NCBI GenBank assembly: GCA_044229975.1
Contig: JBGARZ010000025.1
Location: 88,714 to 152,713, forward strand
Source of the DNA: Polyangiales bacterium
Lineage (GTDB): Bacteria > Myxococcota_A > Polyangia > Polyangiales > Ga0077539
Direction of reading: 5' to 3'
Length of the DNA: 64,000 nucleotides
A model generated the notes under the pieces. That model saw only the letters and a list, made by a program, of their open reading frames with translations. It searched no databases and was not told where the DNA came from. Within the stretch, counting starts at the first letter, position 1, and every line of letters starts with the position of its first letter. This document shows, piece by piece, positions 1 through 64,000 of this stretch. Both the position numbers and the translations under genes were made by a program.

Positions 1-2022
1 TTCGATGGGCTGTGAGAAGGAGAAGCCCATGCCGGGCAGGGCCTCGGTGAGGCGCGCGGAGATGCGGGCGATGAGCGCCTCGCGGGTGTGAGCGGTGCGC
101 CACTCGTCGGGTGGCCGCAGGGCCACGAGAACGTCCGACAGCTCGACGCCCATCGGGTCGGTGGCGATCTCCGCGCGCCCGGTCTTGGTGACGACGGTCA
201 AGACCTCGGGGAACTCCCGCAGCACCTGCTCGAAGCGCGTCGCGCCGCGCACACTCTCCTCCAGCGACACGCTTGGCAGGCGCATCACCTGGATCGCCAA
301 CGCGCCCTCGTCGAGCCTCGGGACGAACTCCGCGCCCATGCTCGACCCGACCGCGCCGGTCACGGCGAGCAGCGCGAGGCACAGGGCGATCACCAGACGC
401 GGCGCGCCCATCACCGCCGCTAGCAGGCGCGGGTACACGCGGTGAAGAAGACGGACGACGAGGGGCTCGTGCTCTTCGGGCTTCTGTCGCATCAGCGACG
501 CGACGAGCACCGGCACGAAGGTGAGCGACGCGATGAAGGCTCCCCCCAGCGCGAACAACACCGTGATCGCCATCGGCTTGAACATCTTCCCCTCGACGCC
601 CGCGAGGGTAAGGATGGGTACGTACACCAGGACGATGATGGCCTCGCCGAAGAGCGCAGCCCGGCGCACGTCGAGCGTAGATCCCAGCACCACGTTGGCT
701 GCCTCGCGGTAGGTGAGCGGCCGCTTCAACCCCTTCGCCGCCGCGGCGAGGTGGACCACCGCGCTCTCGACCACGATGATGGAGCCGTCCACCACGATGC
801 CGAAGTCGATGGCGCCGAGGCTCATCAGATTGCCGCTCAAGCCGAGCGCTTTCATGCCGGTGAAGGCCACCAGCATGGCGAAAGGGATGGCCGCCGCGAC
901 GATGAGCCCGCCGCGCAGGCTGCCCAGCAGCAGGAAGAGAACCGCGACGACGAAGAGGGCGCCCTCGGCGAGGTTCTTGGCGACGGTGTGGATCGTGCGG
1001 CGGACGAGCTCGCCGCGATCGTAGAACACGTCGATGCGCACGCCCGGTGGGAGAGACGGGGCGATCTCGTGGATGCGCGCCTTCACGCTCTCGACCACCT
1101 CGCGGCCGTTGGCGCCGACCAGCATCATCACGATGCCTGTGACCACCTCGCCTCGGCCGTCGCGGGTCACCGCGCCCTGGCGGAGCATCGGCGCGAGGTG
1201 GACGCGCGCGACGTCCCGCACTCGCACCGGGACGCCGTCCGCGCGGGTCTCGATGAGCACGTCGCCGATCTCGTCGAGGGACTGGATGCGTCCCTCACCG
1301 CGCACGAGAAGCTGCTCGCCCGCGCGCAGCAGGTAGCCGCCGCCGGCAGTGGCGTTATTGCGTTCGATCGCCTGGAAGAGGTCGTTGAGCGACACGCCGA
1401 GCGCGCGTAGCCGGTCAGGCAGCACGGCGACCTCGTAGGTCTTCAACTCGCCGCCGAAGGCGTTGACCTCGACCACGCCGGGTACCGACCGGAGCTGAAA
1501 CGCAATGAACCAATCGAGCGTCGAGCGCAGCTCCATCGGCGTGTGGCAGGCGTCGGTGTCGGGCTGCCCAGCGGCACACGGCCGATCGCTGCGCACCTCG
1601 AATTGGAAGATCTCTCCGAGACCCGTGCTGAGCGGCCCGAGCTCGGGCGACACGCCATCCGGGAGTCGCTCGCGAGCTTGAACGAGGCGCTCGGAGATGA
1701 GCTGCCGCGCGCGCAAGAGGTCGGTGCCTTCCTCGAAGACGACGGTCACGGCGGAGAGGCCGAAGCGCGACACGCTGCGCACCTCCGTCAGCCCCGGGAG
1801 ACCGCTCATGGCCGACTCCACCGGGAATGTGATCCGCCGCTCGACGTCCACCGGGCCCAGTGATGGCGCCTGCGTCAACACCTGCACCTGCACGTTGGTG
1901 ATGTCAGGCACGGCGTCGATCGGGAGTCGCAGCACGCTCTGCACGCCGACCGCGACGACCAGCGTGACGAACGCGAGCACCAGCACGCGCCACTGGAGGC
2001 AGAGTTCGAGGAGCTTCTTCAC
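1..2022 (-). CDS. czcA: CusA/CzcA family heavy-metal efflux RND permease (3' end runs off the window)
   Basis: Not in the ORF track. Manual translation from GTG at 2022 gives LPIDAVPDITNVQVQV...VERRITFPVE and NLMSLGAIDFGIVVDG, which are CzcA signatures; directly downstream of an RND adaptor gene. Confidence 0.93.
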   Translation of the reverse strand, partial: MKKLLELCLQWRVLVLAFVTLVVAVGVQSVLRLPIDAVPDITNVQVQVLTQAPSLGPVDVERRITFPVESAMSGLPGLTEVRSVSRFGLSAVTVVFEEGTDLLRARQLISERLVQARERLPDGVSPELGPLSTGLGEIFQFEVRSDRPCAAGQPDTDACHTPMELRSTLDWFIAFQLRSVPGVVEVNAFGGELKTYEVAVLPDRLRALGVSLNDLFQAIERNNATAGGGYLLRAGEQLLVRGEGRIQSLDEIGDVLIETRADGVPVRVRDVARVHLAPMLRQGAVTRDGRGEVVTGIVMMLVGANGREVVESVKARIHEIAPSLPPGVRIDVFYDRGELVRRTIHTVAKNLAEGALFVVAVLFLLLGSLRGGLIVAAAIPFAMLVAFTGMKALGLSGNLMSLGAIDFGIVVDGSIIVVESAVVHLAAAAKGLKRPLTYREAANVVLGSTLDVRRAALFGEAIIVLVYVPILTLAGVEGKMFKPMAITVLFALGGAFIASLTFVPVLVASLMRQKPEEHEPLVVRLLHRVYPRLLAAVMGAPRLVIALCLALLAVTGAVGSSMGAEFVPRLDEGALAIQVMRLPSVSLEESVRGATRFEQVLREFPEVLTVVTKTGRAEIATDPMGVELSDVLVALRPPDEWRTAHTREALIARISARLTEALPGMGFSFSQPIE

Positions 2023-2023
2023 G

Positions 2024-3166
2024 TCAGTCGGCCTCGCCGAGCTCACCGCTCTGGAGCGCGCTCTTGAGCGTGAAGGCCCCGCTGACGGCGAGGGGAGCGC
2101 CCTCCGCCAGACCCGAGCGCACCTCGTGGAGGCCACCGGCCCGGCGCCCCAGCTCGATCGCCTGCGGTCGAAATGTGCCAGGTCCGCTCCCGGGCACGAA
2201 GACCGTCGGTTGCCCCTCGACGATCGCCACCGCGTCGATCGGGACCACCAGCACTCGCTCGTCGGAGACGCCCCCCACGAGCTCGACGCTCCCGAAGAGG
2301 CCGCTTCGCAGGCGTGGGTCCGGGTTCGCGAGCGCGACGCGGATGGGGAGAGACCTCGTGCGTTCGTCCAACGCCGGCGCGACGTAGACGATCGTGCCGG
2401 GCAGCGCGTGGTCCGGGAAGGCATGCAGCCGAACGATCGCTGCGTTGCCGATCGAGACCCGCCCGAGCTCCAGCTCCGGCACGTCTCCGCGCACCCAGAC
2501 GCGGGTTGGGTCGGTGACGACGAAGACTGCGCGGTCGGGGCTCGCGGTCTCACCGAGCGCCGCCTGCACGGCCACCACGACGCCGTCGATCGGTGACCGC
2601 AGTTGCAGCTCCCCCGCGGTCCCCGACCCGAAGAGCGCGAGCTGGCGCTGGGTCCCCTCGACTTCGGCGCGCAGCTCGCCGACCTGCGCCTCGGCGTCGA
2701 TGACCGCGCGTTGGGCGCCGATGCCCTCGGTGGACAGCGCACGTTGGCGACGGAGCGTGGCCTCGGCTGCCGCGAGTCGGGCTCGCGCTTGCCCCAGCCG
2801 CGCGCGAGCGGCGGAGACATCGTTCGATGCGACGACCCCGAGTAGCTCGTTGCGCGTCACCCGCTGCCCGAGCACGACGGCCACGCGGGTGATCCGCCCG
2901 GGGACGAGCGGCCCGACCTGCGCGGTGCTGCTGGGCTCGAACTGCACCTCCGCAGGGATGGCCACGCCGCCGCCGAGCGCGCGCCGTTCGATCTGTCCGG
3001 TGCGGATGCCCGCGAGTCGCATGGCTTCCGGCGTGAGGCGCACCTCGTGCGGCGTCCCTGCTTCCACGGCGGGTTCGGAGCGCGGTGATGCTGGTGGGGC
3101 GTCGTCGCGGCAGGCGGCGAAGGTGAACGAGAGCGCGATGAGCGCCGCGGACACGAGTCGGGTCAC
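2024..3166 (-). CDS. czcB: RND efflux periplasmic adaptor (CzcB-like membrane fusion protein)
   Basis: Lipoprotein-like N-terminus, helical hairpin, LRSPIDGVV, VWVRGDVPE and PALDERTRS motifs; lies between czcA and a TolC-family gene. Confidence 0.9.
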   Translation of the reverse strand: MTRLVSAALIALSFTFAACRDDAPPASPRSEPAVEAGTPHEVRLTPEAMRLAGIRTGQIERRALGGGVAIPAEVQFEPSSTAQVGPLVPGRITRVAVVLGQRVTRNELLGVVASNDVSAARARLGQARARLAAAEATLRRQRALSTEGIGAQRAVIDAEAQVGELRAEVEGTQRQLALFGSGTAGELQLRSPIDGVVVAVQAALGETASPDRAVFVVTDPTRVWVRGDVPELELGRVSIGNAAIVRLHAFPDHALPGTIVYVAPALDERTRSLPIRVALANPDPRLRSGLFGSVELVGGVSDERVLVVPIDAVAIVEGQPTVFVPGSGPGTFRPQAIELGRRAGGLHEVRSGLAEGAPLAVSGAFTLKSALQSGELGEAD

Positions 3167-4608
3167 GGGGAGTTCTCCGGGCTGTGGTCGTCGGGCCAGA
3201 GATCGACGCCAACCGCGCGCTCCAGGTTGGCGAGGGCGACGAAGTAGTCGACCTGTGCGTCGAGTGCGTCGCTCTGGATGCGCAAGAAGCGCTCGCGCCC
3301 GATGGACAGGGCGAGCACGTCGATCTCTCCGAGTTCAAACGATCGACGCAGGAGCGCGAGGTTCTCCTCGAAGCGGGGCAGCACCTCGGTGCCGTAGCTC
3401 CGCAGCCGCTGCGCCGCGGAGGCCACTTCGCTGCGTGCGAGGGCCACCTGCCCGCCGAGGAGCGACAAGGCGGCGGACGCCTCCGCCTCGGCGATTCCTA
3501 CGTCTGCGCGAGTTCGCGCTCGCTCACCCTGGTTGCGCTGGAAGCTGGGGATGGGGACCGAGATGGTTCCCATGAAGATGTCGTAGGCGCCCTCGGAGGT
3601 CGGGTTGCCCTCGCGCTGGTACTGCACCCCGATGGTCGGCTGGGGCCAGGACTGGCGGTCGGCGACGGCGACCCGCGACTGCGCCTCGCGCACGGCGGCA
3701 TCCCGCGTGCGGAGCGACGGGAGCCGTTGGCGCGCCGTGGCGAGGAGTGCGTCGAGATCCGGGGGATCGCGTGGCGCGTCCACGTCTCCGAGCGGCACGG
3801 GCGGTCTCGCGACGGGCCAGCCGGAGAGCTGCGCGAGCTGGATGCGCGCGCTGAGGTAGGCCTGAGTAGCGGCGACCGTGAGCTGCCGCGCCTGCGCGAC
3901 CTCGGCCTGCGTGAGGCGCAGCGTCAGACCAGCGGTCTCTCCGGCGCGGATCTGACGCTCGACGATGCGCAGGAGCTCTTCTTGGAAGGCGAGGATGCGC
4001 GATGCGAGGAGGGCGCGATCACGCTGCACCAGGGCCCGGTGGAAAGCCGCGTGGACGTCGCAATGGACAGCCCACCGGAGCTGGTCGATCTCGGCGTCGG
4101 TGAGGTCGCGTTGTCGGTCGGCGGCCGTGAGTCGAAGGCCGCGCTCGCCCGCGATGGAGAACTGCTGGGTGACGCTGGCCTGCACGTCCACGCCGGTGCC
4201 CGTCAGGCCGAAGCGCGGACCGACGCTGATGCTGACCTCGGGGTTGGACGGCAGCAGCGGTGAGGCTGCGGTGCGCGCGGCCGCGGCCCGCGAACGGGTG
4301 CTGCGTGCAACGACGAGCACAGGCGCACGAGCGTCGGCGTAGGCGAGGAAGGACGAGAGCTCGACCTCCTCGCGCCCGGTCGGATCGGCAGGGCTCACCG
4401 CTCGGGCGGGCGTCCGTGCCTCGACACCACCGACGGATGTCGGTGGGAAGCGGAGGTGAGGCGCGACGGACTCCGCCCGCTCGATCGGGGCGGCGCCCGC
4501 GCAGGCTCCTACGACGACTGCTGCACAGAGGCCAAGGCACCGCGCGAGGTAACTACTACGACCGATCGTAGGTTGAGGCGCGCGGGACGATCGAAGGTTC
4601 TTCTTCAT
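3163..4608 (-). CDS. czcC: TolC/CzcC family outer-membrane efflux protein
   Basis: OEP repeats (LPSNPEVSI, SVPIPSFQRNQGERAR, FELGEIDVL); start placed at ATG 4608 (MKKNLR), with a lipobox VGAC downstream. Confidence 0.88.
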   Translation of the reverse strand: MKKNLRSSRAPQPTIGRSSYLARCLGLCAAVVVGACAGAAPIERAESVAPHLRFPPTSVGGVEARTPARAVSPADPTGREEVELSSFLAYADARAPVLVVARSTRSRAAAARTAASPLLPSNPEVSISVGPRFGLTGTGVDVQASVTQQFSIAGERGLRLTAADRQRDLTDAEIDQLRWAVHCDVHAAFHRALVQRDRALLASRILAFQEELLRIVERQIRAGETAGLTLRLTQAEVAQARQLTVAATQAYLSARIQLAQLSGWPVARPPVPLGDVDAPRDPPDLDALLATARQRLPSLRTRDAAVREAQSRVAVADRQSWPQPTIGVQYQREGNPTSEGAYDIFMGTISVPIPSFQRNQGERARTRADVGIAEAEASAALSLLGGQVALARSEVASAAQRLRSYGTEVLPRFEENLALLRRSFELGEIDVLALSIGRERFLRIQSDALDAQVDYFVALANLERAVGVDLWPDDHSPENSP

Positions 4609-4613
4609 GGCGT

Positions 4614-5645
4614 TCAGGGGCCGACGAGGAGCGCGGCGGCGCGTTCTGAGGCGCGATGAAGGGTGTCGAGCGGGAGGGTGCCCGCGTGATGTGGGAGGAC
4701 CAGCACGACCGCGAGGAGCGCGAACGCAGGGCGGAGTGATGGTGGCGGCGTTGCAGGTCGCGGACGCCGATCGGCATAGGAGAGCAGAAGCCCCACACGC
4801 AACTTGATCGCCTCCGCGTGGGCTGCGCCGAGCGCTGGCTGGGGCGAGGGCGAAGGAGGGCGTGCGGCCGAGATGAGGGCTTGCGCGAGGGCAGGTGCCG
4901 AAGCGCCGGAGACCACCGCCGCGCGGTCGCAGTGGAGCTCGCGGGCCAGCACCCAGCGGGCGAGTTCGTCCCCGAGCATTGCGCGCCCGAGGGGGTTCAC
5001 GGCCAGCGCCCATCGTGCCGCGAAGTAGCGGAGCGGGTCCTGGTCGCGGAGGTGTTCGAGCTCGTGGTGCAGGGCCGCGCAGAGCGCTTCGTCGTCGAGA
5101 GCGCGCGCGAAGTCCGTCCGCAGCACCACGCGAGGGACGACGACGCCCAGGGTCGCGATCGGGTCTGCACAGGCGTCCTCCACCATCACGAGATCGCGGA
5201 GTGGGTGGAGCGCTGGGTGGCGGACGATCAGGGCCTCAACGCGGAGGCGCTGGAGCGCGGAGCCCTCGCTCGGTGTCGGCGACCGCCATGATCTCCGCTC
5301 TCGGAGGATGCTTGGCACCGCGAGGGCAGTAGTCAGCGCCGACAGAACGAGCGCGAAGCTGATGGCCTCCAGGTTGAACCCGCCGGGAGCGGCATGTGCG
5401 GCGCAGATGAACAAGCGCTCGCCCGGCTCGGCCTGGTGGAGGCTCGCAGAGAGGAACCAGGCCAGCGGAGCCACGCTCGACGCCACGATGATCGCGTATC
5501 GCAGGGACGATTGCCGAGGGAGACCCGCGGCGGGTTCAAGTCGGTCGAGCACGGCAAGCAGCGTCTTGGCGGTCAGCGCGGAGGCCGGGAGCGCGAACAG
5601 CACGACCAGCACTGGTCCCAGCAACGGGAAGATCGCCTCGTTCAC
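4614..5645 (-). CDS. M56 family (BlaR1/MecR1-like) membrane metallopeptidase
   Basis: N-terminal TM helices, HELEH zinc motif (ALHHELEHLRDQDPL), RELHCDRAA; overlaps the blaI-like gene. Confidence 0.85.
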   Translation of the reverse strand: MNEAIFPLLGPVLVVLFALPASALTAKTLLAVLDRLEPAAGLPRQSSLRYAIIVASSVAPLAWFLSASLHQAEPGERLFICAAHAAPGGFNLEAISFALVLSALTTALAVPSILRERRSWRSPTPSEGSALQRLRVEALIVRHPALHPLRDLVMVEDACADPIATLGVVVPRVVLRTDFARALDDEALCAALHHELEHLRDQDPLRYFAARWALAVNPLGRAMLGDELARWVLARELHCDRAAVVSGASAPALAQALISAARPPSPSPQPALGAAHAEAIKLRVGLLLSYADRRPRPATPPPSLRPAFALLAVVLVLPHHAGTLPLDTLHRASERAAALLVGP

Positions 5646-6064
5646 GAACCGAGTTCCTTGCGGCGCAACTGGATCAGTCGTTCAAGCTCGTCCAACGCCG
5701 CGGAGTCCGCCGAGGAGACAGTCTCGACAAGGAGCGCCAGCGACTCTCGGCCCGCCGGCGCGCCGAGGCTCTCGAAGACCTCGCGCGCCGTGGATTGGAG
5801 GAACTCCTCCCGATCACCGCAGGTCGAGTAGAGGTAGCGCTTGCCGTCGCGCTCGCGGGTGAGGAGGCCCTTCTCGTGCAGCCGCACAAGCGTCGTCATC
5901 ACGGTCGTGTAGGCAACCTCGCGGCGCGTTTCGAGCACGACGAGGACGTCGCTGACCGCGAAGCGCCGCAGCTTGCGCGACCACACGATGTCCATGATCT
6001 CCGCCTCGAAGTCGTGGAGACGGATCGCGACACCGGTCTGCCCTGGCCGTAGGCGAAAGGTCAT
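5642..6064 (-). CDS. BlaI/MecI/CopY family transcriptional repressor
   Basis: EAEIMDIVW...AYTTVMTTLVRLHEKGLLTRERDGKRYLY winged-HTH motif; start at ATG 6064 preferred because an operator-like palindrome lies just upstream. Confidence 0.9.
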   Translation of the reverse strand: MTFRLRPGQTGVAIRLHDFEAEIMDIVWSRKLRRFAVSDVLVVLETRREVAYTTVMTTLVRLHEKGLLTRERDGKRYLYSTCGDREEFLQSTAREVFESLGAPAGRESLALLVETVSSADSAALDELERLIQLRRKELGS

Positions 6065-6076
6065 GCTCGGAACGGA

Positions 6077-6097
6077 TCTACTATGGTGAGTAGTAGA
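6077..6097. promoter_or_regulatory. Putative BlaI/CopY-family operator
   Basis: AT-rich palindrome TCTACTA-N7-TAGTAGA 13 bp upstream of the blaI-like ATG. Confidence 0.7.
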
Positions 6098-6140
6098 CTG
6101 CAACGTCGGCTGCGCGACGCGAGGTGTCCGCTCACTCCGA

Positions 6141-6722
6141 TCACGTAGCGACGCGTGCCCGCGTCCAGACCCACGCCCCTGCGCTCACCACCATGGCGCC
6201 GCCAAGGAGCCCGGCGAACATACCCAGGGCCTCGCCCAGGAACAGCCCGCTGCACCGCACCGACCCGATCGACACCACGCCAAGCAGCATCCCGACCCCG
6301 GCGCGCGCTCGCTGCCCTGCGTCGCCGCGACGCGGGAGGAGCGCCGCGAGCACCACGCCGAGCGCGACGCCGGCGAGGGCGCAGGTGCCGGGTCGGGCGC
6401 AGCAGTTCTCGCAGACCATCATCCCCGGCGCGCAGCATGGGCGGAGCAGGGACATCGGGAGCAGGAGCGTCGCGAGGCCGCCGAGCAGGCCCACCTGCGC
6501 GCCCCGCAACCACCACCCCCGCCGCCACCCCAGGAAGGTCCAGGCGAGGACGAGGGGTATCAACGTCAGGGGTTGCAGTGCGACGCCCGTCACGCGCGCC
6601 GCGAGAGCCGCGAGCACGAGTACGACGAGCGCGCGCACGAGGCCGTCCCGCGCGAGGCCCCACTCGTAAGCCCGGCGGGCGCGGGCTTCGAGGGACGACG
6701 GGGCGGTCGGATCAGGGGTCAT
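6141..6722 (-). CDS. Cys-rich multi-pass membrane protein, probable anti-sigma factor
   Basis: About six hydrophobic segments with a loop PCCAPGMMVCENCCARPGTC; overlaps the 3' end of an ECF sigma gene. Confidence 0.65.
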   Translation of the reverse strand: MTPDPTAPSSLEARARRAYEWGLARDGLVRALVVLVLAALAARVTGVALQPLTLIPLVLAWTFLGWRRGWWLRGAQVGLLGGLATLLLPMSLLRPCCAPGMMVCENCCARPGTCALAGVALGVVLAALLPRRGDAGQRARAGVGMLLGVVSIGSVRCSGLFLGEALGMFAGLLGGAMVVSAGAWVWTRARVAT

Positions 6723-7248
6723 GGTCACCTCCCAGGAGGGCGCGGATTCGTGCGTAGGCGCGAGACAGTCGCTTGCGGTACGTGGCGGGAGCGATCGGCG
6801 GAGGAGCCGCCTCCCCGAGGAGGACGGCGACGGCCTCGGCCGATGTCGGGTCGAGCGCGTCCACGCATTGCTGGAGCGCCCGGCGCAGTTCGTGGTCGGC
6901 GAGCGCGTCGTCCGCCTGGGCTTCCGCGTTCGGGTGGTGCTCCGGCACGGCGCTCTCGACGGTGCGGGTGCGGCGGAGCTCAGCACGGACCTCGTTGGCC
7001 ACCACGGCGTAGAACCAGGGCAACACCGGGCGGCCGGGGGTGAAGGCGGTGGCGCGGGTGAAGAGCTTGAGCATGGCGGCCTGTGCGACCTCATCAGCGC
7101 GTGCGGGCTCCAAGCGTCGACCGGCCGCCCGGAGAGCGCGCGGGTGGAGCGCGCGGAACAGGGGCGTGAACGCTCCGCGCTCGCCCTCGCAAAGGCGGAC
7201 CATCAGGTCGTCGAGCTCGGCCTCCGAGGCTTCGCGGGGCGGAGGCAC
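6712..7248 (-). CDS. ECF sigma-70 factor
   Basis: Region 2 (AFTPLFRALHPRA, ADEVAQAAMLKL, PWFYAVVANEVR) and region 4 (TYRKRLSRAYARIR). Confidence 0.85.
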   Translation of the reverse strand: MPPPREASEAELDDLMVRLCEGERGAFTPLFRALHPRALRAAGRRLEPARADEVAQAAMLKLFTRATAFTPGRPVLPWFYAVVANEVRAELRRTRTVESAVPEHHPNAEAQADDALADHELRRALQQCVDALDPTSAEAVAVLLGEAAPPPIAPATYRKRLSRAYARIRALLGGDHDP

Positions 7249-7260
7249 GCGGGCGTCGGG

Positions 7261-7443
7261 TCAGCCTGCGCGGTGGCGGCCCTGGCAGCAGGGCGAGCCG
7301 GGGTGGCAGCAGGGCGAGCCGGGGTAGCAGCAGTCGCTGGCGCCCCGGGCGGCGCGAACGGCGACAACCGTCGCCCCGAGGCCCGTGGTGAGGGAGAGAG
7401 CCCCGAGGATCATGAGGGTCCGGGGAGAGAGCAGCTTCATCAT
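7261..7443 (-). CDS. Small secreted Cys-rich peptide with three CC pairs (metal-binding or RiPP-precursor candidate)
   Basis: GGAGG RBS, hydrophobic signal-like N-terminus, core DCCYPGSPCCHPGSPCCQG encoded by a 21-bp tandem repeat; first gene of the sigma/anti-sigma operon. Confidence 0.7.
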   Translation of the reverse strand: MMKLLSPRTLMILGALSLTTGLGATVVAVRAARGASDCCYPGSPCCHPGSPCCQGRHRAG

Positions 7444-7467
7444 GGGTAGAGACCTCCTGTCCCCCTG

Positions 7468-7494
7468 CTAGCCGTTCGGGCGGCGGCCGTGACC
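7468..7494 (-). promoter_or_regulatory. Putative ECF promoter GGTCAC-N17-CTAG (copy 1)
   Basis: Same -35/-10-like elements and 17-bp spacer recur at 17949-17975 (-) and 18374-18400 (+); variant CTAA at 12059-12085 (+). Confidence 0.7.
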
Positions 7495-7534
7495 GACAAA
7501 GTGTCGCGCGGGCTGTTTCGGGCGTCGTGGTCGC

Positions 7535-8131
7535 CTACGTCGCCGGGGCGCAGGTGCAGTCGGCGCACCCGTCGTCCGCGCAGGACCCGCAGCAGGCCTG
7601 CACCCGCGCGCGGAGCGCCTCACGCGCCCGGAAGACCCGCACCGCGGCGTTGTTCGCGGTGATGCCCTCGGCCTCGGCGAAGTCCTTCACGCTCTGCCCC
7701 TCGACGGTCACCTGCCGGAGCGCCGCCGCGTACTCGGGCTTCATTGCGTCCGCCAGCCGCCCCACGCACGCGCAGGTGGTCGGCGCGAGGGCCGCCGGTG
7801 GCGGCGCCTCCGGCTCGTCCAGCTCCGCGGCCAGGGCGTCGAGCGCGCGGCCGTGGCTCGCGTCCCGGCGCCGACGGTCGATCACCGCGTTGCGCAGGAT
7901 CCGGTAGAACCACGCGCGCGACGACTCGTCCTGCCGGAGCGAGGCGCCGTGGGTCACGCTGCGGGCGTAGGCGTCCTGGAGGATGTCCTCGGCCGCGGCG
8001 CGGTCGCCGAGGCGGCGCTCCAGGAAGGCGAGGAAGCTCGCGCGCGCGGCGAGCAGCGACTCGGTGACGTGGGCGTCCACGGGCCGGAGTCTAGCGCCGG
8101 CGGCGGGTACGGAGGGGGTCACGGCGTCCAC
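7535..8131 (-). CDS. CorE-like metal-responsive ECF sigma factor with C-terminal Cys-rich domain
   Basis: AEDILQDAY, AWFYRILRNAVID, CxC (CAC) between regions 2 and 4, C-terminal CCGSCADDGCADCTC; start may be GTG 8080. Confidence 0.85.
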   Translation of the reverse strand: MDAVTPSVPAAGARLRPVDAHVTESLLAARASFLAFLERRLGDRAAAEDILQDAYARSVTHGASLRQDESSRAWFYRILRNAVIDRRRRDASHGRALDALAAELDEPEAPPPAALAPTTCACVGRLADAMKPEYAAALRQVTVEGQSVKDFAEAEGITANNAAVRVFRAREALRARVQACCGSCADDGCADCTCAPAT

Positions 8132-10470
8132 CGCCGCAGCCGAAGTGAGTTGAGCAGCACCGAGACGCTCGACAGCGACATCGCCGCGCTCGCGAAGACC
8201 GGCGAGAGCGACCAGCCCGTGACGGGTTCGAGTAGCCCCGCCGCGAGGGGGATGCCCACGAGGTTGTAGACGAAGGCCCAGAAGAGGTTCTGTCGGATCG
8301 TGCGCAGCGTGGCCCGCGCGAGCGCGAGCGCTGTCGGCACCGCCCCGACGCCGCCCCGCAGGATCGTCACGTCCGCGGCGGCCGCCGCGACGTCCGCGCC
8401 GCCGCCCATCGCCACGCCGAGGTCGGCCGCGGCCAACGCGGGCGCGTCGTTCACGCCGTCGCCCACCATCGCCACGTTGTGCCCCGCCGCGCGCAGCCGC
8501 GCCACCAGCACGGCCTTCTCCTCGGGGCGCACTTCCGCATGCACCTCGCCCACGCCCGCGGCGCGCGCGACCGTCAGCGCCGTCGCCCGCCGGTCGCCCG
8601 TCGCCATCGCCACGGAAACGCCCATCGCCGTCAACGCGGCCACGGTCGCGGCGGCCTCGGGGCGCACCGTGTCGGCCACCGTCACGAGGCCCGCGAGGGC
8701 GCCGTCGATGGCCACGAACACGGGCGTCTCACCCCGGCCCGCGGCCGCGGCTGCGGCGGGCTCCAGCGCGTCGGCGGCGACCCCCTGCGACGCCAGCCAG
8801 CGGGCCGTGCCGACAGACACGAGAGACGCGCCGACGCGCGACCGCACGCCCCCTCCAGGGGTCGCCGTGAAGTCCGTCGCGGTGACGGCTGTCAGGCCCT
8901 GCGCGGCGGCGCCCGCGACGATGGCGCGCGCCACGGGGTGTTCGCTCCCCGCCTCTGCGGCGGCCGCCAGCGCGAGCAGCTCGTCGTCGCGGCGGCCGCC
9001 TACGGGGAGTACCCGCGCGAGGGCCATCCGGCCCAGCGTGAGGGTGCCCGTCTTGTCGAAGAGCACCTGATCGATCTTCGAGGCGCGCTCCAGGGCCTCG
9101 CCGCCCTTCACCAGCAGCCCGAGGGCGGCCGCGCGGCTCGTGCCCACGGCGACGGCCGCGGGCGTGGCGAGCCCGAGCGCGCAGGGGCAGGCGATCACCA
9201 GCACGGCGACGGCCGCGGGCGTGGCGAGCCCGAGCGCGCAGGGGCAGGCGATCACCAGCACCGCGACGAAGTGCTCGACCGCGGCGGCCAGTCCGTCGGA
9301 CCCGCGCGGGAGCACCATCCACGCGGCGAAGGTGAGTCCGGCGAACGCGACCACCGTCGGCACGAACACCGCGCTCACCCGATCGGCGAGGCGGGCGATG
9401 GGTGCGCGCGTGCCCTGAGCTTCGGAGACGGCGTCCACGATGCGCGCGACGGCCGACTCGGTGCCCCGGCGCGTCACCTCGATCACGAGGCTGCCGCCCT
9501 CGACCAGCGTCCCGCCCTGCACGGGGTCGCCGGAGCCGCGCTCCACGGGCACGCTCTCGCCCGTGAGCATCGACTCGTCCACAGCGGCCTGACCCTCCAC
9601 GACCGTCCCGTCGGTCGGGACGCGCTGCCCGGGTCGCACGCGTACCCGGTCGCCCGGGAGCAGGGAGCCCACCGTCACCTCGATCTCGGCCCCGCCCCGC
9701 AGGCGCGTCGCGCTCGGCGGCTGGAGGGCCACGAGGCCGCGCACCGCGTCCCCGAGGCGCCGACGCGCGCGCCGCTCCAGGGCCTTGCCCAGCAGCATGA
9801 ACGCGACGATCGCCCCGGCCGCCTCGAAGTACACCGGGACGTGGCCGTGCTCGCCGTGCGGGAGCAGGCGCGGCACGAAGGTCACCGCCGCCGACCAGCC
9901 CCAGGCGGTGAGGGCGCCGAGCGCGACGAGGACGTTCATGTCGGCGCTCCGGTGGCGCAGCGCCGCGACCGCGAGGCGGAGGAAGCGGCGGCCGGGGCCG
10001 AAGACCACCGCCGTCGCCAGTGCGAGCTGGAGGTAGCGCCCGGCGGCGCCCGCGGTCCCCGGGATCGCGCCGTGCGACATCCCGACGACCAGGAGCGGCA
10101 CAGCCAGGGCCGCAGCCACGATCAGGTCGCGCCGGTCGCGGCGGGCGTCGGCTTCTTCGGCGGCGTCGATGCGTGCGAGTCGGGTCGCGCCATCGGGCGG
10201 GGCCTCGCCCGCCGCGGGCACGTCGGGGACCTCGTAGCCCGCCCCGCGAATCGCCTCGGCGAGGGCCTCCGGGGCCGTCGCGGTGGGGTCGTAGTCGATC
10301 GTCGCGTGTTGGCTGGCGAGGTTCACCCGCGCGTCGAGCACGCCCGGGGCGCGCCCGAGCACGCGCTCGATGCGGCCGACGCAGGCCGCGCAGGTCATGC
10401 CGAGCACCGCGAACTGCACGCGCGTCGGGTCGGCGGGAAGGGACAGGGGGTTCGCGAGCGAGGATGTCAT
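8119..10470 (-). CDS. copA: Copper-translocating P1B-type ATPase
   Basis: N-terminal GMTCAAC, TGES, CPC, DKTGTLT, SEHP, GDGVNDAP, YN and MSLSS Cu(I) motifs. Confidence 0.95.
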   Translation of the reverse strand: MTSSLANPLSLPADPTRVQFAVLGMTCAACVGRIERVLGRAPGVLDARVNLASQHATIDYDPTATAPEALAEAIRGAGYEVPDVPAAGEAPPDGATRLARIDAAEEADARRDRRDLIVAAALAVPLLVVGMSHGAIPGTAGAAGRYLQLALATAVVFGPGRRFLRLAVAALRHRSADMNVLVALGALTAWGWSAAVTFVPRLLPHGEHGHVPVYFEAAGAIVAFMLLGKALERRARRRLGDAVRGLVALQPPSATRLRGGAEIEVTVGSLLPGDRVRVRPGQRVPTDGTVVEGQAAVDESMLTGESVPVERGSGDPVQGGTLVEGGSLVIEVTRRGTESAVARIVDAVSEAQGTRAPIARLADRVSAVFVPTVVAFAGLTFAAWMVLPRGSDGLAAAVEHFVAVLVIACPCALGLATPAAVAVLVIACPCALGLATPAAVAVGTSRAAALGLLVKGGEALERASKIDQVLFDKTGTLTLGRMALARVLPVGGRRDDELLALAAAAEAGSEHPVARAIVAGAAAQGLTAVTATDFTATPGGGVRSRVGASLVSVGTARWLASQGVAADALEPAAAAAAGRGETPVFVAIDGALAGLVTVADTVRPEAAATVAALTAMGVSVAMATGDRRATALTVARAAGVGEVHAEVRPEEKAVLVARLRAAGHNVAMVGDGVNDAPALAAADLGVAMGGGADVAAAAADVTILRGGVGAVPTALALARATLRTIRQNLFWAFVYNLVGIPLAAGLLEPVTGWSLSPVFASAAMSLSSVSVLLNSLRLRRWTP
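9145..9261. repeat. Perfect 57-bp in-frame tandem duplication of the CPC transmembrane segment of copA
   Basis: Units 9145-9201 and 9202-9258 are identical; the protein reads AVLVIACPCALGLATPAAV twice. Confidence 0.95.
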
Positions 10471-10497
10471 GGGATTCGGCTCCGGTTCGATCGGGCC

Positions 10498-10523
10498 GAC
10501 GCAGCAGGGCGGGCTGGATTACA
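10498..10523 (-). promoter_or_regulatory. Putative ECF promoter TGTAA-N17-CGTC upstream of copA-corE
   Basis: Same motif and spacing at 11746-11771 and 12106-12131; CGTA variant at 22977-23002. Confidence 0.72.
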
Positions 10524-10569
10524 GTCGTCGTTCGTCGAGGGCGCGCGGTGCAAAGCTGATGGCAGCAGC

Positions 10570-11112
10570 TCAGTGCGCGGCGCCGTGGGTCGGCGGCGCC
10601 GTCGAAGTGAGGCGCCGCCACGTGGGCTCGTCAACGACCTGCTGGCGCCACGCGGCGTGGCAAGAGGTGCAGGTGCGGAGGGTGGCGCCGAGCTCGGTCA
10701 CGACCCGCGCGCGGTCCCGCTCGCGGGCCGCGACGCCGATGCGATCGGCCGTGTGGTGGAAGTTGAGCGCCTGCTCGGTAAAGCCCGGCGCGCCTGCCCC
10801 CATGTGGCTGCACTTCCGGCCCATCTGCTCGGAGTAGCCGAGCTGGGCCGCCGCCCGCTCGATCGCGGGGAAGTCTTCGACGGCAAGCGCCGCAACGATC
10901 TCCTGCACGGCGACGAGGTGACCCCGCATGTTCTGCTTCTGGTGGTTGGCCATCATTGGCAGCAGGGGAACGGCGTTGCGAGTGTCGAGGCGATCGAGCG
11001 CCTGCTGCGCCGACGGCTCGACCGGCGCGGCGGGCGCCGCGGCTCGAAGCCCCTCGGGCGCGCAGCCGGCGGCGGCGAGTGCGGCGGCAAGCAGCAGGAT
11101 CGTGCGGGTCAC
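10570..11112 (-). CDS. Lipoprotein c-type cytochrome (helical, cytochrome c'-like)
   Basis: Lipobox AAGC; single C-terminal CxxCH (CTSCH). Confidence 0.75.
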   Translation of the reverse strand: MTRTILLLAAALAAAGCAPEGLRAAAPAAPVEPSAQQALDRLDTRNAVPLLPMMANHQKQNMRGHLVAVQEIVAALAVEDFPAIERAAAQLGYSEQMGRKCSHMGAGAPGFTEQALNFHHTADRIGVAARERDRARVVTELGATLRTCTSCHAAWRQQVVDEPTWRRLTSTAPPTHGAAH

Positions 11113-11594
11113 TCTGTTTCCCCTTCGCCCTCGGAGGCCACAGTGGCAGGCAGCGCGTCGAGGGCGGCGACGAGGTGCCCCAGGGCCTCGACGACCTGAT
11201 CACGCCGTCCCTTGGGCACGGCAGCGAGCAACGCGCTGAACCGCGCGCCGCTGGCGACCTCGACCTCCCTCGCGAGAGTCTGACCGCGCTTCGTCAGGGT
11301 CACCCTCCGGCTGCGGGCGTCGTTCGCGTCCGCGTGCTGCCTGACATGGCCCGCCTCCACCATCTTCGCGCAGAGGCGGGCGACATTGCTCTTGTCGATG
11401 CAGAGCTCAGCGCCGAGGTCGCGCTGCGACACTTCGCCCTTCGAGAGCAGCACCATCAGCGCGTGCGCGTGCGCCACCGGCAGCGGCTTGCCGCACGGCG
11501 TCCGGTCGGTCGCGAGGGCGCCGAAGCGTCGAAACAACCGCTGCATGAGGCGGCGGAGCTCATCGGACTCCGCCATGTCAGGAGCCTTCGACAT
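11109..11594 (-). CDS. MarR family transcriptional regulator
   Basis: wHTH: SQRDLGAELCIDKSNVARL...DARSRRVTLTKRG; exact start uncertain (11576-11633). Confidence 0.88.
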   Translation of the reverse strand: MSKAPDMAESDELRRLMQRLFRRFGALATDRTPCGKPLPVAHAHALMVLLSKGEVSQRDLGAELCIDKSNVARLCAKMVEAGHVRQHADANDARSRRVTLTKRGQTLAREVEVASGARFSALLAAVPKGRRDQVVEALGHLVAALDALPATVASEGEGETE

Positions 11595-11617
11595 CGTGGC
11601 CGTGTCCGTAGTCGCAA

Positions 11618-11637
11618 ATGGTTGCGGTCGCAACTAT
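11618..11637. promoter_or_regulatory. Putative MarR operator palindrome
   Basis: ATGGTTGCG-GT-CGCAACTAT immediately upstream of the marR-like gene. Confidence 0.5.
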
Positions 11638-11745
11638 ATCAGCACGGTCGTCTTCTCCCCTTGGGATGGCGAGCCTGTCGCAGCCATGAGCTGGAGTTCC
11701 GTCATCGCCAACGCCCTCCGCCCGCGCCTGTGATGTCGATGCGGC

Positions 11746-11771
11746 TGTAAGGCGAGGAGGGGGACTGCGTC
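11746..11771 (+). promoter_or_regulatory. Putative ECF promoter TGTAA-N17-CGTC upstream of copZ
   Basis: GCTGTAA-ggcgaggagggggactg-CGTCTGCC. Confidence 0.72.
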
Positions 11772-11819
11772 TGCCTTGGTGCGAGCCGAAGCAACGCGGC
11801 CCGCAGGAGCGACGAAGCC

Positions 11820-12044
11820 ATGAACCCCACCGAGACCCTGCTCGACGTCCGCGGCATGAACTGCGGGTCGTGCGTCCGCCACATCTCCGAGGCCCTCGAC
11901 GCGCTCGACGGCGTCGAGGAGGTCTGCCCCTCGCTGCCCGACAAGACCGTTCTCGTCCGGCACGACCCGGCGCGGGTGAGCGCCGAGCAGCTCGCCGACG
12001 CGCTCACCGCCCGGGGCTACCCCGCCGCCGCGCGTGCCGCGTGA
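11820..12044 (+). CDS. copZ: HMA-domain copper chaperone
   Basis: 74 aa with GMNCGSC metal-binding motif; AGGAG RBS upstream. Confidence 0.9.
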   Translation: MNPTETLLDVRGMNCGSCVRHISEALDALDGVEEVCPSLPDKTVLVRHDPARVSAEQLADALTARGYPAAARAA

Positions 12045-12054
12045 ATCGACTCCG

Positions 12055-12101
12055 ACCGGGTCACAGGTCGGCCGCCCGGCCCTAAGAGCCTGTGACCCGG
12101 T
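12055..12101. repeat. 13-bp inverted repeat (possible copZ terminator or operator) overlapping a GGTCAC-N17-CTAA promoter-like motif
   Basis: ACCGGGTCACAGG (12055-12067) pairs with CCTGTGACCCGGT (12089-12101). Confidence 0.65.
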
Positions 12102-12105
12102 TCGC

Positions 12106-12131
12106 TGTAATCCCCACCCACCACGCGCGTC
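12106..12131 (+). promoter_or_regulatory. Putative ECF promoter TGTAA-N17-CGTC upstream of the lipoprotein-TolC-MCO operon
   Basis: GCTGTAA-tccccacccaccacgcg-CGTCTGCC. Confidence 0.72.
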
Positions 12132-12147
12132 TGCCGCCACGAAGCCC

Positions 12148-12408
12148 ATGAACCTCTTGATCCCACGCGTTCTCATCCTGGTCGGTGTGACCGCCCTCCC
12201 GCTCGGGTGCGGAGGACGCGAGGTGCCTGTGCGCTTCGGCGAGCAGTCCGCCCTCTCGTCGGGCGCTCGTGAGGCGCCGGTCGCTGACCCCACGGTGGCC
12301 CTCGCGGGCGACCCGCCCCTCCCGGGCGAGCCCACCGGGGCCTGGTCCGGCCTCGCGGCGGACGCGGGCGCCCCCCCTACCGGAGGAGGCCACGTCCATG
12401 CGCACTGA
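12148..12408 (+). CDS. Small lipoprotein with C-terminal His tail
   Basis: MNLLIPRVLILVGVTALPLGC signal/lipobox; ends GGGHVHAH; overlaps the TolC start. Confidence 0.6.
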   Translation: MNLLIPRVLILVGVTALPLGCGGREVPVRFGEQSALSSGAREAPVADPTVALAGDPPLPGEPTGAWSGLAADAGAPPTGGGHVHAH

Positions 12409-13828
12409 GCGCCTCCTGCCGGCCGCCTTGGCGCTGCTGCTGCCGCTCACCGGGTGCGCGACGACGTCGTTCTCCTCCGATCTGCGGCGCGTCGAGCAGC
12501 TCTCCCACTCGCCCATCCCCCTACGCGTCGCGGACAACCCCCCCGAAGACCACGACCCGGCGGTCACGCGGGAGGTCCTCGCCCGCCCGCTCACGGCCGA
12601 CGCCGCGGTGGGGGTGGCCTTCCGCAACAACCGGCACCTGCGCGCGTCGCTGCGCGATCTCGGCGTAGCGCGTGGCTGGCTCGCCCAGGCTGGCACGCTC
12701 CCCAACCCCGCCATCGAGTTCGACGTGCGCTACCAGACTGACCGCTCGCAGCCCCTCCAGGGCGACGTGCGCCTGGAGTTCGGGCTGACGCGAGCGATCC
12801 TCACGACGCAGCGGGCGGGCCTCGCGCGGGCGGAGCTGGAGACGGCGCAGGCGCGCGTCGCAGGGACGGTGCTGGAGACGGGCTACGCGGTGCGCGTCGC
12901 CTTCTACGCGGTGCAAGCCTCCGAGGAGCGGCTCGCGGCCGCCCAGCAGGCGCTGGACGCCTTCGCGGCTGCGCGTGACGCGGCCCGCGCGCTCCACGCG
13001 GCGGGCAACATCAGGACACTCGACCTCTCGGTGCAGGAGGCGGCCTACGAGACCGCGCGCATCACGGTGGCGGAGATCGAGCTGGAGCGACTCGACCGCC
13101 GCGAGCACCTCCAGCGCCTGTTGGGGCTCCACGGCGACGCCACCGAGTGGACCCTCGCGGAGAGCCTACCCCCCGCGCCCGAGGCCCTCTCGCTGGAGGC
13201 GATGACCGAGACGCGCGCGCTCGAAGCCAGCCTCGACCTCGCGGCCCAGCGCGCGAACCTCCAGGCCCTCGCCCGGCGCGTCGGCCTCAGCCGGGCCGAG
13301 GGGTGGCTGCCCGACATCACGGTGGACGCGCACGCCGAACAAGACGGCAACTCCGTGGAGGTCGGCGGCGGGGCGCGTGTCACGCTCCCGATCTTCGACC
13401 AGCGTCGGGGGGCCACGGCCGCCTATGGTGCGCAGTTCGACGCCGCGCTTGAGCGCTACTACGCCAGCGCCGTGGACCTGCGCTCAGCCCTGCGCTCGGC
13501 CCGCAACCGCCTGCGCTCGGCGCACGCCCGCACACGGCAGTACGACGCCGTCATCGTACCAGCGCGCGAGCGTGTGCTGCGCGAGACGCTGCTCCAGTAC
13601 AACGCCATGCAGGTCTCGGTCTTCCAGCTGCTTGAGGCACGGCGCGAGCTGCTCGACGCCACGCTCCGCCGCGCCGAAATCCGCCGCGAGTTCTGGACCG
13701 CCACCGCGGGCACCGTGGCCCTCTTCGCCGGGCGCCAGGTGGGCGCGGCGGAGCACACATCCGATGCCACCGAGTCCATGTCCGCCACGTCCATGGGCGC
13801 GAGCGGTGCGTCCGCAGGAGGCCATTGA
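12398..13828 (+). CDS. TolC family outer-membrane protein (copper-resistance type)
   Basis: Lipobox LTGC, GTLPNP, LPIFDQRRG, YNAMQVSVFQLLEARRE; GGAGG RBS. Confidence 0.87.
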   Translation: MRTERLLPAALALLLPLTGCATTSFSSDLRRVEQLSHSPIPLRVADNPPEDHDPAVTREVLARPLTADAAVGVAFRNNRHLRASLRDLGVARGWLAQAGTLPNPAIEFDVRYQTDRSQPLQGDVRLEFGLTRAILTTQRAGLARAELETAQARVAGTVLETGYAVRVAFYAVQASEERLAAAQQALDAFAAARDAARALHAAGNIRTLDLSVQEAAYETARITVAEIELERLDRREHLQRLLGLHGDATEWTLAESLPPAPEALSLEAMTETRALEASLDLAAQRANLQALARRVGLSRAEGWLPDITVDAHAEQDGNSVEVGGGARVTLPIFDQRRGATAAYGAQFDAALERYYASAVDLRSALRSARNRLRSAHARTRQYDAVIVPARERVLRETLLQYNAMQVSVFQLLEARRELLDATLRRAEIRREFWTATAGTVALFAGRQVGAAEHTSDATESMSATSMGASGASAGGH

Positions 13829-13832
13829 AACC

Positions 13833-15194
13833 ATGAACCGACGATCCTTTCTCCAAGCGGGCAGTGCGGCGACTGCGCTGGGGCTCATGACCCGTGCGGA
13901 GCGGGCGGAGGCGCAGACCCACGAGGGTCACGGCGCGCCCGATGCCCCGGCGACGGGGCAGACACCACCGCCGCCAGCGACCTCCGCCGCGATCGCACGT
14001 CGCTTCCCCGCGGGGCAGCCCGGAGTGACGGTGCCGAACGGGGGCACTCTCCCTCTCCGCCTGGTGGACGGGGTGAAGGTCGGCCACCTGGTGGTCGAGG
14101 CGTTCCCCAACGAGTTCGCGCCGGGGCTCACCGCGGAGGTGTGGGGCTACAACGGCACGACGCCGGGACCGGTGATCGAGCTGGTCGAGGGCGACCGTCT
14201 GCGGATGTACGTGACCAACCGGCTACCCGAGCCGACGACGGTGCATTGGCACGGCATCGTTCTGCCCAATGGCATGGACGGCGTGAGCGGCCTCAACCAA
14301 CGCCCCATCCCGCCGGGCGAGACGTGGATGTACGAGTTCACGCTCCGGCACCCGGGCACGTTCATGTACCACTCGCACTTCGACGAGATGACCCAGATCG
14401 CGCTCGGCGCGGTGGGCATGATCGTCGTCCACCCGCGCCAGGCGCGCGGCCCGCGGGTCGATCGGGACTTCGTGCTGATGGCGCACGAGTGGAAGATCGA
14501 GGCGGGTGCTCACCGCCCCGACCCCAACGCGATGAACGACTTCAACGTCCTCACCTTCAACGGCAAGGCGTTCCCGAGCACGGCGCCGCTGCTCGTGGGG
14601 AAGGGCGAGCGGGTGCGCATCCGCCTGGGCAACCTCGGGCCGATGGACCACCACCCGATCCACATCCACGGCCTCTGGTTCCACGTCACGGCGACCGACG
14701 GCGGCTACGTGCCGGCGAGCGCGCAGAAGCCCGAGACGACGGTGCTGGTGCCGGTGGGAGCGACGCGGGTGATCGAGTTCGTGCCGCCCGAGTCAGGCGA
14801 CTGGGCGATGCACTGCCACATGACCCATCACGTCATGATGCAGATGGCTCATGGCCTGCCGAACATGGTGGGGATGAACCCGGCGGCGTTGGAGCGACGC
14901 ATGAGCCGGGTGATGCCCGAGTACATGACCATGGGGCACAGGGGCATGGGCGGCATGGGCGAGATGCGGATGGAGATCCCGCCCAACAGCGCCCCGATGC
15001 GCGGTGGCATGGGGCCGCACTCGTACATCGACATGGGCGGGATGTTCACCATCCTGAAGGTGCGCGACGACGTCACCACCGCCGACCCGGCGGGGTGGTA
15101 CCAGGCGCCCGCCGGGACGGTGCCCACGGCGGCACAAGAGGCGCGGCTGCGGGCTGACGGCATCGACGTGGCGCGGACCTATCGGCCGGGGTGA
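13833..15194 (+). CDS. Tat-exported multicopper oxidase with Met-rich C-terminus
   Basis: MNRRSFLQ twin-arginine signal; HWHG, MYHSH, HPIHIHG and HCHMTHH copper motifs. Confidence 0.92.
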   Translation: MNRRSFLQAGSAATALGLMTRAERAEAQTHEGHGAPDAPATGQTPPPPATSAAIARRFPAGQPGVTVPNGGTLPLRLVDGVKVGHLVVEAFPNEFAPGLTAEVWGYNGTTPGPVIELVEGDRLRMYVTNRLPEPTTVHWHGIVLPNGMDGVSGLNQRPIPPGETWMYEFTLRHPGTFMYHSHFDEMTQIALGAVGMIVVHPRQARGPRVDRDFVLMAHEWKIEAGAHRPDPNAMNDFNVLTFNGKAFPSTAPLLVGKGERVRIRLGNLGPMDHHPIHIHGLWFHVTATDGGYVPASAQKPETTVLVPVGATRVIEFVPPESGDWAMHCHMTHHVMMQMAHGLPNMVGMNPAALERRMSRVMPEYMTMGHRGMGGMGEMRMEIPPNSAPMRGGMGPHSYIDMGGMFTILKVRDDVTTADPAGWYQAPAGTVPTAAQEARLRADGIDVARTYRPG

Positions 15195-15264
15195 GTGGGC
15201 ACGATGCGACGCATGGTGAGCTCAACCGCTACGGGCCTGTCGATCGCTCGCGGTCCGCCGGGCC

Positions 15265-15753
15265 TCAGCCGACGCGCCTCATGCGTTTTGCGTAGATGAC
15301 CTTGTCGTCTCCGTCTGCGTAGAAGTCCGGCACGCGTCCGCACGCGGAGTACCCGTGCTTCTCGTAGAAGCGCCGCGCCCGCGCCGTCGGTGGCAAGGCG
15401 CTCGTCTCGATCACGAGAATCCGACCACCCCGGGTGCTCACTTCTGACTCGACGGAGCGCAACAGCGCATCGCCGATGCCCTGACCGTGATGGGCAGGGG
15501 CCGCGCCGATCCACCAGAGGTCCCACACGCGGTCGGCCTTCTCGTTCGAAGAGAAGTACGCCCATCCGAGCGGCGGTCAGGCCGGACCCTCGGACCACAC
15601 CCACGCCAGATGATCGGGACCCAAGCGACCGGCGTGAATCTCATCGAGCGTCGCCCTGAGCAGGAGGTCCGCTTCGTCGGCTTGGAAGAGCCCGGTCGAA
15701 ACGGCCAGCGAGACCAGGGCGGGTGTGTCGTCGGGGGCAGCGGGGCGCATCAT
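15265..15753 (-). pseudogene. GNAT acetyltransferase interrupted by an in-frame TGA at 15577-15579
   Basis: The two ORF-track fragments are in one frame: ...WSEGPA*PPLGWAYFS...WIGAAPAHHGQGIG...RRFYEKHGY. Confidence 0.8.
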
Positions 15754-15858
15754 GGCCGCGACTACGGAACCCAATCACCGGCAGTTACACGCGATCGCTG
15801 CTTGGAGTCGCGTGGTGCGCCGAGACGATCGCGGGAGGGCCCTACCGACAGGGGCCAG

Positions 15859-16443
15859 TCAGGGAAGGACGCGGACCACGCCCGCCATCCCGACGTGTCC
15901 GTGGGTGTTGCAGTAGAACGGGTAGAACCCGGCGCCGGGGAAGGTCACCGCGTAGGTCGTCCCCACGCGCTGCGCGTCGATGGGGCTCGGGGTTGTGGCG
16001 CCCGCGCTCGACCCGTGCGGCACGCCGGGGATCAGCGGGTGCGTGGTGAAGCTCATCGAGAAGGTCACCGACTGCCCGGTACGGATGGTGAGACAGCGCG
16101 GCGTGTAGCCCGTGGTGCCGCGGGGTACCACCGTGCGCTCGGCGTCGTCGGCGCTGCGGTCTACGTAGTTCGCGGCCCGGCAGTCGTTGAGCAGGGGCAC
16201 TACCGTCGAAGCGTCCGCAACTGTCCCCGCGTCGGTCGCGGCATCCTGGTCGGTGGTCGCGACGTCGACGGCTGTCGGCTGGTCCGTGGCGGTGCCGACG
16301 TCGGTCGTCCCAACGTCCGAAGTCCCGACGTCGGCCGCGTCGTGACCCTCGTGGGCGGCCGCGTCGGTCGTGTCGTGTGCCATGTCGCCGCAGCCGGCGA
16401 ACAGAGGAAACAGGGCGAGGACGAGGGTCATTCGAGCGGGCAT
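15859..16443 (-). CDS. Lipoprotein with C-terminal plastocyanin/cupredoxin (type 1 copper) domain
   Basis: Lipobox FAGC, Asp/Thr-rich linker, His...YCNTHGHVGM ligand set. Confidence 0.85.
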   Translation of the reverse strand: MPARMTLVLALFPLFAGCGDMAHDTTDAAAHEGHDAADVGTSDVGTTDVGTATDQPTAVDVATTDQDAATDAGTVADASTVVPLLNDCRAANYVDRSADDAERTVVPRGTTGYTPRCLTIRTGQSVTFSMSFTTHPLIPGVPHGSSAGATTPSPIDAQRVGTTYAVTFPGAGFYPFYCNTHGHVGMAGVVRVLP

Positions 16444-16478
16444 CGAGGGGCCTTTCCGGTGCGCAGTGGGGTCGTGGC

Positions 16479-17903
16479 TCAGGGCTCCACGCGGACGGTG
16501 GCCATCATCCCGTGCTCGATGTGCTCAAGGATGTGGCAGTGGTACATCCAGTGGCCGGGGCGCTCGTCGGGGCGGAACGCGATGCGCACCCGCTCCTTGC
16601 CACGCAGCTGGATCGTGTCCTCCCACGAGCGCTCGGCCTCGTCCGCGCCGTTGCGCGACACGACCTGGAAGAAGAACCCGTGCAGGTGGAACGGGTGCTC
16701 CATCTCGCTCGCGTTGACGAGGTCCCACACCTCGGTGTTGCCCACGCGCGCGACGACGTCCGGCACGTCCGGGTAGGACCGGTCGTTGATGGTGAACACC
16801 ACCTGCTCGCGGTCGCGATCGATGTACTCGTTGAAGGTCACCGTGCGCGGCGCGATGCCTGCCGTGACCAGCGGCTCGACCCGTATGCGGGGCGCGGGGG
16901 CGGCGAGTGTTGGCAACGCCGAGTCGGGCGCGTAGCGGAGCCGCAGGACGTCCGCCGCCTCGGTGAGACCAGCGCCGTGGCCGCGGGCGTAGGGGAGGTT
17001 GCGCAGGGGCGCGGTCGTGCCCGGGCTGCCGACGCCGTCCACCAGGACGTCGAGGCGATCGCCAGGGACGAGAAAGAGCTCGTCGGACGTGCGTGGTGTC
17101 GCGACGGACCCTCCGTCGGTCCCCACCACGGTGAAGCGGTGCCCCGGGAGAGCGAGGCGGTAGAAGCGGGCGCTGCCGGCGTTCACGACGCGCCACCGCT
17201 GCCGCTGGCCCGCGCGGATCGGCAGCTCCGCGCCCGCGCGTCCGTTGACGAGCGAGACGGGACCCTCCCTGCCGCTGTGCTGCTCGACGAGGTCCCCGGT
17301 GGGCGCGATCTCCCCGTCCGACCCGACCAGGAGGTCGTCGAGCATGACGACGCCCTCGACGTCTGCGCGGGGTTCATGGTCGCCGCGCACCACGACCGCG
17401 CCGTAGAGGCCGCGCTCCATCTGTACGCTCTCGGTGACGTGCGGGTGGTACCAGAAGGTCCCCGCGTCCGGAACGGTGAAGCGGTACTCGAAGCTCGCGC
17501 CGGGGGCGACGGGCGGCTGCGAGTGGGGGCTGCCGTCCATCGACGCAGGCACCCGCACGCCGTGCCAGTGGATCGTCGTCGGCTGGTCGAGCCGGTTGGT
17601 GAAGTGCACGACCACGGTGTCCCCGGCGCGCGCCTCGATCGTGGGCCCGGGGACCATGCCGTTGTAGGTCATCGCTCGGACGCGCCGACCCGGCGAGTAC
17701 TCCCACTGACCGAAGCGCGCTTCGAGGTCGATCTCGACGACGCGCGGATCGGGGTTGCGGTCGGCGGCGGGCTCGACGCGGAGCGCCGCGGCCCAGGGGT
17801 CGGGGCCGGTGCGAGGCGCAGGCGGTGCCTCGGGGGCGTCGCCGCAGCCGACAGCTACGAACAGCGCGGAGAGGGTCCAGCGGAGGTGGGGCGCGAGAGG
17901 CAT
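16479..17903 (-). CDS. Three-domain multicopper oxidase (CueO/Cuo-like lipoprotein)
   Basis: HWHG, WYHPH, HPFHLHG, HCHILEHIEHGMM; lipobox AVGC. Confidence 0.93.
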   Translation of the reverse strand: MPLAPHLRWTLSALFVAVGCGDAPEAPPAPRTGPDPWAAALRVEPAADRNPDPRVVEIDLEARFGQWEYSPGRRVRAMTYNGMVPGPTIEARAGDTVVVHFTNRLDQPTTIHWHGVRVPASMDGSPHSQPPVAPGASFEYRFTVPDAGTFWYHPHVTESVQMERGLYGAVVVRGDHEPRADVEGVVMLDDLLVGSDGEIAPTGDLVEQHSGREGPVSLVNGRAGAELPIRAGQRQRWRVVNAGSARFYRLALPGHRFTVVGTDGGSVATPRTSDELFLVPGDRLDVLVDGVGSPGTTAPLRNLPYARGHGAGLTEAADVLRLRYAPDSALPTLAAPAPRIRVEPLVTAGIAPRTVTFNEYIDRDREQVVFTINDRSYPDVPDVVARVGNTEVWDLVNASEMEHPFHLHGFFFQVVSRNGADEAERSWEDTIQLRGKERVRIAFRPDERPGHWMYHCHILEHIEHGMMATVRVEP

Positions 17904-17948
17904 GGTCCTCGGTCGGTTTTGGGGTTGGCTTGCACGCCGCCCGACCTA

Positions 17949-17975
17949 CTAGCCGCCAGGGCCGGAGGTGTGACC
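17949..17975 (-). promoter_or_regulatory. Putative ECF promoter GGTCAC-N17-CTAG (copy 2)
   Basis: Upstream of the MCO-cupredoxin operon. Confidence 0.7.
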
Positions 17976-18053
17976 CGCGTCGCTCCACAACGCGCACTTT
18001 GCGCCTCGTCTCAAGCCTTGAGCGCGCTCTCCCGCCGCGCGAGTATCGACGCC

Positions 18054-18326
18054 ATGTCGCTCGCTCCTCACGCTCACCTGCTCACCTTCTACGGCGCGGC
18101 CCTCAACGAGTTCGGCATGCCGAAGGACTTCCACCGCTACCAGATCTTCGTCGGCCCCCTCGTCGTGACGGGAGGCACCGTGTACGTGGCATCCATCGCC
18201 GCAGCGACCGACAGCCCGACGCCAAACCCGAAGGAGTACTCCTCCAAGGCCGACACGACCGACGCGTTCGAACAGGCCAGGCGAGCGCTCGCGGCGCTCC
18301 ACCCTGGTCTGACCTGCGTCGGCTGA
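18054..18326 (+). CDS. Hypothetical protein (90 aa)
   Basis: ATG-started ORF with GC3-rich codons between two divergent promoters; no recognised family. Confidence 0.5.
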   Translation: MSLAPHAHLLTFYGAALNEFGMPKDFHRYQIFVGPLVVTGGTVYVASIAAATDSPTPNPKEYSSKADTTDAFEQARRALAALHPGLTCVG

Positions 18327-18373
18327 CGTCACCGGTGGTCCGCGGTCCGTCCTCGGCAAAGTGGCTCTGGACG

Positions 18374-18400
18374 GGTCACGAAACGTCGCGGCGGAACTAG
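18374..18400 (+). promoter_or_regulatory. Putative ECF promoter GGTCAC-N17-CTAG (copy 3)
   Basis: Upstream of the MNIO precursor operon. Confidence 0.7.
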
Positions 18401-18460
18401 ACAGGGATCCGCCGAAGTACCCGCGGCCGTCCGCCGCGCGCCCGAAGGAGCGAAGACCTG

Positions 18461-18892
18461 ATGAACAAAGAGACCCGAGCGAAGTTGCTGGTGATGGTAT
18501 CCGCGGCCTTTGGGGTCGCCGCGGTGGAGGGCTGCGCGAGCAACCCGTCCATGATGGCGCAGCCGCCCGCAAGCTCGCAGTCGGCTGACCCCGCACCCGC
18601 CACGACGCCTGCGCCCGCCGCGCAGGTCGGCACCGGTCCGACGCAGACCCCGAGCTCGACGGCCCCTGCGCCCGCCTCGGCCCCACAGGGAGCGGCCACG
18701 GGTCAGGCCATGAGCTGCGGCCAGGACGGCAACTGCGGCGCGCACATGGGCTCCTCGTCGTCGCCCGCACCGGGCACCACGGCGGCCCAGCCGACCCCGA
18801 CGGCGGCCCCGACGCCGGCCACCACACCGACGACGGCTCCCGCCACGGCTCCAGCAACGGCGCGGCCCCACCAACACAACCACGCACACTGA
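18461..18892 (+). CDS. Putative MNIO-modified RiPP precursor (lipoprotein-like, SCGQDGNCG core)
   Basis: AAGGAG RBS, signal with VEGC, Pro/Thr/Ala-rich linkers flanking MSCGQDGNCGAHM, His tail; 3 bp before the DUF692 gene. Confidence 0.75.
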   Translation: MNKETRAKLLVMVSAAFGVAAVEGCASNPSMMAQPPASSQSADPAPATTPAPAAQVGTGPTQTPSSTAPAPASAPQGAATGQAMSCGQDGNCGAHMGSSSSPAPGTTAAQPTPTAAPTPATTPTTAPATAPATARPHQHNHAH

Positions 18893-18895
18893 TCG

Positions 18896-19729
18896 ATGGC
18901 GCACGTCGAGGGCGTCGGCCTGGGCCTGCGGGCCCCGCTGTTTCGCGACCTGATGTCGCGGGCGCCCGCGGCGTTGCGCTGGGTCGAGGTCTCTCCCGAG
19001 AACCATCTCGGGCGCGGCGGCTTCTTCGAGGCGATGCTGGCGGAGACCCGCGCGCGCTACCCGGTGGTGACGCACGGCGTAAGCCTCGGGCTCGGCGACC
19101 GCGAGCCGCCAGCGCGCGACCTGCTGCGCGCGATGCGGGGCTTCCTCGAAGCCGTGCAGACCCCCTGGCACAGCGATCATCTGTGCTTCGGCGCGGTCGA
19201 CGGCGCCCACCTCCACGACCTCCTTCCCCTACCGTTGACCGAAGAGAGCGTCGGTCGTGTGGTGGACCGGGTTCGGCTGCTCGAAGACGCGCTCGGTCTC
19301 CCCATCGCCGTCGAGAACATCTCCTGGTACGCGCACCCCGGCGAGGCGGAGATGGACGAGGCCGACTTCCTCGGCGAGATCACCGCGCGCAGCGGCGCCC
19401 TCCTCCTGCTCGACGTCAACAACGCCTACGTCAACGCGCGCAACCGCGGGGGAGACGCGCGGGAGTTCATCCGTCGCATCCCGGCCGACCGTGTGGTGCA
19501 GATGCACGTCGCCGGGCACCTCGTGGCCGCCGACGGGTTTCGCCTCGATACGCACGGCGAGGCTGTCTGCGACGATGTGTACGGGCTGCTCGCGTACACC
19601 CTGTCGCGCACTGGGCCCGTGCCGGTTCTGTTGGAGAGAGACGGCGGCTTTCCCCCGTGGGACGAGCTCGTCGCGGAGCTCGAACGACTCGACGCCATCG
19701 TCCGCGCTTCAACACAGGCAGCGCCTTGA
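18896..19729 (+). CDS. DUF692 family multinuclear non-heme iron oxidase (MNIO)
   Basis: GVGLGLR, EVSPEN, HGVSLGLG, SDHLC, DLLPLP, ENI, LLDVNNAYVN, MHVAGH, DTHG and LLERD motifs. Confidence 0.95.
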   Translation: MAHVEGVGLGLRAPLFRDLMSRAPAALRWVEVSPENHLGRGGFFEAMLAETRARYPVVTHGVSLGLGDREPPARDLLRAMRGFLEAVQTPWHSDHLCFGAVDGAHLHDLLPLPLTEESVGRVVDRVRLLEDALGLPIAVENISWYAHPGEAEMDEADFLGEITARSGALLLLDVNNAYVNARNRGGDAREFIRRIPADRVVQMHVAGHLVAADGFRLDTHGEAVCDDVYGLLAYTLSRTGPVPVLLERDGGFPPWDELVAELERLDAIVRASTQAAP

Positions 19730-20457
19730 GCGGGCTCGACGCGCACCAGCGGGCCATCGCCCGGCTCACACTTGGGGCCGAACTCGACGAGGCGTCGCTG
19801 GCCTCGCTAGGCGGCGACCGCGTTCGGTGGCTGGTGTACCGCGACCTCGTGCGCAACCGGCTCTGGTCGCTGCTGCTCGAAGCGCTGCCGCGCACCTTCG
19901 CGGCGGCCGGCAGCGCGCGCTTCGGGGGGTGGTTTACCCGCTACCTCGACGAGGAGGCGCCGCGCACGCACTTCGTCCGCGACGTGGCGCCGGCCTTCGG
20001 TCGGTGGGTGCGCGCGGCGGAGGCCGAGGCCCTGGCGTCACCGTCGCCGTGGCTGCCCGAGGCGCTGTCCCTCGACCTGGCCGAGCATCACGTCGGCCTC
20101 TCGGCAGCGCGCGTCGACGCATCGCGACTCACCGACTTCGCGATGGACCTCCCCGCGGCGCTCGATCCGACACACCAGCGGCTGCGCCTCTCGTGGACCC
20201 CGGAGGGCGCGCCCGATGCGCGGGCACTGCTGCTGTTTCGTCACCCGGAGCGCCACTCTGTGGAGACGCTCGCGCTCACCCCGATGGCGGCCGACGTGCT
20301 CGACGCGATGGACGACGGGGCGACGCCCGCGGCCGAGGCCGTGCGCGCGGTGCTGGCACGCTACGACGTGGTCGCGGGGTCGGCGTTTGTGGAGAGCTTC
20401 GCGGGCCTGCTCGCCGAACTGATGGAGCGCGGTGTCTTGAGGGGCTCGCTGCGGTAG
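19726..20457 (+). CDS. DUF2063-like MNIO partner (RiPP recognition) protein
   Basis: TTG start overlapping the MNIO stop; YRDLVRNRLWSLLLEALPRT and PWLPEALSLDLAE resemble DUF2063. Confidence 0.8.
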   Translation: MSGLDAHQRAIARLTLGAELDEASLASLGGDRVRWLVYRDLVRNRLWSLLLEALPRTFAAAGSARFGGWFTRYLDEEAPRTHFVRDVAPAFGRWVRAAEAEALASPSPWLPEALSLDLAEHHVGLSAARVDASRLTDFAMDLPAALDPTHQRLRLSWTPEGAPDARALLLFRHPERHSVETLALTPMAADVLDAMDDGATPAAEAVRAVLARYDVVAGSAFVESFAGLLAELMERGVLRGSLR

Positions 20458-20461
20458 GGCG

Positions 20462-20815
20462 TTACATGGCGTGGCGGAAGGCCGTGAGGTCGACGCGCAC
20501 GCGGGTGTCGTTGCTCACCTTGAGCCGCAGCAGCGCCGGAACGCCGATCCCGTAGTCGGTGGGCGACAGGTTGGGAAGGTCGACGGTGAAGCGCCCGGCG
20601 GTCGAGGTGGAGATGCCGTCGACGGTTTCGAGCGGTGCGTCGGAGGTGAAGAGTACGCGCGACTCGCCGTTCGTGCGGAGGTCGAAGCGCTGCACGCCGG
20701 TGGGCGCGGCGGCGGGCGCCATGGTGGGAGGCGTCGGCGGTGTCTACGCGCCGAGCGGAGCGGACATCGAGAGGAGACTGATCGCGACGAGCGAAGCGAG
20801 AGGGCTGATCTTCAA
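20462..20815 (-). pseudogene. YceI family protein, nonsense codon plus apparent internal deletion
   Basis: GGAGGT RBS, signal peptide, in-frame TAG at 20744-20746; SDAPLETVDG joined almost directly to DYGIGVPALLRLKVSN. Confidence 0.65.
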
Positions 20816-20859
20816 GGGCGACCTCCGACGGTCTTGGTGGTGGGCGCGGTCGACGTCCG

Positions 20860-21483
20860 TCAGCGTACGTGGGTGAAGACGAAGTCCCGCGGGGCGCTCA
20901 CGTGGCAGCCGACGCAGATGGTGCGCGCGGGGCCGCTCGTGCCGAGGCCGTCGGCGACGTAGCGGGTGCCGATGCGCTCGAACCAGTACCAGTTCTCGCC
21001 CCCGGTACCGACCGCGACCTTGAGGTAGACGGCGTAGCCGGTGACCACGCCCGCGCTGGAGAGCAGCTCCTTCACGGCGGCCGCGCCGACGGGGTAGGGG
21101 CCGTCGCCGCTCGACCCGCTCAACAGCTCGTTGGAGCAGATGCGGTTGATGCCGTGAGGCGACGGCGAGCGCGACGCGTGCGGTGCGGGCTCACAATGCC
21201 AGGAGCGGTAGTGCCCCGCCGTGAGCCATGCTTCCATGTCCACGCGCCCCGAGGACGGCGGCGTTTGGGGCCCGACCATCGGCGGTGGAGACTGACCCGC
21301 GTCCGTCGGAGCGCCGACCTCGGTGACCGCGGACTGATCGATCGTGGCATCCGCGTATCTCGCCGACGAAGCATCGATGGTCTGTGTCGGAACGTCCGTC
21401 GCGATCGTGCCATCGGCTGTCCCGCAGCCCACGGCCAGCAACGCCAGCGCCCCGGCTGCCAACACCCTTCGTCGATCAACCAT
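20860..21483 (-). CDS. Lipoprotein c-type cytochrome, cytochrome P460-like
   Basis: Lipobox AVGC; YPVGAAAVKEL, GYAVYLKV, WYWFE and C-terminal CVGCH. Confidence 0.7.
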   Translation of the reverse strand: MVDRRRVLAAGALALLAVGCGTADGTIATDVPTQTIDASSARYADATIDQSAVTEVGAPTDAGQSPPPMVGPQTPPSSGRVDMEAWLTAGHYRSWHCEPAPHASRSPSPHGINRICSNELLSGSSGDGPYPVGAAAVKELLSSAGVVTGYAVYLKVAVGTGGENWYWFERIGTRYVADGLGTSGPARTICVGCHVSAPRDFVFTHVR

Positions 21484-21943
21484 TGGCGCGCGCCGCCTCG
21501 GTCACCGCGGTGTCCGGGTGCACCATGAGCTCGCCCGCGGCGACGGTCACCCGGTAGTGCGGCAGGGTGGCGGTGGATGGCGCTCGCGTCACGGCCCCGT
21601 TGCCGTCGTACTCCGAGAAGTGGTTGGGGCAGCGGGTGTTGCCCGTCGTGCTGACGGAGGTGCAACCCGTCGGTGTCGCACACGCCGCGCCGTCGCGAAA
21701 CGCGATCTCAGTCCCCTCGTGCGTACACAGCGTCGAGTAGGCGAAAAAGCCTCCGGCGTCGCGCCCCACGATCACCTTCTGCGCGGCGTACAGCTTCCAC
21801 ATCCCGACGGCGTGATCGGCCACGCGCCCGCCGCTGAAGGGCGTCGTCGGCATTGCCGCGTCGCCGCAGCCCACGGTCACGCCCGCGACCCCCAGCACAC
21901 ACAGGAACGTCCTGCGCTCCAAGCGCTTCGTGTCTTCATCCAT
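21476..21943 (-). CDS. Rieske [2Fe-2S] lipoprotein (Tat)
   Basis: RRTFL signal, TVGC lipobox, CTH...CPNH motifs. Confidence 0.85.
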   Translation of the reverse strand: MDEDTKRLERRTFLCVLGVAGVTVGCGDAAMPTTPFSGGRVADHAVGMWKLYAAQKVIVGRDAGGFFAYSTLCTHEGTEIAFRDGAACATPTGCTSVSTTGNTRCPNHFSEYDGNGAVTRAPSTATLPHYRVTVAAGELMVHPDTAVTEAARANG

Positions 21944-21971
21944 GTTGGTTCTTCCTCGTCGCGTGTCGCGG

Positions 21972-22955
21972 CTACGGCGCGACCATCGGGCAGTTGACGG
22001 TGACGGGCAGAGGACCGGCCACGTTGGCGAGCGCCGTGTTCCAGTCGCGCACTCCGCCGAAGCCCGCGAGGTTGCCCCGCTGATGCGACCACAGCGACGA
22101 GTACCCGGGTTGTCCCGGCAGCACCTGCACCACGTTGTGGGTCATGCCGTCGGCCTCGGTCTCAAAGCCCATGGAGGGGTCCGTGTCGTTGCGGAAGATC
22201 ACGATGATGCCCGCGCTCGGGACGCGCCCATTGGCGGTCACCTGGAGGTTGGTCTCGAACTGCATCAGCGGCGCGATCATGCCGCGCACCCAGCCCCGGA
22301 ACCCGGTGACCACGTTGCCCTGAAACCGCAGGGTCGCCGTCGAGCCCGCGGGCACCACCGCCCAGTCGACGATGCGCGTGGTGAGCGTTGCGGTGGCGTC
22401 GCCCTCGGCCACAGCGGCCAGTACGTCGGCTTCGCTCGTGAGCGAGTTGACGTTGTAGCCCTCGTGCGTGCGCACCTCGGTGATGCGCATGAAGTCGTTG
22501 TACCCGGTGTCACCCGGGACGCCCGTGAGCACCGGGAGCTGCCCCGGGATGGCTTGTCCGTTGGCGTCGAGGATCATGTACGCGCGGCCGGGCACCACCG
22601 GGACGATGTCGAGCGAGTAGTACAGGACGCGCTCGCCGCCTGGTCCGAACGAGCGCACGCCGAAGAGCTGATCGAAGTGGATGGGCGCGTTGGGCGCGGG
22701 CACGACCGGTCGCACGTTGGCCGTGTCAAACGCGGGCGCGCTGCGCTTGAAGAGCGTCGCGAAGCTGTCCTGGAAGCGGTCGACGGACACGATCGCCGCG
22801 GTGTCGGGGTTGACCGTCGCGCGGTCGGACGTGGTTCCACAGTGCGCGAGGAAGACCGAGAAGCCTGCGAGGCAGAGGGCGTGGCGCGGCGATCGAAGCG
22901 TGGGCGTGGCACACATCGGAGAGGGGACACCTTCGGTGTTCGCGGGGCTCTCCAA
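21972..22955 (-). CDS. Hypothetical lipoprotein with internal repeat
   Basis: LAHC lipobox; related segments VPGDTGYNDFM and LPGQPGYSSLW; ends VNCPMV; start may be ATG 22916. Confidence 0.7.
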   Translation of the reverse strand: MESPANTEGVPSPMCATPTLRSPRHALCLAGFSVFLAHCGTTSDRATVNPDTAAIVSVDRFQDSFATLFKRSAPAFDTANVRPVVPAPNAPIHFDQLFGVRSFGPGGERVLYYSLDIVPVVPGRAYMILDANGQAIPGQLPVLTGVPGDTGYNDFMRITEVRTHEGYNVNSLTSEADVLAAVAEGDATATLTTRIVDWAVVPAGSTATLRFQGNVVTGFRGWVRGMIAPLMQFETNLQVTANGRVPSAGIIVIFRNDTDPSMGFETEADGMTHNVVQVLPGQPGYSSLWSHQRGNLAGFGGVRDWNTALANVAGPLPVTVNCPMVAP

Positions 22956-22976
22956 TGAGCGTCGCGTGCCGACGTC

Positions 22977-23002
22977 TACGAGCGCGCGCGCTGACGGTTA
23001 CA
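22977..23002 (-). promoter_or_regulatory. Putative ECF promoter TGTAA-N17-CGTA
   Basis: GCTGTAA-ccgtcagcgcgcgcgct-CGTA upstream of the lipoprotein-Rieske-cytochrome operon. Confidence 0.55.
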
Positions 23003-23017
23003 GCGTGTGTGGCGGTT

Positions 23018-23141
23018 GGGGTCGCGGCCGATGCCCTGCTCGCTCACCCACATCGGCAGGCGCGCCCCGCGGTGATCGACCGCGTTGTCCTGCTCGTCGA
23101 CGCCCAGGAGGTGCGACTTGGCCTCGCAGCGGAAGGGCACC
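23018..23141 (-). pseudogene. Remnant of a GH31 (alpha-glucosidase/YihQ-like) gene
   Basis: HLLGVDEQDNAVDHRGARLPMWVSEQGIGRDP resembles the GH31 N-terminal GEQ...EQGxGR motif; no intact ORF. Confidence 0.4.
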
Positions 23142-23536
23142 CCCGGGCTCGCACGGGGCAGGCATCCCTTACAGCGATGCACGCGGCTCGACCTCATCAG
23201 GAGACACGCGGCGCGCCCGCAGCGAGGAGGTGTCGTCGGTCCCGCGGGCTTCGAGCACGATGACGTCACCGTCCATCGTGAGGCGGGTGATGGTTGCGGG
23301 CTGCCGCGTGGCGACGTCGCGGTGGGCGAAGGTTCACTGACCGCAGGCGCTTTGCACGGTCTCGTCGTAGGTGCTCGCGAACACCAGCGGTCGGTCGGCG
23401 CAGAGCAGCACGCCCAGCTACCGCAAGCTCGACGCCGCCACCCGCGGTCGGACCCGCAGCGCTCCGACTGTGTCGTCGGCAGGTGATGGCCGACCACCGC
23501 AGGTTTTGGGAGACCCGATGTGAGACTCTTGTCACG

Positions 23537-23992
23537 ATGACAGCGTTCGGAGCTTCGTCAGGATCTGCTCCCTTACTTCGCGCGTCGATGCCCCTCGCGC
23601 TGCTGTTGGGCACGGCTTGCTCGTACACCGTCGGCGCTGCATCGGTCCGTCGGGACGCGGTCGTGATGGACGAGCCAACGCTGGCGACACCCATGACCGA
23701 GGCAGGAAGCCGCTCACTTGACGCGACGCCGGTCGATCTGCCAACGACGAGCGCGCTGGACGCAGCACTCGCGGACGCGGGCCTGCTCGATAGCCCGGAC
23801 ATCCTTCTGCCCGTAGACCCGTTCATCGGCGACTGCATCTCCGACGTCCCCTACGGCGTCTACTTCCCCGACGGCGGCCTCGCTGGAGCGCGACCCGCGC
23901 GCTGTTCAGAGCTTCGCGGGATGATCTGCTGTCGCTTCGAGAACCTGATCTACGAACGGGACGAGGACCGAATCGACCACGGTCGGGTCTGA
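23537..23992 (+). CDS. Hypothetical lipoprotein
   Basis: LLLGTAC lipobox, acidic DA linker, four C-terminal Cys. Confidence 0.55.
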   Translation: MTAFGASSGSAPLLRASMPLALLLGTACSYTVGAASVRRDAVVMDEPTLATPMTEAGSRSLDATPVDLPTTSALDAALADAGLLDSPDILLPVDPFIGDCISDVPYGVYFPDGGLAGARPARCSELRGMICCRFENLIYERDEDRIDHGRV

Positions 23993-24296
23993 GGGCGCGC
24001 GACCCTATCCCCACAGCTCTCGGTGCCGGGTCTCCGGCCTTTCGCCCTCCGCCTCGCCGACACCCTTCGCCGACGACTGCCTCACTGGACTCATCACCGG
24101 CTATGGCGATGAGTGGCGCGCCCGTCGCCCGCTGCTCTGCTCCGATCTGCCAGGCCGGGTCTGCTGTCAGGAGTCAGAGATCATCGAGCCCATCCGGTCG
24201 GGCCCCGGTGCTGTCGTCGATGACGGCCGATCGTGCGTCCCACGGGGCGATTGTCACTCGACTGGCCGCGATCGGTAGCGACCGAATGGCACGCGC

Positions 24297-25976
24297 TCAG
24301 CGGCTGGTGCGGACATCGACGACGACGTACCGCAGGCGCACGTCCGAGTTGTCGGTCGATGGGAAGCCACTGGCGGCGACGTGCAGGTGGTCGCCGCGGC
24401 CCTGGAGAGTAAATCCCTGGATGTCGGCGTGGACCGAGATCGGCAGGCGGTACCGCACGGCGTGGGCGCCGGTGCGCGGATCGACCTCCTCGATGACCGC
24501 CTCGGCGCCATCGCGCGCCGAGACGAGCGAGAGGTCGCAGCTACAGAACTCGCGACCGCACCGCGGGGTGACCGCGAACTCCCGATCGGTGTGCAGGCGC
24601 AGGTAGCCGAGCCAGACCCGGCCGTCCCGAGTCTGCGCCAACGCGTGGTGGGAGACGGCCGGTCCGACGCCCTGCGCGTGACAGGTGGCACCCTCGCGAC
24701 AGCCGGTCGGCGGCATGAAGCCAGTACTCGTCATGGATGGGCAATCGCTGTGCGTGACGCTCTCTCCTGCCGAGATGGGCACGTCTCGCAGGCCACTCGG
24801 CCCGGCCAAGAAGAGATGCAACTCGGACTCGGACAGGGCGAGGGTGACGAGCGGTGCGCCCGGCGCTCCGTGATCCGACGGGACGATCATCGTACCGCCG
24901 CCTGCGGGACCCGACGGGAGGCGAGTGAGTACGACCGGAGGAGAGCCCACGCGCTGGTAGGCGTAGTCGTCGCCTCCGAGGCGTTCGAGGCGTCGCAGGA
25001 TGTACGGCTCTCCGGCCAGGTCGGTCGCCAGCGACGCGCCGATCGTTCCCGGTACGGCCGATCGGCTCCAGCTACCGTCGGGCGAGCGCGTCGCGAGGGT
25101 GAAGGTCAGGTCGGTGGCGACGTGAGAGAGCACTCGGACCTGGCCGAGCGGGTCGATGATCGCGTCGTCGAAGTAGGGCCTTGGCGTGCCACCAGGTGTG
25201 ACGTCCTCGGCCGACCAGGCGCCATCCCTGCGCGTGAAATGCGCGAGGTTGAGTCCGGGACCGAGCTCGCTGACGAGGTGAACCGAACCGTCCGGTCCGC
25301 AGAGAACGGCGGACAGCCGCGACGGTCCCATGAGGAGCTGGGTGTTCGCGACGAAGGGATCCGCGGCGACGCTGCTGCCTCCGCCCGGATCGAAGGTCAC
25401 GAGCTGTTTGTGATCCCCATAGCCGCTGTTGGAGAGCAGCGCGTAGCCGCGCCCGTCGTCGGCGGCCGCTGCGGTGAACCCCCAGGAGTATTCGTTGCAG
25501 CGCACCTCCCAGGCCGCGGCGGTCGGGCATGCCCCGCACCCGCAGGACAGGGCCTCTGGCGAGAGCGGCGCGACCACACAGGTGCCTGCGGGCGGACGCG
25601 CGACGTCGGGCGGCGCCATCGTCGCAGAACAGTCGGCGGGCGTTGTCCCGCCATCCACGCCGGCATCCGTGTGTGTCACGGGCGCGACGTGCACCGCGTC
25701 GATCACCGCCCCGTCGGAGCCCTCGATCGTCGCGTCCGAGGCCACGTCGAGATCCCGGGCGCCCCGGTCATCTGGCGTCGTCACGTCGGGGACCACGACA
25801 TCGACGATGGCAACCTCCACGAGCGCAGGTCCGTCTACGAGACCGACGTCCGCGATCGTGGGCTCACGGTCGCTCGTGGTCAGCGTCCCGGCGTCGTTCC
25901 GTGCCGCGACCCCTTGAACGCAGCCCATCTGCGCGACCCACCAGAGCGCCCAGGTCCATCGCTTCATGTAGCGCAC
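24297..25976 (-). CDS. Cys-containing lipoprotein, probable beta-propeller
   Basis: MGC lipobox-like, acidic DAG linker, repeated DGSVHL/GQVRV/DGRVWL...W strands. Confidence 0.65.
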   Translation of the reverse strand: MRYMKRWTWALWWVAQMGCVQGVAARNDAGTLTTSDREPTIADVGLVDGPALVEVAIVDVVVPDVTTPDDRGARDLDVASDATIEGSDGAVIDAVHVAPVTHTDAGVDGGTTPADCSATMAPPDVARPPAGTCVVAPLSPEALSCGCGACPTAAAWEVRCNEYSWGFTAAAADDGRGYALLSNSGYGDHKQLVTFDPGGGSSVAADPFVANTQLLMGPSRLSAVLCGPDGSVHLVSELGPGLNLAHFTRRDGAWSAEDVTPGGTPRPYFDDAIIDPLGQVRVLSHVATDLTFTLATRSPDGSWSRSAVPGTIGASLATDLAGEPYILRRLERLGGDDYAYQRVGSPPVVLTRLPSGPAGGGTMIVPSDHGAPGAPLVTLALSESELHLFLAGPSGLRDVPISAGESVTHSDCPSMTSTGFMPPTGCREGATCHAQGVGPAVSHHALAQTRDGRVWLGYLRLHTDREFAVTPRCGREFCSCDLSLVSARDGAEAVIEEVDPRTGAHAVRYRLPISVHADIQGFTLQGRGDHLHVAASGFPSTDNSDVRLRYVVVDVRTSR

Positions 25977-26076
25977 GCCTCAGCCTCCGCCTCTGCGGAT
26001 ACGGTCGCGCCGTCGGCGTGCCGTCGCAAGGGGCGCCGGGCGCACAACGGTGCAACTGCGCTGCCGTCCCTCGGCG

Positions 26077-27051
26077 TCATCGTCGCCGCATCGCCGCGAT
26101 CGCGGCTTCGAGTGCGCGGATGCGACGGTCCTGAGCCTGCACGGTGGCCACCAGCATGCTGGTGTAGCCGTAGAGATCGACCGCGCTCCGGTCCGGCTCC
26201 CGCGCGTAGCTAGCTGCGGGCTGGTCTTCGATGATGAAGCCCAGGCGTCGGCGGCCCGCCAGGAGCGGCTCGGTGTACTCGTAGGTCGCGAGCCGTGTCG
26301 CCAGCACCTCGCGGGACAGGCGCTCGGCCTCCGGCGCGGTGAGGTAGGCGATGTCGCGCTTCGCCGCGCGGGTCGAGCGCGGGCAGCCGGCGGGCGAGTC
26401 GGCTGGGGTCCACAGCCCACCGACGCACCGACGCGCGCGGGCCGGCTCGCATCCGTAGTCGCAAGAGAGTCCCTCGGTTGCGCACACCGTCCCAGCGCGT
26501 GGACGCGCGGCCGGGCAGGGAGTCGCCGTACTGGGGGCGGCGCAGTGCCAGGTGCGCGGGCCGTCACAGCGCCCGATCGGGTAGCGGATGCAGTTGGTGC
26601 ATTCGCACGCCAGGCCCGCGTAGGCGCAGAACGCCCCTTCGACACTGCACGCTTGACCATCGGCCGCTTCGCGCGACGTGGGACAGGCCGCGGTGGGCAG
26701 CGGGTCGCAGGTCGCCGTCGCGATCGACCAGCGCGACCCCGAGCAGGTCGCGAAGGTGCGGCACTGCACCCGAGGGTCGTCGCCGAACTCGGACACCACG
26801 CCCTCCCGCGCGCAGCCGCTGCCTTCGCTCGGCACCGACGATGGACACGCGGGGATCACTCCCGCATCTGGGAGGCCGCCCCGATCCGTTGGCACTCCGA
26901 GGTCGGCGATGCCGCTGTCGGTCGTAGCAACGTCTACTGCGGCGCCCGCGTCGGCAGGTGCGGAGGTGTTGGACGTCGTCCCTACGCAGCCCGCTGCCCA
27001 GCCGCTCACGGCCAGCATCCACCCGAGATGAAGAGACGCCGCGATCCTCAT
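26077..27051 (-). CDS. Cys-rich lipoprotein with C-terminal Peptidase S74 (intramolecular chaperone) domain
   Basis: AAGC lipobox, three CP...C...C repeats, then STRAAKRDI (Ser-Lys dyad), YEY, LGFIIED and coiled-coil VQAQDRRIRALEAAI. Confidence 0.8.
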   Translation of the reverse strand: MRIAASLHLGWMLAVSGWAAGCVGTTSNTSAPADAGAAVDVATTDSGIADLGVPTDRGGLPDAGVIPACPSSVPSEGSGCAREGVVSEFGDDPRVQCRTFATCSGSRWSIATATCDPLPTAACPTSREAADGQACSVEGAFCAYAGLACECTNCIRYPIGRCDGPRTWHCAAPSTATPCPAARPRAGTVCATEGLSCDYGCEPARARRCVGGLWTPADSPAGCPRSTRAAKRDIAYLTAPEAERLSREVLATRLATYEYTEPLLAGRRRLGFIIEDQPAASYAREPDRSAVDLYGYTSMLVATVQAQDRRIRALEAAIAAMRRR

Positions 27052-27150
27052 GGCTCCGATCCTCCTTGCGAGCCGGGCGACCGTCGCCCGCGGTCGTCAT
27101 GTTCCGGTGCGACGTTCGAACGGTTCGGCCCTCCCGGTCGGGCCGCAACG

Positions 27151-28245
27151 CTATGGGCGACGGAAGGTCGTGCAGGTTCCGCTGCGGCACTCCACCGGGA
27201 TCGTGGTTGACGGGTCGGCGCTTGCGCCGTCGTCCGTCCTTGGCGGCCCGGCGGGGCAACCGCAGCCGGGATACATCGGTCTGCACACCGCTTCGGCGCG
27301 GTCGAAAGCCTCGCGCTGACCGGCGTTGATGCCCATCGCGCGCGAGTTGCCGCAGCAGTCGGTCTGGTGGACAGCTACCGCGCAGTCAGTCGCCGCGCCG
27401 CAGCTCCGGTCGAAGGCGGGGAACGATCCTCCGCTGGCCGGGCCGCACACGATCTCCGCGCCAGCGTCCACGCAGACCAGGCGCCCGCAGCTCGGCGGCT
27501 CGCAGGTGATCGGCCCTTCGTAGCGGCATCCTGGCGGCGGGGCGGCGCAGTCGATCACGCAGGGCTCGGCGTCCGGTGCGCCGGCGTCGGATGCGCCAAG
27601 GTCGGTCGCGCCCGCGTCGGTCGCGCCCGCGTCGGGCGGGCACGCGAGGCGGGTGCAGACCGCGCGTCCGCTCGCCTCGCACGAACAGGTGTTGCAGCCG
27701 TCGCCCGCCGGGCAGCTTGCGCCGATCGCGCAGGTGCGTCCGTCGCGCAGGACACAGGTCATTCCGGCATCGATCGCGCACGCGCGCTCGGTGCATGCCA
27801 GCAGGCGTCCCGCCGAGCATGTGCAGGTGTTGCAGCCGTCGGGCGCCGGGCACGCCGCGCCCTCCGCGCACGTTCCTCCGTCGGGCAGCGCGCACGCCGC
27901 GCCAGCGTCTGGCGTGGCTGGACAGTCGCGCAGGTACCACCCGCAGGCGTCGCCCGCGCGCACGCCGCAGGTCGGGCCCCCGACAGAGCCGTCGGCGCAG
28001 CGGATGTTCGGGGCGCCGAATGGGTTGGGCCCGCACGTCGCGGCGTCACACATCGCGGCGTCTCGCGAGACGACGACGTCGGCGGGAAGGCCCATGGCAT
28101 CTCGCCGTACGCCTCCATCGACGGCGCCTGCGTCGCCCGCGGTGGTGACGACGCCGCCGCACCCGACACTCGCTCCGAGCGAGGGGAATCCCAGCGCCAG
28201 CGCCGCCGCGTAGACCAACGAGAATGGACGCCCGCGCTGTGGCAT
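27151..28245 (-). CDS. Cys-rich lipoprotein with two pacifastin-like protease-inhibitor domains
   Basis: SVGC lipobox; DGCNTCTCSAGRLLACTERAC and DGCNTCSCEASGRAVCTRLAC. Confidence 0.75.
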   Translation of the reverse strand: MPQRGRPFSLVYAAALALGFPSLGASVGCGGVVTTAGDAGAVDGGVRRDAMGLPADVVVSRDAAMCDAATCGPNPFGAPNIRCADGSVGGPTCGVRAGDACGWYLRDCPATPDAGAACALPDGGTCAEGAACPAPDGCNTCTCSAGRLLACTERACAIDAGMTCVLRDGRTCAIGASCPAGDGCNTCSCEASGRAVCTRLACPPDAGATDAGATDLGASDAGAPDAEPCVIDCAAPPPGCRYEGPITCEPPSCGRLVCVDAGAEIVCGPASGGSFPAFDRSCGAATDCAVAVHQTDCCGNSRAMGINAGQREAFDRAEAVCRPMYPGCGCPAGPPRTDDGASADPSTTIPVECRSGTCTTFRRP

Positions 28246-28454
28246 TGGAACCGTCGCTCCCTTCGTGCGAGGAGCGTAGAGCGCGATGGCGCGGTTCCGC
28301 CACTGGATGCGGACCGAGGGCTGTCGCCGCGTAGGTCGGCGGCGCGCGTGGACCGCGAGGTCCAGGAGGCGCAGAGTCTCTCTGGTCGTCGGGCGCTGTT
28401 CGGCGCTGTCGTCGAGGAAACCTCCCGTCACGGTCGAGAGCTCATGGGGTCGCG

Positions 28455-29237
28455 ATGAGATCGCATTCGCTCTGGATCGCGTGCGGAGTTCCGTTGCTCC
28501 TGTCGTCGTGCGAGGGATCGAGCGTCACTGTGACCACGGGCGTGGACGTGCCGATGGACGTGGGTGCCGTAGACACCTTCGTGGGCGACCGCGAGGACGC
28601 CGCTGGCGCGACGCTGGACGCCGCGACGGATGGCGGTCTCGACGCGGACATTGGTGATGCTCGTGGTCTTGACGCGGATGCCTGGGACGGGTCGTTCCCC
28701 GCGGACCTTGGAGCCGGCGTCGAGGAAGTCGGCACGGACCTCGGGCTCGCCGACGTGGACCACGGCGAAGGAGGTTGCGGCGACGGTCGGATGCGCTGCG
28801 GCGAGACGTGCGTGGATCTACACAGCGATTCCGCGCATTGCGGCGCGTGCGAAACGCGCTGCTGTCCGGGTCTCGTCTGTTCGTACGGCGAGTGCCAGAG
28901 CGCCTGCGGCGCCGGACTCTCCGTCTGTGGCTCCGATCCCACCTGCCGCGGCGGTGCCTGTCGCGATCTCCGCACCGACTACGCCAACTGCGGCGCCTGT
29001 GGCCACGCCTGTTGCGCGGGCACGGTGTGTTCGGGAGGTCGCTGCTTCTTCTCTTGCCCAGTTGGCCTGACCACCTGCGGGGAGGCATGCGAGGGCGGCG
29101 GATGTTTCGGTCTTGGGAGCAACCCCACCCATTGCGGCGCCTGCGGGAACGCTTGTCGTGCCGGAACGCACTGCGTCGTCGGCACCTGCACGCCGACGAC
29201 CCTCGATGCGGGTGGCGGCGATGTGGGGGACGGGTGA
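28455..29237 (+). CDS. Myxobacterial-type Cys-rich repeat lipoprotein
   Basis: LSSC lipobox, acidic linker, three (D/N)xx(H/N)CGAC repeats. Confidence 0.8.
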   Translation: MRSHSLWIACGVPLLLSSCEGSSVTVTTGVDVPMDVGAVDTFVGDREDAAGATLDAATDGGLDADIGDARGLDADAWDGSFPADLGAGVEEVGTDLGLADVDHGEGGCGDGRMRCGETCVDLHSDSAHCGACETRCCPGLVCSYGECQSACGAGLSVCGSDPTCRGGACRDLRTDYANCGACGHACCAGTVCSGGRCFFSCPVGLTTCGEACEGGGCFGLGSNPTHCGACGNACRAGTHCVVGTCTPTTLDAGGGDVGDG

Positions 29238-29496
29238 GCGTTCGCCCGCGGCCGTCACATGATCGGGCGCGGTCGGCAGCGGCTATCGCGCGGCTGCGCG
29301 TCTGCGGATCCACGTCGAAGCCTTCCGGCGCGCCCGCATCTTTGAGGTACGCGAGCGCCTCACCGACGCAGTCTCCGTCTTCGTCGCGCTCGACGATCAA
29401 GGCGCCGAGCGTTCTGTCCCGCCGATGCGATCAGACTCAGGTTTGGCCCTTGATGGTCGCTGATTGGACGGCTTGAGGTGCAAGAGCTCCTGACCA

Positions 29497-30330
29497 ATGG
29501 TGGCGTGTGCCACACGACCCCCACCGATCGGAGGCCCCGTACCCACGCATTGGGCTCGCACCTTCCAGCGCGCTTCGGAAGTGTTCCGGCACGCGTTCGC
29601 GGCGCCGACCTTCGCGCGCTCGCTCCTGCTGATGGCGGCATGGATGCTGTGCACCGAGCATCCCGCGCTCACCGAGTGTCTCGTCGTCAGCGGCGCGGCT
29701 GGCATGTGGGAGCACTCGGCCTTCCACCGCGTCTTCTCCCGACGGCGGTGGGATCTCGACGTTCTCGCCCGGCTCTGGCTCGCGGCGCTCAGCGAGCGCC
29801 TCACCGCGGGCGAACTGTGGTTGCGGTTCATGATCGACGACACGTTCGGCACCCGCAGGGCCTCGCGGCCCACGGCCTCGGCACACACCTCGATGCGGTG
29901 GGCCCCACCCGCACGCGCAAGACCTTCACCTTCGGCCACGTCTGGAGGACCTGCGATCTCGCCGTCACGGTGCCCTTCTCGACTACGCCGTTCACCGCCC
30001 GTCGCCTTCGACCGCCCTCGCGTCTTTCGCACCGGCGTCCTGGCCAAGCGGATGAAGGCCTCCAAGGGCGACACCCTCACGCGCATTCTCGACGACAGCG
30101 CGGCCATGGTCCGCTCGCTCGTGATGCGCGGGCACCCGATGGTGACGCCGACCCACGCCGACCCGCGTCGGCTCTACCGGAGCCATGACGGGGTGTTCCC
30201 GACGCAGTGGGTGCTCTCGCTGGCACGGATGCCGAGGGTGCTCGCGGCGATGGTCGGCCGCGTTCCCGACGCCGGATGCCGCGCTTCCTCGACGAGCGCG
30301 CTTAGGCTCGGGACGTGGCGGAGCGCGTGA
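29497..30330 (+). mobile_element. Degenerate IS701-like DDE transposase
   Basis: FHRVFSRRRWD...FMIDDT in one frame continues as GLGTHLDAV...FTFGHVW...VTVPFS in another frame; boundaries approximate. Confidence 0.65.
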
Positions 30331-30531
30331 CGTACGACGGGTTCACCCCCGCGAACTCCCGTTGAGGTCGGGACGCGACTATGATCGTCTCGGACGCGCT
30401 CGACCTGATGGGCCACCAACGCTCACACTTCTCTCCGTGGCGTTTCGCCGAGCTCCCGCGATCAATGAACACTCCGACAGCGACCCCCAATTCGCGATTG
30501 GCGCGGGCCGAGTGAACCGCTCCGACGGATC

Positions 30532-31335
30532 GTGGCGCCGACCTGCCCTGCGCCCATTCTCGCTCGACGCCCTAGCGGTTGTTCGACGCATGGCCCACGA
30601 CGCAGCAGAGCACCGGGACGGACCGTGACGCTGGGCAAGCGAAGAGGTGAGGCCACGGCCGCCGAGTACCCGGTTTCTGCGCGGACAGCGTTGCCGTTCA
30701 CCGTTGATCGACCGGAGACGACGGCGGAGCGGCACGCGCGGGAACTGCAACTACAGGTTTCGACGGAGGCTCGGCGCCGCTTCGCCGCCTACCTCCGGGA
30801 AAACCTTGCGATGGTCATCGCGGAGGCTGCCGTTCCCCCGGAGGAGTTCCGGGACCATCAGGAGCTCCCTGCTCTGGGCCTTACGTATGCGGTCGACGGC
30901 CGAACCGCGGTCGACGATGCGTTCATGGACAACCTCCGTGAGTTTCGTTCGTCGGCTGGAAACGAGCCTCAGATCGAGGCCGGCGTGATCTCGCCGGAGA
31001 TCTTTCTCGCGTACGCGCCGACCGCCATCCTCGACGTTGCCGCGGACCTGATCGAGGGGGAGGGGTTGTCGGCGCGGGCAGGCAACACGCTGTCGGCTAT
31101 TGGAAATCTCGTGTCCGTCGCGGTCCGCCGCGCCTTGCTTCGCGAGTCCCTCCATCGGAACCGCTGGAACCTGACCGCGGTGGGAGTGGAGTTCGGCCTG
31201 GGCGCCAGCGGAAACGTCCTGCGGACGCTCAGGGACCTTGGTCTTGAGGACGAACTGGATGCCGCACGTCGCGATGGGTCCGTCAAGAGAGGTCGGCCCC
31301 GAAAAGAACCTCTTGCTGACGATTCCGAAAAATAG
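30532..31335 (+). CDS. Putative DNA-binding protein with Fis-like HTH and C-terminal AT-hook-like motif
   Basis: LLRESLHRNRWNLTAVGVEFGL...VLRTLRDLGL followed by KRGRPRK; start uncertain. Confidence 0.6.
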   Translation: MAPTCPAPILARRPSGCSTHGPRRSRAPGRTVTLGKRRGEATAAEYPVSARTALPFTVDRPETTAERHARELQLQVSTEARRRFAAYLRENLAMVIAEAAVPPEEFRDHQELPALGLTYAVDGRTAVDDAFMDNLREFRSSAGNEPQIEAGVISPEIFLAYAPTAILDVAADLIEGEGLSARAGNTLSAIGNLVSVAVRRALLRESLHRNRWNLTAVGVEFGLGASGNVLRTLRDLGLEDELDAARRDGSVKRGRPRKEPLADDSEK

Positions 31336-31540
31336 ATCGGATCTGAGCCTTCGGGTTTGATCCAATATAGTTCGTGCGCTAGGTCTTGCCCCGAAGGTGA
31401 GGCCTCATGTCGAACACAGGCATTTGTCATCCGAACCAGCAGGTTGAGCGCGGCGGAGGTCTCCGTCGGCCCGCCAAATCGTGTCCGGACCGTGAGGACA
31501 GCATCTCGCGCGCGGGACTGCATCTCGCCGGTGGTCTGCG

Positions 31541-31879
31541 GTGAACCGTCACGACAGCGCGGCCATTTCCATCGCACCGCAGCAGCCGGACCACCGTTCG
31601 CACCCCGTGCGCGACGTTCTCGATGGCCCCATCGCTGACCTGGGCGTGGTCACGATGGCGGCCCTGGCCCCCCTCCTGGGCAAGGACACCGCTCGTGCGG
31701 TGCGGGACTGGTGCCAGCGACATGCGATCCCGTACCGACGCGACGGAAAGCACAACTGGGTAGCGGTCGCCGACTTCCGCGCGGCGGTCGCCCGCCTTCC
31801 GCTGCGGTCTGAAGCGATCGGCCGCGAGCGGGAGCGCGCTGGTGCCGACGCGGTGGCTCGCCTGATCGGGCGGCGGTAG
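31541..31879 (+). CDS. Excisionase-like small HTH protein
   Basis: LAPLLGKDTARAVRDWCQRHAIPYRRDGKHNWV winged-HTH pattern; ends 2 bp before the integrase. Confidence 0.6.
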   Translation: MNRHDSAAISIAPQQPDHRSHPVRDVLDGPIADLGVVTMAALAPLLGKDTARAVRDWCQRHAIPYRRDGKHNWVAVADFRAAVARLPLRSEAIGRERERAGADAVARLIGRR

Positions 31880-31881
31880 CG

Positions 31882-33345
31882 ATGGGACGCAAGCGCACTG
31901 GCTGGGTCCGGCAGAGGGACGGGGTCTGGTACGTCGGCCTGACACTCCGGTCGGGGAAGGCATTCGAGAAGCCCATCCCTGCGCCCTCGGATACAGGACC
32001 AGCGGACGACACCTACCGCTCGGTCGTGCGAGCGCAACTCGTGCGCGCGTACGAGTCGGGTTCTTGGGACCCCGAGGCCCCACCGTTACCTGCGCCCGAC
32101 GCTCCCCCTCTGCCCGCAGCAACTGTCCCCAGAAACCCGACGTTCATTGAGTTCCTCCGGGCGTACACCGCGTCGCGCAAGTACGAGTCTGCTGCGAAGG
32201 ACCAGGGACGAGTCGAGTTCTACCTGGCCGGATCCCCGGTTGCTGCCATCCACGTTCGGGAACTGCGTCCTGCCCACGGGGCCTCGCTCATCGCGTTTCT
32301 TACTGCGCTGCCGTCGCGGAGGGGGTCCACCCTCGGATCCAGCGCGGTGCGGAGCATCTACGACGTATGCCAGCGCGCACTCGACGACGCGATCGTCGAG
32401 GAACTCCTGTTGACGAACCCCCTCCGCCTGGGTCCTGTCCGCGCGCAGCTCCCCCCGAAACGCTTCAAGAACGCGAAGGCCCGCAAGGAGGGGTGGTTCG
32501 CTCGCGACGAGGTCGGACGGCTCCTGTCGGACCCACGCGTTGAGGAGGACCGCCGCGTTCTTTACGCGCTCCTGTTCCTGACCGGGATGCGCCCCGGAGA
32601 GTCTGCGGCGCTGCGCTTCTGCGACTGGGACCGGGCAGCGCTGCCGCTCACGCGCCTGTGCGTTGAGCGCGCAATCAAGTCCGTCACCGGCGTTGAGGGG
32701 CCGACGAAGACTGGCGCCGAGAAAGAGGCGCCCGTCCACCCCGCGCTTGAGACGATCCTCCGGGCGTGGTTCGAGACGGGATGGGCCCGCTACATGGGAC
32801 GCGCGCCGACGGCGACGGACTACGTCGTGCCCTCGGTGCGGGGACGCCGCAAGGGTCAGCCCCGCAACGAGAGCACGCTCAACCGAACGTTCCGCGACGA
32901 CTGCGTGGCGATCGGGCTGCGTTCGCGGCACGTCTACACCGCGCGCCACACTTTCATCACGCAGACGAAGAAGGACGGCGGCGACGCCGCGCTCCTCCGG
33001 CTCATTACGCACGCGCCCCCAAGCAGCGCCTACGAGGGCTACGTGCGCGACCAGTGGGAGCCACTATGCGCCGCGGTCATGAAGCTACAGGTCGACCTGC
33101 CTTCACCTGCGAAGCACGCAGAGCCGGATACTTCAGACGGCTCAGGAGAAACCCCCGGGCCCGATACCCTGGCGGATACCTTGGAGTGCAGCGCCGCCCT
33201 CGCCGCAAACACTGTAGAACAAGGCGAATCAGACGGAAGCACAGAGGAATCGAACCTCCCGCGCGGTGCGGAGGGCACCGTCGCCACCAGTTTTGAAGAC
33301 TGGGCCCGTCACCAGATCAGGTCGTGCTTCCGCCGACCACGCTAG
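31882..33345 (+). CDS. int: Tyrosine recombinase/integrase
   Basis: TGMRPGE (R), KTG (K), HVYTARHTF (HxxR region), ITHA and YEGY; C-terminus overlaps tRNA-Sec antisense. Confidence 0.92.
   Translation: MGRKRTGWVRQRDGVWYVGLTLRSGKAFEKPIPAPSDTGPADDTYRSVVRAQLVRAYESGSWDPEAPPLPAPDAPPLPAATVPRNPTFIEFLRAYTASRKYESAAKDQGRVEFYLAGSPVAAIHVRELRPAHGASLIAFLTALPSRRGSTLGSSAVRSIYDVCQRALDDAIVEELLLTNPLRLGPVRAQLPPKRFKNAKARKEGWFARDEVGRLLSDPRVEEDRRVLYALLFLTGMRPGESAALRFCDWDRAALPLTRLCVERAIKSVTGVEGPTKTGAEKEAPVHPALETILRAWFETGWARYMGRAPTATDYVVPSVRGRRKGQPRNESTLNRTFRDDCVAIGLRSRHVYTARHTFITQTKKDGGDAALLRLITHAPPSSAYEGYVRDQWEPLCAAVMKLQVDLPSPAKHAEPDTSDGSGETPGPDTLADTLECSAALAANTVEQGESDGSTEESNLPRGAEGTVATSFEDWARHQIRSCFRRPR
33234..33331 (-). 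tRNA. selC: tRNA-Sec (anticodon UCA)
   Basis: 8-bp acceptor stem GGAAGCAC/GTGCTTCC, anticodon arm CCAGT-CTTCAAA-ACTGG, long variable arm CGGTGC/GCACCG, T arm GGAGG-TTCGATT-CCTCT, G discriminator; CCA not encoded. Confidence 0.95.
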
Positions 33346-33437
33346 ACCACCCGACGAGGCTCACACCAGCCTCTCGTCCGGGTGGTCAGTCCCGTGACCG
33401 TTGCGCCACGCGACAACGTAGGCGAGGAACATCCTTC

Positions 33438-35030
33438 GTGGTGGTGCCATCCCCGACCCGGCTCCTCGGCGTCCTTGGTGTGGTCGCCTGCGCCTCGTCT
33501 CCGCCGATGGTTCGCTCGACGCGTCCCGTCGCCGACCCGCAGCCCCGCACTCTCCACGCGCCCCGCGTGTCCTGCCGTCCGCCCGAGGCGCCCGACCTCG
33601 TCGCCGGCTATCAGGTGATCCGCTGGCCAACGGCCCCACGTTTCTTGTCCGTCGGCTCGCTCGGCGGCGGGCTCTTCGCGACGACGACGAGCTCCGTCTG
33701 CACCAGCGCCGACGGCGGCCTCTCGTGGCGCCCGCTGCTGGAATCACTGGAATACCCGACGCTTCTCGCGATGGAACACGGCACCGTCGTCGTCCGTGAG
33801 GGCATCGACCCCAACGGCGAGGCGGTCCCGGGCGCCGAGCTCCGCTGGTGGGTCAGCACCGACGGCGGCGAGCGTTGGCGTGACCAGCGCGACGCCCCCG
33901 AGGCCGTCGGGCAGGGCATCACCCGCGTCACCATTCCCCACCTGGGCGAGCGCGAAGCCGTCGTCTGCGGTGGCGTGCTCTTCACCACGGTGGCGCGCGC
34001 GGGCGCCGCGCCCACCCTCATCGAAAGCCTCGATCACGGCGAGGGTTGGCGCCGCGCCCGCGGGCTCGGAGCGCTGCCTCGCGCGGGCGTCGGGGTGCGC
34101 TGCGTGTCGTCGGGCTTCGTCATGGTCGAGCGTCACGATCGATTGCCCATCGCGTTCTCGCGCGACGCGGGCGCGACGTGGCACGCGGTGCGTCCGCCCC
34201 CGGTGGTGGTGCCCGAGGACGACGACGTGGTGCGCGTCGAGCGCGGCTGCGTTCCGATGTTGCAGCGCGGTCTCTTCTGCGAGCTCTACGGTCAGGTGTG
34301 GGTGAGCGACGACGACGGTCGTCGTTGGCACCGCGGCTCGTCTCCCGTCGGCGGCCGGGCCCTGGTCGAGCGCGGAACACAGATCCTCGGCGTCGGCGGC
34401 GGCGTGGCTGAGAGCAATGACGCGGGCCGCCGGTGGATGCTGCGCGCCGCGGGGTCGGGGCGGTCCAACCTCGGGTTGCGCGGCGGCGTCATCGACGACC
34501 GCACCTTCTGGCTGGCGGGCGCCGCGCTCTGGTGGACCGACGACGGCGGCGAGCACTGGTCCGCCACGCTGCTCTCATGGGAGCTCGTCGCGGTGCTCGA
34601 TCGTCGGCGCTGGGTGGGCTTCGTGCGTGGCCCCGACGGCGGTGGCTGTGGTGGCAAGGTCGTGACCACCATCGACGGCGGGCGCTCGTGGCGCACAACG
34701 CTCTCTTCGGTGGCCTCGGTGCGTATGCTCAACGGCGCGCTGCACGCAACGCTCTGCGGCGCTCGTCCGCGCTACCGCACGGGTCGCGACGGACTGACCT
34801 GGCGCCCGCTGCTCATCGAGGCTCCGGCCGACGAGGCCGAGACTGACGGCGCGGCCCACGCCGACGACGGCACCCCGCTCCGTCTGGAGCGCGACGAGCT
34901 GCGCGCGGGAGGGACGGTGCTCGCGTCGGGCTGGCCGCGGGACATCGTCCCGGTGACGGGCCGCTCGGTCGCCGGAACCGTCGACCTCGTGGTCTTCGGC
35001 AACGGCACCGTGCTGCGCCGCGGTCAGTAG
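33438..35030 (+). CDS. BNR/Asp-box repeat beta-propeller lipoprotein
   Basis: Many S/T-x-D-x-G-x-x-W boxes (SADGGLSW, STDGGERW, SDDDGRRW, TDDGGEHW); VVAC lipobox. Confidence 0.8.
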   Translation: MVVPSPTRLLGVLGVVACASSPPMVRSTRPVADPQPRTLHAPRVSCRPPEAPDLVAGYQVIRWPTAPRFLSVGSLGGGLFATTTSSVCTSADGGLSWRPLLESLEYPTLLAMEHGTVVVREGIDPNGEAVPGAELRWWVSTDGGERWRDQRDAPEAVGQGITRVTIPHLGEREAVVCGGVLFTTVARAGAAPTLIESLDHGEGWRRARGLGALPRAGVGVRCVSSGFVMVERHDRLPIAFSRDAGATWHAVRPPPVVVPEDDDVVRVERGCVPMLQRGLFCELYGQVWVSDDDGRRWHRGSSPVGGRALVERGTQILGVGGGVAESNDAGRRWMLRAAGSGRSNLGLRGGVIDDRTFWLAGAALWWTDDGGEHWSATLLSWELVAVLDRRRWVGFVRGPDGGGCGGKVVTTIDGGRSWRTTLSSVASVRMLNGALHATLCGARPRYRTGRDGLTWRPLLIEAPADEAETDGAAHADDGTPLRLERDELRAGGTVLASGWPRDIVPVTGRSVAGTVDLVVFGNGTVLRRGQ

Positions 35031-36295
35031 GCCGACTGGTTGAACTCGACGTTGGCGTTCGAGTTGGAGCGTCGCGCCGGGCGCGCGGAGGTCGGCCGCG
35101 GGGCAGAGGGCTGGGCCGTGGCCGCGGAGGTCGCCGTGCGCGGCACCGACGGGCTGACCTGCCCGGCGAGCGAGGTCGGGTCGGCCGCAGGCGTGAGGTA
35201 CTGGGCTCGCACGCGGGTCGCCTCCTCGGGGTTGCCCGCGCGGTTGAGGGCGTTGACGAGGTCGCGCGCGATGGCCTGCTGCTCGGAGGGCGGCGGGTTG
35301 AGCCGCAGCGCCTGTCGGTAGCCCGCGATGGTCGCGTTGAGGTCACCGCGCGCGGCCGCGCTGTCGGCGCCGGAGCGCGCGGCCGTCCACGTGGTGGGTG
35401 CAGGTGCCGGCGGCGGAGGGCCCGCTTGCTGGAGTTGCCGCTCCTCGTCCATGGGTATCGGCGCTCGCCCGTAGCTGGAGGCGCTGCCCGGGGCGACGGG
35501 TGCCTCCGGCGGCGCCGCGGCAGCCGCGACGGGAACCTCTGCCTCCGCGGTCGCCACGTTCATCCGTTGCTGCTGCTGGCGCGTGTCGCCCGTCGCGGTG
35601 CCCCGGTCGGCAAACACTCCCTCGTCGCGCGCCGATCTGGCGCCTGACCCCGCGAGACCACCGCGCGCATTGGCCGCCAGATCGAGCCCGCTGGAGCGGC
35701 TCGCGACGCGACCCTCGAAGGGCGCTGCTGGCCCTGGCGTCGCGGTCGCCCGAGCGACCGGTGCCCGGGCGCGCATGGTGGGGGTCGTCGCCTGCGCCAC
35801 GACCGTGGGCGCGGGAGCGCTCGGCGTCGGTCGCAGCTCTGTCGCTGGAACGACCTCCGGCTGCGTCATCTCCGTGGTGATGGACTGCGTGGGTGATCGC
35901 AGCGGCATGTAGCGCAGCCCGAGTCCGACCATGAGCATGAACACCGCGGCCATCGCTACCTGTCGGCGCATGGCGAGCTCACCGACGCGCTGCAGCCAGC
36001 CGGCGGCGCGCGCCTCGCGGGCTCGCTCGATGGGGATGACGGCCGACACCCGCCCCGACACCGCGGCGGGGACGGCGACGGTGGCGGAGAGCGCGGCCAT
36101 CACGGCCGCGGAGGACGGGGGCGCGTCGGGGAGGGCGAGGCGGGCGGCGAGGATGCGGGTGCGGCCGAGGCGCTCGCTGGCGGCGCGGCACTCATCACAG
36201 TCGGCGAGGTGGGCGCGCACCTCGCCGGCGCGAGCGTCATCGAGCTCGTCGTAGTGCAGGTCCAGCAGGAGGTCTGAGCAGGTTTCGCAGTCCAT
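35024..36295 (-). CDS. Zinc-finger (ZAS) anti-sigma factor with TM helix and C-terminal TPR-like region
   Basis: HLADCDEC (HxxxCxxC) motif, one TM segment, directly downstream of an ECF sigma gene. Confidence 0.85.
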   Translation of the reverse strand: MDCETCSDLLLDLHYDELDDARAGEVRAHLADCDECRAASERLGRTRILAARLALPDAPPSSAAVMAALSATVAVPAAVSGRVSAVIPIERAREARAAGWLQRVGELAMRRQVAMAAVFMLMVGLGLRYMPLRSPTQSITTEMTQPEVVPATELRPTPSAPAPTVVAQATTPTMRARAPVARATATPGPAAPFEGRVASRSSGLDLAANARGGLAGSGARSARDEGVFADRGTATGDTRQQQQRMNVATAEAEVPVAAAAAPPEAPVAPGSASSYGRAPIPMDEERQLQQAGPPPPAPAPTTWTAARSGADSAAARGDLNATIAGYRQALRLNPPPSEQQAIARDLVNALNRAGNPEEATRVRAQYLTPAADPTSLAGQVSPSVPRTATSAATAQPSAPRPTSARPARRSNSNANVEFNQSAY

Positions 36296-36299
36296 GGCA

Positions 36300-36989
36300 T
36301 CACCCGAGGGTGCGGGCGTAGTCCTCGTACTCGACGAGAGAGGACTGCAGCCGCTCGAGAGCGTAGCGCATCCGAGACTTCACGGTGTTTTCCGGGGCGC
36401 CGACCACGTCGGCGATCTCCTTGAACGACAGGTTGGAGTACTCGCGCATCACGAACACCTCCCGCTGATCGTTGGGCAGCGACTCGATGGCCGAGGCGAG
36501 GCTGCGCTGGAGCTGATGCCCGATGGCCTGCCGATCGGGCACGGCGTCGTTGGCGGCGACGGAGTCGCCGAGCGTGGCGCCCTCGTCCTCGCGGGGTTGA
36601 TCGAGGGAGGGGTGCCGACGGTGCACGGCCTTCCGCGCGTGGTCGATACAGAGATTCCGGGCGACCGTATAGGCCCAGGTGGTGAAGCGCGAGGCGCGCT
36701 GGAAGTCCCGCGCCCCTTGAATCATGCGCAGCCACGCGTCTTGGAGAATCTCGTCGGCGGTGGCCGGGTTCTTCACCGATCGGAGGATGAAGTGGAAGAT
36801 GGGCGTGCGGTGTCGGCGCATGAGTTCCTCAAAGGCGCGGGCCTCCCCCTCCCGAAAGCGGTCGAGCAGCAGTTCGTCGCTGAGCGTTGCGAAGCGTTCG
36901 GCGTTCACTGTGCCAGGCACGTTGGGATCTTGGAGGTCGTTGTCTACGAGCACCTTGGGACGCACGGCGGACGCGGACGGTCTTCCCAT
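36300..36989 (-). CDS. ECF sigma-70 factor
   Basis: AFEELMRRH, ADEILQDAW, FTTWAYTVARNLCIDHARK, TVKSRMRYALERL. Confidence 0.93.
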   Translation of the reverse strand: MGRPSASAVRPKVLVDNDLQDPNVPGTVNAERFATLSDELLLDRFREGEARAFEELMRRHRTPIFHFILRSVKNPATADEILQDAWLRMIQGARDFQRASRFTTWAYTVARNLCIDHARKAVHRRHPSLDQPREDEGATLGDSVAANDAVPDRQAIGHQLQRSLASAIESLPNDQREVFVMREYSNLSFKEIADVVGAPENTVKSRMRYALERLQSSLVEYEDYARTLG

Positions 36990-37187
36990 CCGTGACCGTG
37001 ACCCATGTGTGACGCAACGGTCGGGCGTCAGCAGGGGACGATACTAGGTCAGGTCGGGGACGCGGGTCCATCGCGACATTGCTGACGGCGCGACGGAGGC
37101 TCACCGGTGCGGCCGACGTGCGCGTTGACCCTCGGGAGCCCATTGGTATAAACCCTCGCAGCGATTCGAGCGGTACTGCCCGATAAC

Positions 37188-37970
37188 GTGGTGAGACGGA
37201 GGGTGCGCGTGCAACGGCAGAGTCTGCTTCGATGGTTGGTCCCGGCGGCCGTGACCCTGTGCCCCTTGCTCGCCACCGCGCAGCCCGCGCCTGCTCCGGC
37301 GCCCACCGACGCGCCCGCGGCACCGGTCGTCGTCGCTGCGCCGGTCACGCCCTCCGCGACGACGCTCTCCGTCGCGCCGCCCGCGCCCGTCACGGGTAGG
37401 TCGGTCACGCTGCGCGAGATCGACCGCGAGATGACGGCGCTCTCCAACGACCTCACGCAGGCGCACACGCGGCTTCAGCAGCTCACGACCACGGTGCTGA
37501 GCCAGGTCGGCGGCGGTGGCGCCCAGCTCATCATCGAGCACCAGAACGACATGGGGTCGACGTTCCGTCTGGCGCGCGCGACGTACAGCCTCGACGGGGC
37601 GACCATCGGCACCCGCGTCGATGAAAACGGCTCGCTCGCCGAGCAGCACACCTTCCCGGTCTTCGACGGTCGCATCACGTCGGGCGAGCACACCCTCACC
37701 GTGAGCCTGGAGTACCAGGGCAACGGCTTCGGGATCTTCTCGTACATCCGCGGCTACACGTTCCGCGCGCGATCGGTGCAAGCCTTCAGCGTGCCTGAAG
37801 GGCGCGGGCTGCGGCTGACGGTGGTGGGGTACGAGCGCGGCGGGCCGACCGTCGCGGTCGAAGAGCGGCCGGCGATCCGGTACACGCAGCAGGTGATGAC
37901 GATTCCCGAGGCGCAGGCGTTGACCCGCGCGTCAGTGGGCGGAGCGGCGACAGCGCCGGCGGCGCGATGA
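37188..37970 (+). CDS. Secreted coiled-coil plus beta-sandwich protein (paralog 1)
   Basis: Signal peptide; HQNDMGSTFRLARATYSLDG shared with the next gene. Confidence 0.75.
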   Translation: MVRRRVRVQRQSLLRWLVPAAVTLCPLLATAQPAPAPAPTDAPAAPVVVAAPVTPSATTLSVAPPAPVTGRSVTLREIDREMTALSNDLTQAHTRLQQLTTTVLSQVGGGGAQLIIEHQNDMGSTFRLARATYSLDGATIGTRVDENGSLAEQHTFPVFDGRITSGEHTLTVSLEYQGNGFGIFSYIRGYTFRARSVQAFSVPEGRGLRLTVVGYERGGPTVAVEERPAIRYTQQVMTIPEAQALTRASVGGAATAPAAR

Positions 37971-38773
37971 GGCAGTCAGTGAAGAATCGAGACGGCATGC
38001 GGCGGTTGACGGCGACGGCGATGGTCCTTGCGGCGATGGCTCCTGGCGGGGCAGCGCTCGCACAGCAGCTCAGCGACGGCGGTACCACCCAGGCGGCAGC
38101 CGACAGTGGCGCCGTGCTCGTGGCGTCGCCCGTCTCGCCCGTGCTGACGGCGGCGGCGGTCCCGACGGACGACGGCGGAACGGTCACCGGCGAGCAGTAC
38201 GTGGTTCGCCTGCGCAACCTCGAGCAGCGCATCAATGAGTTGAAGGAGGAGATCTTCCGCTCGAAGGCCCGGCTCTCGCTGCTGGCCGAGTCGGTGCTGC
38301 AAAACGCCGTCGGCGGCTCGCGCGCGCAGATCGTCCACCAGAACGAGATGGGCGGCTCCTACCGCCTCGCCTCGGTGGTGTACTCGCTCGATGGCGCGCC
38401 GATCTTCAACCGCGAAGACGACTCCGGTGCGCTCGCCGATCGCCACGAGTTTCAGGTCTACAACGGGCAGATCGGTTCGGGCGATCACAGCCTCGGCGTC
38501 AACCTCACGTACATCGGCGCGGGCCTCCCCTACATGCGCGGCTACCGCTTCTCGGTGCGCTCGACGCAGAGCTTCTCCATCCCCGAGGGCAAGGCCATCC
38601 AGATCCGGGTGGTGGGCTTCGAGAAGGGCGGCCCCTTGGAGTCGCCCGAGAGCCGCCCCGCGGTGCGCTACGTCCAGCGGGTGATCTCGCTGCGCGAGGC
38701 CGCCGAGGGCGCTGAAAACGCCCCGGCCACCGCCCCGACGACGGCGCCCGCGAGCGCAAGCGGAGCGCGATGA
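37967..38773 (+). CDS. Secreted coiled-coil plus beta-sandwich protein (paralog 2)
   Basis: HQNEMGGSYRLASVVYSLDG; ATGA overlap with the previous gene. Confidence 0.78.
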   Translation: MRQSVKNRDGMRRLTATAMVLAAMAPGGAALAQQLSDGGTTQAAADSGAVLVASPVSPVLTAAAVPTDDGGTVTGEQYVVRLRNLEQRINELKEEIFRSKARLSLLAESVLQNAVGGSRAQIVHQNEMGGSYRLASVVYSLDGAPIFNREDDSGALADRHEFQVYNGQIGSGDHSLGVNLTYIGAGLPYMRGYRFSVRSTQSFSIPEGKAIQIRVVGFEKGGPLESPESRPAVRYVQRVISLREAAEGAENAPATAPTTAPASASGAR

Positions 38774-41241
38774 AGCGCGTCGGAATCCGAGGCTGGGGCC
38801 TGCGCGCGGCGCTCGCGGTGCTCACGGCGCCGTCGTTCGTCGCCGCGCAAGACCTTGGCGAGGTGGGCTCGCAGCTCTCGGTGCTCGAAGGGCAGGCCGC
38901 GCAGATCGGGCAGGCCGCCACGAGCGCCGCCGCGACCCCCGCGCGCCAGGGCCCCGACTACCAGGAGCGCTTCGCCGACGCCGAGCTGCTCTACCGTCTG
39001 CGCGACTACGCGCGGTCGGCGGTTCTCTTCACCGACATCGTCGAAAACTACGCCAACACGCCGGCGTTTCCGCAGGGCCTGTACCTGCTCGGCGACGCGC
39101 TCTTCCAGGCGGGCGACCGCTACGGCGCGCGGACCCGCTTCCGCCAGGTTCTCGACCACGCGGGTGAGCCGGTGTTTCGCCCCTTCGTGCAGCGCGCGCT
39201 CGGGCGCCTCATCGAGATCGAGATCGCGCTCGGCGCCAACGACGAGGACAGCAGCCGCCGGGTCGAGGAGTACTTCCGCCGCCTCGGGCAGATTCCTCCC
39301 TCCGAGATCGAGGCGCAGACCACGTACATCCGCGGGAAGTTTCTCTTCCTGCGAAGCAACCCCGACCTCGATGGCGCGCGTCAGGCCTTCGAAGCCATCC
39401 CCGCCACGGCGCCCATCTATCCCCAGGCCCGGTATTTCCTGGGCGCCATCCTCACGCTGCGCCAGCAGTACCCTGAGGCGATCGAAGCCTTTCAGCGCGT
39501 GAGCCAGCTCGAGGCCGACGGCCCCGATCAGCAGCGTGTGGTCGACCTCTCCATCCTCGCCGTCGGTCGCCTCCAGGTCGAGCGCGAGAGCTTCGATGCG
39601 GCCATCGAGAGCTACCAGCGCATCGGTCGCAACTCGGCGTACTTCGACCGCGCCCTCTTCGAGCAGGCGTGGGCGTACATCAAGCTCGGCGACGCCATCC
39701 GCGCCGAGCGCGCGCTGGAGATTCTCGCCATCTCCGCGCCCGACTCGCCGCTCATCCCCGAGGGCAAGCTCCTCTGGGGCAACCTGCTCCTGCGTACGGG
39801 CCGCTTCCAGCGCGCGCAGCAGGTGTTTCAGGAAGTGCGCGACCAGTTCGGCCCCGTCTATCAGCAGATCGCCGCGGCCAACGGTGGGGCCAACCCGGAG
39901 CGCTACTTCCAGGAGCTCATCCGCTCCAACCTCCAGGTCTTCGACGCGAGCAGCTTCCTCCCCGCGCAGGCCCTCGCGTGGGTTCGGCAGGAGGGCGGCC
40001 TCGACAACAGCCTCCGCGTCATCTCCGACCTCAACACCTGCCGCACCTACGTGCGCGAGGCGACCGACCTCATCGACCGCCTCAACGCCGCTCTCAACGC
40101 GCCGTCGCGCTCGCATGTATTCCTCGACCTCGGGCGCGCCAGGCAGCGGGTGTGGCAGGCGCTCAACCGCAGCACGCAGCTCCGCGAGTCCGTGGCGCTC
40201 GCCATGGACGCCAACGTCGACGCGGGCAACGTCGAGCTCCAGGGGGTCATCAGCCAGCGCCGCGCGCTCGCCGCGCAGATCGCCCGCCTCCCGGTCGACG
40301 ACGACGGCCTTCGTCGCCGCGATCGACAGGCCGACAACGAGCTTCAGACGCAGTCGCAGACGCTCCAGCGCAACCAGCAGCGCGTCGACGGGCTCGAGGC
40401 GATGATCGTCGCCATGGAGCGGTACCTCGCCGATCCGTCACACCAGAGCGCCACGCTTGACCGTGCCCCGATCGAGGCCGAGCTCGCACAGCAGCGCTCC
40501 AACCTCCAGGGGCTCCGCGACCGCGTCACCAACATCCGCCGGATGATCAGCGCGGCTCGCTCGCAGATCGGTCCGGGTGACCCGCGGTACGCGCACGACG
40601 TCGAGATGCGGGCGCAGCTTCGTGACCTCATCAACCGTGAGGCGACGGCTCTTCGCGCGGCGGGGCGCATGCCCGGTCAGGCCGACGGACTGCTCGCTCG
40701 CATCGACCAGCTCGATCAGCGCATCGAGGAGGCCGATGGTCGCGTCAACGCCGCGGTCGACCAGCGCATCGTGACGCTCGTCAACCAGGTGCAGCAGGAG
40801 TCGACCCGCGTGGAGGGCTACCGCGTACGCCTCGGTGCCCTGGAGCGCGAGGCCGAGGACGTGGTGGGCAACCTCATCCAGCGGCAGTTTCGCCAGGTGC
40901 AGTTGCAGTTCTACCAGATCGTGATGCGCGCCGACCTCGGCCTCGTCGATGTCGCCTGGGAAGAGCGGGAGGAGCACAACAACCGCGCCCGCCTCCTCGC
41001 CGAAGAGCAGAACCGCGAGATCTCCGCGCTCAACGACGAGTTCAGCGAGGTCGTCGAGGGCGCCTCTTCTGCCGACTCCGCGCAGCTCACCGGGCAGCGC
41101 GCCGCGGGCGCTGACGGCGCCACGCCGACGACCACTCCCGCGCCGGGGCAGACCCCCGCGCCGACACCCGCCCCGGCCCCGACGCCGGGCGCGACCACGC
41201 CCGACACCACCGCGCCGCAGGCGCCGGGGGCGGCGCCATGA
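38770..41241 (+). CDS. Periplasmic TPR plus coiled-coil protein (GltC-like)
   Basis: Signal peptide, tandem TPRs, long coiled coil, C-terminal ADLGLVDVAW; operon context. Confidence 0.7.
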   Translation: MKRVGIRGWGLRAALAVLTAPSFVAAQDLGEVGSQLSVLEGQAAQIGQAATSAAATPARQGPDYQERFADAELLYRLRDYARSAVLFTDIVENYANTPAFPQGLYLLGDALFQAGDRYGARTRFRQVLDHAGEPVFRPFVQRALGRLIEIEIALGANDEDSSRRVEEYFRRLGQIPPSEIEAQTTYIRGKFLFLRSNPDLDGARQAFEAIPATAPIYPQARYFLGAILTLRQQYPEAIEAFQRVSQLEADGPDQQRVVDLSILAVGRLQVERESFDAAIESYQRIGRNSAYFDRALFEQAWAYIKLGDAIRAERALEILAISAPDSPLIPEGKLLWGNLLLRTGRFQRAQQVFQEVRDQFGPVYQQIAAANGGANPERYFQELIRSNLQVFDASSFLPAQALAWVRQEGGLDNSLRVISDLNTCRTYVREATDLIDRLNAALNAPSRSHVFLDLGRARQRVWQALNRSTQLRESVALAMDANVDAGNVELQGVISQRRALAAQIARLPVDDDGLRRRDRQADNELQTQSQTLQRNQQRVDGLEAMIVAMERYLADPSHQSATLDRAPIEAELAQQRSNLQGLRDRVTNIRRMISAARSQIGPGDPRYAHDVEMRAQLRDLINREATALRAAGRMPGQADGLLARIDQLDQRIEEADGRVNAAVDQRIVTLVNQVQQESTRVEGYRVRLGALEREAEDVVGNLIQRQFRQVQLQFYQIVMRADLGLVDVAWEEREEHNNRARLLAEEQNREISALNDEFSEVVEGASSADSAQLTGQRAAGADGATPTTTPAPGQTPAPTPAPAPTPGATTPDTTAPQAPGAAP

Positions 41242-44200
41242 GGGCTTCCATGCGATGGCGGTTTGGTCTTCTGTTGATCGTGGCTGTGCTCGTCGGGCGC
41301 GTGCGCTCCGAGGCGCAGCCGCTTCCGAGCCCTCCCGACGCTGGTAGCGTCGACGCTCAGTCGGCCACCAACACGAGCGGCGCCATGACCTCGGGGAGCG
41401 CCGACGCCGATGCCGCCGTGGCCCCGCGCCCGACGTCGACACCGACGCTCACCGGCGGTCCGCCCGAGATGCGGGCCCGTCCGGCGCCCACCCCTCAGCA
41501 GGTCGAAAACCTGCGCCTGCTGGAGGCCGAGGTCGACGGCTTCCTCCAGCGGGGCCAGGGGTTTCGCAGCTCTGTCAACGGGCTGCTCTCGCGCGAGCAC
41601 GATCGCCAGCTCGGTCGCCTTCGCGCGGGCTTCGATCGCCAGATCCAGGCCGAGCGCGCGGCCGAAGGCGAGGCGCGACGTCACGCGATCCAGGTGTTCG
41701 AGCGCTTCCTCGAGACCTACCCCGAGGACAACGAGCGCACGCCCGACGTGATGTTCCGCCTCGCGGAGCTCTACTACGACGAGTCGGCCTACGCGCGCCT
41801 CTCGGCCATGGACGTGGCCGACCATCGCCGCGAAGAGCTGCGCGGTCAGGGCCTGCCTGTCGACACGGTGCAAGACCCGCCGATCGACTACCGCTGCTCG
41901 ATCCTGCTGTACCGGCACATCATCTCGCGCTTCGCGCGCTTCCGGATGAGCGACTCGACGCACTACCTCCTCGGCTGGGTGTTGAAGGAGATGGGCCGCG
42001 AGGACGAGGCCATCAACGCCTACAAGGGCATGGTCTGCCCGTCGCGCTTCCACTACGACTCCGCCTCCGGGCTCGATCTCGCGGCGCCGTTGCAGCCCAA
42101 CGATCAGCCCGTGGTGTGCCCGCACCTCTTCGACATGCTGCGCCCGCGCGCGCCCGAGCTCGTGTCGCCCGCGCCGCCCGTGGTGGCAACCCCGGGCAGT
42201 CCTGATGCGGCCGCGCCGGTCGTTGCGATGCCCGAGCTCGTGGGCAACCAGACCGTCCCGATTCCGCGCGACTACCAACAGTGCGAAGCGATGCGCGGGC
42301 CCAACGACCTGCCGTCCCGCTACGCGGGCGAGGTCTGGTACTACATCGGCGACTATCACTTCGACAGCGCGCGTGATGATGAGGGCAACGCGTGGTCCAT
42401 CGCCGCCTACCAGGCCGCGATGCGCGCGAGCCTCCGGCCCCGACCCGTGGTCGCCAACCGCGCGCCGGTCGCAGCCATCCAGGGCGCTGGAGAAAACACC
42501 ACGCAGATGCCCGCGGCGGCACGCGCGCAGTTCGACGCGGCCACCGAGTACGGCGTCTTCTGGTCGAAGTCGCTCTACAAGGTCGGCTGGGCGTTCTTCC
42601 GCATGCAGAACGGCTACCCCGAGGCGCTTCGCAACTTCGGCCTGCTGCTCGACTACTACGACTACGTCGGCACTGAGGCTGCGACGCAGGGCAACCGCAC
42701 CGACACCATCAAATGGATCGGCGTGATCTTCTCGGAGAGCAACTGGGGGACTGCGCCCAGCGACGACGGTGATCGCTGCCAGGTGCTGGTCGATCAGATC
42801 GCCTCGCCACCGGCCGACGCGCCGCGTCCCTTCGACTGCGCGGGCATCTTGAGGGTCGTGTCGCCCGCCGACCCGGCGCAGATCGCGGCCGTTCGCGAAG
42901 GCACCGGGGCGCAGCGCGCGGTGCCGGTCCCGGGGCGTCCGACGTACATCGCGCAGGACCGCCCGTGGACGCCGGAGGCGTACCTCGAACTCGCCGACGA
43001 CTACTTCCAGCAGACGAAGTACTACGAGGCGATCACGCTCTACCGTTTGTTCCTGGCGCTTTACCCGCTGCACGAGCGGGCGCCGCGTGTGGCCGTGAAC
43101 ATCGCCACCGCGTACGAGCGACAGCGCCAGTTCGATCGGGCCATCGATTCCCGCGGCGACCTCGGTCAATACACCGAGGGCAGCGCGTGGTGGAACGCCA
43201 ACAACAACCACCCCGACGCCCAGCGTTTCGCCGACACGGTCGCGCGCAACTCGCTGCACGACGCGGCGCTCCATCACCACCAGGAGGCCGGGCGGCTCCG
43301 ACGGCAGGCGCTCACGCTGGCGGGTCAGGCGGGGGGACAGACGGGCGCGCAGCAGGCGCAGACCAACGCCGAGGTGCTCGCGAGGCTGCGACAGGCCGAC
43401 GCGGAATACCGCGCGGCCGTGCAGGCCTACACGCGCTTCGTCGAGAACTATCCCAATGACGAAGCGGCGTATGAGTTCCGGTACAACCGGGCCGACGCGC
43501 TGTACTGGTCGCGCAACTATCAGGAGGCCGCACGCGCCTACACCGAGGTGCGCGAGTCCAACGAGAACGACCAGTACATGGCCGCGTCTGCGTTCATGGC
43601 GGTGAAGTCGCAGGAGGCCTTCGTGCGCACGGAGGCCCAACGGCGGGCGCTCGACCCGTGCCTCGCGGCGCGAGCGGGCATTCCCCCGGAGCAGCTCAAC
43701 GACGAGGGCGGCGCGCGGCTGTTGACCGCGGAGCAGGTGACCACCTGCACGGCACCGCCTGCCACGGGCACCACGGTCACCGAGCTCAATATCCCCGCGC
43801 CGGTGCAGGCGCTCATGGACACACGACTTGCCTACGCGAATCGGGTGCCTGCGAGCCTCGACAACCCGACGGCGCTCGCTGACGTCGTCGCTGGGGAGGA
43901 TCCCAACAACAGTCCGCCGTTCCGACCGAAGTTCGCATACCTCAATGCGCGGACGCTGCTCCGCTTCGGGCACGTGACGCAGGCCGTATCGCTCTACCGC
44001 GAGATCCTGGACGTCTACTGCAATGACGCGACCGTGGCGGGAGCGTCCTACGCCGATCTCAACAACCTGTTCGTCACGCAGGGGCGGCAGGATGAGGTCG
44101 AGCAGTTGGCGCACGACCAGGAGGCGCGGACCTGTCAGGGCGTCAATCCGGACGAGCTTCGTCGCGTCAGAATCGGCCGGGAGTTCCGTCTGGCGCTTGA

Positions 44201-45491
44201 GAAGTTCCATCAAGCAGAGGCCGCGCCCGCCGGCCAGGCCGCCGCGCTCTACGAACAGGCTGCGCATGACATGGAGGCGGCCGTTGCCGCCAACCGCAAC
44301 CACCCGCAGGCGGCGCTGGCGACGTACTACGTCGCGTTGGCGTATGAGCGGACGGGTCGCTTTGATACCGCGACGCAGACCTACCAGCGCATCGCGCGTG
44401 ACTTCAACAACACCCTCGACAACGAGGGTCACGAACTCACGGGTGAAGACCGTACGCAGCGAGTGAACATCATCGAGATGTCCAACTTCCGCGCCGCGGT
44501 GAACCTCGAGCGCATCTTCGATTACGACAACTCGATCCGCTACTACGGGACGGTCGTGTCGGACGCGCGCTTCGCCAACGCTGCCGACCATGCCGACCAC
44601 GTGCATGACTCGCTCGTGTCCATCGCGACCATCAACACCAACCTCGGACGCTGGGAGGCCGCGCGCACCGCGTGGCAGAACTTCATCCCGCGCGCTGCTT
44701 CCGCCCAGGAACGCGCCGAGGCGGAGTTCCGCGCTGCGGAGATGCCCTTCCGTGCGTCCAACTGGGCTGGCGCGCTGACGTCACTCCAGGACTACCTGCG
44801 GCGCACGCCCTCGACGCCGGAGACGGCGCAGTATCGGGTGCGTGCGCAGTACAACATCGCGCTCACGCACCGCAGCCTCGGCAGCGACGCCAACTACCGC
44901 CGCGCGCTGCGCGAGGTGGTGACGGTGTTCCGCGCGTCGGGTCAGCAGCCGGGTTCGCCCGCGGCGGCCTGGGCGGCGGAGGCGCTGTTCCGCGACCTCG
45001 ACGACCAGGTGAACGCCTTCACCCAGGTGCAGTTCCAGCGCGGCGACGCGACGTCGCTTCGCCAACAGATCGACCGCTTCAAGGAGCAACTCCGGGCCAT
45101 CGACGCGGCGGCGCGCGATGTGGTGTCGCTCCGCGGTGGCGAGTACTCGATTGGCTCGCTCACTCGGCAGGGTGAGGCGCACGAGTACCTCGCCACCCAA
45201 GAGTCACGCGTGGCGACGCTGCTCGTTTCGTCCGCAGAGGAGACGCGGCGGCTCGCGGCGGCTCGCGCCCAGCTCGACCGGGCGCAGGCCACGGCGGAGC
45301 GGCTCCCCGAGAGCAATCCGCGGCGCCAGGAGATCCTCGATCAGATCCAGACCGCACGCGACCGCATCGATCAGCAGGAGCAGGAGCGCCAGGCGACGGT
45401 GCAGGCCAGCTTCGACACCGAAGCCGAGGCCGAGCGCAAGCTCGCGATCATCAACTACGGCACCGCCGTCCGCTCGTTGATGCGGCGTTGA
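41238..45491 (+). CDS. Large TPR protein, GltD/AgmU-like (probable frameshift near the 3' end)
   Basis: TPDVMFRLAELYY, SLYKVGWAFFR and many TPRs; a coding-like tail continues in another frame to TGA 45599-45601. Confidence 0.75.
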   Translation: MRASMRWRFGLLLIVAVLVGRVRSEAQPLPSPPDAGSVDAQSATNTSGAMTSGSADADAAVAPRPTSTPTLTGGPPEMRARPAPTPQQVENLRLLEAEVDGFLQRGQGFRSSVNGLLSREHDRQLGRLRAGFDRQIQAERAAEGEARRHAIQVFERFLETYPEDNERTPDVMFRLAELYYDESAYARLSAMDVADHRREELRGQGLPVDTVQDPPIDYRCSILLYRHIISRFARFRMSDSTHYLLGWVLKEMGREDEAINAYKGMVCPSRFHYDSASGLDLAAPLQPNDQPVVCPHLFDMLRPRAPELVSPAPPVVATPGSPDAAAPVVAMPELVGNQTVPIPRDYQQCEAMRGPNDLPSRYAGEVWYYIGDYHFDSARDDEGNAWSIAAYQAAMRASLRPRPVVANRAPVAAIQGAGENTTQMPAAARAQFDAATEYGVFWSKSLYKVGWAFFRMQNGYPEALRNFGLLLDYYDYVGTEAATQGNRTDTIKWIGVIFSESNWGTAPSDDGDRCQVLVDQIASPPADAPRPFDCAGILRVVSPADPAQIAAVREGTGAQRAVPVPGRPTYIAQDRPWTPEAYLELADDYFQQTKYYEAITLYRLFLALYPLHERAPRVAVNIATAYERQRQFDRAIDSRGDLGQYTEGSAWWNANNNHPDAQRFADTVARNSLHDAALHHHQEAGRLRRQALTLAGQAGGQTGAQQAQTNAEVLARLRQADAEYRAAVQAYTRFVENYPNDEAAYEFRYNRADALYWSRNYQEAARAYTEVRESNENDQYMAASAFMAVKSQEAFVRTEAQRRALDPCLAARAGIPPEQLNDEGGARLLTAEQVTTCTAPPATGTTVTELNIPAPVQALMDTRLAYANRVPASLDNPTALADVVAGEDPNNSPPFRPKFAYLNARTLLRFGHVTQAVSLYREILDVYCNDATVAGASYADLNNLFVTQGRQDEVEQLAHDQEARTCQGVNPDELRRVRIGREFRLALEKFHQAEAAPAGQAAALYEQAAHDMEAAVAANRNHPQAALATYYVALAYERTGRFDTATQTYQRIARDFNNTLDNEGHELTGEDRTQRVNIIEMSNFRAAVNLERIFDYDNSIRYYGTVVSDARFANAADHADHVHDSLVSIATINTNLGRWEAARTAWQNFIPRAASAQERAEAEFRAAEMPFRASNWAGALTSLQDYLRRTPSTPETAQYRVRAQYNIALTHRSLGSDANYRRALREVVTVFRASGQQPGSPAAAWAAEALFRDLDDQVNAFTQVQFQRGDATSLRQQIDRFKEQLRAIDAAARDVVSLRGGEYSIGSLTRQGEAHEYLATQESRVATLLVSSAEETRRLAAARAQLDRAQATAERLPESNPRRQEILDQIQTARDRIDQQEQERQATVQASFDTEAEAERKLAIINYGTAVRSLMRR

Positions 45492-45597
45492 GCCAGCAGC
45501 GGGTGTTCGAGTACCGCCAGGGCATGTTCGACGGCGAGGCGCCCGGCGCCACGGTGTCGCAGACCACGCCCCTCGCCAACCCCGGTCTCGTCGGCGA

Positions 45598-47172
45598 ATG
45601 ACCCGAGGAACGATGCGCTCCACCCACTCCACCACCGCGGTCCTGGCCTTGTTGCTCGGGCTGTCGGCCAACGCGTGCTCATCCACCCCGGAGCCGACCA
45701 CCCCGCCCACGCCGCAGACCAGCTCGGGTGGTGACAACACCGCCGACGCGGGCCTGCCCTCGGAGTCCGACGCGTCCACCGCGCCGACGCCGCCGACGCC
45801 CGCTGCGCCGGTCACACCGACCCCCGCTCCGACGCCAGAGACGCCCGCGCCCGCGGCGCAGACCACCGCGTCGGGCAGCTCGCGCGTCACCCTCACAGGG
45901 TCGGCGCGGAGCTCGTTCGATCAGGGCCTGCAGGCCGCCCGCGCGGGGCAGCTCGAACAGGCGATGCAAGCCTTCCAGGCCGCCATGAGCGCCGAGCCCC
46001 GCGCGGCGCAGGCGGCCTATAACGCGGCCGTCGTGGCTGAGCGGCAAGGCAACGACGGCGCCGCCGACGGGCTCTACACCCGCGCGCTCGCGATGCAGCC
46101 CGACTACGACCTCGCGGTGGTCGGTCGTGCCCGCATGCTGGTGCGTCAGCGTCGCATCCCCGAGGCGGTCTCCTTCGCCGCGGCCGTCGCGCGCGCCAAC
46201 CCGCGCAACGCTCTCATCCGCTCGGAGTACGCGCGGCTGCTGGTGTTGAACAACCGCGCCAACGAGGCCATCGAGGAGGCCCGCCAGGTGCTGCGCTTCG
46301 ACGAGCGCTCGGTCGCCGCAAGGCTCGCCGTGGCCGAGGCGTACCGCTCGCTCAGCCGCCTCGACCTCGCGCTCTACATCGTCAACGATCTCATCAACGG
46401 CGCCGACCCCAACCACCAGAACAACGGTGCGGGCGCCAGCAACCCCGAGGTGCAGCACCTGCGGGGGCTTCTCCAGATCGAGGTGGAGCGCAACGTGCCG
46501 GCGGCGATCCAGTCGTTTCAGCGCGCGGTGCAGCTCTCGCCGGAGTACGCCGAGGCGCGCAACAACCTCGGGGTGCAGTTTCTCAACGCCGGCAACTACC
46601 AGCAGGCCGTGGAGAACCTCGCCGCCGCTGTCGCGCTCGCGCCGAGCTGGGCCAAGGCGCACCTCAACTACGGCGACGCGCTCCGGGCGACACGGCAGTA
46701 CGACCAGGCCATGGCGGAGTTCACGCGGGTGGGGCAGCTCGATACGACGCTGCTGGAGGTTCACTACAACACCGGCCGCCTCTACGCCGATCAGGCGCGC
46801 GACGCGACGGGCAACGCGGTGGAGCAGATCCAGCGCAAGGTGACGCTGCTCCAGCAGGCGCAGGCGGCGTTCACGCGCTTCCGCGACGGGCTCGGCGGGC
46901 AGTACGCGACGCATGCGCGGCACGATGACGTCGAGGCGCAGCTCACGCGCCTCCCACAGGCGATCCAGCGCGCACAGACCGCCCTCCAGCGTGCACAAGC
47001 CGCGGCGCGGCGCAACGCGGCCACACCGGCGACACCCACGCCCGCTCCGACCACAGCACCCGCTCCCGCGGCGGCTCCCGCACCGGACGCGGCTCCGGCG
47101 CCAAGCGCGACGCCCGCTCCGGCGTCTGACGCTGCACCCGCTCCCGCGGCCCCGACGACCAACGCGCCATGA
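45598..47172 (+). CDS. TPR lipoprotein, GltE/AglT-like
   Basis: ANAC lipobox; TPRs (AEARNNLGV, AHLNYGDALR); start may be ATG 45613. Confidence 0.75.
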   Translation: MTRGTMRSTHSTTAVLALLLGLSANACSSTPEPTTPPTPQTSSGGDNTADAGLPSESDASTAPTPPTPAAPVTPTPAPTPETPAPAAQTTASGSSRVTLTGSARSSFDQGLQAARAGQLEQAMQAFQAAMSAEPRAAQAAYNAAVVAERQGNDGAADGLYTRALAMQPDYDLAVVGRARMLVRQRRIPEAVSFAAAVARANPRNALIRSEYARLLVLNNRANEAIEEARQVLRFDERSVAARLAVAEAYRSLSRLDLALYIVNDLINGADPNHQNNGAGASNPEVQHLRGLLQIEVERNVPAAIQSFQRAVQLSPEYAEARNNLGVQFLNAGNYQQAVENLAAAVALAPSWAKAHLNYGDALRATRQYDQAMAEFTRVGQLDTTLLEVHYNTGRLYADQARDATGNAVEQIQRKVTLLQQAQAAFTRFRDGLGGQYATHARHDDVEAQLTRLPQAIQRAQTALQRAQAAARRNAATPATPTPAPTTAPAPAAAPAPDAAPAPSATPAPASDAAPAPAAPTTNAP

Positions 47173-47531
47173 CAACCCCTGTGAGGCTTCCGATGCGAAC
47201 GATGTCCCGATCGGTTCTCGCTGTGGCGACGGGCGTCGCGGTGATGTGCATGGGGGTGGCGCAGGCCCAGGTCCCGCCCCCGGCGCCTGCTCCGGCGACC
47301 GATACCCCCGCGGCGACTCCGCCCGCCAATCAGGACGTCGCGGCGACGGTGCGCACCGAAAACGGGCGCCGTGTCTATGTGGCGAGCACCACCATCGAGG
47401 TGCGCGGGGAGATCCAGCGCCCGTACGCCTTCTCGGTGTCAGGGCGTTCGAGTCTCGGGTACTCGTACTTCGAGGCGCCCGTGCACTTCATTCGCGAGAT
47501 CGTGGACGCGGTACGACGGCCCCCGTTCTGA
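47169..47531 (+). CDS. Small secreted protein, GltF/CglF-like
   Basis: IEVRGEIQRP...FIREIVDAV pattern; lies between the gltE-like and gltG-like genes. Confidence 0.65.
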   Translation: MTTPVRLPMRTMSRSVLAVATGVAVMCMGVAQAQVPPPAPAPATDTPAATPPANQDVAATVRTENGRRVYVASTTIEVRGEIQRPYAFSVSGRSSLGYSYFEAPVHFIREIVDAVRRPPF

Positions 47532-47619
47532 TCACACGCCCCACGCGAAGGGTAGGAACCTTTCCCGCGTGGCGGTAGTCTCAACGGGTTGAGAGTTCGA
47601 TTGACGGAGGCGATGGACG

Positions 47620-49101
47620 ATGGCGCAGCAGAATCCCCCCCCGCGCGGTAGCAGACCCGGCGCGATGACCCAGGCGATGGCCGCCCAGAAGGTGGCCACC
47701 GGCCCGAAGGTGCTGCGCATCGGTGTGATGCAGGGCACGCGGATGTCCGAAGAGCGGATCATCCGTGACCGCGGCACCGTCTCGGTCGGCACCACGGAGC
47801 GCAACACCTTCACCGTGGCGTCGTCGGAGCTGCCCTCGACCTTCGAGCTGTTCTCCATGGTGGGCGGCCAGTACCTCCTGAACTTCACCGAGAAGATGGA
47901 GGGGCAGCTCGCGCTACCGGAGGGCATCAAGAAGCTCAACGATCTGCGCAACAGCCCCAACGTGAAGCGCGGCCCGGCGGGCTGGCAGGTGCAGCTCGCG
48001 GAGACCTCGCGCGGCAAGATCCAGATGGGGGGGGTGACCTTCCTCTTCCAGTTCGTGGTTCCGCCGCCTCCGCAGCCGAAGCCGCAGCTCCCCGCCGCCA
48101 TCCGCGCCGGCTGGGTCAAGAACATCGACTGGACCTACAACGCCTGCTTCTCGGCCTTCCTCGTGATGGCCATCGCGAGCATCGCGTACGTCGAATACGT
48201 CTACGACCCCATCGTCGACGACGAGCTCTCCCTCGACGACTCGCGCCTCGTGCGCCTGCTCGCCACCCCGCCGCCCGTCGAAGAGCCCGAGCCCACCCCG
48301 ACCGAAGCCGCGAGCGAAGACCCCGCAGCCCCCGCGGCCCCGACGGCGCCGGCCGAGCATCGTCCCCAGCCTTCGGCGGCCGAGCGTGAGGCGCAGCGCA
48401 CCGCGGCGGCCGAGCGTCGCAGCGAAGCGGCTGCGGCTGCGGCCAACCGGGCGGTCGACGCCGCCCTCAACGCGCTCAACAACAGCGCCGAATTTGCGGC
48501 CCTCACAGGCGCCAATGACACCGGCCGCGGCAGCGCTCGCGACGCGCTCGCCAACGGCGGTCTCCAGACCGGCACCGCCGCGGACCTCGCCAACGTCGGG
48601 GGCATCAGCACGGCCAGCGGGTCGAGCGTTCGCCGTGGCAGCGTGGCGTCGGCGGGCGGCAACGGCCTCGGTGGCCGCGGTCTCGGGCAGGGCGGCACCG
48701 TGGCCTCCGGCGGCGACGGCATCGGTAGCGGGCAGGAGATCGTGCGCGAGCGCGTGATCCGCGGCGAGGCCAACATGGGCGGCGGCGACACGACGGGCGG
48801 CGAAGGCACCGTCGACGCCAACGCCGTCGCGCGCATCATCCGCGGTCAGCTCGGCGGCATCCGCGCCTGCTACGAGCGCGAGCTGCGCAACAACCCGACG
48901 CTCTCGGGTCGTCTCGAGATGAGCTTCACCATCGGCACCTCCGGCCGCATCACCAGCATCTCGGCGGGCGGGCCGCTCGCCTCGTCGTCCCCGCCGGTCG
49001 GGTCGTGCGTGAGCGGTCGACTCCGCGGGCTGGTGTTTCCGACGCCCGAAAACGGCAGCGTGGAGTTCAGCTTCCCGTTCACGTTTACGCCCGGCGGCTG
49101 A
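47620..49101 (+). CDS. GltG/PglI-like inner-membrane protein with TonB-C-like (AgmX/PglI) C-terminal domain
   Basis: N-terminal FHA-like region, TM segment, Pro/Gly-rich linker, IRACYERELRNNPTLSGR...FPFTF. Confidence 0.82.
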   Translation: MAQQNPPPRGSRPGAMTQAMAAQKVATGPKVLRIGVMQGTRMSEERIIRDRGTVSVGTTERNTFTVASSELPSTFELFSMVGGQYLLNFTEKMEGQLALPEGIKKLNDLRNSPNVKRGPAGWQVQLAETSRGKIQMGGVTFLFQFVVPPPPQPKPQLPAAIRAGWVKNIDWTYNACFSAFLVMAIASIAYVEYVYDPIVDDELSLDDSRLVRLLATPPPVEEPEPTPTEAASEDPAAPAAPTAPAEHRPQPSAAEREAQRTAAAERRSEAAAAAANRAVDAALNALNNSAEFAALTGANDTGRGSARDALANGGLQTGTAADLANVGGISTASGSSVRRGSVASAGGNGLGGRGLGQGGTVASGGDGIGSGQEIVRERVIRGEANMGGGDTTGGEGTVDANAVARIIRGQLGGIRACYERELRNNPTLSGRLEMSFTIGTSGRITSISAGGPLASSSPPVGSCVSGRLRGLVFPTPENGSVEFSFPFTFTPGG

Positions 49102-49120
49102 TCACAGTGGTCGGCTGACG

Positions 49121-49164
49121 CGCCGCCCTCGCGGAGAGCTCAACGGCTCTCCCCGAGGGCGGTG
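49121..49164. terminator. Stem-loop between convergent genes (likely terminator)
   Basis: CGCCGCCCTCGCGGAGAGC-tcaacg-GCTCTCCCCGAGGGCGGTG. Confidence 0.7.
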
Positions 49165-49176
49165 GTCATTTCGGGG

Positions 49177-50358
49177 TCAGCGCGGGCGGCACATGCTGGC
49201 GGGCTGGTTCATCCCGCTCGGCCGACCCACCGTGAAGGTGCGGTCGCAGACCGGCGCGGTGGCGGGGCAGTCAGCGTCGCTGGTGCATGGAGCGATGCAG
49301 TACCCGGTGGTGGCGCTGGTCGTCTGTGAGCACAGGATGTTGCGGCAGGTGGTCGTGCTTCCGCTCGGGTTGCACGCCTCGCCGGCCCGCCCGGTGAGGC
49401 TCGCCGAGGGGACCACGCACGCGAAGTCCATGCGATCGGCGATGTAGTTGAGCCGCGGCATGCAGGCCGAGTCGGCGGGGCAATCGGCGTCGCGCGCGCA
49501 CATCGGCGCGCACACGCCGAGCGTCGTGGTCGGGCCCATCGCGAGCGGCGTGAAGAACAGGTTGAGGCACCGGTGGTTGGCGCCGTGGGTCATGCAGGCG
49601 GTGTCGCCCGTGGGCCCGAGCTGGCACGCCTCGCTGCAGTGCCCACCGGTACACACGCCCGACATGCAGCCGCTCGCGTTGGTGCACGCCGCGCCGTAGG
49701 CCCCGGCGCCCGGCGGGGCGACGCACCGGAAGCACCCGCGCGAGAGGATGGCCGTGCCCGCGTCGGTCACCCCGGCGTCCGCGCCTCCAGTGCAGGTGAA
49801 GAGCCCGCTGCACGCCTGGCCCGACGGACAATCCCCGCTGCGGGTGCACTCGTCGGTCTCGCGCGTCGCGGGCGCGCGGCAGGTCATCGCGTCGCAGTAC
49901 CCGCCGTTGAAGCACGCGCGGCCGAGGCAGCAGGGCTGGCCCGCCATGCCGCAGTTGATGGGCGGCATGTGGGCGTCGGGCGAGGGGCCGTCGGTCGGCG
50001 TCGCGGGCACGTCGCTCTGCGATCCGAGGTCGCCCGTCGAGGGGGTGTCCGTGGCGACGCCCGCGTCGTTGGCGACGCCCGTATCGACCGGCATGACGTC
50101 GTTGGGGAGCGTTCCGCTGTCGGTGCCGGCGGTCACGCAGCGGGCAGTGGAGCCCGAGCCCTCGCAGGTCTCGCCGGTGCCGCACGCGGGGTTGCACGCG
50201 CTCACGCACATTCCCGCGGGCGAGCACACCGTCCCCGAGCGACACGCCGGGAAGCACATCACGCCGCTCACGGCGGGGTTGTCGCCGCTGCACCCGGCGA
50301 GCGCCGAGGCCGCGAACATCCATGCGAAGACCCACCGCGATCGCACCCGCTTGCTCAT
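49177..50358 (-). CDS. Cys-rich repeat lipoprotein
   Basis: LAGC lipobox; CxxDxDCP repeats. Confidence 0.8.
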   Translation of the reverse strand: MSKRVRSRWVFAWMFAASALAGCSGDNPAVSGVMCFPACRSGTVCSPAGMCVSACNPACGTGETCEGSGSTARCVTAGTDSGTLPNDVMPVDTGVANDAGVATDTPSTGDLGSQSDVPATPTDGPSPDAHMPPINCGMAGQPCCLGRACFNGGYCDAMTCRAPATRETDECTRSGDCPSGQACSGLFTCTGGADAGVTDAGTAILSRGCFRCVAPPGAGAYGAACTNASGCMSGVCTGGHCSEACQLGPTGDTACMTHGANHRCLNLFFTPLAMGPTTTLGVCAPMCARDADCPADSACMPRLNYIADRMDFACVVPSASLTGRAGEACNPSGSTTTCRNILCSQTTSATTGYCIAPCTSDADCPATAPVCDRTFTVGRPSGMNQPASMCRPR

Positions 50359-50432
50359 GACAATTGGCTATCACGGCTGCGGGTGGCGCGGCCATCGGGG
50401 CGGTCTGCTAGGGTCGCGCGAGGACAGAGGCA

Positions 50433-51182
50433 GTGACGGCGGTTGGCGAGCGAGGACGGAGGCACTGGGGGTACGTCGCCCTCGCCGTGCTCGCCGTCGG
50501 ATCGATGGGCATCGGGGGGCGCCGACGGAGGTGCCCCGCGGGGATGCTCTCCATCGCGGGGGAGTTCTGCATCGAGCGCTACGAGGGCTCGCTCGTCGAG
50601 GTGCTCCCGCGTGGTCGCACCCGCCCATGGAGCCCCTTCGTGTCGCCGCGACCGGGCGTGCGTGTGCGCGCCGTCTCCGTCGCCCGTGCCTTCCCCCAGG
50701 GGTACATCTCGCAGGTGCAGGCGCGCGCCGCGTGCCGGGCCGCAGGTCGCCGCCTCTGCGCCGAGGCCGAGTGGGTGCGCGCTTGCCGTGGGCCGTCGCC
50801 GAGCACGTGGCCTTACGGGCCGACGTATGTTCCGCGGCGCTGCAACGACGACCGCGAGGGGCCTGTGCGGCGCATCTTCGGCGTCGGCGACGTCTTTCAC
50901 GAAGTCCAGATGAACGACCCGCGCCTCAACCAGCTCCCCAACACCCTCGCGCGCAGCGGATCGCACCCGCGTTGCCGCAACCGCTTCGGCGTCTTCGACA
51001 TGGTGGGCAACCTCCACGAGTGGGTCGAGGCCACCACGCGCACCGGTCGCGGGGTGTTTCGCGGCGGGTACTACGTCGACGTGCACGTCAACGGCTCCGG
51101 CTGCGAGTACGCCACGCGCGCCCACAACCCGACCTACCGCGACTACTCCATCGGCTTCCGCTGCTGCGCCGACCTCCGCTGA
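50433..51182 (+). CDS. FGE-sulfatase (SUMF1) domain protein
   Basis: FCIERYE, RRLCAEAEWVRAC, GVFDMVGNLHEW, GFRCC. Confidence 0.88.
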   Translation: MTAVGERGRRHWGYVALAVLAVGSMGIGGRRRRCPAGMLSIAGEFCIERYEGSLVEVLPRGRTRPWSPFVSPRPGVRVRAVSVARAFPQGYISQVQARAACRAAGRRLCAEAEWVRACRGPSPSTWPYGPTYVPRRCNDDREGPVRRIFGVGDVFHEVQMNDPRLNQLPNTLARSGSHPRCRNRFGVFDMVGNLHEWVEATTRTGRGVFRGGYYVDVHVNGSGCEYATRAHNPTYRDYSIGFRCCADLR

Positions 51183-51192
51183 ACCACCGCCG

Positions 51193-54100
51193 TCAGTTGT
51201 GCGGGAAGATCGGCTCCAGCAGGAAGTCGTCGGCCATCACATGGCCCCACGCGCCGGTGGCGTTGTCGTAGATCTCGATGGTCGCGCGACGACCACGCCA
51301 GGGGCGCACGTCCCAGAACTCGCGCTTCAGGCCCTCGTTGTCGGGACCTCCCGTGCGGCGCACGGCCTCGCCGTTGACCATCAGCCGAACGCCCTGCTCC
51401 TCGACGTGGGACCCGCCGCCGATGAGGAAGGAGATCGCGTCGGTGGTGATGGTGAACTCTCGCGATCGGAGCGTGCCCACTGCGGCGTCGCCGGCCCGAT
51501 TGAACGACGTCGCGTAGCGCTGTCCGCGCCAGCCGTTGACGAAGGTCTGCCCCGCCGGGAGGTCGTGCACCGGGCCGAGGTTGAAGGCCGTCCCGGTGGC
51601 GGTCCACCCGGTGTACCTCGGTGACTCGAAGGAGCCCTCGACGAGGTCGAAGGGCGCCACGCTGCGCGTCCACGGTGCGACCAGACCGACCCGCGCGCAG
51701 TCGCCTTCGCCCGCCCGATGCGGCCGACCCGCGAGCGTCGCGTAGGCCTGCGCGAAGGTCGGGTCCCACGCCTCGCGACACGACACCGTCGCGGCCAGGC
51801 GCCCCGCCTCCTCGACCTCGCCGCGCGCCAGATATCCACGCGCCACCACCAGACGCGCCCACGGCATGAGCGGGACGACGCCGGTGCGGTCGATCATCGC
51901 CGCGGCCTCCGCCGAGCGCCCGATGGAGCCCAGCATGATGAGCGCCTCGTCGAACTCCGCGTGCGCTTCGCCCGCCGCCGGGAGGTTGTCGAGCGCCCAG
52001 GCCATGTTCTGGTAGGCGGCAGCCTCGCGCCCGCCGTCGTACTCGTTGCGCCGCTGCGCGCGCAGCGTCTCGGCGCGCCGCCGCATCCAGCTCCGCCGCG
52101 GGTCGAGCATCACCGCGTCCCGCGCCAGGGAGAACGCCTCGTCGAGCTGTCGCCCCCGCTCCGCCGCGCGCGATCGGTCGGCCATGCGCTCGGCCACGCG
52201 CTGCACCATGGCCGTCGTCTGCGGGTCGTTGCGACCGAAGCGCCGCGCCTGCGCCGCCAGCTCGTAGGCCATCGCGAACTGCGACTGCGAGGCGAGGGTG
52301 AGCGATCGTTCGGCGAGCGCCCGCGCGTAGCGCGCCACCAGGAGCTGCGCGTCGGTCTCGGTCTCCTCCAGCGCGCGGATGCGCAGCGCGAGCACGAGCC
52401 GTCGCGCGTCGTGCAGCTTGCCGCGTCGCAGGAGGTCGTCCAGGGAGCGGCTCACCTGATCGAGCTCGCGTCGCGCCTCGCCGCGCGCCACCGTCACCTC
52501 GCCGAGCGTCGCTTCGGTCTGGTCGTTGCGCCAGCGGATCTCGTAACGGCCCGGCGCTCCCAACACCATGCGCGCCCGCGCCCACGGTCGCTCGCCCGGG
52601 AAGAAGCCCGACGCCGGGACGAGGTCACCCGCCGGGTGCACCGCCACCGAGACACGCGTGCCCCCACCGATGGGCTCGGCCACGAGGCTGCCCGCGTTGA
52701 CCTCCGCGCCGTGCGCGAAGCTCACCTCGATGCGCAGCGCGGCGCCCGGGTCGATGCCGCGCGCCGAGAGCGTGTACCCGTCGAGGCGCCCCGACGGGCC
52801 GTTGGAGAAGAGCGGACCGGTGTGGGACTCCTCGGTCCACGGCGCAGCGAGAACGTCGCGGCGGACGTAGTTGCTCGCGTCGTCGTGCTCGGCGCTGATG
52901 AAGCCCGGCAGGCGGAAGTAGGACAGCTCCAGCTCTTCGAGGCGTTCGAGGTTGACGGCGGCGTACCAGGCGCCGTGCAGGTGCACGAAGGTCGGGCGGC
53001 GCTCGTGGAAGATGGCCTCGCGCATCCCCGGCTCGTCCTGCGGGTGCGTGCGCGCGATGGCCACGTCGCCGAGCCCGAAGAGGTCGATCACCTCCAGGCC
53101 CGAGTCGTAGCTCATGCCGCCGACGTCGGGGTCGAGCACCGAGGCGTTGCGAAGATCGAGCACGCGCGCGGCGGCGGCGAAGTACCGCGCCCGTCCACGA
53201 ACCACCGAGAACTCCAGCGTGTCGTGGCGGCGCGTCGTGGTGAAGCGCCCGGGATAGGTGTGCGTCGTCTCCTTGAGCACCAGCCACAGCGCGAAGGGCG
53301 TCAGCAGGATGGCGACGGGCGCGCGCAGGCTGCGTGGCGCGGCGACGACGATGACCCGCGCGAGCGAGCGCACGGCCTCGGCGATGGCGAGCGCCAGCAG
53401 CGGCGCGACGAAGGTGAGGAAGCGCCACTCCTCCATCCAGTCGCCGTGCGAGTAGATGGGGAAGAAGAGGCCCACCGCGACGCAGAGGAGGAGCCCGAGG
53501 CGGGCCACCGGGGCGCGCAGCGCGAGGAGCAGCGCGGGCACCACCGCGAGGGCGCGCGTGAGGCCGTAGGTCTGCACGAACTGCCGCACGTAGACCCAGC
53601 CGGCGGAGTCGAACTTCGTGAGGTCCTTACCGAAGTCGAAGGTTCGCTTCTTCGTGTAGAAGCTGTTGGGGAAGGGCCACGCGAAGTACGCGAGGCGGAA
53701 GAGCTCGAGCGCCCCGACCATGAGCCCGAGGGTGAGGGCCCAGCGGAGGTCCTGCTTGCGGGGCTTGCCCATCACGATGCGGAAGCCGCGCGCGCCCGCC
53801 ACGGCGAAGGCGTAGAGCGCACCATCGGGGCGCGTCGCGAAGAGCAACCCCAGTGTCACCGACGACCAGGGGAAGCGCTCGGGGTCGTGTTCTTCCCAGG
53901 CGAGCGCGGTCACGGTCGCGGCGGCGAGAAACTGGAAGAGCCCGTTTTCGAGGCCCGAGGTGGTCCACAGCGCGGAGTGCGCGAAGGTGGCAGCCACGAG
54001 GGGGGCGACGAGGTCGTAGTAGCGGGGCTTGCGCTGGTAGGCGACGGCGGGGAAGGCCGCGATGGCGCAGAGAGCGAAGGACGCGAAGGCGAGCCCGAGG

Positions 54101-54375
54101 CCCTTGGAGAGCGCCTCGTGGGTGACGCCGAGGGCGTCAGCGGGCGAGAGGAGGAGGATCCAGAGGAAGTTGGTGGCGGCCTCGACGCGCTCGGCGCCGG
54201 GGGTGAGCACGAGGCCGTCGCCGCGCCAGAGGTTGCGCGCGTAGGCGAAGGAGATGCCCGCGTCGTCGACGGTGAAGTCCCACGTGCGCCCGACGTTGGC
54301 GCCGAAGAAGCACAGCACGGCGCCGAGCAACGCGAGCCATGGGAGGGTCGGGGCGAAGGCGCTCGGGCGGCGCAT
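51193..54375 (-). CDS. GT-C-fold membrane glycosyltransferase with large extracytoplasmic C-terminal extension
   Basis: DDAGISFAYARNL, SGLEN, TRPDG, FPNSFYTK, GDWMEEWRF and DLFGLGD; TPR-like helices and a terminal beta-sandwich follow. Confidence 0.75.
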   Translation of the reverse strand: MRRPSAFAPTLPWLALLGAVLCFFGANVGRTWDFTVDDAGISFAYARNLWRGDGLVLTPGAERVEAATNFLWILLLSPADALGVTHEALSKGLGLAFASFALCAIAAFPAVAYQRKPRYYDLVAPLVAATFAHSALWTTSGLENGLFQFLAAATVTALAWEEHDPERFPWSSVTLGLLFATRPDGALYAFAVAGARGFRIVMGKPRKQDLRWALTLGLMVGALELFRLAYFAWPFPNSFYTKKRTFDFGKDLTKFDSAGWVYVRQFVQTYGLTRALAVVPALLLALRAPVARLGLLLCVAVGLFFPIYSHGDWMEEWRFLTFVAPLLALAIAEAVRSLARVIVVAAPRSLRAPVAILLTPFALWLVLKETTHTYPGRFTTTRRHDTLEFSVVRGRARYFAAAARVLDLRNASVLDPDVGGMSYDSGLEVIDLFGLGDVAIARTHPQDEPGMREAIFHERRPTFVHLHGAWYAAVNLERLEELELSYFRLPGFISAEHDDASNYVRRDVLAAPWTEESHTGPLFSNGPSGRLDGYTLSARGIDPGAALRIEVSFAHGAEVNAGSLVAEPIGGGTRVSVAVHPAGDLVPASGFFPGERPWARARMVLGAPGRYEIRWRNDQTEATLGEVTVARGEARRELDQVSRSLDDLLRRGKLHDARRLVLALRIRALEETETDAQLLVARYARALAERSLTLASQSQFAMAYELAAQARRFGRNDPQTTAMVQRVAERMADRSRAAERGRQLDEAFSLARDAVMLDPRRSWMRRRAETLRAQRRNEYDGGREAAAYQNMAWALDNLPAAGEAHAEFDEALIMLGSIGRSAEAAAMIDRTGVVPLMPWARLVVARGYLARGEVEEAGRLAATVSCREAWDPTFAQAYATLAGRPHRAGEGDCARVGLVAPWTRSVAPFDLVEGSFESPRYTGWTATGTAFNLGPVHDLPAGQTFVNGWRGQRYATSFNRAGDAAVGTLRSREFTITTDAISFLIGGGSHVEEQGVRLMVNGEAVRRTGGPDNEGLKREFWDVRPWRGRRATIEIYDNATGAWGHVMADDFLLEPIFPHN

Positions 54376-54431
54376 GGGGCGCGGAACCTACAAGCAACAG
54401 GCCACGCTGTCGCGCGTGACGGAGGCCATCG

Positions 54432-55427
54432 TCACTCGCCGACCTCGCGGAAGATGCGGCCGAGCGGCATGGAGGTGAGCGCGTCGCAGCGGACCTCGAA
54501 GGGGCGCGCCTGGAGGTAGGCCGCGAAGATGGGTCCGTCGTCGGGCCAGAGGCCCGGGTCGAGGGCGAGGCTCACGAAGGGGCGCAGGGCCGCCGGGAGT
54601 CTGGGGATGATGGCGTCGGTCTTCTGGCGGGCGACGCGGAGCACCTCGCGCTTGGCGTCGATGCCCACGTTGCGGTCGGCCATGCGGACGACCTCGGCGT
54701 GCCCCCACGGGCGCTCACCCGTCCACGCCTGCGCGGTCATCAGCGCGAGGGCGACGAGGTCACGGTGACGGAGAAACATCCGCCGGTCGCGCGGGTCGGC
54801 GCTCTCCACCAGCGGGGTGGAGACGAGGAAGTTGAGGTGGTTCCAGTCGGGGGTGACGAGGTCGAGGCCGACGGGGAGGGGGTCGATGAGCATGACGCCG
54901 CCCTCCTCCAGGAAGACGACGTTTTCGGGCTTCAGGTCGCCGTGCGGCCAGTGCTGGTCGTGCAGGTGCTGAAGCTCTTCGGCGAGCTTCGAGACGTCCT
55001 TGCGCGAGGTCGGGTCGAGCGCGCGGCCCTTGAGCAGGGGCATCACCGAGGCCTGCCGACCGTCGAGCGAGAGCTGCGTCGTGACGCTGATGAGCGACGG
55101 GTGGGTCACCTCGCGGAGCCGGTGGACCTCGCCGAGCAGCACGCGGTTGCAGCGGCCGAGCTCCGTGGGCGGGACGAAGAGGGGACCGCTGCCGTCGTCG
55201 CCCAGCTTCGGCGCGCGGAGTCGGTGGAGGGTCTTCTCGCCGAGCGTTCCGTCGTGGTCGGGGGTGTTGGGCCAGGCGACCTTCACGGCGACGGTCTTGG
55301 ACTCGTGGATGGCGGCAAACACCACCCCGACGCCGCCTCGACCGAGAACCGCGTCGACCGTGTAGCCACGCACGTCGAGCGCGCTGATGGCGTCGATGTA
55401 CTCGCTGGAGATCACTCGGTGAGCCAC
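54432..55427 (-). CDS. Ser/Thr protein kinase-like protein
   Basis: LGRGGVGVV, VAVK, HGDLKPEN; DFG replaced by DPL. Confidence 0.75.
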   Translation of the reverse strand: MAHRVISSEYIDAISALDVRGYTVDAVLGRGGVGVVFAAIHESKTVAVKVAWPNTPDHDGTLGEKTLHRLRAPKLGDDGSGPLFVPPTELGRCNRVLLGEVHRLREVTHPSLISVTTQLSLDGRQASVMPLLKGRALDPTSRKDVSKLAEELQHLHDQHWPHGDLKPENVVFLEEGGVMLIDPLPVGLDLVTPDWNHLNFLVSTPLVESADPRDRRMFLRHRDLVALALMTAQAWTGERPWGHAEVVRMADRNVGIDAKREVLRVARQKTDAIIPRLPAALRPFVSLALDPGLWPDDGPIFAAYLQARPFEVRCDALTSMPLGRIFREVGE

Positions 55428-55496
55428 GGCCCGCGAGTGTAACGGGGTGTCCCGGGGGATTGGCCAACAATCGTCGAGTGTGGGGACTGAGGGCGG

Positions 55497-56774
55497 TCAG
55501 AGCCCCGCGGTCTCTTCGAGCTCGCGCCCGCGCGTCTCGGGCAGCAGCGCCAGGATGAGCCCGAGCGCCAGCAGCGGGAAGATCGCCGTCGCCCCGACGG
55601 TGGGACCGAACCCGTACCGGTCGGCGAAGTAGCCGATGGCGGGCGGCGAGAGCACGTACCCGATGCGACCGAGCAGGTTGTTGGACCACGCGAAGGCGTC
55701 GGCCCGCTGCTCGGTCGGGAAGAGCTCGGTGGTGTACGCGTTGAGCACCGGCAGGAAGGCGCTCGCGCCGAACACCGTCACCATGAGCGCGAAGGTCAGC
55801 GCCGTGCGGTCGTGCAGGGTGTACCCCGCGAAGACGCCGAGGGAGAGCGTTCCGAAGATGACCACCGCGCCGCGCCGACGGCCGATCACGTCGAGCAGGC
55901 GCCCGGCCAGGAACACCAACGGCATCGAGGCGAGCGCCGCGATGGTGATGGTCGCGCCCACCTGCTTGTCGGTGAAGCCTCGCTCGGCGATGGCGAACTC
56001 CTTCCAGAAGGTGATCGCGTTCTGCGTGCACAGGTACGAGAGAAACCAGATCACGGCCATCTGGAGGATGCGCTTGAGGTGCTTCGTCTTGAGCACCGCG
56101 ACGAGGTCGCCCTGCTCGATGGAGGTTCCCTTCGCGCGGGCCTCCTCGAAGCGCCGCGTCTCCTTCAATCCGCGCCGCGCGTACGCGACGATCATCAGCG
56201 GGACGGCGCCCGCGATGAACACCGTGCGCCACCCGAGCGGGCTCTTCAGCATCAGCGGGACGAGGCCCGCGCAGACGATGCCGCCGAGCGACGAGCACGC
56301 CTGGAGGATGCCGATGGCCGAGCCTCGCCGCGCCGCCGGAAACTCCTCGGCCGCGTAGACCATGGCGATGGTCCACTCGCCGATGAGGAAGACGCGGGCG
56401 ACGCACTGGAGCACCGCGAAGATCACCGCGTTGGGCGCCGCCGCGGAGGCGAGCGTGAAGAGCGTGTACCCGACGATGGTGGCCGACAGCACCTTCTTGC
56501 GACCGACCCGATCGGCCACGCGGATGAGCAGGAACGCCAGCACCGTCCCGAGGTTGATGAGCGCCAGCATCACCCCGCCCTCGGTGCGCGTGAGGTGGAA
56601 GTCCGCGCGGATATTGGGCAGCAGCTGCGCGATGGCGAACATGTCGTAGCCCTCGAAGAAGGTCGCGACGCTCAGGAAGATCAGCAGCTTGCGGAGGTAC
56701 GCCGGGTCGGGCGCGGGCGCGGCGTCGGTGCGGAAGGGCGTGTCGCTCGTCTCAGTGGTCGGCAGGGCGCTCAT
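55497..56774 (-). CDS. MFS transporter
   Basis: About 12 TMs; ADRVGRK, EEFPAARRG, ELFPTEQR, PETRG. Confidence 0.92.
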   Translation of the reverse strand: MSALPTTETSDTPFRTDAAPAPDPAYLRKLLIFLSVATFFEGYDMFAIAQLLPNIRADFHLTRTEGGVMLALINLGTVLAFLLIRVADRVGRKKVLSATIVGYTLFTLASAAAPNAVIFAVLQCVARVFLIGEWTIAMVYAAEEFPAARRGSAIGILQACSSLGGIVCAGLVPLMLKSPLGWRTVFIAGAVPLMIVAYARRGLKETRRFEEARAKGTSIEQGDLVAVLKTKHLKRILQMAVIWFLSYLCTQNAITFWKEFAIAERGFTDKQVGATITIAALASMPLVFLAGRLLDVIGRRRGAVVIFGTLSLGVFAGYTLHDRTALTFALMVTVFGASAFLPVLNAYTTELFPTEQRADAFAWSNNLLGRIGYVLSPPAIGYFADRYGFGPTVGATAIFPLLALGLILALLPETRGRELEETAGL

Positions 56775-56803
56775 CGGGCGCGGAGTCTCTCACGCTCGCG
56801 GAC

Positions 56804-57364
56804 TCAACGACGGCGCGATGGGAGCATCGCGGCGAGCTCACGGGCGAAGGCGTTGTCGGGCGTGACGGTGGTGCGGTCGTCGGAGACCGTCCAGCGGGCG
56901 TCCTTCGCGGCTCGACCCTCGCGAGCGTGAAACACCACCACGCAGCCGGTGCCCGCGTCGCCGACTCCGTCGGCGGTCCACCCGTTGGGGGTGAAGCGGC
57001 GGCTGCGCGCGCGGTCGGCGTAGGCCAGCAGCGCCTCGGTGTTGGTCAGGTGAAATGACCCGCGCCACTCCTGCACCAGCGCCACGTCGCTCACCCGGCA
57101 CCCGGCCCCGATGGCGGCCTGCTGCGATGGGGTGACGGCCAGCATCGGGGCGTCGCGTCCGGTGAGCGCGCTCGCGTTGAGCCGCGTGGTGTTGGGCGTC
57201 TCCGAGGGGCGCGAGAAGGGGTTGTCGGGCATCCACGACAGGATCACCGCCACGCCCGCGACCAGCACCCCGAAGCCCACCACGGCGTACCAGGCCTGGG
57301 CGCGTTGCTTCTGTTCCTGGCGCTCGTACTCGGTGGGGGCCGACATCGCGGCGCATGGTGACAC
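56804..57364 (-). CDS. Hypothetical membrane-anchored protein
   Basis: Single N-terminal TM segment; GC3-rich ORF. Confidence 0.6.
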   Translation of the reverse strand: MSPCAAMSAPTEYERQEQKQRAQAWYAVVGFGVLVAGVAVILSWMPDNPFSRPSETPNTTRLNASALTGRDAPMLAVTPSQQAAIGAGCRVSDVALVQEWRGSFHLTNTEALLAYADRARSRRFTPNGWTADGVGDAGTGCVVVFHAREGRAAKDARWTVSDDRTTVTPDNAFARELAAMLPSRRR

Positions 57365-57430
57365 GAAGACCGCGCTCCCCGTGCGCAGTCGTCACGTCGA
57401 CACCCATACCCGGTGCGGTATACCGCCCGG

Positions 57431-59209
57431 GTGAGCAACCCCGCGCCTTCCACCCCTCGCTGGAACCTCTCCGACCTCTACACCTCCGTCGCCGACCCCG
57501 CCCTCGATCGGGACCTTGACGCCGCGCTGCGCCTCGCCACCGAGGTCGGTGCGACCTACCGCGATCGCGTCGCCGCGCTCTCGGGCCCTGAGCTCGCCGA
57601 GATGCTGCGCGCCTACGAGGGTGCTCTCGCGGTGATCTACCGCCCGCAGATGTTCGCCAACCTCACCCTCTCCACCGACGCGCTCGACGAGCCCACTCGC
57701 GCGCTCAACGGTCGCGTCGGCGAGCGTTCCAACCAGGCCTTCAGCCAGCTCCGCTTCATCGACATCGAGCTCGGTCGCGCGTCCGCCGACGTGCACGACC
57801 GCTGGGCCGCCGAGCCCTCGCTCGCGACCTACGGCCACCACCTCGCGCGCGTCCGCGCCGCTGCGCCCCACACCCTCGCGGCGCCCGTCGAAGACGCCCT
57901 CTCCACCAAAGACCTCACCGGACGCCGCGCCTGGACCCAGCTCTACGACGAGCTCCTCGCGGGCTGGCGCTTCTCGCTGGAAGTCCGCGGCGAGGCCCGC
58001 TCGCTCACCCTCGCCGACGTGCGCTCGCTGCGCGAAGACCCCGACCGCGAAGTTCGTCGCAGCGCGACCGCCGCCATCCAACGGCAGCTCGCCGAGAGCG
58101 CCCCCACGCTCGGCTTCATCGTCAACACCCTCTACCAAGACCACCGCCTCGAAAACACCCTCCGCGGATACAGCGACCCGGTCGCTCCGACCATGCTCGA
58201 CGACGAGCTCTCGCGGCCCGTGCTCGACGCGCTGATGACCGCCGTCGAGGCCCACTACCCCGTCGCGCAGCGGTACTTCCGCTGGAAGGCCGCCAACCTC
58301 GGGCTGCCGGTGTTGGAGAGTCACGACGTGCTCGCGCCGCAGCCCGACGGCGACCGCGAGGCGTCGTGGGAGACCGCGCGCGCCGAGGTGCTGCGGGCCT
58401 TCGGCGACCTCGATCCGTCGGTGGCCGAGCTCGCGGGGAAGTTCTTCACCGAGGGGCGCATCGACGCCGAGTCGCGCGCGGGCAAGCGGGACGGGGCGTT
58501 CTGCGCGGGGATGATTCCGGGGGTCGCGCCGCGGGTGCTGGTCAACCACCAGGGGCGGATGCGGGACGTGTTCACGTTGGCGCACGAGCTCGGGCACGGG
58601 GTGCACTTCGCGCTCGCGGGCGGACAGTCCCTGCTCAACTACTGGCCGACGAGCCCGATGGCGGAGACGGCGAGCGTGTTTGGTGAGCTGGTGCTGGGAC
58701 GCAACCTGCTGGCCCACGAGACCGACCCGGCGGCCCGCCGGGCGATGCGCGCCGCGCGCGTTGAAGAGGCGCTCGGGACCATCCATCGGCAGGTGGCGTT
58801 CACGCGGTACGAGCTGCGCACCCATGAAGCGCGCGCCCATGGCGTGCTGCCCGTCGACGACATCTCGGCCATCTGGACCGGGGAGATGGACCGCCTCTAC
58901 GGCGACGCGGTGCTGCGGACGGAGCGCGATCGCTTTGGGTGGGGCGCGATTCCCCACCTCGTTCACTACCGCTTCTATTGCTACTCGTATGCGTTCGGTC
59001 AGCTGCTGGTGTTTGCGCTCTACGACCTGTGGGAGCGCGAGGGCGCGGCCTTCGTCCCGAAGTACCTGCGGCTGCTCGCGAGCGGCGGGCGCGACCGCCC
59101 CGAGGCGTTGCTGTCCGAGCTCGGGTTGGACGTGCGCGACCCGGCGTTCTGGTCGCGCGGTCTCGCGGTGGTGACGCGCATGGTCGACGACCTCACGGCG
59201 GGCGGGTGA
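57431..59209 (+). CDS. pepF: M3B oligoendopeptidase F
   Basis: RWNLSDLY, GKRDGAFC, TLAHELGHGVH, AETASVFGE, IPH...FYCYSYAFG. Confidence 0.92.
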   Translation: MSNPAPSTPRWNLSDLYTSVADPALDRDLDAALRLATEVGATYRDRVAALSGPELAEMLRAYEGALAVIYRPQMFANLTLSTDALDEPTRALNGRVGERSNQAFSQLRFIDIELGRASADVHDRWAAEPSLATYGHHLARVRAAAPHTLAAPVEDALSTKDLTGRRAWTQLYDELLAGWRFSLEVRGEARSLTLADVRSLREDPDREVRRSATAAIQRQLAESAPTLGFIVNTLYQDHRLENTLRGYSDPVAPTMLDDELSRPVLDALMTAVEAHYPVAQRYFRWKAANLGLPVLESHDVLAPQPDGDREASWETARAEVLRAFGDLDPSVAELAGKFFTEGRIDAESRAGKRDGAFCAGMIPGVAPRVLVNHQGRMRDVFTLAHELGHGVHFALAGGQSLLNYWPTSPMAETASVFGELVLGRNLLAHETDPAARRAMRAARVEEALGTIHRQVAFTRYELRTHEARAHGVLPVDDISAIWTGEMDRLYGDAVLRTERDRFGWGAIPHLVHYRFYCYSYAFGQLLVFALYDLWEREGAAFVPKYLRLLASGGRDRPEALLSELGLDVRDPAFWSRGLAVVTRMVDDLTAGG

Positions 59210-59248
59210 TGACTCCGCGGCGCGGATGGTCTATGTCCGCGCCGTAAA

Positions 59249-60730
59249 ATGGAGACCTCCAACGTGGTGCAAAACGGCGTGCAGGACGGCGACAAGCCGG
59301 TGATCGTGGCGACGCGCGAGGACGACGCGTGGCGCGCGTACTTCGAGCGCAGCGCGCGTGAGGAGCCGCGCTTCGGGCTCGGCGTCCGCTACCTGCGCAA
59401 CGACGTGGCCGAGACCATGGCGCGGGCGATCCCCAAGGACGCGCGGGTGCTGGAGGTCGGCTCCGGTCCGGGCGCGACGCTCGCGAAGCTGCCCAACGCG
59501 GTTCGTCACGGCGTCGACCGCACGCCCGACGCCATCGCCAACGCGCAGCGCCGCCACCCCGAGCTGCACCTGCGCGAAGACGACGCGCTCACGATGCGTC
59601 TGCCCGAGCGCTACGACGCGATCATCTGCGATCGCCTCGTGCACCAGGTGCCGGACATCCAGCGGCTGCTGGAGAACCTCTCGCGCCACCTCGCGCCGGG
59701 CGGTCGGGTGTTCCTCACCTGTTACAACTATCTGTGGGAGCTGGCGCTGCGCGCGGGCGAGGTGGCGGGCTTCAAGATCCCGACGCCGGCCGCCAACTGG
59801 CTGAGCGAGTCCGACCTCCAGAACCTCTTCGACATCGCCGGTCTCGAGGTCGTGAAGCTCGAAGACCGCGTGCTGCTCCCGCTGCCCATCCCCGGCGTCG
59901 CGGGGCTGCTCAACAAGTACGTCTCGAAGCTGCCGGTGGTGCGCAGCGCGTCGATGTACCGGCTGTACGTGCTGCGTCGGCGCGGCGAGGCGGTGGTGCC
60001 GACGCCCGAGCCGAAGGTCACCGTGGTGGTCCCGGCGCGCAACGAGGCGGGCAACATCCCGAAGATCATCGAGCGCACGCCGGTGATGGGTGGTGAGACC
60101 GAGCTGATCTTCGTCGAGGGCGGCAGCTCCGACGACACGCGCGGCGCCATCGAGCGCGCCATCGCGGCGTACGACGGGCCGCTGAAGATCTCGGTGTACG
60201 GGCAGACGGGCAAGGGGAAGGGCGACGCGGTGCGCGTGGGCTTCCGTGAGGCCACCGGCGACATCCTGATGATCCTCGACGCGGACATGACGGTGCCGCC
60301 GGAGGAGCTGCCGAAGTTCTTCGACGTGATGGTGAAGGGGCAGAGCGACTACGTGCAGGGCACGCGGCTCGTGTACCCGATGGAAGCGGAGGCGATGCGC
60401 TTCCTCAACAAGCTGGGCAACATCGGCTTCAGCAAGCTGTTCACGTACCTGCTCAACCAGCCGCTCAAGGACACGCTCTGCGGCACCAAGGTGCTGTGGG
60501 CGCAGGACTACGAGCGCCTCGCGGCCAACCGCGCGTACTTCGGCGACTTCGATCCCTTCGGTGACTTCGACCTCATCTTCGGGGCGTCGAAGCTCAACCT
60601 GAAGATCCTCGAGATCCCGATCCGCTACCGCGATCGGACGTACGGCGAGACCAACATCTCGCGCTTCCGCCACGGCTGGCTGCTCCTGCAGATGTCCGCC
60701 GTCGCGGCGACCAAGCTCAAGTTCACCTGA
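59249..60730 (+). CDS. Class I SAM methyltransferase-like domain fused to a GT2 glycosyltransferase
   Basis: VLEVGSGPG; VVVPARNE, GKGDAVRVGF, ILDADM, DTLCGTK. Confidence 0.88.
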   Translation: METSNVVQNGVQDGDKPVIVATREDDAWRAYFERSAREEPRFGLGVRYLRNDVAETMARAIPKDARVLEVGSGPGATLAKLPNAVRHGVDRTPDAIANAQRRHPELHLREDDALTMRLPERYDAIICDRLVHQVPDIQRLLENLSRHLAPGGRVFLTCYNYLWELALRAGEVAGFKIPTPAANWLSESDLQNLFDIAGLEVVKLEDRVLLPLPIPGVAGLLNKYVSKLPVVRSASMYRLYVLRRRGEAVVPTPEPKVTVVVPARNEAGNIPKIIERTPVMGGETELIFVEGGSSDDTRGAIERAIAAYDGPLKISVYGQTGKGKGDAVRVGFREATGDILMILDADMTVPPEELPKFFDVMVKGQSDYVQGTRLVYPMEAEAMRFLNKLGNIGFSKLFTYLLNQPLKDTLCGTKVLWAQDYERLAANRAYFGDFDPFGDFDLIFGASKLNLKILEIPIRYRDRTYGETNISRFRHGWLLLQMSAVAATKLKFT

Positions 60731-61319
60731 GACCGGCGACGCCCCGCTGGCGCCAGCGCCAGGGGAGGGCGACGTCTTCGGGGCGGCCGACCACGCCGAT
60801 GCGCGGTGACGTGAGCACGTCGGCGTCGGCGATAGGTGCGCCCGCGAGGACGGCGATGCGGTCGGACGTGGTGGCGTCGAGGCCGTCCCAGGAGCGGTCG
60901 ATGCCGAGGGCGCGGCAGAGGCTGCCGGGGCCGTTGCAGAGGCGCGCGTCGGGGGCCTTGGTGCCGCGGCGTGCGCGCATGAGGGCGAGGCCCTCGGTTG
61001 GCACGAGCGCGCGGATGAGCACCGCGCAGCCGGAGTCGGGAGCCTCGCCGACGAGGTTCACGCAGTGGTGCATGCCGTAGACGAAGTAGACGTAGACGGT
61101 TCCGGGCGGGCCGAACATCGAGGCGTTGCGAGGGGTGCGGCCGCCGAACGTGTGGCAGCAGGACTCTTCGCGGCGGTAGGCCTCGGTCTCGACAATGACG
61201 CCGGCAGTGGGCCCGTCGGGGGTAACGGTGCGGAGGACGCGGCCGAGGAGGTCGCGGGCGAGCACGCGGACGTCGCGGGCGAAGAAGTCGGGCGGGAGGC
61301 GGGCGTCCACGATGCTCAT
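60723..61319 (-). CDS. mpg: DNA-3-methyladenine glycosylase (MPG/AAG family)
   Basis: IVETEAY, VYVYFVYGMHHCVN, AVLIRA, NGPGSLCRALGI, PRIGV. Confidence 0.93.
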   Translation of the reverse strand: MSIVDARLPPDFFARDVRVLARDLLGRVLRTVTPDGPTAGVIVETEAYRREESCCHTFGGRTPRNASMFGPPGTVYVYFVYGMHHCVNLVGEAPDSGCAVLIRALVPTEGLALMRARRGTKAPDARLCNGPGSLCRALGIDRSWDGLDATTSDRIAVLAGAPIADADVLTSPRIGVVGRPEDVALPWRWRQRGVAGLR

Positions 61320-62008
61320 CGCGGGACTCGCTCCACGCTCCAGCCCTCGTCGCCTTCATGGAAGTAGGCGGCGCGGTCGCTCGCGAGGCAGCGGCTCGTC
61401 TCCACCGGGCACGCCAGCACCCGGAACGTCGCCACGTCCGCGCCCACCACCGGACCCTCGCGGTACACGCGACGCGTGTCGGCGAGGAAGTGCATCCCGA
61501 GTGGGCGCAGCGTGCGTGGGTCCTCGACCCGCATGCGCGCGAGCGACCATCCTGGTCCGCCCCGTTCGCCGACGGACATCGGCTGCCAGTGGTAGACGTC
61601 GCGGCCGATCACCAGCAGGCGCTCGGTCCAGAAGCCGCAGCCCGGCGTGAGCTCCCACACCTCGGCGCCGCTCGCGGCGGGCAACGGCCGACTGCATCCC
61701 ACGACGGCTGGGTCGCACTGAAACGCGCCGCCCGCGAGACGCAGCCCGACCTCACGCGAGACCTCGCCTGCGAGCGCTCGGCGACGCACGACGCGGCAGT
61801 CTGTGTACGCGGGACAGTCGCACGTCGACCCGCCGTCGACGGCGGGTGCGAGGTCGGGCATCGGCGGCGGGGGAGGGACGTCGACCGCGACCACATCGAT
61901 CGCGACCGGGACGTCGACCACGACGCGCGGTGTGGGCTCGCGACGACGCGGCGTCGAACACGCCGATGACAGCAGAGCGACCGCCACCGTGATGCGCGCG
62001 ACGCTCAT
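61316..62008 (-). CDS. Lipoprotein with DKNYY-like repeats
   Basis: SSAC lipobox; DPRTLRPL...ADTRRVY and DVATFRVL...SDRAAYF. Confidence 0.55.
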   Translation of the reverse strand: MSVARITVAVALLSSACSTPRRREPTPRVVVDVPVAIDVVAVDVPPPPPMPDLAPAVDGGSTCDCPAYTDCRVVRRRALAGEVSREVGLRLAGGAFQCDPAVVGCSRPLPAASGAEVWELTPGCGFWTERLLVIGRDVYHWQPMSVGERGGPGWSLARMRVEDPRTLRPLGMHFLADTRRVYREGPVVGADVATFRVLACPVETSRCLASDRAAYFHEGDEGWSVERVPR

Positions 62009-62868
62009 CGACTGCCGCCCTCGGTGGCGCTGCGACACGCGGCGGCGTAGCGCGCAGGGCTCTGCCCGACGACGCCGGTGAAGTCGCGCGTGAAGTGCGC
62101 CTGGTCGAAGTACCCGAGGCGAGCGGCCATGTCGGCGATGGGCTCGTCGGTTCCGCGCGCGATGGCGCCCGCAGCCTCGTGCAGGCGGTGGTGACGCAGC
62201 ACCCACTTGGGGCTCGCGCCGACGCAGTCGCGGAAGAGGCGTTGCAGTGTTCGCACAGAGAGGCCCACCGACATCGCGAGGTGCTCGACGGACGTCAGCG
62301 CGGGGTCGCCTTCCAGCGCAGCGAGCACGCGCATCACCTCGCCGTGCGCCGTCCCCTCGGGGCGTCGCGCGTGGGCGCGGAGGAAGTCCTCCACCCGTCG
62401 CAGGCGCGTGGCGTCGGTGTCGTCCGCGAAGCCCTCGGTGAGCTCGCGCGCCGCGGGGTACAGCCCATCGAGCGCCTCACCGCGGTTGGCCCACGCCGTC
62501 GCGGGTGCACCCGTCAGGAGGAAGCCAGCGCCCGGTCGAAACTTCGTCCCGAAGATGCGCCCCGTCCCTGAGAGCGTGTGCGACCAGCGGCGCGTGCTCA
62601 GCCCGTAGAGGCGAAAGCCGCTGCCCTCGAAGGTCATGTTGGCCGACGGCTGCGGGAGCACCTCCTGCTGGTGCGGCGGCGCGTCGCGGAGGTCCCACGA
62701 GATGAGCCAGTGGTTGTCGACGAGGTGCGCGAGGTCGTCGGCGGGGAGCGCGCGCCCGAGTCGAAAGCGCTGCGACGCGGCCTGCGGGTACACGAGGCGC
62801 TTCAGGCTCAGCGCGTCGAGCGCGTCGGTGGGCTTCGTCGTCGTCGGTCGCGTTTGTCCAATACCCAC
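62005..62868 (-). CDS. AraC family transcriptional regulator
   Basis: LSVRTLQRLFRDCVGASPKW...LGYFDQAHFTRDFTGVVGQSPARY; start uncertain. Confidence 0.9.
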   Translation of the reverse strand: MGIGQTRPTTTKPTDALDALSLKRLVYPQAASQRFRLGRALPADDLAHLVDNHWLISWDLRDAPPHQQEVLPQPSANMTFEGSGFRLYGLSTRRWSHTLSGTGRIFGTKFRPGAGFLLTGAPATAWANRGEALDGLYPAARELTEGFADDTDATRLRRVEDFLRAHARRPEGTAHGEVMRVLAALEGDPALTSVEHLAMSVGLSVRTLQRLFRDCVGASPKWVLRHHRLHEAAGAIARGTDEPIADMAARLGYFDQAHFTRDFTGVVGQSPARYAAACRSATEGGSR

Positions 62869-62938
62869 GGGGAGGGGGGCGGTTATCCGTCGGGCGGTCG
62901 CGCCATCGCAAGCGTGCGTGACCGAGGAGGACAATCCC

Positions 62939-63424
62939 ATGTCGAGCGTTTCCACCATTCCCGAGCAGCACATGCCGGTGGTTCCGTCGGTGATCGTCAA
63001 CGGCGGCGCCGAGGCCATCGCCTTCTACGAGCGCGCCTTCGGGGCCCGCTGCATCAGCCGCATGGACGGCCCCGATGGCGTGGTCTTCCACGCCGAGCTC
63101 GTCATCGGGAGGGGCCTGGTCTTCGTGGCCGACGAGTACCCGTCGATGAGGCTGCGGTCTCCGAAGAGTCTCGGGGGCAACACCGGGTCGTACACGGTGT
63201 ACGTCGACGATCCCGATGCGGCGCACGCGCGGGCGGTGGGCGCGGGGGCGACGTCGGCGGAGGCCGTGAGTGATGGGTTCCACGGGTTTCGGAGCGGCGT
63301 GGTGACGTGCCCGTTTGGGCACCGGTGGATTTTGGCGCGGCAGCTGGAGGTGCTGACGACGGAGGAGATCACGCGGCGCATGAACGAGTGGATGGCCAGC
63401 CAGTCGGGCGCGGCGACGGAGTAG
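62939..63424 (+). CDS. VOC/glyoxalase (PhnB-like) protein
   Basis: GGAGG RBS; AIAFYERAFGA, HAELVIG, CPFGHRW. Confidence 0.88.
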   Translation: MSSVSTIPEQHMPVVPSVIVNGGAEAIAFYERAFGARCISRMDGPDGVVFHAELVIGRGLVFVADEYPSMRLRSPKSLGGNTGSYTVYVDDPDAAHARAVGAGATSAEAVSDGFHGFRSGVVTCPFGHRWILARQLEVLTTEEITRRMNEWMASQSGAATE

Positions 63425-63428
63425 CGCT

Positions 63429-63864
63429 CTACGCCGCCCGCGCCGCAGCCCACGCCGCGCGCAGGTGCGCCTCCAGCTCCCCCTCGATCGCCTCTCCGCC
63501 CGTCACCGCGCGCAGCACCGCCGCCGGGTGCCACGTCAACAGCACCCCGACGCTCGCGCCTCCCGCACCACGCACCCACTGCCCACGCGCCTCCGCCCTC
63601 GCGAGCGGACCCAGCAGCGCCCGCCCCGCCGTCATCCCGAGCGCCACCACCACTCGCGGCCGCACCAGCGCGAGCTCGGCGTCGAGCCACGGCTTGCACG
63701 CACCCACGTCCCGCACCCGCGGCGTCTCGTGCAGCCGTCGCGGACCATCCGCCCGATGTCGGAAATGCTTCACCGCGTTGGTCAGGTACACCTGCTCCGT
63801 CGCAACGCCCGCCGCCGCCAACGCCCGTCGCAGCACCTGCCCCGCGGGCCCGACAAACGGCCTC
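63429..63864 (-). pseudogene. 3' part of a UdgX-like uracil-DNA glycosylase/binding protein, interrupted by IS66
   Basis: RPFVGPAG, YLTNAVKHF, RRLHETP, ACKPWL, TWHPAAVLR; the N-terminus is replaced by the IS end. Confidence 0.8.
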
Positions 63865-64000
63865 GTAAGCGTTCAGGCCCCAACTCCATTGGACAAGAGT
63901 TCGGGCGGGATGAGCGACGGCGCCACCACGCCGCGCAGCTTCGCGGAGATGGCGTCGCACAGGAAGGCGAAGACGCTCCGGGCATGCTGACGGCAGGTCG
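63865..64000 (-). mobile_element. End of an IS66 family element (transposase C-terminus and terminal IR)
   Basis: Terminus GTAAGCGTTCAG at 63865; minus-strand frame TCRQHARSVFAFLCDAISAKLRGVVAPSLIP...* resembles IS66 transposase ends. Confidence 0.8.

Follow-up and report, generated by a model that had tools for sequence, protein, structure and literature searches.

The ECF sigma factor encoded at 6712-7248 probably uses GGTCAC-N17-CTAG (promoter A) as its promoter; its likely targets are its own operon of three genes and a small regulon for metal handling, and a membrane protein with a cysteine loop is predicted to hold it inactive until metal or thiol stress frees it. In the copper island of the window (the whole stretch of 64,000 nucleotides analysed here, from a Polyangiales bacterium), this regulon would comprise the peptide-sigma-membrane protein operon, a multicopper oxidase (MCO)-cupredoxin operon and an MNIO operon. 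A second, cytoplasm-sensing sigma factor of the CorE type likely drives copA, copZ and a TolC-MCO operon from TGTAA-N17-CGTC (promoter C), and TolC-MCO may take both inputs. With less assurance, we favor the broader view that the sigma factor represents an ECF group, as yet without a name, that spans Myxococcota and Acidobacteriota, with half-helix-turn-helix reading of the -35 element, new cysteine-loop anti-sigmas and a metallothionein-like peptide, forming a periplasmic metal circuit that captured its MNIO operon from SigF.

The original prediction had placed three exact copies of promoter A and one CTAA variant in intergenic DNA in the correct orientation, and all four were found as described:

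7468-7494, minus strand: promoter A (-35 GGTCAC, N17, -10 CTAG) of the peptide-sigma-membrane protein operon, likely autoregulatory
17949-17975, minus strand: promoter A again, upstream of the MCO-cupredoxin operon, the top-scoring site of the genome
18374-18400, plus strand: promoter A again, upstream of the MNIO operon, the weakest exact site
12059-12085, plus strand: degenerate promoter A (CTAA) before the TolC-MCO operon, secondary at best
16479-17903, minus strand: three-domain multicopper oxidase with a lipoprotein-type N-terminus
15859-16443, minus strand: cupredoxin (Copper-bind, PF00127) lipoprotein

Each site faces a start codon 24-62 nt downstream (24 nt to the ATG at 7443, 45 nt to 17903, 60 nt to 18461 and 62 nt to 12148); strict sites in other genomes lie as near as 3-8 nt to start codons. 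In 100 dinucleotide shuffles of the window the mean was 0.10 exact copies and the maximum 1, and no shuffle reached three or more. The genome (10.0 Mb) holds six exact copies versus 1.1 expected from the element frequencies, and 0-4 copies at each of the other spacers from 12 to 23. The enrichment over background that had been expected is therefore only modest in the genome-wide count alone, but the placement is not chance: all six copies lie in the window island or in a paralogue island on contig C29, and the three genes that follow them are the same in both. GGTCAC-N17-CTAA occurs once in the genome. The MNIO promoter at 18374 scored 13.2 bits against 14.7 for the lowest training site and ranked 16th among the genome matches above 13 bits; of these 17 matches, ten fall outside the islands. 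Between the window and C29 MNIO promoters, the spacer has diverged and both elements are retained.

Downstream of the site at 7468-7494 are three genes:

7261-7443, minus strand: 60-aa CC-peptide, an N-terminal hydrophobic segment followed by three Cys-Cys pairs (CCxPGxxCC repeats)
6712-7248, minus strand: ECF sigma factor with an intact sigma2 and a sigma4 shortened by about 7 residues; invariant RKR in the recognition helix
6141-6722, minus strand: 193-aa six-helix membrane protein, a putative anti-sigma, overlapping the sigma stop codon

The order of this unit is conserved: the promoter comes first, then the six-cysteine peptide, the sigma and the six-helix membrane protein. The sigma factor consists of sigma2 and sigma4 domains only, as ECFs do. 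Sigma70_r2 matched above its cut-off, and profile and structure model match solved ECFs across both domains. The first helix of the helix-turn-helix in sigma4.2 is missing, and because of this deletion Pfam sigma4 models fail to match. To judge from the sequence, the short sigma4 could mean an atypical reading of the -35 element, and the loss of this helix throughout the family, alongside full conservation of the -35 element, is relevant to how ECFs read DNA. A twin on C29 is 85% identical.

The membrane gene lies immediately behind 57 of 67 full-length sigmas. This coupling, together with its architecture, suggests that the product is an anti-sigma that would bind the sigma factor. The structure model has six membrane-length helices, in agreement with hydropathy and K/R bias, and the predicted topology places Cys 96, 97, 108, 114 and 157 (conserved at 98-100%) on the periplasmic side, the arrangement expected of ECF16 partners. 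By analogy with NrsF, these cysteines may sense the signal. Copper rather than another thiophilic metal would be a tentative choice of signal, since most of the 73 sigma loci show no copper gene in the flanks covered (copA-like in 10, MCO in 4). The membrane protein matched no Pfam family, and NrsF (PF06532/DUF1109) matched 0 of 14 and 0 of 59 members of its family; the NrsF proteins of this genome and of one relative pass the PF06532 cut-off. Profile comparison with five myxobacterial NrsF gave a probability of 0.1% on a shallow template. A fold search with the model, covering 48,161 chains, peaked at Z 7.8, with no match above the helical-bundle background; this does not demonstrate a new fold and leaves room for kinship with NrsF. 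The family comprises 656 clusters at 50% identity. The CC-peptide, which may bind metal, has 562 homologues, with no Pfam domain among the 120 matches listed. If the proposed mechanism is true, its CCxPG repeats in an exported peptide echo the membrane sensor loop, and promoter, sigma, putative sensor and putative effector peptide make a complete regulatory module for an unannotated family. We rejected the peptide as an MNIO substrate, as it accompanies the sigma (44 of 46 near-clade loci) and not MNIO.

Promoter A tracks the sigma family. Of 72 sigma homologues at GTDB loci, 42 have GTCAC-N17-CTAG in the 500 nt upstream, with 0 on the opposite strand and three copies in total at other spacers; many of these loci are MAGs of related genomes in overlapping locus sets, and the counts are not independent. 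An ordinary full-length ECF (L124) was kept among the 72, and L100 (without upstream DNA) and L021/L060 (a frameshifted copy) were set aside. The exact N17 motif is present at 41 of 47 loci of the near clade and upstream at 18 of 20 homologous loci of relatives; the other two have CTAC and, in a frameshifted copy, a 3-nt spacer deletion. Among 51 strict sites in 32 sigma-bearing genomes, 27 precede a sigma unit and 24 lie elsewhere. Promoter A serves as a search tag for myxobacterial metal-handling genes. Fourteen of these 24 precede metal genes; the other ten have no metal gene behind them, and most look like chance. The motif occurs somewhere in the genome of 26 of 41 relatives, some of which lack a sigma match; occurrence by itself is therefore not diagnostic, and positional tests were used instead. 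In genome searches the reversed-pattern control was uninformative: it often outnumbers the motif, GATC not being depleted as CTAG is. Since the motif follows this family and not the CorE-like sigma, the most probable reader of the three exact sites is the 6712-7248 sigma or its C29 twin, and the sequence evidence makes GGTCAC-N17-CTAG its likely promoter. The proposal that all four sites form its regulon is supported for the exact sites, but TolC-MCO has a nearer CorE-type promoter.

No described ECF group with this promoter was found in the literature searched, which lay mostly outside subscription papers, and the supplement text of the 2021 ECF classification, as far as available, does not give CTAG, CCTA or GCTA as a -10 element. 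ECF41, ECF103, ECF250 and ECF288 have a predicted -35 TGTCAC(A) in the accessible part of that supplement (PMC7826278), but their -10 elements (CGTC, TCT, GTTATATA and TGTCTAAT) are unlike CTAG; these groups come from other taxa and carry C-terminal extensions or are paired with single-helix anti-sigmas. ECF210 (Sorangium, Sandaracinus, Chondromyces; promoters "not conserved") could conceivably be the group of this sigma. A cultured host of the family is Sorangium sp. So ce1128 (L070).

The third exact site precedes the MNIO operon:

18461-18892, plus strand: putative MNIO precursor with a lipobox-like VEGC and one GQAxSCG...CG motif
18896-19729, plus strand: MNIO (PF05114), short of two NCBIfam cut-offs, with 271 bits against the 310 required for BufB and 272 against 360 for HvfB
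19726-20457, plus strand: DUF2063/RRE partner protein

The precursor has three cysteines and no Pfam or NCBIfam match, and its paralogues carry 2-4 GQAxSCG-type repeats. MNIO and DUF2063 are present as in the bufferin gene clusters (Buf1/Buf2), but the DUF2282 or 6/12-Cys precursor is not. The MNIO with its DUF2063 partner, the lipoprotein-type precursor signal and the short xxxCG motifs resemble Oxazolin/Buf_EGKCG and DAG-RiPP as outlined in the available text of PMC13056109 and PMC12452194; the differences are GQAxSCG instead of EGKCG, the absence of a DoxX gene and the MNIO scores below the BufB and HvfB cut-offs. The precursor may still work like bufferin or oxazolin.

The original prediction regarded the sigma pair as dedicated to this bufferin-like MNIO cluster, a local counterpart of Caulobacter SigF/NrsF. 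In the accessible portions of PMC3511200 and PMC11626156, SigF/NrsF (ECF16) pairs an ECF sigma with a downstream six-helix membrane protein whose conserved cysteines face the periplasm, and it shares with our system a small self-including regulon, a heavy-metal context and an MNIO-DUF2063 operon among its targets. Its promoter, however, is GTAACC-N16-CGAA/CGTA, NrsF has two cysteines while the membrane protein here has 5-6 and no NrsF match, the sigma4 of the window is shorter, and a six-Cys peptide heads the window operon. The exact motif precedes the MNIO precursor in six operons from four genomes of this genus (located by coordinates, five of six read directly), and buf operons have been described as SigF-controlled (PMC11626156, in the text available). 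At the family level, in contrast, 0 of 73 sigma loci have an MNIO gene within the flanks covered, and in sigma-bearing genomes outside the genus the motif is at none of the 30 MNIO loci examined (out of 59 MNIO matches; four of the loci had less than 400 nt upstream). The motif-MNIO link is confined to this genus's copper island. Moreover, sister MNIO genes follow sigF-nrsF pairs at four loci, GAAACC-N16/17-CGTA lies upstream of three sister precursors, and the window MNIO groups with SigF-promoter MNIOs (support 100/100 with the C19 copy). A true SigF/NrsF pair with its own promoter type is encoded elsewhere in the genome (SigF on C34; the ECF16-type site before its sigF has N17), and no GTAACC-N16-CG(A/T)A site was found in the window. 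ECF/anti-sigma control of bufferin operons thus holds as described for SigF, but the analogy points to the separately encoded ECF16 pair, and a dedicated MNIO regulator is unlikely. Since the sister operons follow SigF/NrsF, the MNIO operon seems to have been recruited locally: the promoter of the 6712-7248 sigma appears to have taken it over, and relatives likely use another route. If so, the copper genes are divided among three ECF systems (the 6712-7248 type, CorE and SigF), the first of them a metal circuit that senses the periplasm and works next to the other two, and an MNIO RiPP operon moves between regulons by promoter exchange.

A third, distant paralogue on the same contig (G000:C31:52733-53263) might instead be the main reader of the sites. 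It has the GGTCAC element in common, and one of its own promoters is GGTCAC-N17-CTAC. The promoters of its sub-clade, however, have the -10 context GCCTA in 29 of 29, with N18 in 22 (an N17/18 variant), and GCCTA is at none of the four window sites. All four score 14-27 bits on the near model versus 3-12 on the far model, and the two promoters of the paralogue score higher on the far model. This assignment is quite improbable.

It is more doubtful still that the motif serves a separate transcription factor as its binding site and is not a sigma-dependent promoter. BlaI- and MarR-type regulators are encoded nearby, and a perfect inverted repeat of 13 bp (12055-12067/12089-12101) has its left arm at the 12059 site. 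Against this, the motif is a non-palindromic two-block element with a fixed 17-nt spacer, strict strand and distance, it co-varies with the sigma sub-clades, and a scan of 5600-21000 found no sigma70-type promoter. We infer that the motif acts as a promoter.

The remaining candidate reader is a CorE-like sigma encoded directly upstream of the 7494 site, which the original prediction had missed and whose true start is probably downstream of 8131:

7535-8131, minus strand: second ECF sigma factor, CorE-like, with a CxC linker and a C-terminal CxxCAxxxCxxCxC domain
8119-10470, minus strand: CopA-type P1B ATPase, sharing an operon with corE and preceding it
10498-10523, minus strand: promoter C before copA-corE
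11746-11771, plus strand: promoter C before copZ (11820-12044)
12106-12131, plus strand: promoter C (TGTAA-N17-CGTC, CorE-type), directly upstream of the lipoprotein-TolC-MCO operon
12148-12408, plus strand: small lipoprotein, first gene of the operon 12148-15194
12398-13828, plus strand: TolC-type OEP
13833-15194, plus strand: two-domain Tat multicopper oxidase

Despite this proximity, and although the M. xanthus CorE regulon includes MCO and TolC genes (PMC3107203, in the part available), it is hardly credible that this sigma reads promoter A: no GTCAC-N13..22-CTAR was found in 350 kb around 20 CorE homologues, the C27 locus of this genome, with corE, copA and TolC-MCO and without a sigma of the 6712-7248 family has only TGTAA-N17-CGTC, and a corE-like match is near only 4 of 73 sigma-family loci.

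It is this second sigma, and not 6712-7248, that matches Myxococcus xanthus CorE/CorE2 (ECF44, now ECF238). Its Cys-rich tail has the CorE spacing C181/C184/A185/C189/C192/C194, the CxC linker is common to both, and it lies in a metal context; its best NCBIfam match is SigZ, below cut-off. The 6712-7248 sigma lacks the Cys-rich C-terminal domain and the CxC, and has a membrane partner. Around the 20 CorE homologues TGTAA-N17-CGTC occurs 23 times versus 0-2 at other spacers. By sequence it is likely the promoter of the CorE-like sigma, with copA, an HMA protein and OEP-MCO behind it as in the published CorE target set; the comparison with the CorE promoter used its text description only (AAC at -35, G 16-18 nt later). 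It would give CorE-type promoters, "not conserved" in the 2021 classification text, a family-wide consensus.

Because promoter C at 12106-12131 lies between the 12059 site and the start codon of TolC-MCO, the 12059 site is a secondary promoter at best. Its -10 reads GTAG in the C29 and G002 copies. The hairpin at 12055-12101 (-37.5 kcal/mol) was rejected as an intrinsic terminator, having no U-run and not being called by the scan; it is missing from two of five island copies. In four other genomes, a perfect GGTCAC-N17-CTAG precedes the lipoprotein-TolC-MCO operon.

Three exact copies of GGTCAC-N17-CTAG and one CTAA variant are present in the window as predicted. They are intergenic and point at start codons.

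7468-7494 (-): exact motif, ahead of a six-Cys peptide (7261-7443), an ECF sigma (6712-7248) and a membrane gene, putative anti-sigma (6141-6722)
17949-17975 (-): exact motif, ahead of the MCO-cupredoxin operon (16479-17903 and 15859-16443)
18374-18400 (+): exact motif, ahead of the MNIO operon (putative precursor 18461-18892, MNIO 18896-19729, DUF2063 partner 19726-20457)
12059-12085 (+): CTAA variant, ahead of the TolC-MCO operon (12148-15194)
7535-8131 (-): CorE-like sigma
8119-10470 (-): copA
11820-12044 (+): copZ

The motif exceeds background in part. Window shuffles contained 0.10 copies on average and never reached three, and the 10-Mb genome has six exact copies versus 1.1 expected, but other spacers yielded 0-4 copies each genome-wide, and thus the genome-wide count alone is weak. 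Unlike motif number, motif placement is strong evidence. The remaining three genomic copies are in a paralogous island on contig C29, ahead of the same three genes. The window is part of a larger metal-resistance region of its contig, C31 (gene identities there judged by eye), and its nearest named records are MAGs labelled Myxococcales, Polyangiaceae or Deltaproteobacteria.

Two tandem ECF sigmas could be considered, 6712-7248 and the CorE-like 7535-8131, the latter absent from the original prediction. In a survey of 41 genomes (our own and 40 relatives), the 6712-7248 family occurred in 15 genomes at 20 loci, 18 of which have GTCAC-N17/18-CTAG 130-330 nt upstream of the sigma; one exception has CTAC and the other is a frameshifted copy that lost 3 nt of spacer. 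In that copy (G002:C10:48451, listed as L021 and L060) both sigma and membrane genes are frameshifted, and the genome also has two intact copies. A GTDB scan, whose loci overlap with the first set and like it contain kin, gave 73 loci. Among the 72 with upstream DNA, 42 have the exact N17 motif, two N18 and one N14, and none has it on the opposite strand. In the near clade the exact N17 motif precedes 41 of 47 loci (the others have N14, CTAA, TTAG, CTAC, CCAG or no site). In the distant clade, made up mainly of Acidobacteriota and other myxobacteria, GTCAC persists and GCCTA is found in 29 of 29 promoters, most of them at N18; selection of these promoters demanded GTCAC and CTA and left the preceding GC free. 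Around CorE homologues (20 of the 21 matches from the phylum outside our genome, 350 kb), no GTCAC-N-CTAR was found, while TGTAA-N17-CGTC occurred 23 times versus 0-2 at other spacers, and TGTAA-N17-CGT(C/A) was in 16 of the 20 loci. This co-occurrence with one family and absence around the other argue that GGTCAC-N17-CTAG is very probably the promoter motif of the 6712-7248 family, a well-supported reading of the comparative data that agrees with the predicted assignment. An 85%-identical sigma twin on C29 would also read it. All four window sites fit the near-clade promoter model, and the two promoters flanking a third, distant sigma paralogue in the genome fit the far model. This sigma/membrane pair (G000:C31:52210-53373) has divergent promoters and adjoins a MerR-type gene; one promoter precedes a small Cys-rich membrane protein, MerT-like by eye.

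Across 32 genomes that carry the sigma and lie outside the genus, the strict pattern KGTCACR-N16-CTAGNA had 51 sites, 27 ahead of the sigma unit and 24 elsewhere. Metal genes follow 14 of the 24. Four genomes have HMBD-lipoprotein-TolC(-MCO) there, and three have TolC and, downstream of it, a heavy-metal RND pump (two of these are near-identical and one is interrupted by a contig end). TRASH-like lipoproteins occur in three, and the rest are a cupredoxin, YbjQ-like proteins, a thioredoxin-domain protein whose N-terminus has CxxC, and a homologue of the window MCO in truncated form. The other 10 lack a metal gene and most look like chance. In one further genome (L089), MCO-cupredoxin immediately follows the membrane gene. 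Therefore, different genera share MCO and efflux genes as probable targets.

The conserved order is promoter, peptide, sigma and overlapping membrane gene. The peptide (55-75 aa, hydrophobic N-terminus, three CC pairs) was found in 44 of 46 near-clade loci, and the 120 listed of its 562 homologues are all unnamed or hypothetical. The membrane gene overlaps and directly follows 57 of 67 full-length sigmas. Its proteins form 656 clusters at 50% identity; no Pfam family scored above cut-off in 14 + 59 members, and a fold search with the model gave no match. The model (pLDDT 76) has six membrane-length helices. From the distribution of basic residues, the N-terminus and loops 2 and 4 are predicted to be cytoplasmic, and Cys 96, 97, 107, 108, 114 and 157 would then lie outside. 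Cys patterns of the peptide and a membrane-protein loop co-vary: both have CCxPG repeats in the near clade, and both have sparser Cys in the distant one. The sigma4 of the family is 7 residues short: 22-29 residues separate two anchor positions in 62 of 62 members, versus 33 in 26 of the 31 other ECFs of the genome, and alignments to AlgU and SigK have the same gap. In the sigma model, the helix-turn-helix has a loop at 144-153 in place of its first helix; the recognition helix comes next and carries an invariant RKR.

In NrsF, two periplasmic Cys are described as holding SigF at the membrane (PMC3511200); the window protein is predicted to share this layout, but profile comparison detected no sequence kinship. 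By analogy the module might work like SigF/NrsF, with two of the three defining features of that system absent. In the searched supplement text of the 2021 ECF classification (PMC7826278), four ECF groups share TGTCAC at -35, none with CTAG at -10. The groups to which it assigns six-helix anti-sigmas are set apart by their taxa or promoter, and the sigma may belong to ECF210, compared by its description only. Reviews (PMC6851896, PMC11626156) were also drawn on, and the literature searched contained no description of a GGTCAC-N17-CTAG promoter. The module of sigma, predicted membrane sensor and peptide, which has a promoter of its own and a shortened sigma4, is apparently undescribed, and is a more interesting result than the MNIO link. 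We infer all its functional steps.

The proposal that the sigma pair is dedicated to the MNIO cluster was not supported. No MNIO gene was near the sigma in 73 loci (flanks of at most 10 kb and often less), and the motif, even in relaxed forms, was in none of 30 MNIO loci (of 59 matches) from sigma-bearing genomes outside the genus. The link is real but local: only six operons, from four genomes of this genus, show it. With its lipobox-like VEGC and a GQAxSCG motif, the putative precursor resembles in sequence the lipidated precursors of oxazolin type that PMC13056109 and PMC12452194 describe. Sister MNIO operons directly follow sigF-nrsF pairs at four loci in three genomes of the genus; Pfam confirms NrsF at one of these loci and in our genome's own copy. 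Three sister precursors, among them that on contig C19 of our genome, have GAAACC-N16/17-CGTA upstream. The window MNIO shares 92% identity with the C19 copy and falls within its clade (support 100/100), while its promoter is island-type. Most simply, the operon would be a mosaic that switched regulon, in either direction. Positions 18891-23002 are about 90% identical to the C19 locus, pointing to recombination between both loci. A gene truncated to a remnant at 20462-20860 (-) is intact at C19 (YceI-like by eye), and the 90-aa ORF between the divergent promoters (18054-18326, +) is replaced by a different, longer gene in the C29 island.

The CTAA variant ahead of TolC-MCO scores 16.6 bits and ranks seventh in the genome, and of the natural autoregulatory sites a single one, that of L072, has CTAA. 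The site is present, but TGTAA-N17-CGTC lies between it and the start codon in all five island copies; it has GTAG in two of the five and is part of a 13-bp inverted repeat in three. In other genomes a perfect site precedes the equivalent operon, and in L069 it likewise comes immediately after copZ. A locus on contig C27 (TolC-MCO, copA, corE) has only TGTAA-N17-CGTC and no GGTCAC-type motif. Genes behind TGTAA-N17-CGTC match CorE targets described in PMC3107203, a comparison made on the target genes. The 7535-8131 tail has the Ala that at a defined position marks copper-type CorE, as described in PMC4937300. In our reading, CorE is probably the main driver of TolC-MCO, and the 12059 site may add a second, weaker input.

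Within 1-6064 (-), downstream of the sigma operon, a BlaI/BlaR-like pair precedes a TolC-membrane fusion-efflux operon, and neither promoter motif was found in this interval. Ahead of a DUF7482-Rieske operon, TGTAAC-N16-CGTA (22977-23002, -) is kept in the C19 copy and is intermediate between the CorE-type and SigF-type consensus. In copA, a 57-nt in-frame tandem duplication (9145-9268) over the CPC transmembrane motif is absent from the C29 copy and is either real or an assembly artefact. Only this island copy encodes, at 10570-11594 (-), a cytochrome c'-like lipoprotein and a MarR regulator that has a CxxxxxxxxH/C-rich segment.

Follow-up and report, generated by a model that had tools for sequence, protein, structure and literature searches.

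To our knowledge, the CorE class is the only class of ECF sigma factors known to sense metal directly. The targets of Myxococcus xanthus CorE comprise a P1B ATPase, an HMA protein and an OEP-multicopper-oxidase operon, and corE itself lies inside one of the target operons (PMC3107203). Prior knowledge of the promoters of this class consists of a putative CorE site proposed before these genes in 2011 (AAC in the -35 element and G in the -10 element, 16-18 nt apart), a prediction resting on four promoters of one genome (PMC3107203), and of the later 2021 reclassification, whose text describes the predicted target promoters of ECF238 as not conserved and the group as not autoregulated (PMC7826278). 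The main text of Todor 2020 (PMC7776599) mentions neither ECF44 nor ECF238.

The window, that is, the whole stretch of DNA analysed here, covers 64,000 nt of the Polyangiales bacterium GCA_044229975.1 (contig JBGARZ010000025.1, positions 88,714-152,713, forward strand). By itself the window is ordinary: it holds a predicted CorE regulon arranged like that of M. xanthus, with a sigma factor that combines a CxC and a CRD and with the same types of target gene (PMC3107203). Unlike the system described in M. xanthus, the window corE follows copA and not the oxidase, the genome carries three CorE-like genes, and position 6 of the motif is G or T (PMC3107203). The geometry of the 2011 motif, compared by description and not by letters, is compatible with TGTAAC-N16-CGTC (PMC3107203).

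The CorE-like sigma factor and its gene neighbourhood

The window sigma contains sigma2 and sigma4 domains only (PF04542 and PF08281, both over cut-off), and its best NCBIfam match, SigZ, falls below the SigZ cut-off. The linker CxC (C120-A-C122) is invariant across 30 aligned homologs and is found in all of the best 80 loci of CorE-like sigmas, a survey that spans about eight phyla and is dominated by Acidobacteria. The C-terminal Cys residues are C180, C181, C184, C189, C192 and C194, with Ala185 between them; C184, C189 (the Cys189 equivalent), C192 and C194 are invariant in the same alignment and C181 nearly so, and the spacing equals that read from the CorE primers. These Cys motifs are directly observed. 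Carrying both CorE hallmarks, the linker CxC and the C-terminal Cys domain, the protein is, by its sequence, an ECF44 factor, now placed within ECF238. ECF238 (ECF44 and ECF24) is likewise described as having a Cys-rich linker and tail and a role in metal homeostasis, and as a group without anti-sigma factors (PMC7826278); the putative anti-sigma encoded after the second island ECF (Table 1) has a counterpart in only 2 of the best 80 CorE-like loci. The counterpart of Cys174 in CorE2, which is of the Cd/Zn type, is an Ala in the window sigma (PMC4937300), and by this analogy Ala185 suggests a Cu type over the Cd/Zn type of CorE2.

Genes for CopA, CopZ, OEP, MCO and RND proteins adjoin the CorE-like sigma. 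As assembled, copA has its CPC helix duplicated in tandem and in frame (57 bp). A terminator scan of 5600-23500 returned one weak terminator and nothing beyond chance, and the sequencing-run contigs compared with the window proved to come from relatives only (best share 0.44).

Table 1. Genes and candidate promoter elements of the metal island (predicted +1 positions are inferred from the conserved Y-R step)
Feature	Position	Strand	Remarks
Putative anti-sigma, Cys-containing membrane protein	6141-6722	-	after second ECF
Second island ECF sigma	6712-7248	-	profile match
GGTCAC-N17-CTAG	7468-7494	-	before Cys-rich peptide, second ECF and membrane protein
CorE-like ECF sigma	7535-8131	-	sigma2 + sigma4, CxC linker, C-terminal Cys domain; overlaps copA stop
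Cu-type P1B ATPase CopA	8119-10470	-	profile match
Candidate CorE-type site 1, TGTAAT-N16-CGTC	10498-10523	-	before copA-corE; predicted +1 10488, ATG 10470
MarR gene	11109-11633		on island, as is a BlaI/CopY-family gene
Candidate CorE-type site 2, TGTAAG-N16-CGTCTG	11746-11771	+	before copZ; predicted +1 11781
CopZ-like HMA metallochaperone	11820-12044	+	profile match
GGTCAC-N17-CTAA	12059-12085	+	within an inverted repeat directly preceding site 3; may be a second promoter
Candidate CorE-type site 3, TGTAAT-N16-CGTCTG	12106-12131	+	before lipoprotein-OEP-MCO; predicted +1 12141
Lipoprotein-like ORF, 86 aa	12148-12408	+	without Pfam match
Outer membrane efflux protein (TolC/OEP family)	12398-13828	+	profile match; start from sequence reading
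Multicopper oxidase, Tat-exported	13833-15194	+	CuoB-like operon position
Second GTAAC..CGTA site, TGTAACT-N16-CGTA	15763-15789	-	before GNAT gene
GGTCAC-N17-CTAG	17949-17975	-	before second multicopper oxidase and cupredoxin
GGTCAC-N17-CTAG	18374-18400	+	before bufferin-like MNIO cluster
Site-4 operon	20860-22916	-	DUF7482 lipoprotein, Rieske protein, CxxCH protein
CxxCH protein	20860-21483	-	without Pfam match
Rieske protein	21476-21943	-	profile match
DUF7482 lipoprotein	21972-22916	-	Pfam E < 1e-5, over cut-off
Site 4, GTAACC-N15-CGTA	22977-23002	-	likely SigF/ECF16-type promoter; before DUF7482 lipoprotein-Rieske operon

Exact sites in the window and genome

The three exact TGTAA-N17-CGTC matches reported in the initial annotation were recovered at their positions, and the extended form given there, CTGTAA-N16-GCGTC(T/G)GCC, holds for all of them. 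The sites themselves, the constant spacer of 17 nt and the way they point toward the genes are plain observations; at site 3 the predicted +1 lies 7 nt upstream of the ATG. We assign a probability of roughly 0.87 to the reading that the three TGTAA(G/T)-N16-CGTC sites are -35/-10 elements read by the adjacent CorE-like sigma, which would activate copA-corE, copZ and lipoprotein-OEP-MCO on binding metal, probably Cu(II). By extension from M. xanthus CorE, the CxC and the Cys-rich tail would bind metal and render the sigma active without an anti-sigma, the holoenzyme would start transcription 10 nt past CGTC, corE, as the last gene of the copA unit, would provide positive feedback, and Cu(I) would turn the sigma off.

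Three exact sites compare with a chance mean of 0.05 in the window, and in 100 resamplings under a first-order Markov model of the window three were never reached. With one mismatch allowed, the window holds six matches against a mean of 4.63 (28 of 100 shuffles reach six), which is the chance level, and the CGTA site is thus not significant by count alone. Genome-wide, the raw number of N17 sites (13) does not exceed that of N19 (12; N15, N16 and N18 give 4, 5 and 0) and was discarded as evidence; the signal thus lies in location, not number, for 10 of the 13 exact sites fall in three clusters with the genome's three CorE-like sigma genes. Likewise, 9 of the 10 top genome matches of a PWM built from foreign sites lie in these clusters, with site 1 ranking 10th, site 2 ranking 2nd and site 3 ranking 8-9. 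Sites 2 and 3 are also present in loci L138 and L139 of genome G385 and in the paralog on contig C29.

It is very improbable that TGTAA-N17-CGTC is read instead by the second island ECF or by a sigma encoded elsewhere. Of the three motif clusters, two contain the second ECF, and the genome has 50 sigma region-2 matches, but the cluster on C27 has the motif without the second ECF, a homolog of this factor occurs in only 2 of the best 80 loci, and it has an upstream motif of its own, GGTCAC-N17-CTAG; moreover, no sigma match is found within 10 kb of any of the three exact sites that fall outside the clusters.

The motif at CorE-like loci of other bacteria

Among the best 80 loci, TGTAA-N17-CGTC was found 83 times in 70 loci, and every other spacer from 10 to 25 gave just 1-9 sites. 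Counting only sites at most 3 kb from the sigma gave 78, vs 1-3 in 10 resamples, and among de novo 5+4 dyads the same pattern ranked first (63 of 77 loci). This tie to CorE-like genes across phyla is again directly observed. Most sites (64 of 83) lie at most 600 bp upstream of or divergent from the sigma, or at most 150 bp downstream: 37 are upstream or divergent and 27 downstream. After CGTC, position 9 is a pyrimidine in 71 of 77 sites and position 10 a purine in 76 of 77, which is the Y-R step at the start described as a signature of ECF promoters (PMC7776599). The bipartite -35/-10 arrangement, a spacer within 16-18 nt and this step together give the motif the predicted form of an ECF-type promoter. 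Elsewhere, genes downstream of the motif include those of P1B ATPases and of HMA, YHS, cupredoxin and DUF4396 proteins. The strict motif is absent from 10 of the 80 loci and from 9 of 20 hand-picked further loci, some of which carry variants; L106, L107 and L109 showed neither motif nor variant within about 9 kb. A 12-base pattern matched 138 of 401 genomes vs 56 of 401 with a CorE-like match, and with many control hits this count is uninformative; by eye, 15 genomes among 150 matches listed (51 more were unlisted) had a site at most about 11 kb from a CorE-like match.

That the pattern merely reflects local duplication, or the sigma's own CTG-TAA stop codon, is almost certainly wrong. The islands on C29 and C31 are paralogs, 85-95% identical, and in 13 of the 27 downstream sites TGTAA overlaps the TAA stop of the sigma; however, the boxes are kept while the spacer sequences vary, the upstream and divergent sites lie away from any sigma stop, and the motif persists under clustering at 70% identity (29 of 38 clusters) and at 60% (15 of 17). 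The cross-phylum survey and this persistence have already largely refuted such an artefact. There is also very little chance that the CGTC motif serves as operator for some non-sigma regulator, such as the MarR or the BlaI/CopY protein, and not as promoter: genes of both families lie on the island, and the back-to-back overlap of two C27 sites can resemble a palindromic operator, yet the motif is no palindrome but a pair of boxes always 17 nt apart, the Y-R step follows at a constant distance, the motif accompanies the sigma gene across phyla, and a scan of 5600-23500 found no sigma-70-type promoter.

A link to a characterized CorE2 target is provided by L105, which by eye matches the M. xanthus corE2 primers and has TGTAA-N17-CGTCAG 34 nt upstream of a cation-efflux gene. 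The M. xanthus ortholog of this gene belongs to a Cd/Zn-induced, CorE2-dependent two-gene operon (MXAN_5264-5265); both half-sites are found in primers flanking the corE2-MXAN_5264 junction, and the near-identical L105 joins them at N17 (PMC4937300). Two CGTC overlap in L105, giving spacers of 14 and 17; by chance alone, about 2 of the 21 gaps allowed would thus yield a 17-nt spacer, and the -35 element of L105 overlaps a stop codon. The cross-phylum loci, L105, the Y-R step, the dyad and the PWM thus support the earlier proposal that the three CGTC sites are a likely CorE-like promoter; this proposal is less novel than suggested: a motif bound by CorE had been put forward in 2011 for the same kinds of gene, upstream of them (PMC3107203). 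The consensus is nevertheless in conflict with the 2021 statement of no conservation: unlike ECF238 as described there, the CxC clade sampled here has a conserved motif, which in many cases precedes the operon of the sigma itself (PMC7826278). No statement of this motif was found in the openly accessible running text of the literature.

At the foreign loci, 34 of the 83 sites precede tiny Cys-rich (CxC/CC) ORFs vs 54 of 5000 random positions. Twenty of those tested pass no Pfam or NCBIfam cut-off: none of 20 matched NCBIfam, and among 22 tested against Pfam there was one sub-cut-off match, to plant PEC metallothionein. In the same text literature, no link between CorE and metallothioneins was found. 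It seems moderately probable that TGTAA(G/T)-N16-CGTC(A/T)G is a family-wide, often autoregulated promoter of anti-sigma-independent CorE-like sensors in about eight phyla, and that the commonest direct target of these sensors in the sample is an undescribed family of metallothionein-like peptides of 24-69 residues encoded beside the sigma. If true, such targets would explain CorE-like genes apparently without metal neighbours, and would suggest feedback, with the peptide taking metal away from the Cys domain of the sigma itself. The motif exposes small Cys-rich genes missed by family libraries; its sharp consensus and predicted starts would allow CorE regulons to be predicted in Myxococcota, Acidobacteriota and Nitrospirota that are uncultured, and a one-protein, metal-switched sigma/promoter pair could serve in biosensors.

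CGTA and GGTCAC elements on the same island

Site 4, a one-mismatch CGTA form of TGTAA-N17-CGTC, had been taken as a variant of the CorE site; instead, it groups with the msrP/msrA/DUF1223 class and fits the GTAACC..CGTA/CGAA consensus of ECF16 (SigF/EcfF). In the SigF-NrsF (Caulobacter) and EcfF-OsrA (Bradyrhizobium) systems, as at site 4, a GTAACC-CGTA and tGTAACc-N16-CGAA pattern is described, and as in this genome an ECF adjoins the NrsF gene (PMC3420878, PMC7826278). The only NrsF over cut-off in the genome lies on C34, adjoining an ECF in a SigF-NrsF-like pair with TGTAACC-N17-CGAA upstream; unlike in ECF16, this candidate sigma is encoded on a different contig from site 4, and the site upstream of it combines CGAA with a 17-nt gap. 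On these grounds, site 4 is likely to be read in trans by a SigF/ECF16-type sigma.

It appears unlikely that CorE, too, reads site 4, whether alone or together with a SigF-type sigma. Its -35 core, spacer and Y-R distance are the same as in CorE sites, C at position 6 (after TGTAA) also occurs in L105, L116 and L125, and L118 has a CGTA site about 500 bp upstream of its CorE-like gene. Against this, the N17 sites of the best 80 loci comprise 2 CGTA vs 83 CGTC; five of the six genomic TGTAA-N17-CGTA sites read TGTAACC; the GTAACC..CGTA class precedes msrP, msrA, DUF1223, YceI and cytochrome P460 genes; a paralogous operon on C19, a contig without a CorE-like gene, has the same form; and GTAACC-N15/16-CGTA is kept upstream of three of nine foreign homologs of the site-4 lipoprotein, none of which has the CorE form (CGTC) upstream. 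The PWM scores of L105 (-2.3) and site 4 (-3.2) are similarly low, and the PWM, which penalises the position-6 C shared by L105, was set aside as a decisive test since it alone cannot separate site 4 from CorE.

The idea of two parallel regulons on the island holds at the motif level: GGTCAC-N17-CTA(G/A) has seven sites in the genome, confined to the two contigs on which the second island ECF, the likely reader of this motif, is encoded. With the CorE, GGTCAC and SigF-type motifs all present, the island probably reads three ECF codes. The CTAA form just upstream of site 3 is identical in L138 of G385.

Probable promoter sites of the CorE-like sigma in the window and its genome

All four sites reported in the initial annotation, three exact matches to TGTAA-N17-CGTC and one CGTA variant, were reproduced at their coordinates (table below). 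Three exact matches were observed in the window where a mean of 0.05 was expected, and none of 100 Markov resamples reached three; with one mismatch allowed, six sites were found versus a mean of 4.63, which is not above chance. Every exact site is oriented into a gene unit, with an ATG 16-48 nt after CGTC. The total in the 10.0-Mb genome is not raised (13 exact sites versus 12 at spacer 19), and 10 of the 13 fall into three clusters on contigs C27, C29 and C31, exactly those that harbor the three CorE-like sigma genes (100%, 95% and 78% identity). A PWM built from foreign sites placed nine of its ten top genome matches inside these clusters. On C27, two CorE-type sites overlap back to back, and their arrangement is predicted to drive lipoprotein-OEP-MCO one way and cupredoxin-copA-corE the other.

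The window sigma contains sigma2 and sigma4 domains, a CxC linker and a C-terminal Cys domain, the latter two being published hallmarks of ECF44 (PMC4937300; PMC6851896). Residues C120, C122, C184, C189, C192 and C194 are invariant in an alignment of 30 homologs. Position 185 is Ala, as in the Myxococcus xanthus copper sensor CorE, whereas the Cd/Zn sensor CorE2 has Cys there, which suggests a preference for Cu. The genomic clustering and the co-occurrence of the motif with CorE-like sigmas across phyla support the proposal that the three CGTC sites are promoters of the adjacent sigma. We assign a probability of roughly 0.87 to the reading in which these predicted promoters serve copA-corE, copZ and lipoprotein-OEP-MCO and are probably switched by Cu(II), with site 4 likely of the SigF/ECF16 type. 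By analogy with M. xanthus, Cu(II) would bind the CxC motif and the Cys tail, and the metal-bound sigma would act without an anti-sigma. RNA polymerase would initiate near 10488, 11781 and 12141; the genes transcribed would supply an exporter and a chaperone as well as a periplasmic oxidase and additional sigma, and the pulse would stop on reduction to Cu(I).

Features of the window and of related loci
Feature	Position (strand)	Remarks
Site 1, TGTAA-N17-CGTC	10498-10523 (-)	copA + overlapping sigma gene
Site 2, TGTAA-N17-CGTC	11746-11771 (+)	copZ
Site 3, TGTAA-N17-CGTC	12106-12131 (+)	lipoprotein-OEP-multicopper oxidase
Site 4, TGTAACC-N15-CGTA	22977-23002 (-)	lipoprotein operon
CorE-like ECF sigma	7535-8131 (-)	
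Second ECF	6712-7248 (-)	
GGTCAC-N17-CTA(G/A)	7468-7494 (-)	
GGTCAC-N17-CTA(G/A)	12059-12085 (+)	
GGTCAC-N17-CTA(G/A)	17949-17975 (-)	
GGTCAC-N17-CTA(G/A)	18374-18400 (+)	
60-aa ORF	7261-7443 (-)	gene 1 of second ECF operon
Inverted repeat with inner hairpin	12056-12101	between copZ and site 3; without U-tract; overlaps GGTCAC-N17-CTAA site
Bufferin-like MNIO (DUF692) cluster	18461-20457 (+)	paralog on C19
GNAT gene	15265-15789 (-)	apparently split over two frames; GTAAC-N17-CGTA site ahead
copA duplication region	9147-9261	
Tyrosine integrase	31882-33345 (+)	
BlaI/CopY repressor, M56 peptidase, OEP-MFP-RND efflux genes	1-6103 (-)	downstream of second ECF operon
Overlapping CorE-type pair	G000:C27:122021-122086	window's genome
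Tiny Cys-rich ORFs (examples)	L037:9815-9910+, L038:9830-9913+, L019:9709-9849+, L010:1529-1708+	foreign loci

The motif and its candidate targets across phyla

The foreign sample comprised the best 80 of at least 242 confirmed GTDB relatives of the window sigma, which by record title belong to Acidobacteriota (the majority), Myxococcota/Deltaproteobacteria, Nitrospirota, Planctomycetota, Verrucomicrobiota, Elusimicrobiota, Fibrobacterota and Pseudomonadota. TGTAA-N17-CGTC occurred at 83 sites in 70 of the 80 loci, compared with 1-9 sites for every other spacer from 10 to 25, and 78 sites lay within 3 kb of the sigma versus 1-3 per resample (10 resamples). The motif was present in 29 of 38 sequence clusters at 70% identity and in 15 of 17 at 60%, and it was the top dyad (63 of 77 loci) in an unseeded 5+4 enumeration near the sigma that omitted the three loci closest to the window. 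The 77 foreign sites yielded the consensus cTGTAA(G/T)-N16-CGTC(A/T)GC, followed 9 and 10 nt past CGTC by a pyrimidine (71/77) and a purine (76/77). This step, described as the -1/+1 signature of ECF promoters (PMC7776599), is shown by all three exact window sites. By placement, 32 of the 83 sites lie upstream of the sigma at no more than 600 bp, and another 5 are divergent. A further 27 follow the sigma closely, and in 13 of these the -35 box overlaps its TAA stop.

Twenty more loci, picked by hand, contained 22 sites in 11 loci; six of the other nine had near variants (CGTA, CGTT, CGTAAT, TGTCAT or an 18-nt spacer), and neither motif nor variant was found in the remaining three. Divergent CorE-like paralogs with an altered Cys tail (L090, L092, L093, L095, L096, L111, L114 and L117) carry the motif at an 18-nt spacer, which tends to be commoner among more divergent paralogs. 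In the Nitrospira loci L054 and L061, the motif lies downstream of the sigma and is followed by a gene for a His-rich DUF4396 membrane protein; L070, L072, L073 and L078 have a similar arrangement, and Pfam was run on two of the six loci.

Short Cys-rich ORFs (24-69 residues, five or more Cys, Cys content of 15% or higher) were found within 130 nt after the motif at 34 of its 83 sites, in 34 loci, versus 54 of 5000 random positions. These ORFs, mostly preceded by an AGGAG ribosome site, adjoin the CorE-like sigma in 34 of the 80 loci (within L008-L079), have a metallothionein-like composition, and recur in L087, L098 and L108. Among those tested, Pfam gave a single match, to plant metallothionein and below cut-off, and NCBIfam matched none of 20. 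Metallothionein is not listed in the part of the published ECF44 neighbourhood table covered here, in which several acidobacterial sigmas have no metal neighbours, and a literature search for a CorE-metallothionein link found none. No such ORF follows the motif at sites 1-3. On balance we favor the motif as a family-wide promoter of CorE-like sensors, often autoregulated, whose commonest target in this sample would be putative metallothionein-like peptides.

Site 4 and the second ECF

The assignment of site 4 to the CorE-like sigma as a CGTA variant is probably wrong. The site matches the ECF16 (SigF/EcfF) consensus, reported for EcfF together with the pattern tGTAACc-N16-CGAA (PMC3420878) and as GTAACC-CGTA for SigF, and TGTAACC is present in five of the six TGTAA-N17-CGTA sites of the genome. 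Several GTAACC-N14-17-CGTA matches in the genome directly precede genes for MsrP, MsrA, DUF1223, YceI, cytochrome P460 and GNAT proteins; others have no evident gene after them. The genome has one NrsF gene; it is on C34 beside an ECF gene, and TGTAACC-N17-CGAA lies upstream there. The site 4 form also stands ahead of a paralogous lipoprotein operon on C19. A CorE target or a shared site, an unlikely alternative, would fit a CGTA site ahead of a CorE-like gene in L118 and the failure of the PWM to distinguish site 4 from L105, a corE2-type locus; however, upstream of nine foreign lipoprotein homologs the CorE form was never found, whereas GTAACC-N15/16-CGTA was present in three. Site 4 is thus predicted, with good likelihood, to be a SigF-type promoter, and its start would be at 22967 (-).

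The second ECF occurs in two of the three motif clusters, is missing from C27 and has no homolog in 78 of the 80 foreign loci. Since it also has a candidate motif of its own, GGTCAC-N17-CTA(G/A), the suggestion of two parallel regulons is supported at the motif level. All seven genome sites of this motif lie on C29 and C31, and relatives also carry it. It precedes the operon of the second ECF and a second oxidase; the window's bufferin-like cluster also has it ahead, in place of a SigF-type site. The second ECF is a candidate reader of this motif. The 60-aa ORF of its operon has a hydrophobic N-terminus and repeated CC-x-PGSP, and had no match in Pfam or NCBIfam.

Relation to described CorE systems and other island features

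A CorE-binding motif was proposed by Gomez-Santos in 2011 before copB, MXAN_3424, copA and MXAN_3427, with AAC in the -35 and a G 16-18 nt distant (PMC3107203). Compared by its described geometry, it is compatible with TGTAA-N17-CGTC and may be identical. A 2021 classification describes ECF238 promoters as unconserved and the group as not autoregulated (PMC7826278), and our literature search found no paper stating the consensus TGTAA-N17-CGTC. The addition to the known CorE regulon is thus the cross-phylum consensus, the window itself being a further CorE-type case.

The motif was also sought at an ortholog of a proven CorE2 target. Primers in the CorE2 paper show that corE2 terminates in CTG TAA, with CGTCAG a short way 3' (PMC4937300). 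A metagenome scan for both halves with a free gap of 4-24 nt returned a single contig, L105, which agrees by eye with the corE2-region primers covered, save single mismatches. It carries TGTAA-N17-CGTCAG 34 nt ahead of a cation-efflux gene, although two CGTC copies overlap there, one at spacer 14 and one at 17, so that the N17 match has about a 2 in 21 chance of arising at random. The M. xanthus ortholog, MXAN_5264, is first in a Cd/Zn-induced, CorE2-requiring operon transcribed separately from corE2 (PMC4937300), so a promoter must be located between them. L105 is a relative of the studied strain rather than that strain, and another gene follows its transporter.

In the assembled sequence, copA encodes its CPC transmembrane helix twice, through a perfect tandem duplication of 57 bp that keeps the reading frame. 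This duplication, either real or an assembly error, is not present in the C29 and C27 paralogs, L001 or L002. The tyrosine integrase may mark the island boundary.

Follow-up and report, generated by a model that had tools for sequence, protein, structure and literature searches.

A predicted lipid-anchored, captophorin-like peptide operon in a myxobacterial copper island

The DNA analysed here is a single window of 64,000 nt from a Polyangiales bacterium (GCA_044229975.1 JBGARZ010000025.1:88714-152713), the left half of which is a metal island. Within this island lie three intact genes that encode, in this order, a short precursor, an MNIO (DUF692) enzyme and a DUF2063 partner (Table 1). A gap of 3 nt separates the precursor stop codon from the MNIO start, and the partner, which starts with TTG, shares 4 nt with the end of the MNIO gene, the tight or overlapping spacing that the first-pass annotation had described; the feature start that it gave, 18374, is too early, as the precursor begins at 18461. 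Its description of the surroundings as a copper island is confirmed by an RND efflux set (1-4398), a P1B ATPase, an HMA protein, two multicopper oxidases, a cupredoxin and an ECF sigma factor with a Cys-rich tail, which we take to be CorE/ECF44-like. The island also holds a BlaR/BlaI-type pair.

Table 1. Features of the operon and of the surrounding island, with positions counted from the first nucleotide of the window.
Feature	Position	Strand	Basis or remark
P1B ATPase with CPC motif (8119-10470) and ECF sigma factor with Cys-rich C-terminal tail	7535..10470	-	context
HMA (CopZ-like) protein, outer-membrane efflux protein and Tat-exported multicopper oxidase	11820..15194	+	context
Cupredoxin-domain protein, lipoprotein-like N-terminus	15859..16443	-	context
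Multicopper oxidase, divergent from the operon	16479..17903	-	context
Ribosome-binding site AAGGAG of the precursor	18445..18450	+	10 nt before ATG; same hexamer in 4/4 aligned upstream regions
Precursor, 143 aa, predicted lipoprotein, Pro/Thr/Ala-rich	18461..18892	+	no library match; dN/dS 0.15; family alignment
Predicted signal peptide II with lipobox-like VEG/C25 at its end	18461..18535	+	Cys25 invariant in 9/9 near homologues
Core AMSCGQDGNCGAHM, two Cys-Gly pentamers (Cys86, Cys92), predicted 5-thiooxazole sites	18707..18748	+	family pair motif; chemistry by analogy with PMC13097082
His tail HQHNHAH, possible extra metal ligands	18869..18889	+	sequence
MNIO (DUF692), 277 aa, putative iron ligands intact	18896..19729	+	PF05114, NCBIfam models, trees
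DUF2063/PME1 partner, 243 aa, TTG start, C-terminal RRE-like part	19726..20457	+	Pfam, NCBIfam
Broken YceI-family gene	20462..20840	-	premature stop and 336-nt internal deletion relative to the intact C19 copy

The precursor is as first described in its length, its signal ending in VEG/C, its core AMSCGQDGNCGAHM and its tail HQHNHAH. The Glu at lipobox position -2 is atypical and, membrane sorting being a prediction, counts against the lipid-anchored reading set out below. His tails of this kind are rare, at least three His within the last 12 residues being found in 3/62 precursors of the family described below. No match to the precursor was obtained in Pfam at E<=0.01 or in NCBIfam at E<=0.1, so that it is not a DUF2282 protein and is without EGKCG, and it likewise gave no match to the models NF050137 and NF050188. 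A protein search with the precursor returned 7248 candidates, none at E<=0.001, and is uninformative because of the low complexity of the query. Among 10 sequences looked up, three were on record, as 'transcriptional regulator/hypothetical', 'low-complexity protein' and 'YceI-like', and an atlas look-up pointed to three Myxococcota clusters (0.90, 0.85 and 0.84), which, recognition being below the reliable level, provide a lead only.

Profile searches bore out the two enzyme assignments. The MNIO matched PF05114 with 298.7 bits (cut-off 25), and the partner matched DUF2063 (PF09836) with 27.7 bits, just over the cut-off of 27.2, in addition to weaker matches to NGO1945_C and PqqD. Among the NCBIfam models the MNIO scored 272.5 bits with HvfB (cut-off 360) and 271.3 bits with BufB (cut-off 310); it thus falls below both cut-offs and between the models, which counts against the captophorin reading.

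The operon is present three times in the genome, which also has one distant MNIO and encodes both Lgt and LspA. The copy on C29 lies in a matching copper island and that on C19 in none, so that two of the three copies are in copper islands, and the paralogous precursors carry four (C29) and five (C19) core Cys against two in the window's copy. The window's precursor has no Cys in the segment that holds the first Cys pair on C29, and, with regard to a frameshift origin, no Cys-Gly pair was found in the other frames of this segment. The window is a mosaic in which the copper genes are 84-91% like C29 and the MNIO, partner and YceI genes 83-90% like C19. Compared with its C29 paralogue the precursor has a dN/dS of 0.15 as a whole and 0.07 over signal plus core, and compared with its C19 paralogue one of 0.38 over 45 codons, a short comparison; these values argue that the low-complexity reading frame is a selected gene. 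The corresponding values against paralogues of the same genome are 0.16-0.17 for the MNIO and 0.15 for the partner, and purifying selection acts on all three of these tightly linked genes.

Scanning genomes with the MNIO gave 127 confirmed loci, the best 80 of which were kept; these are mostly from Myxococcota (Polyangiaceae, Labilithrix, Sandaracinaceae and Nannocystaceae), and six are Melainabacteria-type. With further loci added, 81 rows form one clade (SH-aLRT 99) in a quick tree from which L083, L082, L006 and L111 (duplicates or near-duplicates) and L021 and L064 (truncated) were left out. A lipoprotein-type precursor, recognized by a script as a hydrophobic stretch plus [GAS]C, lies upstream of the MNIO at 63/81 clade loci, and these precursors carry short xx[S/G/T/A/N]C[G/S/A] repeats. 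The 18 loci without a scripted precursor comprise five called by another script (L008, L009, L011, L048, L054), five at contig ends, L066, which is apparently frameshifted, L094, with a precursor that has no lipobox, and six at which no precursor adjoining the MNIO was found (L004, L010, L017, L018, L019, L113).

The choice of precursor reading frame used a Cys motif, so that the following shares of Cys positions and pairs lean upward: the residue before the 297 core Cys is Ser in 185, Gly in 38, Thr in 29, Ala in 20, Asn in 13, His in 7, Pro in 3 and Lys in 1, the residue after them is Gly in 198, Ser in 62, Ala in 25, Lys in 7 and Pro in 5 (Gly, Ser or Ala in 285/297), and a close Cys pair is found in 60/63 precursors. 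The last pair is spaced CxxxxC in 48/62 and CxxxxxC in 10/62 members, the window's own being CxxxxxC, and many clade precursors have isolated pentamers upstream of this terminal pair. Two core Cys are present in 8/63 precursors and four or five in 33/63; as most of the 63, and both paralogues, have four or five, the two-Cys core marks a low-valency copy and is not a trait of the family. The single two-Cys core had been put forward as a signature and does not hold up as one, and the conservation of the Cys motif beside homologous MNIOs that had been looked for extends to the close pair but not to the two-Cys core.

A profile built from 20 clade enzymes matched 20/151 genomes of the phylum at E<=1e-100, namely 18/25 in the window's order (its own genome included) and 2/126 outside it, and the order genomes with a clade enzyme include ones of 2.7-4 Mb. 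From these comparisons, the window's copy is best read as the low-valency member of a family of repeat precursors found across most of the order. The same sequence comparisons support the view that these precursors are a family of myxobacteria to which DUF2282, Buf2 and EGKCG profiles are blind. This much of the earlier proposal of an undescribed myxobacterial family stands; the word undescribed is less secure, since the family may be a published one (see below). No description of it was found in the literature that was searched, and some supplementary lists, such as that of the published group (cluster X), may already include it.

Twelve MNIO motif positions are invariant in 84/84 rows, among them the putative iron ligands. 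Also included is an Asp that corresponds to FonB Asp249, a mapping inferred through an alignment with 3BWW, the FonB numbering being that of PMC13097082 mapped by motif. The first Arg is kept in the clade enzymes. The position of FonB Arg16, on the other hand, is Arg in 6/84 rows, all of them in the Melainabacteria-type outgroup, and Ala13 in the window's MNIO, and that of FonB Phe250 is Phe in 0/84 rows and Gly250 in the window's MNIO. A covariation of Arg16 loss with loss of the pentamer Glu was considered and rejected, as Glu still begins 132/297 pentamers; the loss of both specificity residues counts against the captophorin reading.

Reference loci of the EGKCG, Buf1 and Buf2 types were taken from plasmid records. 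A careful tree of 60 rows combined 27 of the 81 clade rows with the references and 9 further rows. In it the clade and the EGKCG-type enzymes, that of N. gonorrhoeae among them, are sister groups with moderate support (91/88), the EGKCG side being represented by just 4 reference rows, of which one is probably of the CxxxxC type. The bufferin (Buf1/Buf2) side is a separate branch (99/93), although a tree in which the clade goes with the bufferins was not rejected in the AU test (p=0.258), which again counts against the captophorin reading. True EGKCG precursors, for example that of N. gonorrhoeae, mix in EGSCG and QGSCG, and the HvfA repeat model NF050137 is passed by L068 (28.9 vs 19.5 bits), failed by the other 8/9 myxobacterial precursors and passed by 3/3 controls. 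The window's core had at first been described as divergent and without EGKCG repeats; judged from these sequences, it is an EGKCG pentamer that has drifted rather than an unrelated motif. At the gene level the operon appears as a captophorin (MNIO-PME1) locus, with an MNIO and adjoining partner, an exported Cys precursor upstream and conserved ligands and Asp, and by its sequence it falls outside the EGKCG, bufferin and chryseobasin groups as these are defined.

Comparison with described systems draws on PMC13097082, PMC13056109, PMC12452194 and 10.1101/2024.03.18.585515. EGKCG captophorins (HvfABC oxazolin, FonABC fontiphorin and NgoABC gonophorin) are the nearest reference group in the tree and share with the myxobacterial family the precursor-MNIO-DUF2063 order, an exported unstructured precursor with Cys-Gly pentamers, including EGSCG-type repeats in both, and the first Arg and catalytic Asp of the enzyme. 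The myxobacterial family differs from them in having Lys before Cys in 1/297 cases, in the loss of the second Arg and Phe250, in scores below the HvfB cut-off, in lipoprotein signals as the rule with long Pro/Ala/Thr tethers, and in its neighbours, which are YceI or M61-like genes with DoxX at 0/73 loci. Lipo-NedABC of Neisseria dentiae has both a lipoprotein signal and MNIO-modified Cys repeats (PMC13056109). NedA is an EGKCG precursor shown by MS to be triacylated and altered by -4 Da per motif, and copper sequestration at the membrane has been proposed as its role; it has three true EGKCG motifs, whereas the myxobacterial family has Ser/Gly/Thr/Asn-Cys pentamers and another enzyme clade (PMC13056109). 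With NedA published, the concept of a lipid-anchored MNIO peptide is already known.

The same source mentions DAG-RiPP cluster X, an uncharacterised group in which the lipoprotein precursors share a conserved CxxxxC motif (PMC13056109), which, compared by description only, shares lipoprotein signal and CxxxxC with the myxobacterial family. Given that the last two Cys of 48/62 members are spaced CxxxxC, the myxobacterial family may be this published cluster. A signal peptide, CxxxxC, MNIO and DUF2063 are also common to the CxxxxC family of Antoine et al. (PMC12452194), in which 54% of clusters have Lactamase_B_2, vs 0/73 of the myxobacterial loci; L118, which has the layout of those clusters, groups with EGKCG enzymes outside the myxobacterial clade in the careful tree. 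Myxococcota are absent from the main text of PMC12452194, and its table gives 0 Buf1, Buf2 and EGKCG precursors in Haliangium, Sorangium, Sandaracinus and Labilithrix, although each has 2-5 MNIOs, three Polyangia MNIOs appearing only in its partner-type list. Captophorin data sets include these enzymes and at least one precursor in the style of the myxobacterial family, from Chondromyces apiculatus (PMC13097082). Bufferins use the same enzyme pair and likely carry the same ring, and some Buf2 are predicted lipoproteins (10.1101/2024.03.18.585515), but the window's precursor has two core Cys and neither DUF2282 (Buf1) nor a conserved 4- or 6-Cys folded domain, and the clade enzymes lie across the 99/93 branch from those of bufferins.

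On balance, the operon probably encodes a lipid-anchored captophorin, similar in its working to the oxazolin type, in which Cys86 and Cys92 would become 5-thiooxazoles and which would act as a copper buffer of the cell envelope; its most likely predicted product is thus, as first proposed, a copper chelator that is tethered to the membrane and modified by the MNIO. What the sequences themselves show is the linkage of the genes, their conservation and the intactness of their motifs. In the cytoplasm, the MNIO-PME1 pair would bind the precursor and convert each Cys-Gly pentamer, with a predicted change of -4 Da per pentamer (-8 Da in total) and absorbance near 305 nm. Sec export, lipidation of Cys25 by Lgt and cleavage by LspA would then yield a 119-residue lipopeptide, in which a 60-residue Pro/Thr/Ala tether could present the two rings, nearby His and Met residues and the His tail as a copper site, the lipopeptide acting as a copper sink that would complement the island's P1B ATPase and multicopper oxidases. 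The 5-thiooxazole is favoured because the partner passes the DUF2063 cut-off and all characterised MNIO-PME1 systems make this ring, their products generally binding copper (PMC13097082). FonBC requires a small residue after Cys, tolerates Ala, Arg or Thr before it and needs two repeats (PMC13097082); both sites in the window are Cys-Gly, which, with the predominance of Gly, Ser and Ala after the clade Cys, speaks for the captophorin reading. Also in its favour are the invariant motif positions of the MNIO, the position of the clade next to EGKCG-type enzymes, the NF050137 match of L068, the precedent of NedA and the presence of Lgt and LspA. Ser and Asn before Cys are not among the FonBC variants described in the available part of PMC13097082, which counts against the captophorin reading.

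Chemistry, lipid anchor and copper role each have a published precedent, and the operon is a variant of described metal-binding peptides, not a new type of system; for this reason the finding should be useful rather than surprising to specialists. It extends captophorins, known almost wholly from Pseudomonadota, to a family that occurs in the majority of the genomes sampled from one myxobacterial order, and offers enzymes without two proposed specificity residues for study. Many-repeat EGKCG peptides aggregate (PMC13097082), and for work on copper binding by thiooxazole peptides the family supplies natural substrates with two sites.

A role in copper is favoured because two of the three copies are in copper islands and because an ECF sigma factor and NrsF lie upstream of the operon in L001-L004 (4/73 loci within 3 kb of the MNIO), a pair of the regulator type that controls the Cu-induced Caulobacter bufferins (SigF-NrsF). 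The copper-island layout recurs in three other genomes of the genus, repeated loci being counted once, and a stand-alone precursor adjoins a multicopper oxidase and phytochelatin synthase, further points in favour of copper. Beyond this genus such surroundings are for the most part lacking. A multicopper oxidase was found within 3 kb of the MNIO at 2/73 clade loci and a P1B ATPase with HMA motif at 4/73 (2 by tblastn, 4 by clustering), and few relatives share the copper context; DoxX and Lactamase_B_2 were each found at 0/73 loci in these flanks. The rarity of copper neighbours and the absence of DoxX count against the preferred reading.

The neighbours found most often in the clade are of two other kinds, counted with profiles built from these same neighbours. 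A YceI-fold gene, encoding either canonical YceI or a lipoprotein modelled as YceI (model pLDDT 87.6; matches to YceI structures at E 2e-8), is present at 38/81 clade loci, and an M61-like peptidase at 24/81, one of these matches and that to PF05299 being weak; either is found in 45/56 loci with full flanks, and both in 2. At least five YceI layouts occur, in which the gene lies upstream, lies downstream (two sequence types), is convergent or takes the place of the precursor. The background is 4 YceI matches in the 10-Mb genome of the window, or ~0.3% per 7 kb, related loci not being independent. YceI is not mentioned in the MNIO and bufferin literature that was searched, and it and the M61-like peptidase represent two candidate accessory genes. 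CzcCBA-type efflux and phytochelatin synthase are among the other clade neighbours.

These neighbours bear on an alternative in which the thiooxazole lipopeptide would act throughout the order mainly in envelope or redox stress, or on other soft metals, together with the YceI-fold or M61-like protein, the copies in copper islands being a late recruitment in one genus. The presence of clade enzymes in 18/25 order genomes, small ones included, and the scarcity of copper genes beside them agree with such a role, as do the frequency of the two accessory genes and the CzcCBA-type and phytochelatin synthase neighbours. It is nevertheless considered unlikely, as no more than 3 kb of flank was covered and the bufferin clusters described so far are compact too (10.1101/2024.03.18.585515), characterised thiooxazole peptides bind copper, and ECF-NrsF control at four loci fits a copper regulon. 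It is also conceivable, if distinctly doubtful, that the order harbours a branch of lipo-captophorins in which DoxX has been replaced by a YceI barrel or an M61-like peptidase and which clears metal from the envelope by tethering, loading and release. The YceI barrel would in that case take up the acyl anchor and escort or shed the peptide, and the M61-like peptidase would cut the tether and free the copper-loaded tip.

A different two-Cys chemistry, in which the terminal pair would be joined into a ring as in ChrH/DybH products, or one Cys modified to leave a disulfide or free thiol, would suit the fixed spacing of the last pair and the departure of the enzymes from FonB at Arg16 and Phe250. 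It is highly improbable, however, given that the MNIO scores just 51 bits with the ChrH model (cut-off 600), that the precursor is without a CPxCG motif (and thus without the CPxCGxG of chryseobasins), that the partner is DUF2063, and that the isolated pentamers upstream of the pair in many members are like those of EGKCG precursors.

Very little probability attaches, likewise, to the window's copy being a redundant, decaying paralogue that has lost one Cys pair in a breaking island and contributes little, despite the two further copies, the missing first Cys pair of C29 and the damage to the adjacent YceI gene (Table 1), to a GNAT gene with an internal stop and to the P1B ATPase, in which the CPC helix has a 19-residue tandem duplication absent from three related ATPases of the genome; dN/dS is 0.07-0.17 in four of five comparisons (0.38 in the short C19 precursor comparison), catalytic motifs, ribosome-binding site and gene overlaps are all intact, 8/63 family members also have just two Cys, and some of the island lesions may be assembly errors. 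Elsewhere in the window, a tRNA-SeC call at 33234-33331 lies inside an integrase reading frame and was taken as false.

Among the relatives of the operon, six loci (L001-L003 and L137-L139) encode precursors with an insert rich in His, Gly and Cys and with nine core Cys residues and CxC motifs, and in each the gene order runs from a pair encoding an ECF sigma factor and NrsF to the precursor and then to MutS2. A precursor of His/Cys-rich type also stands alone in L144, and the converse is seen in L004, which has the order sigma-NrsF-MNIO-partner without a precursor. In L147 and L148 the operon is YceI-MNIO-partner, with the precursor gene ∼2 kb away on the opposite strand. The Melainabacteria-type loci L067, L069-L071, L077 and L078 encode EGSCK-repeat precursors that are not lipoproteins; their enzymes, which form a clade of their own in the tree, retain the second Arg (the position matching FonB Arg16), and a YceI-like gene lies downstream in L070.

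The genome of the window also encodes a second MNIO type (L083), which scores 310.5 bits on the BufB model against a cut-off of 310. Together with its DUF2063 partner this type is widespread in the family (L083 and 17 related rows), and no recognizable precursor was found upstream of the MNIO in these rows.

The metal island (window 1-23450) is a patchwork, comparison with contigs C29, C19, C27, C32 and C15 of the same genome giving segments of 73-91% identity. Several of its genes are damaged or unusual. The YceI gene beside the operon has acquired a stop codon close to its 5′ end and lacks 336 nt in-frame, as judged against the intact C19 copy (236 aa), and an in-frame stop divides an acetyltransferase gene that is presumably GNAT-like by its motifs. 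In the P1B ATPase, 19 residues of the CPC transmembrane segment are exactly duplicated in tandem; sequence comparison did not find this duplication in three related ATPases of the same genome, and it may represent either a recent mutation or an assembly error. The ECF sigma factor carries an internal CxC and a Cys-rich C-terminal tail, and we take it to resemble the metal-sensing CorE/ECF44 type.

Features of the window, its genome and related loci
Feature	Location	Strand	Remarks
ECF sigma gene	window 7535-8080	-	directly after P1B ATPase gene
P1B ATPase with duplicated CPC segment	window 8119-10470	-	
GNAT-like acetyltransferase gene, split	window 15265-15774	-	
YceI pseudogene	window 20462-20840	-	compared with intact C19 copy
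CxxCH protein, Rieske protein, DUF7482, several Cys-repeat proteins	window 20860-29240		
Integrase	window 32347-33345		in stretch of slightly lower GC
tRNA-SeC call	window 33234-33331	-	ARAGORN
DUF4142-DUF305 fusion	L082 12193-13377		directly after C29 operon copy
Second MNIO, L083	G000 (genome of the window) C38:103852-104634		with DUF2063 partner
Stand-alone His/Cys-rich precursor	L144 200-2009		divergent from phytochelatin synthase, near multicopper oxidase

The tRNA-SeC call lies antisense to the integrase ORF, inside its bounds, and is probably false. After the operon the window contains a series of small lipoprotein-like, Cys-rich genes; a CxxCH gene, a DUF7482 gene and a fragment of a Rieske gene are also found beside the paralogous operon copy on C19.
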